This document shows, one piece after another, positions 1 through 27,651 of a stretch of DNA of 27,651 nucleotides. Numbering within the stretch: position 1 is the stretch's first letter; every line of letters begins with the position of its first letter. The position numbers and the translations under genes are program-made. The notes beneath the pieces are model-generated. The model made no database searches. It was not told the DNA's origin and saw only the letters and a list, made by a program, of their open reading frames with translations. The DNA is taken from IMG/VR virus record IMGVR_UViG_3300032290_000065, positions 1 to 27,651 of that record. The stretch is one strand, 5' to 3'. This DNA is from a virus (taxonomy: Duplodnaviria; Caudoviricetes).

Positions 1-150
1 CAGTTCCCTATGCCCAGATAAAGTACCGTGGTCAGTGATGGCAATTGCTGGCATCCCTAACTCAACTGCACGGTTCACGTATTCTTCTGGAGTAGCAATC
101 CCATCAAATAAACTAAAATGGGTGTGGACATGTAAGCCTACGTAGTTCAT
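1..150 (-). CDS. dnaE: DNA polymerase III alpha subunit, N-terminal PHP domain (partial, runs off the left edge)
   Basis: Not in the ORF track. Manual translation from ATG at 150 gives MNYVGLHVHTHFSLFDGIATPEEYVNRAVELGMPAIAITDHGTLSGHREL, with the DnaE PHP motifs LHxH-x-x-x-S-x-x-DG and A-I-T-D-H-G. Starts 1 nt after the stop of the upstream gene. Confidence 0.95.
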   Translation of the reverse strand, partial: MNYVGLHVHTHFSLFDGIATPEEYVNRAVELGMPAIAITDHGTLSGHREL

Positions 151-151
151 A

Positions 152-808
152 TTACCAATCTGCGTTGGTAGATGAAGTTACAGATGGACCGTCAAAGCCC
201 AAATAGTATGCTTCCTGCTCGGCATAAGGAATCTTCTTAAGTGCTGACTCAAGAGGATAAGGCTCAATTGCCTTCCAATCAAATGGTTCCTTGTCTGGTG
301 CTGATGGAATAAGTGTGTAATTAGTTTCAGTACCCTGACCATTACGCTTTAACTTCCAGATTACGTTTGAGATGCTTCCTGTTTCAAGAGCATACTCACG
401 AATTGTGTTGAATGATGACTGCTTGCTGATACCCATTGACCAGATTGCAACATATGGTGCTTCAATTCCATCGTCAACTAATACGTTGCAATAGAAGCGA
501 AGGCGTCCACGCCAACCTGCTTTTGGATCCTTGCGATGCATTTCTTCTGCCCAGTCACGGCCTTCAGATTCCATTGTGTCTACAGCCTTGCGCTTGTAGT
601 CCTTTGGATTTACGTGTTCCTTAACAACTAGTGCTAGTCCACGACTTTCATTATAGTTTGCTGAGTCTTCATCAAGTTCTTCGATAAATCGAATCTTAAC
701 TGATTGTCCATCAGCGAGTTTTAGCCACTTTAATTTTGGCCCGTCGTTTTCATACTTTGGCTTGTCGAGCAGGGCATTAATGTTCTTGAGTCCCTTTACT
801 ACGCTCAT
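152..808 (-). CDS. Probable single-stranded DNA-binding protein (gp32-like phage SSB)
   Basis: 218 aa; N-terminal LKLADGQSVKIRF, OB-fold-like beta pattern, KLKRNGQGTETNYTLIP motif, short tail ending in DW; lies between primase and dnaE; strong SD (AAAGGAG). Confidence 0.7.
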   Translation of the reverse strand: MSVVKGLKNINALLDKPKYENDGPKLKWLKLADGQSVKIRFIEELDEDSANYNESRGLALVVKEHVNPKDYKRKAVDTMESEGRDWAEEMHRKDPKAGWRGRLRFYCNVLVDDGIEAPYVAIWSMGISKQSSFNTIREYALETGSISNVIWKLKRNGQGTETNYTLIPSAPDKEPFDWKAIEPYPLESALKKIPYAEQEAYYLGFDGPSVTSSTNADW

Positions 809-831
809 ATATTTCTCCTTTGTTTGTTATA

Positions 832-1776
832 TTAGTTTAGCATAAGAGATATTGATTTGTCAAACTGGAACTCTAAATTTTTAAGTTCTTCGTCGGGCAT
901 ATCTCCAATATCCTTATACTGATTGTTTAGTTTAATAACAGAAACACGAGTAGAAAGTTTTTCAACTATCCTATCTTTCATGTTTCCTCCCGCCTCATCG
1001 TTATCAGCAATAACAATAATGTTATTGAAATACTTCTGAAGCAATTCTATTTGTGTACTTGATACGTTTGCACCAAGCGTTGCTACTGCTGGCAGTCCTA
1101 CCTGGTCAAGTCTGATAGCATCAAATGAAGACTCCACTACATATACTCTATCAGACTTCTTAACTCTGTGCAGGTTAAAAAGTGTCTTGCTCTTTGGAAG
1201 TCCTGGGGTATTCTTAAAATCTTTTCCTTCAATAGATCTGCCAACAAAGCCGAGAGGAATGCCATCTGGACTGTGGACTGGAACGGTTACCATATCTTGT
1301 TTTTCTGAATAACCCAATACAAATTTTATGCAAGATGCCTTTTCAATTTTTCTGTATGTAAAATAATTTCTTGCTCTTTCTGAAGCAGCCAACCCATTGT
1401 GCAACCTTTTAATAATAAGTTCATCAAAGGTTTTATAGGTTTCTTCTTTTACAAGAACCTTGTCAATTTCTGTAGTGATATTACTTATTTTTTCTTTGCT
1501 CTTTATAAACCTTGCAGACTCAAAATATGTTCTGCCAGAGGTATGCATAACTAGTTCTATAAGGTCTGCAGATTTTTGGCAAGAAAAACAAAAGAACATT
1601 CCGCTACCTTTTTGTACTTCTCCTGCTGGGGTTCTGTGATTATTGTGAAATGGACAAAAGATCATAAAGTCTGCATCAAGTTCAGACTCTACGGTAATAC
1701 CCGATCCTGTAAGGACTCGCTTGACTTGCTCTGCGGAATAAAGATGGGTTTGGTTCCGTCTATTCCTGCTATCCAT
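832..1776 (-). CDS. dnaG: DNA primase (CHC2 zinc finger + TOPRIM)
   Basis: CPFH...CFSC zinc finger; GFVGR and KTLFNL catalytic-core motifs; TOPRIM VVESSFDA, ATLGA and DND; no C-terminal helicase-binding domain. Confidence 0.92.
   Translation of the reverse strand: MDSRNRRNQTHLYSAEQVKRVLTGSGITVESELDADFMIFCPFHNNHRTPAGEVQKGSGMFFCFSCQKSADLIELVMHTSGRTYFESARFIKSKEKISNITTEIDKVLVKEETYKTFDELIIKRLHNGLAASERARNYFTYRKIEKASCIKFVLGYSEKQDMVTVPVHSPDGIPLGFVGRSIEGKDFKNTPGLPKSKTLFNLHRVKKSDRVYVVESSFDAIRLDQVGLPAVATLGANVSSTQIELLQKYFNNIIVIADNDEAGGNMKDRIVEKLSTRVSVIKLNNQYKDIGDMPDEELKNLEFQFDKSISLMLN
834..863 (-). promoter_or_regulatory. Sigma70/SigA-type promoter for the SSB-dnaE unit, inside the primase 3' end
   Basis: Minus strand TTGACA (863-858), 18-nt spacer ending TGC, TAAACT (839-834); about 25 nt upstream of the SSB ATG with an AAGGAG SD in between. 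Confidence 0.75.
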
Positions 1777-2045
1777 TCGCTTTTCCTTTTCCCTGCGTAG
1801 ACTGCCTGTATTGATAATTCAAATTCAAAAAAGTTCTTTATATCATTATACCCTATTGTGAAGTCTGGGTCAAGATCAATTCTTGGCACATAACCACTTA
1901 GTTTCATTTCTGAAGTCAATAATCGTATATACTCTTCTTTGAGCCTTCCGATCATAGAGTCATCGTGAATTATTCCATCAAGGTAAAACCTTTTGATAGG
2001 CTTATGATGGTATGATTCATACGGTATATCATTCTTTTTTGACAT
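1689..2045 (-). CDS. Hypothetical protein between helicase and primase
   Basis: 118-aa ORF filling the gap; TATAAT 5 nt before the ATG and no SD; overlaps the primase start by 88 nt. Confidence 0.75.
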   Translation of the reverse strand: MSKKNDIPYESYHHKPIKRFYLDGIIHDDSMIGRLKEEYIRLLTSEMKLSGYVPRIDLDPDFTIGYNDIKNFFEFELSIQAVYAGKRKSEWIAGIDGTKPIFIPQSKSSESLQDRVLP

Positions 2046-2050
2046 ACCAT

Positions 2051-2059
2051 ATTATAACT
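2051..2059 (-). promoter_or_regulatory. Possible -10 element for a leaderless transcript
   Basis: Minus strand AGTTATAAT-ATGGT-ATG; no SD, no TG extension and no clear -35. Confidence 0.45.
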
Positions 2060-3278
2060 ACTTATCTTCAAAGTCTTTATATCTATAATATCCCTTGTCA
2101 AAGTCACACTGGACTAGAAAATCTCCCATAAATCCATTACGGTTTTTACGGAATGCACATTCAATGATATCACTGTTTGTTCCACGGCCCAATGCAAGCA
2201 CCCAATCAGCATCATAAGCAATCTGTCTAGACCATGCCGTTTGACCCAGCGTAGGGACCGTAGAGAGGTCATTAACATCATCTGGTGTAGCAGACGAGAT
2301 AGCAATAATAGGAACTTCTTCACCGATAGCCATTAGTTTAAGTTCTCTTGAAAGGTTCTTCATTCGTACCGTTTCGTTATCTGACTTCTGATTAGGAGCC
2401 ATCAACTGAAGGTAGTCAACGATTACAAAGTCTGGCTTGTACTGGTCAATCTTTCCACGAACAACTGAAGGGTTAATCTCTCCACCGCTATCATTTGAAA
2501 TGATATGAAACTCTGGCTTGCCTGCAAGATTCTTTGCATGCCAATCCTTTAACATATCAATTTCAATCTCGCCATTGCTGATCTTTCTGTGTGACCAACG
2601 ACCCTCACCCATAATAGTAAATACACGATTACGAACTTCGGTCTCAGACATTTCAAGAGAGATTACCATTGGGGACTTACCCTGCTTCCATGCTTGAACA
2701 GCAAAGTAAAGTGCAAGCCACGACTTTCCAATTCCTGGATAAGCAAGGAATACTCCGAGTTGACCTGGCATAATTCCAGCAGGTAAATAATTGTCAAACC
2801 CTGGAAGACCTGTCTTAATTCCAGACAAACCTAGTGCCTGCTGCTTTTTAACATTTTCAAAGTAAGCAATAGCAGACTCAAGATCAGTAACATCAATATC
2901 ACGAATTGCAGCAGTATTCTTTTTTAGTTCTGAAGTCTTTGTAATTAATTCATTAAGGGCACCATTCCCATTATTATTTTGGATTTCAGATGCTGCGGAT
3001 CTAATTATATCCTTTAGGCTATCTGTTAGGTACTCGCCCTGCAACTCTTCAAGATGATGCTTTGTTGCGCCCACACCTGACACTGGATCAAAGTCTCTAA
3101 ACTTTTCAGTAACCAACTCTACTGGTGGTAGGACTGAATTATTTTCAAAATATAGTCTAACGAAATTCCAGATATCTCCGTGTGTTCTAAGAAGGTTGTC
3201 GACATTGGCTTGGAGCAGAACATGGATTTGTTTATCTTTTAAAACAGCCGTAAGTAGTTTTGCCTCTGTGTTATTCAC
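2058..3278 (-). CDS. dnaB: Replicative DnaB-like (SF4) helicase
   Basis: Walker A AYPGIGKS, SLEM, Walker B VIVDYLQLM, SRELK, YDAD and KNRNG motifs; 406 aa; no intein. Confidence 0.95.
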   Translation of the reverse strand: MNNTEAKLLTAVLKDKQIHVLLQANVDNLLRTHGDIWNFVRLYFENNSVLPPVELVTEKFRDFDPVSGVGATKHHLEELQGEYLTDSLKDIIRSAASEIQNNNGNGALNELITKTSELKKNTAAIRDIDVTDLESAIAYFENVKKQQALGLSGIKTGLPGFDNYLPAGIMPGQLGVFLAYPGIGKSWLALYFAVQAWKQGKSPMVISLEMSETEVRNRVFTIMGEGRWSHRKISNGEIEIDMLKDWHAKNLAGKPEFHIISNDSGGEINPSVVRGKIDQYKPDFVIVDYLQLMAPNQKSDNETVRMKNLSRELKLMAIGEEVPIIAISSATPDDVNDLSTVPTLGQTAWSRQIAYDADWVLALGRGTNSDIIECAFRKNRNGFMGDFLVQCDFDKGYYRYKDFEDK

Positions 3279-3579
3279 TTAACCACTCCTTTGCTAATCG
3301 TCTGCGCTCATTGCGCTCTGCTATATCTTTAACTTTATCTTTTTGTGCCTGTAATATTTTTTCTGCATTGTATGCAAAGTGATTCCAAGATGGATTCTCT
3401 GCAACCGAAAAGTAATACTCAAGTATATCGTAGCATCCTGGCAGTGTGTATGATTCTACAAGGGCATCAGAAGCCCACTGCTCTACATTTAGATTAAGAG
3501 ATGGCTTTGATTCGTACCTTGCGGTATGATACTTACTGTATCTTGAAAGCAAAGCCATACGGTCTTTGCGTTCGGCCAT
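3271..3579 (-). CDS. Hypothetical protein, possibly a helicase loader or accessory
   Basis: 102 aa, overlaps both neighbours (translational coupling); function suggested by position only. Confidence 0.7.
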   Translation of the reverse strand: MAERKDRMALLSRYSKYHTARYESKPSLNLNVEQWASDALVESYTLPGCYDILEYYFSVAENPSWNHFAYNAEKILQAQKDKVKDIAERNERRRLAKEWLSE

Positions 3580-3809
3580 TATGCTTCGGCAGCCTCTTCT
3601 TGTGCTTCCTTGATTTTGTCTGTAAGTTTATCTTCAACAAACTTGTATACACGCTCAAAAGACTGATCAACAGTCTCTCCATTGCGTGAACTATCAACTA
3701 CGCCAAGATCTAGCCTTAGTGATTGAAAGTTTCCCAGATTAAGTGTGTAACCTAGTGTTACGGATACTTTGGTTGGTTCATTTGTTACTACATAATTGCT
3801 GTCTGACAT
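3579..3809 (-). CDS. Small acidic hypothetical protein (start revised to MSDSNY, 76 aa)
   Basis: The ATG at 3809 has a GAAGGG SD and removes the overlap with the upstream gene; TAATG junction to the next gene. Confidence 0.75.
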   Translation of the reverse strand: MSDSNYVVTNEPTKVSVTLGYTLNLGNFQSLRLDLGVVDSSRNGETVDQSFERVYKFVEDKLTDKIKEAQEEAAEA

Positions 3810-3822
3810 TTTATACCCTTCG

Positions 3823-4365
3823 CTAAATAGATTCATTCCAAATTGGAACAAACCGACCATCTTCTGTTTTCCTATAAGTAAGTATACCATCGCCCATTCT
3901 GCGTGTCAACTCTTGCTTGCTGGGCGTAATATCGTTTGTTATTAATTTGTCTTTTCTTGGTCTACCAATATGGTATGAAGCAAGTATATCACGTATTGCT
4001 CTTACCTGCGATTCTGAATAATATGATCTTACTTGGAATCCTCTAGCCCCACCTTTTTGAGATCCCGTTGGAAATGGGATGACTCCTCGTTTCATTAGTG
4101 ATGGCATATATTTTTTATGACGATTAACTAAATCAGCAGCCTGCCCAACTGTGTATGCTCTCTCTCTTTTATTTTTAAAATCACTAATAAGACAACTTTC
4201 AATTTGATCTTTTGTAATATTATAAACAGACATTATTCCATTGGAATGATTGTAATGATGTATCCTAACAAGGTCTCCGTTAAGAAACCAAACCTTTTTG
4301 TTACCTGGTATTACAGGTGACTCATTGTATTTTTCGCTCTCAATAGTTCCCTTTTTAGTAACCAT
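3823..4365 (-). CDS. MerR-like helix-turn-helix DNA-binding protein
   Basis: YTVGQAADLVNRH...KRGVIPFP...RSYYSESQVRAIRD fits the MerR/excisionase winged-HTH pattern; GGAGG SD. Confidence 0.75.
   Translation of the reverse strand: MVTKKGTIESEKYNESPVIPGNKKVWFLNGDLVRIHHYNHSNGIMSVYNITKDQIESCLISDFKNKRERAYTVGQAADLVNRHKKYMPSLMKRGVIPFPTGSQKGGARGFQVRSYYSESQVRAIRDILASYHIGRPRKDKLITNDITPSKQELTRRMGDGILTYRKTEDGRFVPIWNESI
3881..3909 (-). promoter_or_regulatory. Near-consensus sigma70/SigA promoter for the helicase operon, inside the HTH gene
   Basis: Minus strand TTGACA (3909-3904), 17-nt spacer ending TGG, TATACT (3886-3881); about 70 nt upstream of the 3809 start. Confidence 0.78.
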
Positions 4366-4502
4366 TGTCCCTCCAAAGTGTGGCTAGGCGGATGGAAAAA
4401 AAATCTTGTCCCGCATTTCATGCAATATACCTCTAAATGATTGATCTCTGTATATTGTCTATCTACAAACATTCTTCCCTTGCATTTCTTGCAAGACATC
4501 AT
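4311..4502 (-). CDS. Small C4 zinc-ribbon protein
   Basis: CKKC...CMKC in 63 aa; TAATG-coupled to the upstream gene. Confidence 0.75.
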   Translation of the reverse strand: MMSCKKCKGRMFVDRQYTEINHLEVYCMKCGTRFFFHPPSHTLEGQWLLKRELLRAKNTMSHL

Positions 4503-4948
4503 TAGTTTGGTATTCCAACAATTATAAGATTAATTCCAATGGTTGTGTCTCCACCAACATTAAATTTAACAGTGCCATCTAATCTGGAAGTTGATATACT
4601 AGTAATAGTTACAGAAACATCTTTTCCAGCATCAGTATTTCCTACGTTAATTGGAGTTGCTGTAACAACTGGTGCAAACTTAAAGTCTGTTCCAAATTCA
4701 TAAAAGAAAGGCTCAGTAGAACCTGCAGTCTTTGTTGTGCTTGTTGTTACCTGCTTGTATCCACCAATTATTCTGGCTTCTGATATCTTTACACTTTCTG
4801 GTTGTGTTTTATTTGGGACATCTATAGATACATATTTGCCTGTTGAGGTAGAGACCTGAGAAGATAAATCATTAATAGCCTTAACAATCTGATATATATA
4901 TGTTACGTCTAGAGGTTGTCCACGCTCTGGTACTGGTAATATTGCCAT
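4502..4948 (-). CDS. Probable minor tail or fibre protein with an H-type-lectin-like C-terminal domain (start revised to MAILPVPERG)
   Basis: C-terminal FGTDFKFAPVVTAT...VSVTITSISTS pattern resembles H-lectin-like tips of phage fibres; short N-terminal helix; the ATG at 4948 is 6 nt after TGGTATAAT. Confidence 0.55.
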   Translation of the reverse strand: MAILPVPERGQPLDVTYIYQIVKAINDLSSQVSTSTGKYVSIDVPNKTQPESVKISEARIIGGYKQVTTSTTKTAGSTEPFFYEFGTDFKFAPVVTATPINVGNTDAGKDVSVTITSISTSRLDGTVKFNVGGDTTIGINLIIVGIPN

Positions 4949-4952
4949 AATA

Positions 4953-4963
4953 CAATTATACCA
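4953..4963 (-). promoter_or_regulatory. Extended -10 promoter, leaderless
   Basis: TGGTATAAT-TGTATT-ATG; overlaps the stop codon of the upstream gene; no SD and no -35. Confidence 0.65.
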
Positions 4964-5408
4964 GACGCAGACCTGTGATTGCGGATCTGACTCCAGAATC
5001 AAAGATTTTAATAGATGTGCTGACTACTGGTTTTATTGCTGCCAATTGAACTAAAACTTTTACTGTTTCAGGGGTTCCAGTTTTTAAAAATGAAAAACTA
5101 GTTCCAGTTGTAGTCCCAACATGAACTGGGTTTGCTGTTCCATATTGAGCAAAAACATCATACTTAATCTGCTCTGAAGGGTTAGCCCCATTAGACCAAT
5201 TTACTAAAATTGTATTTCCAACTACAGATATGTCTCCTGGCAAAACCTGGACTAACTCTCCATTTACCATAAATATTTGTGACCAGGCGGACTTTCTATT
5301 CTTGTCCTCTGCAACTATTCTAAATCTTATAACTCTTCCATTTTCTGAAGAGACCTTTCCTAAAGATTCTTTTTTAACTACAACATTCTTAATTCCTTCA
5401 TCTGCCAC
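4956..5408 (-). CDS. Probable minor tail protein, beta-rich (FN3/Ig-like)
   Basis: 150 aa, GTG start overlapping the upstream stop; VNWS...YDVF pattern resembles FN3 strands; position in the tail module. Confidence 0.55.
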   Translation of the reverse strand: MADEGIKNVVVKKESLGKVSSENGRVIRFRIVAEDKNRKSAWSQIFMVNGELVQVLPGDISVVGNTILVNWSNGANPSEQIKYDVFAQYGTANPVHVGTTTGTSFSFLKTGTPETVKVLVQLAAIKPVVSTSIKIFDSGVRSAITGLRLV

Positions 5409-6787
5409 TATAACACATCCAAACCAAATCTAAACTCAATGTAGTTTGTTGTGTTTGCAGATTTAATAATTGGTTTTGCTTCTGGGGTTTTCATAACTGT
5501 GTATCCAGTTAAACCGTAAATAGAGTTTGTCGATGTAACATTTTCAAGTCTAAAACCATCTAGGCAAACATAGAAGTCTTCTGTTGGTTCTGCGCTTCCG
5601 CTTTTTATTACAGAAGCATATATTCTTACAGTATTTATTTCTGCCCACGAGAAGTCTGGACTTTTTTGTAATTCTTGAATTTGTTTCTTTATAACAAAAT
5701 ACCTATTGGTTGAAAAATTATTGTCTGTGCTATTAACAACTGCCTCAAAGATTGCCCACTTACCACTTTTAAAAGTTCCAGTAGATGAGAATTCAACAAT
5801 AATCCTAACCGATTCTGGCTGCAAGACTACGCTAGTTCCAACCTTACCAATTTTATTTACAACAGAAAATGCAAGCCTTAACTCATCTGTAGGAGAGTTT
5901 TTGTCAAGATCAATTTTTATACCACTCAACTGTATAAAGTTTGATGGTGTATTTGGGCTTAAGTCTATTACATCTAGACGTCCACTAGTACCTACAGATA
6001 TTTTAGAATTGTTTCCAGATATTGCAATTATCCTATTTGAAAATCTGCATCTCTCATATCTGTCAACTCTATCTGAGTTGGTAAAAATTTTGTTATCTGC
6101 ATTTGTTTTAAAGACTGGGTAAACTTGACTAATAGTGTTTGTATCAACATCGTTAATTAAGTATCCTGCTGAAATAAAAGTTGCCACAATCGCAGTTGAA
6201 GAAACAATGGTAAAAGTTGTTGAAGTTGGAACGGTTGCAATCTTTACCTTTGATAAGTTAAATGCTACTGGAGATACTCCATAAATAGATATTTCAGTTC
6301 CTACAGGAAGACCGTGTGAGGCATCTGTTGTGTATGTTATGGTAGTTCCAGAGGCTGATGCATTAGTTATGTTGATAACACGATCATCCAATGGTTCATC
6401 GATTGCTGGTATCTTGCTTCCTTGAGAAGAATACTTCCAGTTTTCTTCATCAGAAAAAGAATATATGTGCTTGCTGTCTGTAGGTCCTGCACTAGGGTTT
6501 GATCCACCAGAGAATAAACCAACCTCAGTTATTTCATATCTGTCTTGTGTTGGAAGTTCTGCTGTTAGTACAATCTTTGAAACACCAGACTCATCTACAA
6601 AGCCTCTTGAAATAATTGGAACACGAAACATCTCAAAATCAAGTGACTGCTTGTTTGAATAGTCAACTGATGCGGCATCGGCAAGTAGGGGCTTTGTGCC
6701 ACAACCTACTGCAATATGAGAGGCGTATGCTGGTACCTGCCCCACAAGGTACTTGGCAAGAATGTTTTTACCTGTATTAGTTATCAT
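5408..6787 (-). CDS. Minor tail / tail-tip protein with an inserted FCCH-like beta domain
   Basis: N-terminus MITNTGK...IAVGCG resembles tail-fibre attachment domains; internal ITNASASGTTITYTT...HGLPVGTEISIYGV...TFTI module. Confidence 0.65.
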   Translation of the reverse strand: MITNTGKNILAKYLVGQVPAYASHIAVGCGTKPLLADAASVDYSNKQSLDFEMFRVPIISRGFVDESGVSKIVLTAELPTQDRYEITEVGLFSGGSNPSAGPTDSKHIYSFSDEENWKYSSQGSKIPAIDEPLDDRVINITNASASGTTITYTTDASHGLPVGTEISIYGVSPVAFNLSKVKIATVPTSTTFTIVSSTAIVATFISAGYLINDVDTNTISQVYPVFKTNADNKIFTNSDRVDRYERCRFSNRIIAISGNNSKISVGTSGRLDVIDLSPNTPSNFIQLSGIKIDLDKNSPTDELRLAFSVVNKIGKVGTSVVLQPESVRIIVEFSSTGTFKSGKWAIFEAVVNSTDNNFSTNRYFVIKKQIQELQKSPDFSWAEINTVRIYASVIKSGSAEPTEDFYVCLDGFRLENVTSTNSIYGLTGYTVMKTPEAKPIIKSANTTNYIEFRFGLDVL

Positions 6788-7347
6788 TAATTTCCTCCAG
6801 TATACATTGTATCACCAAAAGTATTTCCACTTGTTAGTATTTGCACTTCGGCTTGTTCGCCTTCTTTTACATTAATAAGATTTATTATTAGGTCCCCGCT
6901 AATTGGGTCAACATAGATTGACTTACAGTTTGGAACTTTTGTCCATTTAGTCTTGTCTGGATTTACAACTCCTGGAGATATCTCTACTGGAATTATGTCA
7001 TATCCATTTCCACACACTGGAAGACGATCTAGAATTGAAATAGATAAAGATTTAAAGAATGAGTCTGATGACTGTAACCTTAAAATATTGTTTGGGTTAT
7101 ACTGCAGGTATAGTTCTGTTAGATTTTTTATAGGGTTATAGATTACCTTTTGTCCATTTACTAAGTCGTGCCTGGATATTGTTGCAAGTTCTTGACCACC
7201 GATGTCTTCAAATATAAGGTCAGTCATTATTTGCGAAGAAATTGGCTCAAATGATTTCAAGATTAAATCTGGAGTTGCAATTTTTACGGCATTGCTAGTC
7301 GATGACTGGGTTGGATCTGGAAGGTTTGCAACCGCACTTGTTGTCAT
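6787..7347 (-). CDS. Probable minor tail protein
   Basis: 186 aa; TAATG-coupled on both sides within the tail gene run. Confidence 0.6.
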   Translation of the reverse strand: MTTSAVANLPDPTQSSTSNAVKIATPDLILKSFEPISSQIMTDLIFEDIGGQELATISRHDLVNGQKVIYNPIKNLTELYLQYNPNNILRLQSSDSFFKSLSISILDRLPVCGNGYDIIPVEISPGVVNPDKTKWTKVPNCKSIYVDPISGDLIINLINVKEGEQAEVQILTSGNTFGDTMYTGGN

Positions 7348-10300
7348 TACACTACCTCACTTAAAAATACTGTCATATCTGGTCCCTCTACATTTTTTGT
7401 ATAGTCTATATTATATACCACAAACCTGCTTAGTGGAGATGAAACCATATTGATGCCATTTTCTTCGTAGTCAAGAGTAACAATGTCACCTAGTTGAATA
7501 GTGGGAATGGCAAATATTTTAACGCCGACAGATCTTCTTGGCTTTGCTATTTTTTCAATAAGCCATTTCATAAGACTATTTGCTTCATCATAAGACTGAA
7601 TGTAGGGAGTGCTTAATGAGAAATCTTTTTTGCCATAAGTCATGCGACTTAGTTTTATGTCTTGATAGTCTTGTTTAAATTTGTAAGGATTTGATATTAG
7701 TTTATCTGCAACAAACTGTGGATTAGATGTAATTGAATTTTTATCAAAATAATCATCAACGCTTAATCTGTTATCTGATTGCTGGGTAAATGTTATTCCC
7801 TGAACCTTTAAATAGTTTCCAGAATCAGAATCAAGAATTAGTGCTCTGTCTGTTGCGTTAAAGATTATAAATTCTGCGCCGTAGGATCCCGCTCTAAATC
7901 CTGAAACAACATAGCCTTTCATGTCAGTAAATGTTGGAGATATTTTTGCAGTTAATGCTGGAAAAGCCTTGTCATATTTAAAGTTAAATGTTGCTGCTTC
8001 TCTCATAATACTTCCAAATTCTTCAAAATATATATTATATTTTGGTGCTTCAGAAGTTCCTATGCCAGATAAATAGGTGTCTTGAATTAACCCACTAAGT
8101 GCATACTTTCTAAATGATTCATGAGCACTTATGTCTGAGTCTCCAAAGACAGAGTTTACTGGGGCACCAAGAGAAAAGGTCGTGTTCTGTGAATAATTAT
8201 TACAAAGTGCATACACATTTTCAAACATCACTCTTGAAGACCCTCTTGAAAATAATGCTACATTAGAATATACTGGAAGAGGATCTAGATCATCTACAGT
8301 TTTAATTAGTTTCCCATTTAGATATAAATAGAATCTTCTAACTTTTCCAATTTCCTCATACTCCGCTGCAAGATCATACACTGTTGGGTTTTCTTCTGCA
8401 AACAATCTTGCTTTGCCAGTATACTTACCATCATCTACAGTGATTTCTCCTAAGCCTTCCCAAAGTTTTACTGGAATGGCTTTTCCATTTTCTGACTTAA
8501 TCTTATAAAAGAAAACATTACTAACGCTTTCTCTTTCATTTTTAGATAAATTTCCTAAACCTAGTGCTGAAATTTCAAAGTAGTAGCCAACATTTGTTGT
8601 TGGGTTTAGCATAAATGAAATACCTCCAGAGCCACCAGTTACCTTTATGTCTTTATCAGGAGTGCTTCCTTTGACTACATACATGACTGTAGATCCGTTG
8701 GATGTTTGACCTCTATCTTCATTGTTTTCTATTTTACCAACAATCCTCATCCTAGTACCAAAATGTTTATATTTGTTTGCCTCTAAAGATTTATAGACAT
8801 ATGAAATAAAATCTCTTGGTTTTTCTTTGGTTGTAAAGTTTGGACCAGTCAAGCATAGGGCTGAAGCCTGTAGAGTTCCTGTTTGAACAGCCGTTGTCGT
8901 ACTAACCTCTCCTATAAAAGAGGTTGACATAAAGTTTTTTATGATTCCGTTTCTAGAAGATGTTTTTGAAAGAGCATCAGATGACACTCCAGACAAAGTT
9001 AATTTTCCAGCAGACGCTACGGTGGTGGTGGGTGCGGTTAGGTTTTTTCCAAATAAATATTCAGAGGACATGTAACATCCTCTAACATTGTCATCTGACT
9101 TCCAATAGTCAGCAACTCCAGCATTGTGTGCTACAACCTTAGTCCCAAATTGTCCACGACCATGCTTTGCTACTGCTCCATTTTGTAATTTAACTACTCC
9201 ATCTTGCTCAAAATACTTTGGCTCAGAATAAATTCTAACTAATCCTGTAGGATATATCTTGCTATTAAATGGCAATTTTGCAAAATAGTATTGGTAGTCT
9301 TCGACTGAAGTTATCCAAACATTTCCAAACCCAGGAACATTATACTGAACCGCATCGTACTTAATAATTTCTCCTTGAGAATAAAAGTATCCGTTATACC
9401 TAGTAATTGAGTATACGGCTTCACCAAGGCTAAAGGTGTTATTAATTACGACATTGTTTTTTACTTCTGGAACTGCTTCAGATAAATTTGAGTTAAGCGG
9501 AATTGCACTAAGAATATATGAAGACTGAGTTCCAACCTGATTATTTATAGATTTTGTATTCTGGCTTGGTGCGACCTCCCATAGAAGGGCTGGCTTATAT
9601 ATGTAATATCTTTCATTGTCTAGAAGGCTTGCCTCTCTAATTGTTCCAATTGATCTTTCTATATATCTTGTACTGTAGTTAATTGATCCATCGTTATATA
9701 CCGCATTTTCTTGAGTTGATACAGAAATAACATTTGCTAACTTTGGCTTGTTTGTTTTATTTTTTATTTCTCTACTCTCTAAAAAATCTTTTGTTCCGCT
9801 AAGTGCAAAGTTTGTTGGCCTTTCTTTTGCTGTAGGCATTATATAGTTTTTGCTCATCATTACAAAATTATTATATTCATCAAAGAACATTGCTGTCTGA
9901 GTTGAAACAGCCAGATCTTGAAGAACTTGAGCCACGCTGTTTTCTGGGCTAACAAAAAAATATGGAATAACTATTTCTGTTTCATTTGCTACTCTTTTAA
10001 ATGTATAGTTAGAGAATCCAATATGATCTAAAAGCAAAGATACTGCAGAACTAAGAGAAACCTCTGTCATCAATATCTCAGGAGCAGTAACTGATTCAAG
10101 ATACCAGTACAGATCTCTTAGGTTTATAGATACACGCTTGGTCATTAAATCTTGTTTTGGAAATGAATCAGAGTATAATGTTTTAATTGGTACCCAGTAA
10201 TCCCAACCTGCAACATCAAGGATAACTTCATAAAACTTAAACTGAACATGTCTTGAAATATACTTTGCAATAATACTATTAGTGTTGTTGGTATTAAATG

Positions 10301-11735
10301 CCTGGTCGTGATCAAAAAGATTGATACTTCCATTTGATGCTATGAGTTGTCCAACTGGCAATCCAGATAGACCTAGGTCTGATGCACTTTTATTAATAGA
10401 ATAGTCTAGCGTTTTGTCTGAAACATTTAAAGTAAGTCTTGGAGAAATTTCAATAAGATCAAATGTTGAGTCTTTCTTGTTCATTGTTTCTACAACAATT
10501 CTTATCCCACTAATATATTCAAATTCTCTAAACTGTTTCTTTTTGTCTAGGGTTCTAACAAACACATCTGGAGATGTTGCATTTGTTACAAAGTTTGTTA
10601 GTCTATCAACTGTTTCATCCTGTATGTACCATCCGTACTTGGGAGTTAAAAGAATATACTCTTCACCATTCCATATATGATATACACCAAGATCTGTGCT
10701 ATTAGGTTTAATCAAGTATGCATATCCAATAACAGACTGCTCTGGAAGAAGTGCGTCGGTAGTATATGTTTCTGCTAAAACAAAACTTGCTCTCCACTCT
10801 TCTGGAATAATTAAGCCGTAGGCAATTTCAACATACCCGTCACTTTTAATTATGGGGGAGCCGTCTTTTCTTGTAATTGATGGATCAAAAGACATAACAT
10901 TTTCCCAATTGTTATCTTTTAAAAATTGAATTTTCCATTTACTTGGAGTCTTTTGATTTAGTTCTCCATAAAACGGATCTGCATAAGAGCCAGTAGAGGA
11001 AGAGAATGGCCCTAAGTTTTCTGTTCCTGTATGAGTTTGCATTTTAACTACAACCCTGTTAGTTGGAATCTTTTCTTTATAAACAACAAAAGGAACTGCA
11101 TCTTCTATCGCATACTGTGATCCTGTGGACTTTGACGCAATTCCATACTCAGACCAAGTTTCGACAGTACCTAACTTTTGTTTTCCATTTTTATCTGTAA
11201 ATATTTGAGACGGTCCATAAGAAACTGTATTATCATTATATGTATACTTATATGTTCCCTCTCCTCTGTATGATGTCCAGTACTTAAACTTATCGTTTTT
11301 ATCTGGCATATAATATCTTGGTCTATCTGCCATTACAAGGTTAGGGTGGTGTAGTTTCCCGCCCTCAAAAAATATTGCTTTATTTATTCCAGACCTTGGC
11401 CTAAACTGTCCGAAGCAATCCTCTAAAGAATATAGGGTTTGCAGTTTTTCTTTTTTGGTCAATAGCGTTGTTGGTATATTGTTATTGTCAAATGTTCCAT
11501 CAACAAGGACATCTGCATCTGTTGCTCCTGTATAGAAATTTCCTGTATCACTAACATCAAAACTATTTGGCAAAGAGGCATATACTGATGATGACTGGGT
11601 TGGTCTGTATCTATAGTTTCCTATTTGTTTTATGTTTGTTGGAATATTCATATTCCATTCAGCAATTATAGTTGACTTATTTCTTATTGTAGGAGATGTC
11701 TCTAAGAAATTTTGTAAGTCTTTATCTTCAAACAT
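7347..11735 (-). CDS. Large tail hub / central tail-tip (Tal-like) protein (start revised to MFEDKD, 1462 aa)
   Basis: Second gene after the TMP; hub-like segments LQDLAVSTQTAMFFDEYNNF and C-terminal PTIQLGDIVTLDY; GAGG SD and TAATG overlap at 11735. Confidence 0.7.
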   Translation of the reverse strand: MFEDKDLQNFLETSPTIRNKSTIIAEWNMNIPTNIKQIGNYRYRPTQSSSVYASLPNSFDVSDTGNFYTGATDADVLVDGTFDNNNIPTTLLTKKEKLQTLYSLEDCFGQFRPRSGINKAIFFEGGKLHHPNLVMADRPRYYMPDKNDKFKYWTSYRGEGTYKYTYNDNTVSYGPSQIFTDKNGKQKLGTVETWSEYGIASKSTGSQYAIEDAVPFVVYKEKIPTNRVVVKMQTHTGTENLGPFSSSTGSYADPFYGELNQKTPSKWKIQFLKDNNWENVMSFDPSITRKDGSPIIKSDGYVEIAYGLIIPEEWRASFVLAETYTTDALLPEQSVIGYAYLIKPNSTDLGVYHIWNGEEYILLTPKYGWYIQDETVDRLTNFVTNATSPDVFVRTLDKKKQFREFEYISGIRIVVETMNKKDSTFDLIEISPRLTLNVSDKTLDYSINKSASDLGLSGLPVGQLIASNGSINLFDHDQAFNTNNTNSIIAKYISRHVQFKFYEVILDVAGWDYWVPIKTLYSDSFPKQDLMTKRVSINLRDLYWYLESVTAPEILMTEVSLSSAVSLLLDHIGFSNYTFKRVANETEIVIPYFFVSPENSVAQVLQDLAVSTQTAMFFDEYNNFVMMSKNYIMPTAKERPTNFALSGTKDFLESREIKNKTNKPKLANVISVSTQENAVYNDGSINYSTRYIERSIGTIREASLLDNERYYIYKPALLWEVAPSQNTKSINNQVGTQSSYILSAIPLNSNLSEAVPEVKNNVVINNTFSLGEAVYSITRYNGYFYSQGEIIKYDAVQYNVPGFGNVWITSVEDYQYYFAKLPFNSKIYPTGLVRIYSEPKYFEQDGVVKLQNGAVAKHGRGQFGTKVVAHNAGVADYWKSDDNVRGCYMSSEYLFGKNLTAPTTTVASAGKLTLSGVSSDALSKTSSRNGIIKNFMSTSFIGEVSTTTAVQTGTLQASALCLTGPNFTTKEKPRDFISYVYKSLEANKYKHFGTRMRIVGKIENNEDRGQTSNGSTVMYVVKGSTPDKDIKVTGGSGGISFMLNPTTNVGYYFEISALGLGNLSKNERESVSNVFFYKIKSENGKAIPVKLWEGLGEITVDDGKYTGKARLFAEENPTVYDLAAEYEEIGKVRRFYLYLNGKLIKTVDDLDPLPVYSNVALFSRGSSRVMFENVYALCNNYSQNTTFSLGAPVNSVFGDSDISAHESFRKYALSGLIQDTYLSGIGTSEAPKYNIYFEEFGSIMREAATFNFKYDKAFPALTAKISPTFTDMKGYVVSGFRAGSYGAEFIIFNATDRALILDSDSGNYLKVQGITFTQQSDNRLSVDDYFDKNSITSNPQFVADKLISNPYKFKQDYQDIKLSRMTYGKKDFSLSTPYIQSYDEANSLMKWLIEKIAKPRRSVGVKIFAIPTIQLGDIVTLDYEENGINMVSSPLSRFVVYNIDYTKNVEGPDMTVFLSEVV

Positions 11736-12370
11736 TATACCTCTTCCAAGGTAACCGAGACATTCCAATAATCAAACTTAGTTCCTCTTTTTTCTACAGA
11801 GTATGAAAAACTTGATATAAACATTTCTACAATTTGGTTATACTGCTGTAGGTGATCATATGGAGACTCAGTTCCTTTAAAAATTCCTTTTCTATCATAT
11901 GCAAGGAACACCCAGAAAGAACCTTTGTGACCGTCATACCATTCAAGCATGTCCGCTCCACCTGCTCCGCCATCTGAAGTATATGAGGTATGAGGAGATA
12001 GTCCTGTTGCTGGATTAAAGCCTGGAACCTCTGCGTGAGACCTTGATGGAATCATATTCCAACTAGTGCTAATCTTCATCTTATCTGCAGTATGGTAGGA
12101 TCTCATACGGCCATTGATCATTCTCTCCCGTTTTTCAATACGCTCATCTGAAAAATCTAAAGGGGTTCTGTTATCATCTGTAAGAATTAGGAATTGGTTT
12201 GCTAGGCTTTGGTCTACTTCAAGAGTTGCATCTGCCCCAACCTCTAGGCCGTAAGGAATATACAAACTATTAATCAGGGTACCAGAGTTTTCAGACCACA
12301 GCATTGCACTAGGTCTGTTATATCTTTTACGCTTTTGCATGTAGTTAAAACTTGGATTAATTGCGGACAT
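11735..12370 (-). CDS. Probable distal tail protein (Dit-like)
   Basis: Immediately after the TMP; 211 aa with RMINGRMR and a C-terminal WNVSVTLEEV strand, typical of Dit/gpM-like proteins. Confidence 0.65.
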   Translation of the reverse strand: MSAINPSFNYMQKRKRYNRPSAMLWSENSGTLINSLYIPYGLEVGADATLEVDQSLANQFLILTDDNRTPLDFSDERIEKRERMINGRMRSYHTADKMKISTSWNMIPSRSHAEVPGFNPATGLSPHTSYTSDGGAGGADMLEWYDGHKGSFWVFLAYDRKGIFKGTESPYDHLQQYNQIVEMFISSFSYSVEKRGTKFDYWNVSVTLEEV

Positions 12371-15300
12371 TTGCGTTTATCCCCCTAACTCTTCTGTCGT
12401 TTACTGTTCTTATTTGTGACATTACTGTCTGTGCAATTTCGTTTGGATTAGCATCCGTCTTTGCATTGACTGTTAATGTATATGTATTATTATACACTGC
12501 CCCGCCGATGTCTGCGCCACTATTGATTTTCTTCATATTATCTACACCATAAGAATCTACAGCATACTTACTCATAACAAATTCTCCTGGGGTTAACATT
12601 GCAGGAACGGTATCTGTACCAATTGAGAACCCTCCCTGAGCAAAATACTTTGGAACAATTCCTCCTGATGAAAGTGCTAGTGGCATATATTTACTGCCAC
12701 CACGATTACCAATTGGTTTAGGCTCTGGCTTAGGTTCTAGTTTAGGCTCTGGTGTTGCCCATATAATACTTCCAAGAGCAGCAGCGCCTCCGCCTATGGC
12801 AAGGGCTGCAGCCTTTATTGGATTCATTGGTGGTGCCAATTCTTTAATTGTGCCAGGTACTAATACTGGAGGTGCTGTTAGTCCTGGGGGTGTTGGCTGA
12901 CCTGGAAGTAGTCGAGCCCAAACCTCTGCTTTTACTTTTAAATCTTCTGCTACCCTTGCAGATGCTTGTCCTGTGACCTTTATGCTTTCTAAAATTAATT
13001 CTGCGTTCTTTTTAAGTTCTTCACCCTTATATCCTGCACCTTTTAACATTTTGAGAATATCTTTTTTGCTAAATGCCTCTAGAATATCTACTCCTTTACC
13101 AATGCCTGCAGAAAGTGCTGAAGTTATTGCTGTCTCTTTCCAAACATTTTTACTAGCGCCAGTAAATGTGAGTAATGGCTTACTAAGTTCACTTGCTAAG
13201 GCTTCAACGGTTGGTGCTTGTGGCATATAATCTAAACTTCTTCCAAAGTCTATAAGTCCTGGAACAAGTGTTTCTGGATTAAGCGTTACGTTTCCGTCAT
13301 GAGTATCAACAAACCTCATCCCAGACATAATTGCAGATCTGAGTCCACTTGCTGCAGCCATGGCTGGATCAGATACTCTGTCAAATTCTTGACCAAGAGT
13401 ACCCGCTTTAGCAGTTAATGCCTTCAGTGTTTGTGCTCCTTGTGCTGCAACATCTGGGCTAAAGACTCCATCTGCTACCTCGGCCCCTTTTCGAAATACT
13501 GGAACATTTGCTGGAGCAATAAGGCCTGATGCTCTGGCAAATATGCTACCAAACATTTCTCTTTGAACGTCCGCAAATTCTAGACCAGTTTTATAGAATC
13601 CAGGAACTCCATCTAAGACTGCTCTGAATGTTGAGTTTATGCCACCCTGAACACCATCTGAACCTTGTTGTCTAGCAAGCGCTTGTCCAATTTCAAGTGC
13701 CTTTTCAGAAATTTGCCCTGGAAGTTTAAATCCTACAGCCTTCTGGCCCAAACTAGGAAATATAGTTGTTAATTTATCTTTTGCTTTCTTAACAAGTGAT
13801 CCTGCAACAGAGGCATAATATCCTGCATTTTTTGCTGGTCTTTGCTGAACACGCTGTAACTCAAATTCTTTTGCTGAAAGTGCCAGCAGGTTATCCCAAA
13901 GAGGATGGCCTTCTTCAATTGCATTCTTGGGGTTATAAGGAATGTTGTGAGTACCCTTAAGCATCCACGAACCGTAGGGAGTTTCTTTAACATATCCTGC
14001 AGCATTCATCTTTTCTATCAGTGGAACCATTGCTTTTTCTACTTTTTTAATTTCAACAGTATCGTTAATAAGCCCCATTCTTGCCTTACCTCTTTGAAGA
14101 CCATCTATAAAACTATTTTTTATATTATAGTGTGGGTTTGCTGCAGGCAAGAAAAGTTCTTTTATTGGTTTAATAACCGCAGATCCTGCTGACTTGATTG
14201 ATCCAAACATATCATTTGAAACACGAGACACAGGTCCAGCAATTGATTTACTAAACATTGGACCAAGTTTTGACAAAAGGCCTCCAGTTTCTTTTATTAA
14301 TGGTGCTGCGGCTTTTGTTCCTTCTTTACCTAATTTACCAATTCCAAGGAAGTTTAGTGGAAAAAATACACCATTAAACTTATCTTCTGTAGTTGCTTGT
14401 CCAGTTATAGTTTTTAAGAAACCAGTCAAGCCAAGAACATCTGCTTCCATCCAGGATGTTAGAGGAGATTTATTAAGTGTTGCTTGTGTTTCTTTATCAG
14501 TTTCTGCTCTAGACCTAGCATATCTAGCAAGCCAAGAATTGTTGTTAGCCCCTGTTTTAGAAGGATCTCTGTCGCCCTTACCAAAGAACTTGCCCAACCC
14601 ACTAGAAGAAGCGGTTGTTTCAGGAGCATTTCTTCCATGTCTATGTCCTACTGGTCCACCTTTATGATAGTATCCGACATTCATTGCGTCAAGATTCTTA
14701 ACACCATACTTATTCACTGCATCTTTTCTTAAGATATATTCTCCTGGTGTAAGCATTGCTGGGACGGTATCAGTTCCCTTTGCATACAGTCCAGACTCAA
14801 AAGCGCTTGGGACAACTCCTCCAGAAGCCATCATCAGCAGTCCCCCGTAGCCACCAAAGCCACCGCCACGGCCACGACCACGGAGCATTCTTGCTTTTTC
14901 TAATTCTTCAAGAAGAGCCTTGTCTGCTAGAGCCTTATCTGCTGCAACCTTATCTGCTGCAATCTTATCTGCTGCAATCTTATCATCTGCAATTTTTTTG
15001 TCTGCTGCTGCTTTATCTTCTGCTGCTTTCTTTTCTCTTGCTGCCTTATCTGCTGGAGTTTCTCCTTCAAAACCTTTTTCTGGAACAAAGGCTTGGCCAT
15101 TAATAAATGCCCCATCTTTGCCACCAACCTCTGCCTTATATCCTGCAATTAAATTTGCCTGAGTACTTATTGCAAGACCCATAGAATCTACAAATGCTGC
15201 GCTCTTAATAAGTGCAAGATCTACCTGGTTTTTAATTGCTTCCCAAGCATCTCTTGTTCTTCCAAGGACAGTAATTCCTTCTATATCCTTATCTAATTGG

Positions 15301-18300
15301 ACCTGTCTTAGGCGAATAAATTCTTGCGCTGGCTCGATCTTTTCTTCTTCGATCTTAAAGACTTCATCCTGAAGATTTTTAATTTCTTCTTCAAGTTGTT
15401 TTCTAGTCTTAAGTTTTCCATCAGTTTTATCAAGTCCTGTTAGGCTACCTAACTCATATTGTCTAGACTGCTCTATAGCATCCCTTTGCTTTGCTACAGC
15501 ATCGGCTGCTGCCTGAGCGCTCATTTCTTGTGCAGCCCTTGCTGCTGCTGCAATGTCTCCAGATGTTAATGCTTCAGCCAGAGACAGTTGTCCCTTTTGC
15601 TGATTAGAGATGGCAGAGTTAGCCTTTTCTATTTCATCTAAGGCTTCAATTCTTTTGTCGTACTTATCGTTAATCTTTTGTTCTTGATCTTCGATGCCCT
15701 TAAGCGCTGCTTCTTTGTCATCTACCTTATACTGAATTGCTGAAATTGCATTTTGTGCATCAGTAACGATCTTGTCTTTTTCTTTTGTATCTACCTTAAA
15801 CTTTAACTGAAGTTCAGTTTCTTGAACATCAAAAGACTCCATTGCATCGCCAAAACCTTTATCAAACATATCCTGCATAAACCCAACTGTGCTTTTTAAC
15901 TGAGCCAGCCTTGTATCAAAATCACTTATTAAAGTATTTAAATCAGCCTGTGCAGTTTTAATAACTTCTTTATCTGCACCTTTCTTAATTAAATTATTAA
16001 CTTTTGACTGCTGAGTAGCAATCACATTTTCCATTGCTTTTAGGTTTTCATCAGAATCAATAGCAAAAGCAGTTGCTGGATCAAACTTCTTTTTAATTCT
16101 TGCCTCTTGAACTCGGTCTTTTTTAAATTTATCAATGTCTGTTCCTACTCCTTTAACCGCTGCTGATTTAAGTTGTGCTGCAGTTAATATTTTATAGTTT
16201 GTTGCTAACTTAGCAACTGACTTTGAGTTCTTCTCCATAGCAATTGCTTGGGCAAGTCCAGCATTTTCAACAATTGAGTAAGCATCTGCAACTGGAATTC
16301 CTATAGAAGCCAACTTAGCAAATGCTATTGCCTGATCTTCAATAACATTAGTTTCTGCTTCTGTCTTTGAGTTAAAGTCTCCCATGGCAATAGAGTTTAG
16401 GGCTTCTTGAATATTTTTAGCATCCTTCTTTAGCCCAATAATGTTTCCCTTATTGTCAAACTTGAACAAAGACTTTTTCTTTTCTTCGTAGACCTTTGGA
16501 TCCATACCAACTATAAGTTCAATAAAGTCTTCACTTCCCCCTATTTTTCTTAGATCATTTTCTATACCGCTGAAAGCATCAAGGGTCTTCTTGCCTCCAA
16601 ACAGGCCATCTAGAGCCTTACGAGAGGCACTCCAGCCCTCTGTGACCTTAATCTGGTTCTTACGTACATCTCTTAGTTTCTTTACTAGGTCGTCCAGTGG
16701 TGAGGACTGTGTCTTGCCCCCGCTGCCATCTGGGGTCGTTGGTGGAACTATTGATGTATCTACTCCAACACCCTCAGTTACAGCCTTAAAACCTTGCTCT
16801 TCTCTGTAGAGAGCAAGTTGTGTTGCAATAGGAAGAGAAGCATAACTTAATCCTCCATAATTCTTTTTACCAATCATCGTGGTTGGAGATTTTTGCCAAT
16901 CAATAAAGTCATCGCTGGCAGCAAGAACTGGGTCTTCAACATATATAGTTGATGCAATAGTTTGAACATATGTTCTTTTCTCAGCATCTGTTTTTAAACT
17001 GTTAAAGTATACTTCATCAAATGCCTCGCTATTTTTAAGTTCTGGAATAAGTTCATAAACTTGTTGCACCTTGATATCCTTCATAGATTCAATACCATCA
17101 AGGGCTGCATTTAGTTTCGCATATGCGTCTTTGCTTTCTGTAGTGTCAGCGCTGTAATAACTAACCAGAATATCTGATGGAATAACTTTGTTTGCGTTAT
17201 TTAATTTAATTATATTCTTTGTAAAATCAAGAGCATCCGAGTCTTTTTCAAATGCGTTAACTTTTGTAATAAACTCTGTTTGTACTGTTTTATTTATATC
17301 TCCCTTAGAGTCAAGAATAACTCCTGCTGCTACGCCAATTGATTCAGAAGTTGCACCACTAAACTGGGTTATAATATTCATCATCATTGGAGCAATATCT
17401 TGATTCTCTGCTGCTAGACCTAGCAGAGTTCTAAATACTGATGGAGGAATATCTCCACTTGCCATCTTTGCTTGAATTAAATATTCTTGACCACTTGTAA
17501 TAAGGCCAGAACTTCGCAAATCCCCTGCTTGTTGATTAACAGAATCTAGGTATGCTAACTGATTAGGATCGTTTTTATACTTTGCAGTTGTTGCTTTTTT
17601 CATTCCGCTCATCATTGACTCTTGAAGGCTACCAGCACCGTCGTATTGCGATACTACATCTTCTTGTAGCAATGCCTGTGCAGCAGTTAAATCATTTCTT
17701 TTTTCAATATACTTTCCTTGCAATTCATTGGCTTCATTTATTTTTCCTTGTAGCCTTAACTCTTCAACCTTTTTTTGATAATACATATCAAAGGAATCAA
17801 GCATTTGTTTATTTTGCTCCATTGCAATTTTAGCATCTACTGCTGCCGTGGCACCTAGCACTGCTGCTTGTTTTACATATTTCTTTGATGTAAAGTATCC
17901 AAACGCTGCTCCTACTGCTGCGCCGATGCCACCACCGATTGCTGCTCCTATAGGCCCACCAATAAATGTTCCAATACCAGCACCTGCTGCTGCGCCACCT
18001 AAAGCAGATGCTCCGATGCCTGCAATTTGCATAGTCTTTTTTCCAGCAAGTTTCCTGACCATGTTCCCACCAACAAAACCATCACCACCACTTGCAGCAA
18101 GAGCGGCACTACTTTTCATATTCTTAGAATTTTTAGCAATCATATCAAGTCTTACCTGAAGAGGATTTTTATCTAAATCTTGTCCATTAGGGCCAAGTAT
18201 TTGCTCTATTTGAGCAATTACTTTAATACCCATAGTTATATCGCCTGCTTGTCTTCCAGCATTCATTGCTAAACTTTTTGCTTGATTCATATCCATTGCG

Positions 18301-21300
18301 CCAGACATAATTGAGTTTGTTAACTGATTTGACAAATCTCCAATTGCTTGCCCACCTTTTCCTATGGCATTTTGTTCTGAAAGTCTTTTTGTAATGGCCT
18401 TACCTTCTTCTGTCTGAACAAAGGCTTCTCCATATGTTGTTTTACCAGTTGCCGAAGCAGTCATGTTGAAAGAATTTTTTCTTTTAAGATCCATTTGCTC
18501 TGATGCTGTTACTTTATTACCAAACTTTGCTATACTATTTATTGCAGAAGTAGATCCTTTAAACTTCTCTCCCTGTTCCAGAATTTCGTCTGCTGCTTTA
18601 TCAAATGCCATTCTTAAAGCAGCCATTGCTCCTACAGTTGCTAATAATCCAATTGCAACTGCAGCCATAGGACTCTTTAGCATTGGAAGAACCATTGAAA
18701 GACCCATTAAAGGCATCATTAGTTTTGTAGATATTTCTCCAACTTTTCCTGGTGCCATAGAACCAATCATTGTTGCACCTGCTGCAATGCCAACTCCTGC
18801 GGTTACGCCACCACCTTTACCTTTAAATTTTGCTACTCCTGCTTGAGCCTTTGCTCTGAGTTTTTCCCTTCGACTTGGCTCATTGGCTGCAGCAGAGGCT
18901 GCTGCTTTTTCACTAATAACTTTTTGCTGATATGCTACCTGCTCAGCAATCTGGCTCTTAGTGTATCCTTTTCTGCGTAAAGATTTTTCAAATGGAGTTA
19001 TAGCAGTTCCAGGTTCAGCACCATACAATTTAGTTTTTGATGCTCTTGCCATTGATTGTGTTTTTCTTTGTTGTCTTGCTTCTTGTCTTTCAATTTTTTG
19101 TAGTCTTCTTCTTACAGACTTTGCGTCAGCATCCATCGGTCCCGTGCCATATAGAGCAGTTCTGGATGCTGCTGCTGCAGACTGAGATAGTGTTGTTCCA
19201 ATATTAGCGCCAACTGCTCTGGCCTCTGGGATAGACCCTTTTGCTCCTGCTACTACCGCACTTGCAGTTGTAGACATTGCATCTGGAGCATTTGATCTTC
19301 CACGAATTACAGGTCTCTGACGAACTGCTGGAGCAAGTTCTGCTGGAGCAAGTCTTGAATCCTTTGGACTGCCCGTGTCTGATTTAAATGCACCATTATT
19401 TGGTTCTGTTGGTATTGGCTTTGTCTTTCCCTTTTCATCTTCAAGAACTTCATCGGGCTTTACTAAAATCATGCTGTGCTTTTGATGTAGTCTTCTCCAG
19501 TCAACAGATAGTCCTACCTTAAGTCTTTCTAGCATTTTTAAATATTCAGGCTTTAAAGGATCTGAGTTAGACATTTTTGCAACATAAGGCTCCATTAGTT
19601 TAATCTGTCTACTAATTTCTTTTTTCATTTCCCTATCATATTGATCTGGTGTTAGGTTTAGAGCAATGTCTTTGGTTGCATTAGCAAACCAGTTTGGAGA
19701 ATTTTGTGGTTTTCCTTTACTTTTTTCTGGAATGCCCTTTAGGTTTTCTTCTGCCATCTGTTCTAGAGATGGCATATTCTTTGAAAATTCTTTATCTAAA
19801 GCACCAGATGCTCTATCAAAGACACCCATGGTGCCTCCGTCTGTCATTACATTTCCTCCGAGATTACCTGCCTTAAGGTCTTTGTCTCCACGAAGGCTTG
19901 CTGCAACCAACTGCTTAAAATATTCTGCTTGAGTAAATTTCTTTGGAATATTGTTTGGATCAAACTTTTTATCAAAGGGAGACTCTAAAACAATTATCTT
20001 TCTTTTACCTTCTGGATCTGTAGGATCAATCATTGTCCTAACTTTTTGTACTGGAGCATCAAGTCCTTGAACTTTTCTAGCAAAGTCTGTTGCTCTTTGT
20101 TCTGCCAAAGCATCCAACTCGCTCATCATTGGTTTTACAAAAACTCTCTTGCCATCTGGCTTTTCGTAAACACCCCCGATTTCACGAACATCAAAACTTC
20201 TTCCACTGCTTCCTGCTATTTGTTTTCCAAAATCTGTAGGCTTCTTCTTTCCAGTTTTAGTGGTTTCTGCAACTCTTGATATCTCTTTTAATCTTTCTTG
20301 CTGGCTTTGGGCTTTTTCCATATTCTCTGCAATTAATTCTGGTGCTCTGACTGGTGCACCTGCAGGTGTCTGACTTATTCCTGGTGCGGTTCCTGCTCCA
20401 AGGCGATTCATGTTTGTTGTTGTTGGCTCAGCAAGCGGTATTCCCATATAGGTTCCATCGTGTAGTGTAACGGTAGAACTTCTAGTTACAATCTTGTCGG
20501 TACGACCCGCCCCTGTTCCTGGTCCCGATTCAATAGTAAAAGACTTGATGTAGGTTTTTCCAGTGTCAGGATCAATAGTAGACGCTGCATGCTGTAGAAT
20601 TTCTGCACTTCTTGCTGGTGTGTTTCCTAAACCTTTACCCATGTTAAACAGGTAGTCTGTTGCATAAAGTCTTTGAGCCTTTTTTAATCCTTCATCATTA
20701 GGGCTTACAACTTTTGGAATTTCTTCTTTAAATATTCTATCAACTATTCCGTCTGTAATCATTGGGCCCTTGACATCTGCAAATGATCTTAAGAATGCAT
20801 CGTCTATCGCTTGTGCCTGGACTGGGGTCATTCCTGAAAGATGCCATTTACCTGCACCTCTGCGTTTCCACTCATCAATAAACTCTTGCTTTGAAACGCC
20901 CACTGTAGGCATTTGTTTGTTCATCCACTCAGGCCACTCAAATATTAGCCCATGCTTTGTTGTTGTAACTGCCTCCATGCCCTGAGACTTAAAGATCTGG
21001 GACATTGTTATGAGTTTGTTTCTTTGATCAGGAGTCATATGAGGGTTTGAATCAATGACCTCTTGAATACTCTTTGGAGTACTCTTTCCTCCAACATGTG
21101 TTTTGTTAGTTACGTTATTGTCTTTTACAATTTCTTTAGGTACTCCAACAGGTTGTACATCGCCTTCTCCAGTATTAAATCCTTGAACAGTTTGGCCTGC
21201 AATCATTCTTGCAATTACTGGCTTGTTGCCTGGGTCTTGTGCAGCACCTGCTGGAATAACTGCTTCTCCAGGAGTGAGCATTGCTGGAACTGTGTCTTGA

Positions 21301-23327
21301 TTTCCTGATCCTGGAACTCTTCTTGTTCCTGTAGAAAACTTCTTAGGTCCTGGCATCCTCTTGCCAGCAGGTGGTCCAGTAAATCCCATTTGTGCTGCGA
21401 TTGCTCTTCTATATGCATTTGCTAAGTTATTAACTGCTGTTGCTTCAGATGTAAAGGTTTGATTTAATTTTTGATGGACTTGATCAAGAGATGCTGCTAC
21501 TGCTGAGGCTTCTAACTGTTCCTTAGTTAGATAGTTTGTCTGCTCCCCCAAAACTTTGCTAGAATTTCCTGTTTTGTTATACATAGACTTCATATTTGCA
21601 AATAGTTTAATTATGTTAGCAAAAGCATTTGCAACTAGTCCAATTGTCATAAGCAGGACTGGTCCTATTCCTGCAACTGCAACAGTAAAGATAGTTAAGA
21701 ATTTTTTACTACCGTCTCCTAGCCCATTAAACTTTTCAAGAATCTTTCCAACAAACTCAACAATAGGTGTTAGCGCTTTTAAGAACTGTTCTCCAACTGG
21801 AGCAATAGCCAACTTAAGATCTTCCATTGACTTTTTAAATTTATAGGTTGTTGTGTTTTGGACCTTGTCTAATTCTCTCTGTGATAAGATTGCAAGTTCT
21901 TCTGTGGTTGCTTGCGTTAGTTGAAGCACTCTATTTGCTTGTGTACCCTGCGCCGTTACATTCTGAAATAATGTAGAAAGTCTTGAGAATTGGAACTTAC
22001 CAAACAACTGTTCAATTGCTCTTGCACGGTTGAGTGGATCTAGTGTATCAAGTGCTTGTGAAAAGCCAACAACAGTTGCCTTAATGTCTCCAGCATTTCC
22101 TTCAACAATTCCTTTAATGTTAATTCCAAGATCAGCAAGAAATGCACTTGCTTTTGCAGATGGATTAATTAAAGATGCAAGACCAGACTTAAGTGCGTTG
22201 GCGCCTTCTGATGCATTAATTCCACCTTCTTTCATTGCTGTAAGGAAGAATGCTAAATCTTCTACATCTCCACCTAGTTGCTGAACAACTGGGCCAGCCT
22301 TTGGAATTGCAATTGTTAAATCTTCAATTGATACAACAGTCTGGTTTTCAACTGCGTTAAGGAAGTCAATCTTTTTAGCAAGATCTTCTGTTGCTACTCC
22401 AAATGCATTAGTTACTGAAATAGTTGTTTCTAATGCTTGCTCTTGCTCTACTCCACCAAGAACGGCAAGTCTGGTTGCTTGTGCAACCTGAGCCATAAGT
22501 GCTGCTCCTTGTTTACCCATTGCTGCTGCATCTGCAGCCATCTTCATTGTATCTTCTACAGCAACTCCATACTTTGTATATTCTTTTGCAAGAGTCTGTA
22601 TCTGCTTAATCATTGCATCAGTTTCTTCTTGCGTTGTAAACAGTTCTCCGTATACACGCTTGAACCTAATTGCCTGCTCTTCAAGTTTCATAAATGTCTT
22701 GGAAGCAGTTACTCCAAGCATTGCTAGAGGAACAGTGAAACCAACCATTAACTGGCGACCAGCCCACTGAGTATTCTTACCAAAGTTTAGAAGGTTGGTT
22801 GATCCTTGCTTTAATAATTGATTAAGTAGTTGCTGTCTTTGTGCTGCAATGGCTGTCTGTGTACCCAGATTTTTCATATCAAGGGTTAGAGGTCTTACTG
22901 CAATTGCTTGTAGAGCACCGTTTGCTCCACGACCCAACTTTATATATTGGGTTTGAATATCTTTTACACGCTCTCGTGCTACCTTGTTTATTGTCTCAAA
23001 TTCAGACTTAAATAGTCGGCCAAAGGTCTTTGTTGCTGCGCCAGTGTATCTAAAATATTCTCTAGATGTTAACTTGTTTCTTTCTAAAGAATCAGTAAAA
23101 TGCTCTGTGCTTGATGTTACTGATCGCATAGATGCCTGGAATTGTCCAGTAGCATTTATGCTGTTCATCAAGTTCTGTGCTTGATTTGCTGCCACCGCTG
23201 CTGCTGCGGTGCCAGACTTTGCCATTTGTGTATGGAAGGCTGATATTTGACGTTGCAGAAGTTTTAGACTTGCTAAAGCATCAGACGTATCAATATTTAC
23301 ATGAATATTGGATTCTACATCAGCCAT
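12357..23327 (-). CDS. Giant tape measure protein (TP901-family N-terminal domain) with embedded kinase-like cargo domains
   Basis: 3656 aa between the chaperones and Dit; TP901-type TMP block (LTAMKEGGINASEGANALKSGLASLINP, AIEQLFGK), several hydrophobic segments, long coiled coil, and a C-terminal NNTYTLTVNAKTDANPNEIAQTV cap; GAGGTG SD. Confidence 0.93.
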   Translation of the reverse strand: MADVESNIHVNIDTSDALASLKLLQRQISAFHTQMAKSGTAAAAVAANQAQNLMNSINATGQFQASMRSVTSSTEHFTDSLERNKLTSREYFRYTGAATKTFGRLFKSEFETINKVARERVKDIQTQYIKLGRGANGALQAIAVRPLTLDMKNLGTQTAIAAQRQQLLNQLLKQGSTNLLNFGKNTQWAGRQLMVGFTVPLAMLGVTASKTFMKLEEQAIRFKRVYGELFTTQEETDAMIKQIQTLAKEYTKYGVAVEDTMKMAADAAAMGKQGAALMAQVAQATRLAVLGGVEQEQALETTISVTNAFGVATEDLAKKIDFLNAVENQTVVSIEDLTIAIPKAGPVVQQLGGDVEDLAFFLTAMKEGGINASEGANALKSGLASLINPSAKASAFLADLGINIKGIVEGNAGDIKATVVGFSQALDTLDPLNRARAIEQLFGKFQFSRLSTLFQNVTAQGTQANRVLQLTQATTEELAILSQRELDKVQNTTTYKFKKSMEDLKLAIAPVGEQFLKALTPIVEFVGKILEKFNGLGDGSKKFLTIFTVAVAGIGPVLLMTIGLVANAFANIIKLFANMKSMYNKTGNSSKVLGEQTNYLTKEQLEASAVAASLDQVHQKLNQTFTSEATAVNNLANAYRRAIAAQMGFTGPPAGKRMPGPKKFSTGTRRVPGSGNQDTVPAMLTPGEAVIPAGAAQDPGNKPVIARMIAGQTVQGFNTGEGDVQPVGVPKEIVKDNNVTNKTHVGGKSTPKSIQEVIDSNPHMTPDQRNKLITMSQIFKSQGMEAVTTTKHGLIFEWPEWMNKQMPTVGVSKQEFIDEWKRRGAGKWHLSGMTPVQAQAIDDAFLRSFADVKGPMITDGIVDRIFKEEIPKVVSPNDEGLKKAQRLYATDYLFNMGKGLGNTPARSAEILQHAASTIDPDTGKTYIKSFTIESGPGTGAGRTDKIVTRSSTVTLHDGTYMGIPLAEPTTTNMNRLGAGTAPGISQTPAGAPVRAPELIAENMEKAQSQQERLKEISRVAETTKTGKKKPTDFGKQIAGSSGRSFDVREIGGVYEKPDGKRVFVKPMMSELDALAEQRATDFARKVQGLDAPVQKVRTMIDPTDPEGKRKIIVLESPFDKKFDPNNIPKKFTQAEYFKQLVAASLRGDKDLKAGNLGGNVMTDGGTMGVFDRASGALDKEFSKNMPSLEQMAEENLKGIPEKSKGKPQNSPNWFANATKDIALNLTPDQYDREMKKEISRQIKLMEPYVAKMSNSDPLKPEYLKMLERLKVGLSVDWRRLHQKHSMILVKPDEVLEDEKGKTKPIPTEPNNGAFKSDTGSPKDSRLAPAELAPAVRQRPVIRGRSNAPDAMSTTASAVVAGAKGSIPEARAVGANIGTTLSQSAAAASRTALYGTGPMDADAKSVRRRLQKIERQEARQQRKTQSMARASKTKLYGAEPGTAITPFEKSLRRKGYTKSQIAEQVAYQQKVISEKAAASAAANEPSRREKLRAKAQAGVAKFKGKGGGVTAGVGIAAGATMIGSMAPGKVGEISTKLMMPLMGLSMVLPMLKSPMAAVAIGLLATVGAMAALRMAFDKAADEILEQGEKFKGSTSAINSIAKFGNKVTASEQMDLKRKNSFNMTASATGKTTYGEAFVQTEEGKAITKRLSEQNAIGKGGQAIGDLSNQLTNSIMSGAMDMNQAKSLAMNAGRQAGDITMGIKVIAQIEQILGPNGQDLDKNPLQVRLDMIAKNSKNMKSSAALAASGGDGFVGGNMVRKLAGKKTMQIAGIGASALGGAAAGAGIGTFIGGPIGAAIGGGIGAAVGAAFGYFTSKKYVKQAAVLGATAAVDAKIAMEQNKQMLDSFDMYYQKKVEELRLQGKINEANELQGKYIEKRNDLTAAQALLQEDVVSQYDGAGSLQESMMSGMKKATTAKYKNDPNQLAYLDSVNQQAGDLRSSGLITSGQEYLIQAKMASGDIPPSVFRTLLGLAAENQDIAPMMMNIITQFSGATSESIGVAAGVILDSKGDINKTVQTEFITKVNAFEKDSDALDFTKNIIKLNNANKVIPSDILVSYYSADTTESKDAYAKLNAALDGIESMKDIKVQQVYELIPELKNSEAFDEVYFNSLKTDAEKRTYVQTIASTIYVEDPVLAASDDFIDWQKSPTTMIGKKNYGGLSYASLPIATQLALYREEQGFKAVTEGVGVDTSIVPPTTPDGSGGKTQSSPLDDLVKKLRDVRKNQIKVTEGWSASRKALDGLFGGKKTLDAFSGIENDLRKIGGSEDFIELIVGMDPKVYEEKKKSLFKFDNKGNIIGLKKDAKNIQEALNSIAMGDFNSKTEAETNVIEDQAIAFAKLASIGIPVADAYSIVENAGLAQAIAMEKNSKSVAKLATNYKILTAAQLKSAAVKGVGTDIDKFKKDRVQEARIKKKFDPATAFAIDSDENLKAMENVIATQQSKVNNLIKKGADKEVIKTAQADLNTLISDFDTRLAQLKSTVGFMQDMFDKGFGDAMESFDVQETELQLKFKVDTKEKDKIVTDAQNAISAIQYKVDDKEAALKGIEDQEQKINDKYDKRIEALDEIEKANSAISNQQKGQLSLAEALTSGDIAAAARAAQEMSAQAAADAVAKQRDAIEQSRQYELGSLTGLDKTDGKLKTRKQLEEEIKNLQDEVFKIEEEKIEPAQEFIRLRQVQLDKDIEGITVLGRTRDAWEAIKNQVDLALIKSAAFVDSMGLAISTQANLIAGYKAEVGGKDGAFINGQAFVPEKGFEGETPADKAAREKKAAEDKAAADKKIADDKIAADKIAADKVAADKALADKALLEELEKARMLRGRGRGGGFGGYGGLLMMASGGVVPSAFESGLYAKGTDTVPAMLTPGEYILRKDAVNKYGVKNLDAMNVGYYHKGGPVGHRHGRNAPETTASSSGLGKFFGKGDRDPSKTGANNNSWLARYARSRAETDKETQATLNKSPLTSWMEADVLGLTGFLKTITGQATTEDKFNGVFFPLNFLGIGKLGKEGTKAAAPLIKETGGLLSKLGPMFSKSIAGPVSRVSNDMFGSIKSAGSAVIKPIKELFLPAANPHYNIKNSFIDGLQRGKARMGLINDTVEIKKVEKAMVPLIEKMNAAGYVKETPYGSWMLKGTHNIPYNPKNAIEEGHPLWDNLLALSAKEFELQRVQQRPAKNAGYYASVAGSLVKKAKDKLTTIFPSLGQKAVGFKLPGQISEKALEIGQALARQQGSDGVQGGINSTFRAVLDGVPGFYKTGLEFADVQREMFGSIFARASGLIAPANVPVFRKGAEVADGVFSPDVAAQGAQTLKALTAKAGTLGQEFDRVSDPAMAAASGLRSAIMSGMRFVDTHDGNVTLNPETLVPGLIDFGRSLDYMPQAPTVEALASELSKPLLTFTGASKNVWKETAITSALSAGIGKGVDILEAFSKKDILKMLKGAGYKGEELKKNAELILESIKVTGQASARVAEDLKVKAEVWARLLPGQPTPPGLTAPPVLVPGTIKELAPPMNPIKAAALAIGGGAAALGSIIWATPEPKLEPKPEPKPIGNRGGSKYMPLALSSGGIVPKYFAQGGFSIGTDTVPAMLTPGEFVMSKYAVDSYGVDNMKKINSGADIGGAVYNNTYTLTVNAKTDANPNEIAQTVMSQIRTVNDRRVRGINANVRN
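12582..12614 (-). repeat. DTVPAMLTPGE motif copy 3 (aa 3572-3582)
   Basis: Exact 11-aa repeat, in context SSGGIVP...GTDTVPAMLTPGEFVMSKYAVDSYG. Confidence 0.95.
12920..13700 (-). other. HipA/PI3K-like atypical kinase domain 2 within the TMP (boundaries approximate)
   Basis: Gly loop GGINST, beta3 Lys (FYK, K3246), helix Glu (QREM), GLIAP, catalytic loop D3341-T-H-D-G-N, metal-binding IDFG (D3360). Confidence 0.8.
14739..14771 (-). repeat. DTVPAMLTPGE motif copy 2 (aa 2853-2863)
   Basis: Exact 11-aa repeat, in context ASGGVVP...GTDTVPAMLTPGEYILRKDAVNKYG. Confidence 0.95.
14919..15055 (-). repeat. 15-bp tandem repeat encoding (A/D)ADK(I/V/A) pentapeptides in the TMP
   Basis: Plus-strand unit CTTATCTGCTGCAA(C/T), about 3 near-perfect and several degenerate copies; protein ADKKIADDKIAADKIAADKVAADKALADK. 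Confidence 0.9.
19480..20240 (-). other. HipA/PI3K-like atypical kinase domain 1 within the TMP (boundaries approximate)
   Basis: GGVYEKPDGKRVFVK (K1065), ALAEQ helix Glu, GLDAP, catalytic loop GDK-D1150-L-K-A-G-N, then T-D1163-G-G in the DFG position. Confidence 0.7.
21264..21296 (-). repeat. DTVPAMLTPGE motif copy 1 (aa 678-688)
   Basis: Exact 11-aa repeat, in context FSTG...VPGSGNQDTVPAMLTPGEAVIP. Confidence 0.95.
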
Positions 23328-23345
23328 CCATTAACACCTCTTTAT

Positions 23346-23672
23346 TTAGTTATTTGCAAGGTTGCCGAGAAGTGATGCCTCAGAAAGTTTAATTCCTGAT
23401 GCCTCTTCGACAATCTTGTATACTGTTGGAAGGTCTAGATTTTCTTCTAGGGCTTCCTTGTCTTCTGCCAATTCTGGCTTGTATTGACGCATTGCTATTT
23501 GTACACAGTCGATAAGCAAGTCCATAGACTTTTCATTATCGTCTGCAACCTTTGCAATATCTTCAAACTTCTTCATAAAAGGACGAAGTAGTGAAATTTT
23601 AAGCGGTCTAACTTTGATCTTAGTACCATCAATTAGTGTTACTGTGTTTTCTTCTGTTGTGGCAGTTGCCAT
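23346..23672 (-). CDS. Tail assembly chaperone, short gpG-like form (start revised to MATATTEE, 108 aa)
   Basis: Small acidic protein between the major tail protein and the TMP; AGGAGG SD 5-6 nt before the ATG at 23672; homologous to the N-terminal half of the adjacent gene. Confidence 0.8.
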   Translation of the reverse strand: MATATTEENTVTLIDGTKIKVRPLKISLLRPFMKKFEDIAKVADDNEKSMDLLIDCVQIAMRQYKPELAEDKEALEENLDLPTVYKIVEEASGIKLSEASLLGNLANN

Positions 23673-23696
23673 TTGGCCCTCCTTATAAGGTTTAGT

Positions 23697-23707
23697 CAAT
23701 TATACCA
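23697..23707 (-). promoter_or_regulatory. Extended -10 promoter for the short chaperone and TMP
   Basis: TGGTATAATTG in the intergenic gap, 26 nt upstream of the ATG; no -35. Confidence 0.65.
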
Positions 23708-23727
23708 TAGCGCAGGCCTATTTTTGA

Positions 23728-24408
23728 TTAATCGTAAGACTCATAATCAAGACCCATGCCTATTCCAAAACCAGCCCTCTCAGCAGATGCGCCTTGTAAA
23801 GCCAGAATATCATTACCATCACCAGTTGCACCTTTGCTAAAGACTCTGGCCTTCATGTCTTCCCACGCATTACCGCTACCAGAATTTTTATCTAAATCTA
23901 CACCCTGCATAGCAGCAGTAAATTTTTTATCTCCATAGTCTAATTCTCTTTTTATTTTTAATGTGGCTGTTAGTTCTTGCATTGACATAGAGGATTCTAG
24001 TTGATCATAGTCTTTCCATATACCAATTAAAAAAACCTCTGATTCTAGTTTTGCTAAATCTAATGTATCCCAGGTTGATCCACTATCAACTGCTTGATCC
24101 TTAACAGGATCTTCTGACTTCTGGTTAATTTTAATCCCTGCTGCTATATCGATCACTTCATATATAGTTGGCAAATCAAGGCTATCCTCTAAGTCTTCTA
24201 TTGTTTTTATAGATGGGCAATATTGTTGCATTGCAATAAGAGCACAGTGAGCCAGAACAGATATTGATTCGTCATCTGTTTTTGCTTCCTTGATTGTTTC
24301 AAAGGTATCTAAAAATTCTCTTAAATATTTTATTTTCAATGGTGCAGCAACTACCACTCTATCATCTACTAATGATATTTTTTTTGTGTCATATATTCTT
24401 GTTGCCAT
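23728..24408 (-). CDS. Tail assembly chaperone, long gpGT-like form (start revised to MATRIY, 226 aa)
   Basis: N-terminal ~100 aa paralogous to the short chaperone; C-terminal W-x-D-Y-x-x-LESSMSMQEL block resembles gpT-type extensions; leaderless start. Confidence 0.75.
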   Translation of the reverse strand: MATRIYDTKKISLVDDRVVVAAPLKIKYLREFLDTFETIKEAKTDDESISVLAHCALIAMQQYCPSIKTIEDLEDSLDLPTIYEVIDIAAGIKINQKSEDPVKDQAVDSGSTWDTLDLAKLESEVFLIGIWKDYDQLESSMSMQELTATLKIKRELDYGDKKFTAAMQGVDLDKNSGSGNAWEDMKARVFSKGATGDGNDILALQGASAERAGFGIGMGLDYESYD

Positions 24409-24412
24409 TATA

Positions 24413-24423
24413 CAAGTATACCA
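24413..24423 (-). promoter_or_regulatory. Extended -10 promoter, leaderless
   Basis: TGGTATACT-TGTATA-ATG, no SD; abuts the U-tract of the upstream terminator. Confidence 0.65.
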
Positions 24424-24456
24424 AACAGAAAGGCCCAACCCCGAAGGATTGAGCCT
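24423..24456 (-). terminator. Intrinsic terminator after the major tail protein gene
   Basis: Minus strand AGGCTCAATCC-TTCG-GGGTTGGGCCT-TTCTGTTT: 11-bp stem (2 G-U pairs), C(UUCG)G tetraloop, U-rich tail, 16 nt after the stop. Confidence 0.88.
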
Positions 24457-24472
24457 CTCATATTAAGTTGTA

Positions 24473-25132
24473 TTATGCTGATGGTGCTGCGAGTGTGCGG
24501 TCTACGATCTTACCGTATGACGCATTGTCGTTTGGAAGAAGACGGAATGAAACTTCAAACATTGAAGCCTCGTCACGCTTTGCAGATACTGTTACATTCT
24601 CAATTGAGAGTGCACGGTATGCTACGTAGATTCTTTCCTTTGCAACTGCTGCAGAACCAGATCCTGGTCCTACTGCTACAATACCACGCTCTAGTGGAAC
24701 GTCGCCGATATCTCCTGCTGACATTCTTAGTGTCGATAGGTTAGATCCTGTTGCGATTTCCTCATTTGATGCAATTGCTACTAGAAGATTTTCTAGTGTT
24801 GCTTCTGCAAAAGATGTATTTAGATTAACTGTCATGCCTTGCTTGAATAAACGAGCAACGTCTAGAAGTTGATCTACTGCTACATCACCAAAGTCTGGCT
24901 GGAATGCGAGTTCCAAACCATTTGATGTGTAACCGATGTTTGTGAAATCATTGTCATTTGACAAAGTTTCCTTGTAGGATGTTGTTGATGCTGTCATTGC
25001 TGGAAGATCAGTGTTCGCTTGTGCGTCAGTGATGTTTCCTGTTGCGTCTACATATCCGATTGGGCCATCATGCGTAAATAATGCTGCTGCACCTACGATG
25101 ATGTTACTACTTGAACCACGGCTGTATGCCAT
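24473..25132 (-). CDS. Major tail (tube) protein (start revised to MAYSRG, 219 aa)
   Basis: NIIVGAA start and IGYTSNGLEL, VDQLLD, EATLENL and EVSFRLLP motifs typical of siphovirus tube proteins; GAGGTG SD; own promoter and terminator. Confidence 0.88.
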   Translation of the reverse strand: MAYSRGSSSNIIVGAAALFTHDGPIGYVDATGNITDAQANTDLPAMTASTTSYKETLSNDNDFTNIGYTSNGLELAFQPDFGDVAVDQLLDVARLFKQGMTVNLNTSFAEATLENLLVAIASNEEIATGSNLSTLRMSAGDIGDVPLERGIVAVGPGSGSAAVAKERIYVAYRALSIENVTVSAKRDEASMFEVSFRLLPNDNASYGKIVDRTLAAPSA

Positions 25133-25179
25133 ATATCTCACCTCTTTCATTTTATTAAAAGGGGGTTGTTTCCTCAGTA

Positions 25180-25190
25180 CAATTATAACA
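25180..25190 (-). promoter_or_regulatory. Extended -10 promoter for the major tail protein
   Basis: TGTTATAATTG in the intergenic gap, about 50 nt upstream of the ATG; no -35. Confidence 0.65.
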
Positions 25191-25203
25191 CCTTTTTTAA
25201 GGG

Positions 25204-25707
25204 TTATCCTTGGTGCCAGTCGTAGTCTATTATCATCTTATTCCCCGCATAAGTACGGGCTGTGCCAAAGTCAATAATGTCTCTAGTCTCTTCTAGTTGA
25301 TAGATCTTGAAGTTGTGAAAGAAGCATGGTTTAGATTCGCCATTCCAGACTGTAGGGTTTGCTGCTGCCCACTCGTTAAGGTCTTTTGCTGAGTCGTCAC
25401 CGTTGTCGAGCAAGTCGCTTACCTTTTGTTGAGTTAAAACCATTTTTGATGTTGCGTTTTCACCTACTGCGTAAAAGTAATATAGAAGTTGTTCACACTT
25501 GATATATGGGAAAGGAGTTCTTCTCATTTTAAACATTCTGTCGTATACTCCAAATACCCCAGTGCTTTGTGGAAATGTTTCAGTAAGTGAATCAATTTCT
25601 GTTGGTAGTGTTGGAAAGAAGTATGTAATCTGTCCTGGAGAATCAAAGTCCATCTTGGCATTTAGATAAGCATTAATAATTGTAGGTGGGTGATGAATTT
25701 CAGCCAT
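25204..25707 (-). CDS. Probable tail terminator / neck protein
   Basis: 167 aa immediately upstream of the major tail protein; function from gene order. Confidence 0.55.
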   Translation of the reverse strand: MAEIHHPPTIINAYLNAKMDFDSPGQITYFFPTLPTEIDSLTETFPQSTGVFGVYDRMFKMRRTPFPYIKCEQLLYYFYAVGENATSKMVLTQQKVSDLLDNGDDSAKDLNEWAAANPTVWNGESKPCFFHNFKIYQLEETRDIIDFGTARTYAGNKMIIDYDWHQG

Positions 25708-26381
25708 TATGAACCTATCCCTGCATTAGCAATCCAACGGTATCCAGTTGAAATACCCTTAGATCTTCCAATCTTCTTTCCTGCTGGCATATCTTTTTTA
25801 TATACTTTTGGATTTTCAAGATATCTTGCTACTCCGCTTGTTCTTAAAAATGCTTGTGAAAAATATTTATTAAAGAACATATCGAATGCTTTTTCAAAAC
25901 CGCCTTCTACTTCTGTTCCTCCAGGATTCATAATCTCCACTGGTCCACGAGTAAAGACTGTCTCTCCGTTATCTTCAAATGCTAAAACTTGTGCTGTCTT
26001 TGGTCTAATCGTAACTGGTATTCCGTATTCCATAATTCTTGCCTTATCGTAAAACGGTGTGCGTGATCCATCTTTAATCGATGTGGACTGCCTAAATGAT
26101 GATCTAAAAGATAATCCTAGATTACTAGTTGTGTATGAAATATCATATAGTCTTGCCTCTGGGCTTCCAGTCATAGTCCACTCGTAAACATGGTGAAGCA
26201 TATCGGGATTAACTCTTGCGTTAGAATCTATAAACTCTTTCATAACTTCTACTGTTTCCATTCCAAGAGTTTTTAGGAATACGGTCTTTCCTCTTTGAAC
26301 TCCTTCTAAAAATCCTATAGAATAATTAACAATATTATTCATATCTTTTTTAAACTGTTTTGAATTAAATGTTGTTATCAT
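25707..26381 (-). CDS. Probable neck / tail completion protein (HK97 gp10-like position)
   Basis: 224 aa; ARIMEYG and NPGG motifs reminiscent of neck proteins; lies between the stopper and terminator genes. Confidence 0.55.
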   Translation of the reverse strand: MITTFNSKQFKKDMNNIVNYSIGFLEGVQRGKTVFLKTLGMETVEVMKEFIDSNARVNPDMLHHVYEWTMTGSPEARLYDISYTTSNLGLSFRSSFRQSTSIKDGSRTPFYDKARIMEYGIPVTIRPKTAQVLAFEDNGETVFTRGPVEIMNPGGTEVEGGFEKAFDMFFNKYFSQAFLRTSGVARYLENPKVYKKDMPAGKKIGRSKGISTGYRWIANAGIGS

Positions 26382-26827
26382 ACATCACCTGACTGATTCT
26401 CTGATCGTCTTATTATTAACTTGTAAGACTCTACAGTGCCAAAAGGACCAGTGAATGGTTCAAATGTTGCTATCTCAAACAGTGTTCCTTTTCCAGATCT
26501 AGGACCAGATGTTTCCATATATATAAGGTTTCCTTCTTGATCTCTAATATCAGATACTAAAACATTTGTTAGTGCATTCTTACTGTCAAGCGAAGAAATT
26601 CTAATGTCTGATTTTGCTCTTCCCACAAGGATTGAGTTTTGGGTGATGTTTACGTTTGGCTTTACTTCTTCTTTAAATGCAGAACCGCCAGAACTAAAAC
26701 TACATGCAAATACTCTATCTAAAACCCAGTGTTTTTTAATTGAGCCAAAGTCTCCTTGCTCAACTATTGGGTGGTATACAGATGCCTGCATTGGAAACAT
26801 GAAATCTGGTGTCTCACAAACTGTCAT
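26378..26827 (-). CDS. Probable head-to-tail stopper (head closure protein)
   Basis: 149-aa beta-rich protein after the adaptor; N-terminal QGDFGSIKKHW hairpin typical of SPP1 gp16-like proteins. Confidence 0.6.
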   Translation of the reverse strand: MTVCETPDFMFPMQASVYHPIVEQGDFGSIKKHWVLDRVFACSFSSGGSAFKEEVKPNVNITQNSILVGRAKSDIRISSLDSKNALTNVLVSDIRDQEGNLIYMETSGPRSGKGTLFEIATFEPFTGPFGTVESYKLIIRRSENQSGDV

Positions 26828-27651
26828 TACAGCACCCCAATTTTTGTAATAGACTTAGCATACTTAGAAAGTATCTTGTCTACAATTATATTTCCTGTTC
26901 CTTCGAAAAGACCCTTATCAAACTGAATTCTAAATTGATCTGTGTTATAAGAAGAAATAAATCTCTTGTAATAGTCTAACTTTCCACACTCTATATCGTG
27001 AACAAGCATCTCTGTTGCTCTAACAATATCTGATGGCACTGCTGTATATCCATGCTCTACTGTAATCCTGTAGTCCCAAGTCTTGCCAAACCCTCTGTAT
27101 ATAAACTGTGGGTCAAGATAATCTGATGCTGCTGCTGGTAAAACTAGTGGGGCAGATTCTGCACGATTAATGTTGTCTATAGACTTCTCAACAATTGCTG
27201 TCTTGTCTGATGTTACTTCGTACTGTCTGTCTTCTACCAACTTGTTATTTTCATATACCGTCAAAACTTTTTTTACATCATCCCAGATAGGCAGGTAGTC
27301 TGATCCAGTTCCTGTAAAATTTAAAACCTTTTTCTTGTAGTAAAATCCTTCTATAATTATTGAATCGATAACTGCTCTTGCAATTTCTTCATTTAAAGCG
27401 TATGTTGCTATGTCCGATGCTGTGCTTGCTTTTGTTGATGGATCTACATATGGTCTAACTACTTCATACGTTTCATCTTGCAGGACTACTTCGCTTACTG
27501 TACCAGGACTTTTAACAATTTGAACCCTGTAAGATGAGTCATATTTTCCTGGCAAAGATATATCAAGAATGTTTCCTGCTGCCTTATTTAAAAATGTTAA
27601 TTCTGATACTGAAAGATCCGCCATATCCGTTATGGTAACAGTTATAGGTGA
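26827..27651 (-). CDS. Head-to-tail adaptor (partial; frame is open to the right edge)
   Basis: C-terminal YRITVEHGYTAVPSDIVRATEMLV and VDKILSKY motifs of gp15/gp6-like adaptors; upstream of the M at 27624 the frame reads SPITVTITD without a stop, so the true start is probably outside the window. Confidence 0.75.
   Translation of the reverse strand, partial: SPITVTITDMADLSVSELTFLNKAAGNILDISLPGKYDSSYRVQIVKSPGTVSEVVLQDETYEVVRPYVDPSTKASTASDIATYALNEEIARAVIDSIIIEGFYYKKKVLNFTGTGSDYLPIWDDVKKVLTVYENNKLVEDRQYEVTSDKTAIVEKSIDNINRAESAPLVLPAAASDYLDPQFIYRGFGKTWDYRITVEHGYTAVPSDIVRATEMLVHDIECGKLDYYKRFISSYNTDQFRIQFDKGLFEGTGNIIVDKILSKYAKSITKIGVL

Follow-up and report, generated by a model that had tools for sequence, protein, structure and literature searches.

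The tail tape measure protein (TMP) encoded in the 27,651-nucleotide stretch of viral DNA analyzed here (IMG/VR record IMGVR_UViG_3300032290_000065, hereafter the window) contains two cargo slots, the second of which is swapped exactly between near-identical phages, such that the likely kinase-like domain it holds in the window (K2) is an optional allele. The first slot carries a domain (K1) with a predicted two-lobed kinase fold. We tentatively suggest, as a possible wider reading, that the tail ruler may be a modular injection magazine of a large family of uncultured lake phages, whose hook-like repeats would serve as both cutting marks and recombination joints, whose kinases, acetyltransferases, ADP-ribosyltransferase-like modules, phosphatases and peptidases would be traded and injected before the genome to disarm the host, and whose K1 domain would represent a new virion-borne kinase family working where the DNA channel opens into the cytoplasm.

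The tape measure gene and its setting

The window spans phage genes for the tail and for replication, all on the minus strand. The preliminary description had assigned the 3656-aa ORF at 12357..23327 to a TMP, and this assignment is confirmed: a Pfam search places PF10145 at aa 245-442 (E 3e-24, above the cut-off), TMP families account for nine of the ten PHROG families listed (E 5e-98), and the gene follows the tail tube and chaperone-like genes and precedes the distal tail genes. The closest cultured TMPs, among the best 40 of 481 records, are those of Streptomyces cluster-BE phages (Stanwilliamsviridae), with 28-31% identity over the N-terminal 650 aa, and the BE phage Karimac has the same tail gene order as the window. 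This similarity, together with three K1-bearing contigs held in assemblies labelled Actinobacteria and three independent runs with matching contigs that are lake or freshwater metagenomes, makes an actinobacterium in fresh water the likely host. No RNA holder was found among the matches listed. The features of the locus, from the upstream genes to the end of the TMP, are as follows.

23346..25150, minus strand: tail tube gene (24473-25150) and two chaperone-like genes upstream of the TMP (PF25681, E 1e-4; phrog_10504 and phrog_10474; Karimac synteny)
12357..23327, minus strand: TMP gene, 3656 aa (ORF; PF10145; PHROG TMP families; BE-phage TMP similarity)
21363..23327, minus strand: N-terminal conserved scaffold, aa 1-655, including the hydrophobic segment aa 540-577 (67-100% identity in 80 IMG/VR loci; hydropathy)
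21195..21359, minus strand: repeat 1, a hook-like module, aa ~657-711, which opens slot 1 (counterpart in relatives; profile matches to the JBD30 and PDB 8zdo TMPs)
20373..21125, minus strand: third cargo domain, aa ~735-985, in which H, N, W, W, D and D are invariant (alignment)
19458..20270, minus strand: K1, predicted atypical protein-kinase-like domain, aa 1020-1290 (model fold; invariant catalytic residues; dN/dS)
18600..18809, minus strand: hydrophobic cluster aa 1507-1576, preceded by a basic stretch, which closes slot 1 (hydropathy)
14823..18599, minus strand: middle scaffold with a glycine zipper at aa 1774-1814 (PF13488, E 2.6e-5, just under the cut-off)
14619..14822, minus strand: repeat 2 and a short HKGGPVGHRHGRNAP joint, aa ~2836-2903 (swap breakpoint 14617/14618)
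12667..14617, minus strand: slot 2 cassette, aa 2904-3553, comprising a leader, K2 and a hydrophobic tail (non-homologous in contig L001 between near-identical flanks)
12948..13730, minus strand: K2, likely kinase-like domain, aa 3200-3460 (motif set; weak kinase matches of homologues)
12513..12668, minus strand: repeat 3, aa ~3554-3605, which closes slot 2 (repeat match; swap boundary)
12357..12512, minus strand: conserved TMP C-terminus, overlapping the next tail gene (11735-12370)

Upstream of the TMP, the ORF at 23728-24438 (minus strand; region 23346-24438) fuses the phrog_10504 and phrog_10474 families in a single reading frame, and another phrog_10504 copy comes after it at 23346-23699 (minus strand), at a place where Karimac has two separate short genes. 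This arrangement is possibly a fixed chaperone fusion with a duplicate that replaces a frameshift.

A hook-like repeat bounds the cargo slots

Two blocks of the TMP, at about aa 690-1500 and 2865-3570, had been described as non-ruler sequence, and both are real, with limits now refined by three repeats to aa ~712-1505 for slot 1 and aa 2904-3553 for slot 2. The repeat spans ~55 aa, contains DTVPAMLTPGE and is present in three copies, at aa 678, 2853 and 3572, each of which opens or closes a cargo slot. All 59 complete relatives have one copy at aa 640-700 and another at most 160 aa from the end, and the short HKGGPVGHRHGRNAP joint that follows repeat 2 also separates stacked cassettes in relatives. 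Hydropathy analysis places hydrophobic segments at aa 540-577, 1507-1576, 1768-1813 and 3503-3526, the first two of which flank slot 1, and most relatives retain the middle scaffold, with 22-99% identity.

A profile of 41 diverse repeat copies matches the mycobacteriophage TMP of PDB 8zdo twice (E 3.6e-16) and JBD30 TMP residues 1013-1063 (E 3e-5), and the best PDB row for the C-terminal copy is a weak match to lambda gpH 730-784 (E 0.43). In the JBD30 TMP, residues 1022-1066 are a predicted hook directly before a cut proposed at 1066, which the authors offer as speculation, and the available text likens this hook to the T5 hook left behind once the C-terminal domain departs (PMC11445458). The T5 TMP cut is reported to detach the muralytic domain from the remainder (bioRxiv 2022.09.20.507954) and lambda gpH to be cleaved near residue 710 (PMC12617516), with both cleavages placed during tail morphogenesis in the accessible parts of these two sources. 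Taken together, the profile matches and the known or proposed cuts indicate that the repeat is a widespread TMP module located at or near processing sites and triplicated here. No protease was identified in the window TMP, which has no HExxH and in whose repeats the His seen in the lambda copy is missing.

The hook-like repeat also matches large-cyanophage proteins that carry no TMP annotation (hypothetical, transmembrane and endolysin; records H41, H57, H65 and H66). Just upstream of repeat 2 lies a low-complexity AADK-rich run (aa ~2757-2805; window 14913-15059, minus strand). As for family size, P0024 reaches at least 4435 aa and L088 exceeds 3823 aa with four repeats; in contig L118 the TMP occupies two frames (ORFs 5492-10549 and 10483-14286) and in L030 it ends at 1228 aa, which may reflect sequence errors or real splits.

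Slot 2 is an exchangeable cassette

Over 14618-24713 contig L001 shares 99.1% identity with the window, and over 11408-12666 it shares 98.7%; between these flanks 1981 unrelated bases replace window 12667-14617. One breakpoint immediately follows the HKGGPVGHRHGRNAP joint of repeat 2, and the other coincides with the beginning of repeat 3. An independent lake or freshwater contig from another study has the same breakpoints, with 12666 joined to 14618 and 1981 letters between them, and in a third study an 11.5-kb contig has the K2 allele at the same place. A misassembly was also considered as the origin of the K2 block and is rejected by the presence of K2 in that 11.5-kb contig. The module in L001 has a conserved His and a YGPGxYFA motif, which we take to be that of PARP-type ADP-ribosyltransferases (ARTs), and its profile returned PARP-family chains in ten of ten PDB rows at non-significant E values of 0.5-0.8. 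The C-terminal slot occurs in only three of the 59 complete nearest relatives (L001, L073 and L074) and is absent from the remaining 56, a count that leaves out L066 and L072, in which slot 1 is displaced owing to short length.

The window allele, K2, contains the motif K3246, E3257, D3341-x-H-x-G-N3346 and D3360-F-G, within which K3246, E3257, D3341, H3343, N3346, D3360 and G3362 are invariant in all eight aligned K2 sequences, including a kinase-like cassette from L199 and L205 that was recruited by iterative search. Homologues were found in two database proteins and in contigs L087, L088 and L138. An exhaustive K2 profile search returned nine proteins, counting the window's own protein and a repetitive false match (P0030); among the other seven, PF10145 is present in four, including P0027, and P0022 and P0026 are C-terminal TMP-like pieces. 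K2 was present in none of the 80 nearest relatives, gave no match in the first scan of viral contigs and returned nothing usable from the ESM Atlas; a first metagenome pattern scan also had no matches. In Pfam, sub-threshold APH, ABC1 and PI3/PI4-kinase matches (E 4e-4 to 0.1) fall on the catalytic loop of the homologues, and a K2 profile search of the PDB has an ABC1 kinase as its top match (E 0.02). The structure model built from six sequences has a pLDDT of 37.5, and dN/dS is about 0.4-0.56, higher than that of K1. By motif set and homologue matches, K2 is likely a kinase.

K2 is only distantly related to K1, with no BLAST similarity between the two, and a recent duplication was rejected on the grounds that profile matches span the Lys-Glu region only (E 0.35 and 0.006). 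Between K2 and repeat 3 lies a hydrophobic stretch (aa 3503-3526; window 12750-12821, minus strand) that accompanies the K2 cassette in homologues and could be a membrane anchor of the released K2 domain.

K1 has a predicted kinase fold

K1 displays the motif G1042, K1065, E1076, D1150-x-K-x-x-N1155 and D1163, in which, by motif order, K1065 is presumably the beta3 Lys, E1076 the alphaC Glu, D1150 and N1155 the catalytic Asp and Asn, and D1163 the metal-binding Asp. In an alignment of the window with 30 of 34 non-identical relatives, found via the scaffold and not the motif, G1042, K1065, E1076, R1146, D1148, D1150, N1155, D1163 and G1165 show no variation in any of the 31 sequences, down to 33% identity. 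The same residues are likewise invariant in all 87 unique ORFs (69 distinct domains) of a larger set collected in part with catalytic-motif patterns; at position 1152, where Lys is typical of Ser/Thr kinases, these 87 have K in 52 cases, G in 25 and H in 6. Pairwise dN/dS of about 0.05-0.19 across eight pairs indicates strong purifying selection on K1. The earlier observation of an atypical kinase motif set in each block is thus upheld by both the K1 and the K2 alignments. Every one of the 87 ORFs places K1 within a TMP scaffold, and K1 relatives are encoded in 305 IMG/VR stretches.

The structure model of K1 (pLDDT 87, pTM 0.87) was compared with 48,161 chains (VIA), and all 50 listed rows are kinase-fold proteins. 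The best match is CotH (Z 10.8, rmsd 4.3, 220 aligned), followed by MavQ (Z 10.1), CtkA (8.9), PI4KII (8.9), HipA (8.5) and PI3K (8.5), with Fam20C also listed, such that the neighbours, at rmsd 4-5 A and 5-16% identity, include both protein kinases (CotH, CtkA, HipA, Fam20C) and lipid kinases (MavQ, PI4KII, PI3K). The rows listed by Foldseek are kinases only, the best at E 2.9e-3, with no match at E<=0.001. Helices at 169-266, C-terminal to the catalytic core, give the model a helical C-lobe.

At the sequence level, K1, K2 and other segments gave no Pfam match at E<=10, including to the HipA, CotH and PI3/PI4-kinase families, none of which was found among the 31 K1 members either. The K1 profile had no kinase-domain match among PDB sequences, the ESM Atlas placed K1 in unnamed clusters only (0.97), and neither K1 nor K2 matched cultured phages. 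The model supports K1 as a two-lobed kinase fold with a conserved catalytic set and, by fold, a predicted member of the protein-kinase-like superfamily. Of the two kinase-like domains that had been anticipated, K1 has its fold borne out by its model, and K2 is kinase-like by motif and homologues only.

Cargo varies among relatives

Of 59 complete TMPs, 32 contain K1, and K1-positive TMPs range from 2637 to 3666 aa versus 1844 to 2897 aa for K1-negative TMPs. On a quick tree of 61 scaffold rows, the history of K1 requires at least six gains or losses, four of them forced by strongly supported branches. More distant relatives have several C-terminal modules stacked with the same joints between them, and about 1500 IMG/VR stretches matched the scaffold patterns.

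A module scan of 63 representatives of 141 segments and of 14 C-terminal arrays identified, above the Pfam cut-off, HAD phosphatases in L162, L166 and L168 and one GNAT in L182, and Pfam also found OmpA domains in L196, L199 and L205. With the PARP-motif module of L001 and a further kinase elsewhere, these modules substantiate the earlier expectation that the slots hold other modules in homologous TMPs. HExxH motifs occur in slot 2 of relatives, with peptidase matches that are sub-threshold only. Modules with an ART motif had no Pfam match, either to PF03496 or to another ART family, the module with an R-S-E motif had no relevant match, and the GNAT family profile had no significant PDB match. 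The PARP-, ART- and R-S-E-type names therefore rest on motifs.

The OmpA peptidoglycan-binding domain is the first module past the repeat in the L196, L199 and L205 arrays (E about 5e-17) and in P0029 (E 1e-15). A HAD phosphatase shares the slot with K1 in L162, L164, L166, L167, L168 and L171, which places a kinase and a phosphatase in one TMP.

The third cargo domain of the window, at aa 735-985, has no Pfam or PDB assignment; it is replaced by other domains in some relatives and has about 40 related ORFs among the loci analysed. Neither it nor the repeats that bound the slots had been noticed in the preliminary description. Its candidacy as an HNH-type nuclease was not supported by follow-up searches. 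In L036:12155-13087, L146:4588-5670 and their kin, slot 1 has another domain instead, whose invariant H, W and NN resemble a nuclease motif, for which the PDB gave no support.

Proposed delivery of the cargo and its alternatives

We lean, by a little, towards a mechanism in which the tail-packed cargo leaves with the ruler at infection and the kinases phosphorylate host proteins during DNA entry. The cargo would be mostly unfolded inside the tube and would refold once ejected, much as the TMP-fused RNA polymerase of P23-45 rides in a full-size TMP. Slot 1, lying between two membrane segments with their basic faces inward, would make K1 a cytoplasmic loop at the channel mouth with ATP at hand. 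Slot 2, lying behind a hook-like module at the place where T5 releases its C-terminal enzyme, would allow K2 to be cut free and to come out first. The repeats would act as recombination joints for module trading among phages, probably driven by host defences.

TMP ejection and channel formation are described as established for T5, lambda and JBD30 in the available texts (bioRxiv 2022.09.20.507954; PMC12617516; PMC11445458). The P23-45 TMP with its RNA polymerase is reported to be full-size in virions, and pre-early genes are transcribed by the fused polymerase (PMC10770324), which indicates that an enzyme can ride in the ruler and act inside the cell. The earlier statement that known TMP cargo is mostly peptidoglycan-degrading therefore needs amending, as it overlooks this cytoplasm-acting enzyme (PMC10770324). 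The P23-45 precedent makes delivery more plausible and the concept less new. Delivery is further favoured by the GNAT (L182) and HAD phosphatases (L162, L166 and L168), which need cytoplasmic cofactors or substrates. Among 53 TMPs, the slot-1 side is the more basic one in 46 for the first hydrophobic segment and in 40 for the second, a bias that is small (mean +0.5 to +2.3) in sequences related to each other and that is a weak sign of slot 1 being a cytoplasmic loop, with K1 near ATP. Under the T5/JBD30 model, in contrast, a C-terminal cassette would exit first, outside the cytoplasmic membrane, which counts against a cytoplasmic K2. The OmpA modules in slot 2 of relatives fit an envelope role and suggest that part of the cargo works in the wall.

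Without both slots, the TMP has about 2095 aa versus 2099 aa for the TMP of the BE phage CeilingFan, whose tail is given as both 346 nm and 365 nm within one paper (PMC13191466). The resulting ratio of 0.165-0.174 nm per residue predicts a tail of 600-640 nm if the whole protein counts and of about 350 nm for the 2095-aa scaffold. The dilemma posed earlier by a tail of ~550 nm is weak, given this 600-640 nm prediction and a P23-45 virion that keeps its full-size 5,002-aa TMP (PMC10770324).

It is also conceivable, if unlikely, that the cargo is delivered and that the kinases act instead on membrane lipids, envelope precursors or small molecules at the entry site, easing channel formation or DNA uptake. 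In the structural comparison MavQ, PI4KII and PI3K (Z 10.1, 8.9 and 8.5) rank beside CotH, CtkA and HipA (10.8, 8.9 and 8.5), K2-family homologues have weak APH, ABC1 and PI3/PI4-kinase matches, K1 would be membrane-tethered, relatives have OmpA modules in slot 2, and phosphatidylinositol is present in actinobacterial membranes, all of which would suit such substrates. The Z-scores, however, cannot separate substrates, the exchange of K2 for an unrelated module is more in line with conflict than with a fixed step of entry, and the co-occurring GNAT, ART-motif and HAD modules correspond to the protein-modifying set described for polyvalent proteins (PMC5512222). We give rather little credence to the domains acting in the cell that produces the phage or on the virion itself, either cut off at the repeats during tail assembly or working from unassembled TMP, and modifying host or phage proteins late in infection. 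While the cleavage of lambda and T5 TMPs in tail morphogenesis (PMC12617516; bioRxiv 2022.09.20.507954), the closeness of the slot-free length to that of the BE-phage TMP and the difficulty of fitting folded 260-aa domains into the tail lumen all speak for it, the cleaved C-terminal pieces of the lambda and T5 TMPs are reported to remain in the virion (PMC12617516; bioRxiv 2022.09.20.507954) and the P23-45 enzyme to stay in the full-size TMP (PMC10770324). Moreover, a late cytoplasmic enzyme needs no TMP fusion, yet K1 is fused in 87 of 87 ORFs.

Eukaryotic grazers that swallow infected cells or virions are highly improbable targets. A "Trojan horse" role was proposed for VIP2-like ARTs of 24 freshwater phages (PMC6802176), and the structural neighbours of K1 include several effector or eukaryotic kinases; the TMP, however, is ejected into the bacterial envelope, bacterial targets fit the OmpA, HAD and GNAT modules, and the ART-motif modules here match neither PF03496 nor any ART family. 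Least credible of all is that the blocks are captured sequence that merely lengthens the ruler, with enzyme activity being irrelevant. The greater length of K1-positive TMPs and the 56 of 59 complete relatives without slot 2 accord with such a filler, whereas the invariance of catalytic residues down to 33% identity under strong purifying selection, and the repeated filling of slots by intact enzyme-type domains, argue for function. If delivery against host proteins is right, long-tailed phages would bring in pre-made enzymes for counter-defence or takeover through the TMP, much as heads do with T4 Alt or MuF fusions. Function can be tested directly with natural allele pairs in which a single cassette differs, and the repeat marks natural TMP insertion points and bears on how and where TMPs are cleaved.

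Comparison with known systems

Our literature search, which covered few subscription papers, found no description of kinase cargo or swappable cassettes in TMPs. A Lake Biwa preprint reports TMP diversification between close actinoviral genomes, with no domain analysis in its available text (10.1101/655167), and the accessible part of a report on freshwater phage ARTs does not mention TMPs (PMC6802176).

The window TMP shares with polymorphic toxin systems a variable C-terminal domain exchanged by recombination. An adjacent immunity gene is typical of such systems. None is found directly downstream of the TMP, whose stop overlaps the next tail gene (11735-12370) and leaves no room for one, and the TMP therefore does not strictly qualify as a polymorphic toxin system. 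The MuF-VIP2 fusions of Microbacterium phages are similar in that a variable effector domain is fused to a virion protein and its presence differs among close relatives; in contrast to these fusions as described in the available text, the carrier here is the tail ruler and not a head protein, and is without an adjacent immunity gene (PMC7302621).

K1 resembles CotH, MavQ, CtkA, PI4KII, HipA and Fam20C in fold and in the arrangement of K, E, D-x-x-x-x-N and D, but has no sequence-level membership in these families and is a compact 270-aa domain embedded in a TMP. The same hook-like module is found in T5 pb2, lambda gpH, JBD30 gp46 and the Streptomyces BE-phage TMP, and an enzyme lies downstream of it in T5 and in Karimac (an M23 peptidase domain). 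The window TMP differs from these proteins in having three copies of the module, two slots and predicted cofactor-dependent modifying enzymes in place of wall hydrolases.

The giant TMP of Thermus phage P23-45, gp96 (5,002 aa), likewise carries an enzyme that acts inside the cell, is found in virions as a full-size TMP and is missing its fusion in some relatives (PMC10770324). Its cargo, however, is a single N-terminal enzyme serving phage transcription (PMC10770324), whereas the window TMP has several internal and C-terminal predicted modifying enzymes, held in slots bounded by repeats and exchanged among near-identical phages.

A further parallel is with the polyvalent proteins, which are described as large multi-enzyme proteins among virion genes, containing kinases, GNATs, ARTs and peptidases in cassette-like variation and proposed to be injected with the DNA (Iyer et al. 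2017, PMC5512222). Tape measure proteins have no occurrence in the main text of that paper as available (PMC5512222). Two differences are evident: the polyvalent kinase clade lost the whole C-terminal subdomain (PMC5512222), whereas K1 keeps a helical C-lobe in its model, and the MPTase metallopeptidase is pervasive but not obligatory in polyvalent proteins (PMC5512222), with no HExxH in the window TMP. The window TMP nevertheless combines unrelated effector-type domains in one polypeptide (K1, K2 and the aa 735-985 domain, with GNAT, HAD, OmpA and kinase modules in relatives) and is encoded among late virion genes. The proposal of a polyvalent carrier made in the preliminary description is in keeping with this architecture, and the domain content supports the view that the window TMP works like a polyvalent protein, as a multi-effector carrier.

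Follow-up and report, generated by a model that had tools for sequence, protein, structure and literature searches.

Why does one virion protein carry the same eleven residues three times, and what do the copies delimit? The window, the 27,651-nucleotide stretch of tailed-phage DNA analysed here, holds a minus-strand reading frame of 3,656 residues (12357..23327), in which the earlier note had seen DTVPAMLTPGE at residues 678, 2853 and 3572. Translation of the frame and a six-frame search bore this out, placing the starts at nucleotides 21296, 14771 and 12614 and finding no other site; the expectation by composition is about 1e-10 per protein.

A tape measure protein with three module copies

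The protein is a long-tail tape measure protein (TMP), as given by its Pfam score and gene position: residues 246–443 match PF10145 (PhageMin_Tail; E 3e-24, 86.4 bits against a curated cut-off of 33.2), with PHROG matches in the tail-tube and chaperone positions upstream and a 1,473-residue minor tail protein downstream, the same tail gene order as in the phages Tomas and Gilson. Ten PHROG tape-measure families also match the protein.

All features of the TMP lie on the minus strand. It begins with a conserved scaffold 1 (21339..23327, residues 1–663), which shows a mean identity of 0.6–0.9 per 50-residue bin across 112 relatives and a hydrophobic segment at residues 541–579 by hydropathy. Module copy 1 (21168..21338, residues 664–720; 11-mer at 21264–21296) runs from an FSTG opener to a GFNTG closer and is followed by the two domains of cargo block 1. 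Scaffold 2 (14832..18840, about residues 1496–2832) has a hydrophobic segment at residues 1543–1576, again by hydropathy, and its residues 1501–2750 are covered by 92–98% of relatives. Module copy 2 (14655..14831, residues 2833–2891; 11-mer at 14739–14771), with a MASGG opener and a YHKGG closer, precedes a swappable cassette (12667..14617, residues 2904–3554) containing a hydrophobic segment at residues 3504–3526. Module copy 3 (12516..12674, residues 3552–3604; 11-mer at 12582–12614) carries two openers, LSSGG and FAQGG, and has no closer; copies 2 and 3 bracket a 719-residue span, as had been stated. The C-terminal 52 residues (12357..12515), conserved in 98% of relatives, probably form a tail-tip plug, by analogy with the solved TMP ends of Douge, lambda, T5 and JBD30. 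The PHROG entry phrog_35029, which has neither function nor description, matches three stretches of the TMP, the best at residues 3550–3606. Positions 12961–13734 are without cover in the contigs of four of the 22 listed runs, which is not counted as evidence.

A 60-residue module around the 11-mer

DTVPAMLTPGE forms the core of a module of ~60 residues, composed of a ΦAxGG opener, a D.VPAML.PGE core and often a [FY]xxGG closer. The core D, G and E are near-invariant across the 102 rows of an alignment that covers every copy type, and the A-x-G-G opener is enriched at D-25 to D-10 across 688 module copies. The wider (F/M/L)-x-x-G(G)-x-VP context proposed earlier holds for copies 2 and 3 (MASGGVVP and LSSGGIVP) and fits copy 1 loosely (FSTGTRRVP); the residues after GE are AV, YI and FV in copies 1, 2 and 3. 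Among relatives, the exact 11-mer occurs in 68 of 110 C-terminal copies and 16 of 115 first copies, and because no other form is as frequent in the family, the exact identity of the three copies is nothing special.

A Pfam and NCBIfam search of the 102 module rows returned no common family, and a literature search found no description of the module. A monomer model has a confident stretch at residues 31–50 (pLDDT 88–90), little regular structure and a pTM of 0.44; it is too small to inform a fold search, which gave no BFVD match at E 0.001 and none at Z 2 among 48,161 chains. Matches to LexA (E 0.35–0.54) were set aside as chance.

Close relatives exchange whole cassettes at the module

Module copies are joints at which close relatives exchange whole TMP cassettes, in agreement with the earlier proposal that the motif marks cargo boundaries, and homologues break there. 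Strain L041 matches the window DNA at 99.0% identity over 23400 to 14618 and at 98.4% identity over 12666 to 11701. The cassette between these stretches is an unrelated one, so that the replacement begins just past copy 2 and ends at the opener of copy 3; a second strain, L002, has the same two breakpoints. L041 was left out of the counts among relatives (coverage, cargo types, scaffold tree, change points, modal form and kinase carriers). Among 23 disjoint close pairs that differ in their first cargo, 19 have the DNA change point at D+22 to D+52, three at D-33 to D-24 and one at +108, which puts 22 of the pairs at the module. The first cargo domain occurs as 19 sequence types in 103 relatives, and at least 40 changes of type are needed on the scaffold tree of these rows (five shuffles gave 65–68). 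Over larger distances, the kinase-like part of the cassette is 49–59% identical in 14 distant TMPs whose scaffold 2 is only 13–34% identical, and in all 14 the last two modules enclose it. Under a strict nucleotide-level definition, two of three replacement events have at least one end away from any module.

Breakpoints that cluster in this way could also arise if the module copies were recombination handles at the DNA level, with cassettes moved by recombining repeats. Within the module, the part ahead of the core goes with the upstream segment (0.51, as against 0.37) and the part behind the core with the downstream segment (0.50, as against 0.44); this is the pattern expected of a crossover inside the module, in pairs that are not independent of one another. 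In the window gene, however, the 11-mer copies share 26–28 of 33 nucleotides with a longest exact run of 6–11 and differ in 4–6 of 11 codons, the DNA divergence that had been reported, and the wider module is only 44–60% identical between copies, which argues against this part of the earlier proposal and makes it highly improbable. The clustering needs no special DNA signal, because a conserved stretch beside variable cargo is the last homology available to a crossover.

Cargo domains

The first domain of block 1 (20358..21140, about residues 730–990), polymorphic among relatives, is modelled confidently (pLDDT mostly 85–94) and has no sequence match in Pfam or the PDB. Two apparent resemblances, of this domain to His-Me nucleases and of the L041 cassette to ADP-ribosyltransferases, had no Pfam or PDB support and were dropped.

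The second domain (19458..20255, about residues 1025–1290) is predicted to adopt an atypical kinase fold of the CotH/HipA/CtkA/PI4K type. Its model aligns with CotH (5jda) at VIA-align Z 11.2 (rmsd 4.1, 217 residues aligned), with CtkA at Z 8.9 and with HipA/HipT at Z 8.2; all top rows are kinases, and the best Foldseek E is 7e-3. Invariant K, E, DxD, N and DxG residues correspond to the catalytic pattern of K, E, D-x-x-x-x-N and D-x-G. A kinase-like region in the cassette (about residues 3235–3480) is a lead only: its kinase-family neighbours in the ESM Atlas score 0.80–0.81, under 0.9, and hhalign gives it 0.3% against the first kinase. The regular-expression signatures used for cargo classes were too loose, except that for the kinase.

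A copy had been said to precede each cargo block, and each block is indeed opened by one, but not each domain: the block 1 kinase has no adjacent module copy in 54 of 93 carriers, the window TMP among them, where block 1 also has no closing copy. The layout of a polymorphic toxin system, with an adjacent immunity gene and orphan cassettes, was not found: conserved tail genes adjoin the TMP gene on both sides, and there is no small gene in between.

A candidate maturation-cut signal

Processing appears to be the best-supported function of the module, judged by analogy with two phages in which a single TMP cut was known before. T5 pb2 is cut after R1127 (PMC10038345), which in the sequence reads FVPR|AEGG, directly before an A-x-G-G opener that is followed, near the C-terminus, by a GE-containing motif as in the window module. 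Lambda gpH loses a C-terminal piece of ~14 kDa after tail assembly, yielding gpH* and gpHC; the fragments are estimated at about 78 and 14 kDa, gpH* is modelled as 691–730 residues, and how and where the cut occurs is stated as open in the 2025 structure paper (PMC12617516). Residues 733–785 of gpH, about 120 residues from its C-terminus, read FATGG...HRGEFV...GYATGG, the opener, core and closer order of the window module. No other part of gpH matches the module profile as well (6.2 bits against 2.2 for the best of 500 shuffles); the match is weak but position-specific, and hhalign gives 48% with a pairwise E of 2e-4 over 43 columns. Unlike the window TMP with its three copies and cargo, gpH has one copy, no known cargo and a core lacking the invariant D. 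The module yields a residue-level prediction for the lambda cut, F733|A734, which would give 79.8 and 12.5 kDa.

We put a probability of roughly 0.5 on the reading in which the module is not only the swap joint but also signals a maturation cut, with the TMP as a polyprotein. Cleavage of the TMP immediately ahead of the AxGG opener in every copy, once the tail is assembled, would leave pieces of about 72 kDa (scaffold 1), 233 kDa (block 1 with scaffold 2), 77 kDa (cassette) and 10 kDa (tip plug), each new piece beginning with a module and the pieces being ejected separately, with the cargo likely acting on the host thereafter. Duplication of an ancestral C-terminal cut module would create a new cargo slot, and a cassette exchanged between two modules would keep the frame and be released correctly, which may be why surviving crossovers cluster there. 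Were this true, the TMP of an abundant lake phage family would serve to inject cassettes, a payload that 99%-identical strains exchange. Counted against the cut are the kinase domains without an adjacent module, modules between scaffold segments, carriers other than TMPs, the mismatch of the T5-type profile, the weak lambda match and lambda piece sizes that are off the estimates.

The T5 module is of a shorter [RK]AxGG..VGE.GPE type and present once, in contrast to the long type with three copies in the window TMP. This short module, to which the T5 opener belongs, is widespread (24.5 bits, against no more than 1.4 for shuffles) and has xxGG upstream in 115 of 116 instances although xxGG was absent from the search pattern. 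The short-module profile gave no match above 2 bits in the window TMP, nor did hhalign match the T5-type profile to the long module (0.16% and 1.2%). Long and short forms occur together in only one of 282 protein records; in the P0165 TMP, long modules stand alongside one short module of the T5 type and isolated FHTGG/FHKGG joints.

All of the swap evidence is equally compatible with an uncut structural or loading joint, a flexible, glycine-rich hinge or a chaperone-binding tag with which non-helical cargo could pass into the tail tube and refold on its own once ejected. Such a joint would suit a model with a confident core but little regular structure, as well as a module found in virion proteins of other kinds, and the module region is lacking in the resolved lambda and Douge tips. 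The near-invariant core D, G and E and the strict opener exceed what a hinge needs, though, and the sole mapped TMP cut, that of T5, directly precedes such an opener, so we regard an uncut joint as possible but rather unlikely. Docking on Dit or the hub, which the earlier note also raised, found no support: in the solved Douge and lambda tips, the resolved ends of the TMP do not include the module.

The module might instead work once the TMP has been ejected, as a signal for membrane entry or sorting that heads each cargo block. It stands ahead of cell-wall-enzyme-like regions, judged by eye, in the GMA4 and Tomas TMPs and ahead of kinase cargo in the window TMP, where block 1 is flanked by two hydrophobic segments; but no cargo follows the terminal copy, the lambda module has no known cargo and the module itself is not hydrophobic by hydropathy, which leaves such a signal doubtful. 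Returning to the maturation cut, a bolder form holds that the module cleaves itself, its Asp/Glu core cutting before the AxGG opener, gpH F733|A734 included, and that giant TMPs with up to ten copies, along with some myovirus and podovirus virion proteins, would be programmable polyproteins injecting exchangeable effectors; this we consider unlikely.

Copy number and spread

The motif had been described as usually single in TMPs, which does not hold for the window's family: most relatives (102 of 117) have two, and copy 1 sits at residue ~680 in all 117. This constancy and the retention of the core D, G and E speak against internal copies being passive remnants of TMP C-terminus duplications, which would fit the gain and loss of additional copies and seems very remote. 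Copies do not count cargo domains. Copy number follows protein length among the 150 top matches (rho 0.82, biased by score-based selection) and hardly among 113 family members (rho 0.15, p 0.10). In a Pfam search of 26 proteins from this multi-copy set of 150, hardly any cargo received a name, and 23 of the 26 match PF10145.

At least 32,505 protein clusters contain the module. Other giant TMP-like proteins have up to ten copies, and in larger TMPs modules also stand between conserved scaffold segments; carriers not annotated as TMPs include a portal-adjacent pelagiphage protein and a T4-like cyanophage protein. The TMPs of Gordonia phage GMA4 and mycobacteriophage Douge have two modules each, and that of Streptomyces phage Tomas (Stanwilliamsviridae), 30% identical to the window TMP over scaffold 1, has one at 1645–1702. 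Cargo in these actinophage TMPs is cell-wall-enzyme-like by eye, whereas the window family carries kinase-fold and unassigned domains, which can differ even where strains are nearly identical. The Sle1-type effectors found in contractile injection systems of actinobacteria (PMC13277306) likewise consist of a carrier, there TMP-derived, with exchangeable functional domains, but belong to a bacterial nanomachine and not to a phage.

A repeated module in the giant tape measure protein

On this phage contig of 27,651 nt, the gene studied encodes a tape measure protein (TMP) of 3,656 aa (positions 12357-23327, minus strand), lies among tail genes and carries a PF10145 domain at aa 246-443. As the earlier note had reported, the 11-mer DTVPAMLTPGE is present three times in identical form, at aa 678, 2853 and 3572; there is no further copy, and the DNA of the three differs, with 26-28 of 33 nt in common. 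Each forms the core of a module of ~60 aa that is a real feature of this TMP. In it, a [FYML]-A-x-G-G opener is followed by a G-rich stretch, the core and a helix, and often by a [FY]-x-x-G-G closer as well. The D, G and E of the core are invariant across a 102-row alignment of module copies.

Relatives came from three locus scans with 200 loci in all; the 146 closed TMP frames among these represent 116 distinct proteins, or 117 when that of the window is counted. Scored with a local profile, 102 of these carry two copies, nine carry three, one carries four and five carry one, three of the last being shorter than 1,700 aa. A copy lies near aa 680 in every protein and ~80 aa from the C-terminal end in nearly all. 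The exact 11-mer is the most frequent variant, accounting for 68 of 110 terminal copies. Where the note had one copy as usual for siphovirus TMPs, two are usual in this family. Both the processing of TMPs and the carriage of enzymes on them are known; we found no description of the module as a repeated joint in the largely open-access full texts searched.

Cassettes are exchanged at the module

Cassettes are swapped at the module, and homologue alignments break there as anticipated. Locus L041 matches the window at 99.0% DNA identity from 23400 to 14618 and at 98.4% from 12666 to 11701, and the 1,951 nt between these arms are replaced by another cassette with no blastp match to that of the window. 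On the left, the break lies 12 codons beyond the copy 2 closer; on the right, it coincides with the xxGG opener of copy 3. A second locus, L002, breaks at both of these points, and its cassette shares 81% identity with the one in L041; the alignment of a contig from sequencing run X7 likewise ends at 14618, followed by 496 further letters.

The window cassette recurs in distant TMPs, its kinase-like part being common to 14 of 15 matches (49-59% identity), always between the last two modules, with scaffold 2, the stretch preceding copy 2, only 13-34% identical; five of these TMPs carry two tandem cassettes. Among relatives (L041 not among the rows of the identity profile, typing, tree or pair analysis), identity after copy 1 drops over 50 aa from 0.58 to 0.28. 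The first cargo could be typed in 103 of 111, giving 19 types that changed at least 40 times on the FastTree scaffold tree. Of 23 disjoint close pairs whose types differ, 22 have the change point inside the module or at its border. Only three replacement events emerged when 114 genes were screened strictly at the nucleotide level, with both ends at modules in one, one end in one and neither in one; two fell in the A/D/K linker (14900-15060). This low-complexity repeat precedes copy 2 and is hypervariable among relatives.

The notion of a recombination handle stands as regards exchange at the module but not as a DNA-level handle, a reading we consider improbable, since copies within the gene are poor DNA repeats.

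The alternative cassette (L041:10057-12081) gave no Pfam match; its last domain has a G-x-G-x-Y-F motif reminiscent of ADP-ribosyltransferase folds; related pieces occur in locus L030 and protein P0034.

Copy number does not count cargo domains: block 1 has two domains behind one copy, a predicted folded domain without assignment and a predicted atypical kinase. Among 93 carriers of this kinase, 21 have modules on both sides of it, 15 only before it and 3 only after it, and 54 have none on either side. In larger TMPs, modules separate conserved segments too, and 540 inter-module segments fall into 310 clusters, 246 of them singletons. That internal copies are passive remnants seems very unlikely to us.

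The opener as a candidate cut site

Residues 733-785 of lambda gpH, the best, though weak, match of the module profile within that protein, have the same opener-core-closer layout. The published account describes loss of ~14 kDa from gpH after tail assembly, without an assigned site or catalyst (PMC12617516). A cut at F733|A734 would, by computation, give pieces of 79.8 and 12.5 kDa, which differ slightly from the published estimates. In T5 pb2 the cut follows R1127 (PMC10038345) and falls directly before AEGG. A short-module profile, built from 120 loci (116 distinct) gathered with a short motif, finds this T5 site; of the 116, 115 have an xxGG opener. The profile gave no match to the long module. 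One of 282 protein records, a 4,001-aa TMP (P0165), combines the two forms: it has long modules and one T5-type short module, together with lone FHTGG/FHKGG joints and a third, C-terminal form.

The lambda layout, the T5 cut, the short-module openers and this mixed-form protein point to the opener as a likely cut site, with the cores as interchangeable partners, a reading to which we assign a probability of about 0.5. Such cutting would yield pieces of ~72, 233, 77 and 10 kDa, the second cut being placed near aa 2833. Delivery and cargo activity, like cutting, are inferred. The module might instead be an uncut hinge or loading tag, perhaps a one-in-four prospect in our judgement. A signal acting after ejection is less probable still. 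The predicted monomer model of the module (pLDDT 75.7, pTM 0.44) favours no one of these readings. Docking on Dit or the hub, raised previously, is unlikely because the resolved TMP residues exclude the module: in Douge the copies are at 964 and 1411, with only residues 1658-1699 resolved, and in lambda gpH only 818-849 are resolved (PMC12617516).

Distribution beyond the family

At E 0.001 the module profile matches 32,505 of 1.84 billion cluster representatives. Lengths among the best 150 run from 1,847 to 7,872 aa; the 60 listed among them carry 4-10 copies each, and PF10145 occurs in 23 of 26 scanned. Two TMP-like proteins (P0002 and P0003; 7,794 and 7,872 aa) have 9-10 copies. No Pfam or NCBIfam family covers the module; phrog_35029, without function annotation, does.

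TMPs of cultured phages also contain it. In the T4-like myovirus S-SM2, a cyanophage, gene 012 (L203:6002-8302) adjoins baseplate hub genes and carries a module at aa 326-393 (63 bits). Pelagiphage HTVC104P gp81 (L202:6144-7445; 433 aa), encoded between portal and capsid genes and not a TMP, has a single C-terminal core together with several xAxGG-like repeats. The nearest ESM Atlas clusters are hypothetical proteins of 55-77 aa, possibly fragments; among the neighbours there is also, with a low score (0.76), a cluster of crAss cargo protein 1.

By TMP scaffold, the nearest cultured relatives are Streptomyces phages (Stanwilliamsviridae; 28-31% identity), and of the 20 listed runs containing part of the stretch, 19 are labelled lake or fresh water, which together suggest a lake actinobacterium as host. 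Upstream of the TMP gene, two adjoining genes (23346-24438), each matching phrog_10504, are apparently a duplicated domain in the tail-chaperone position.
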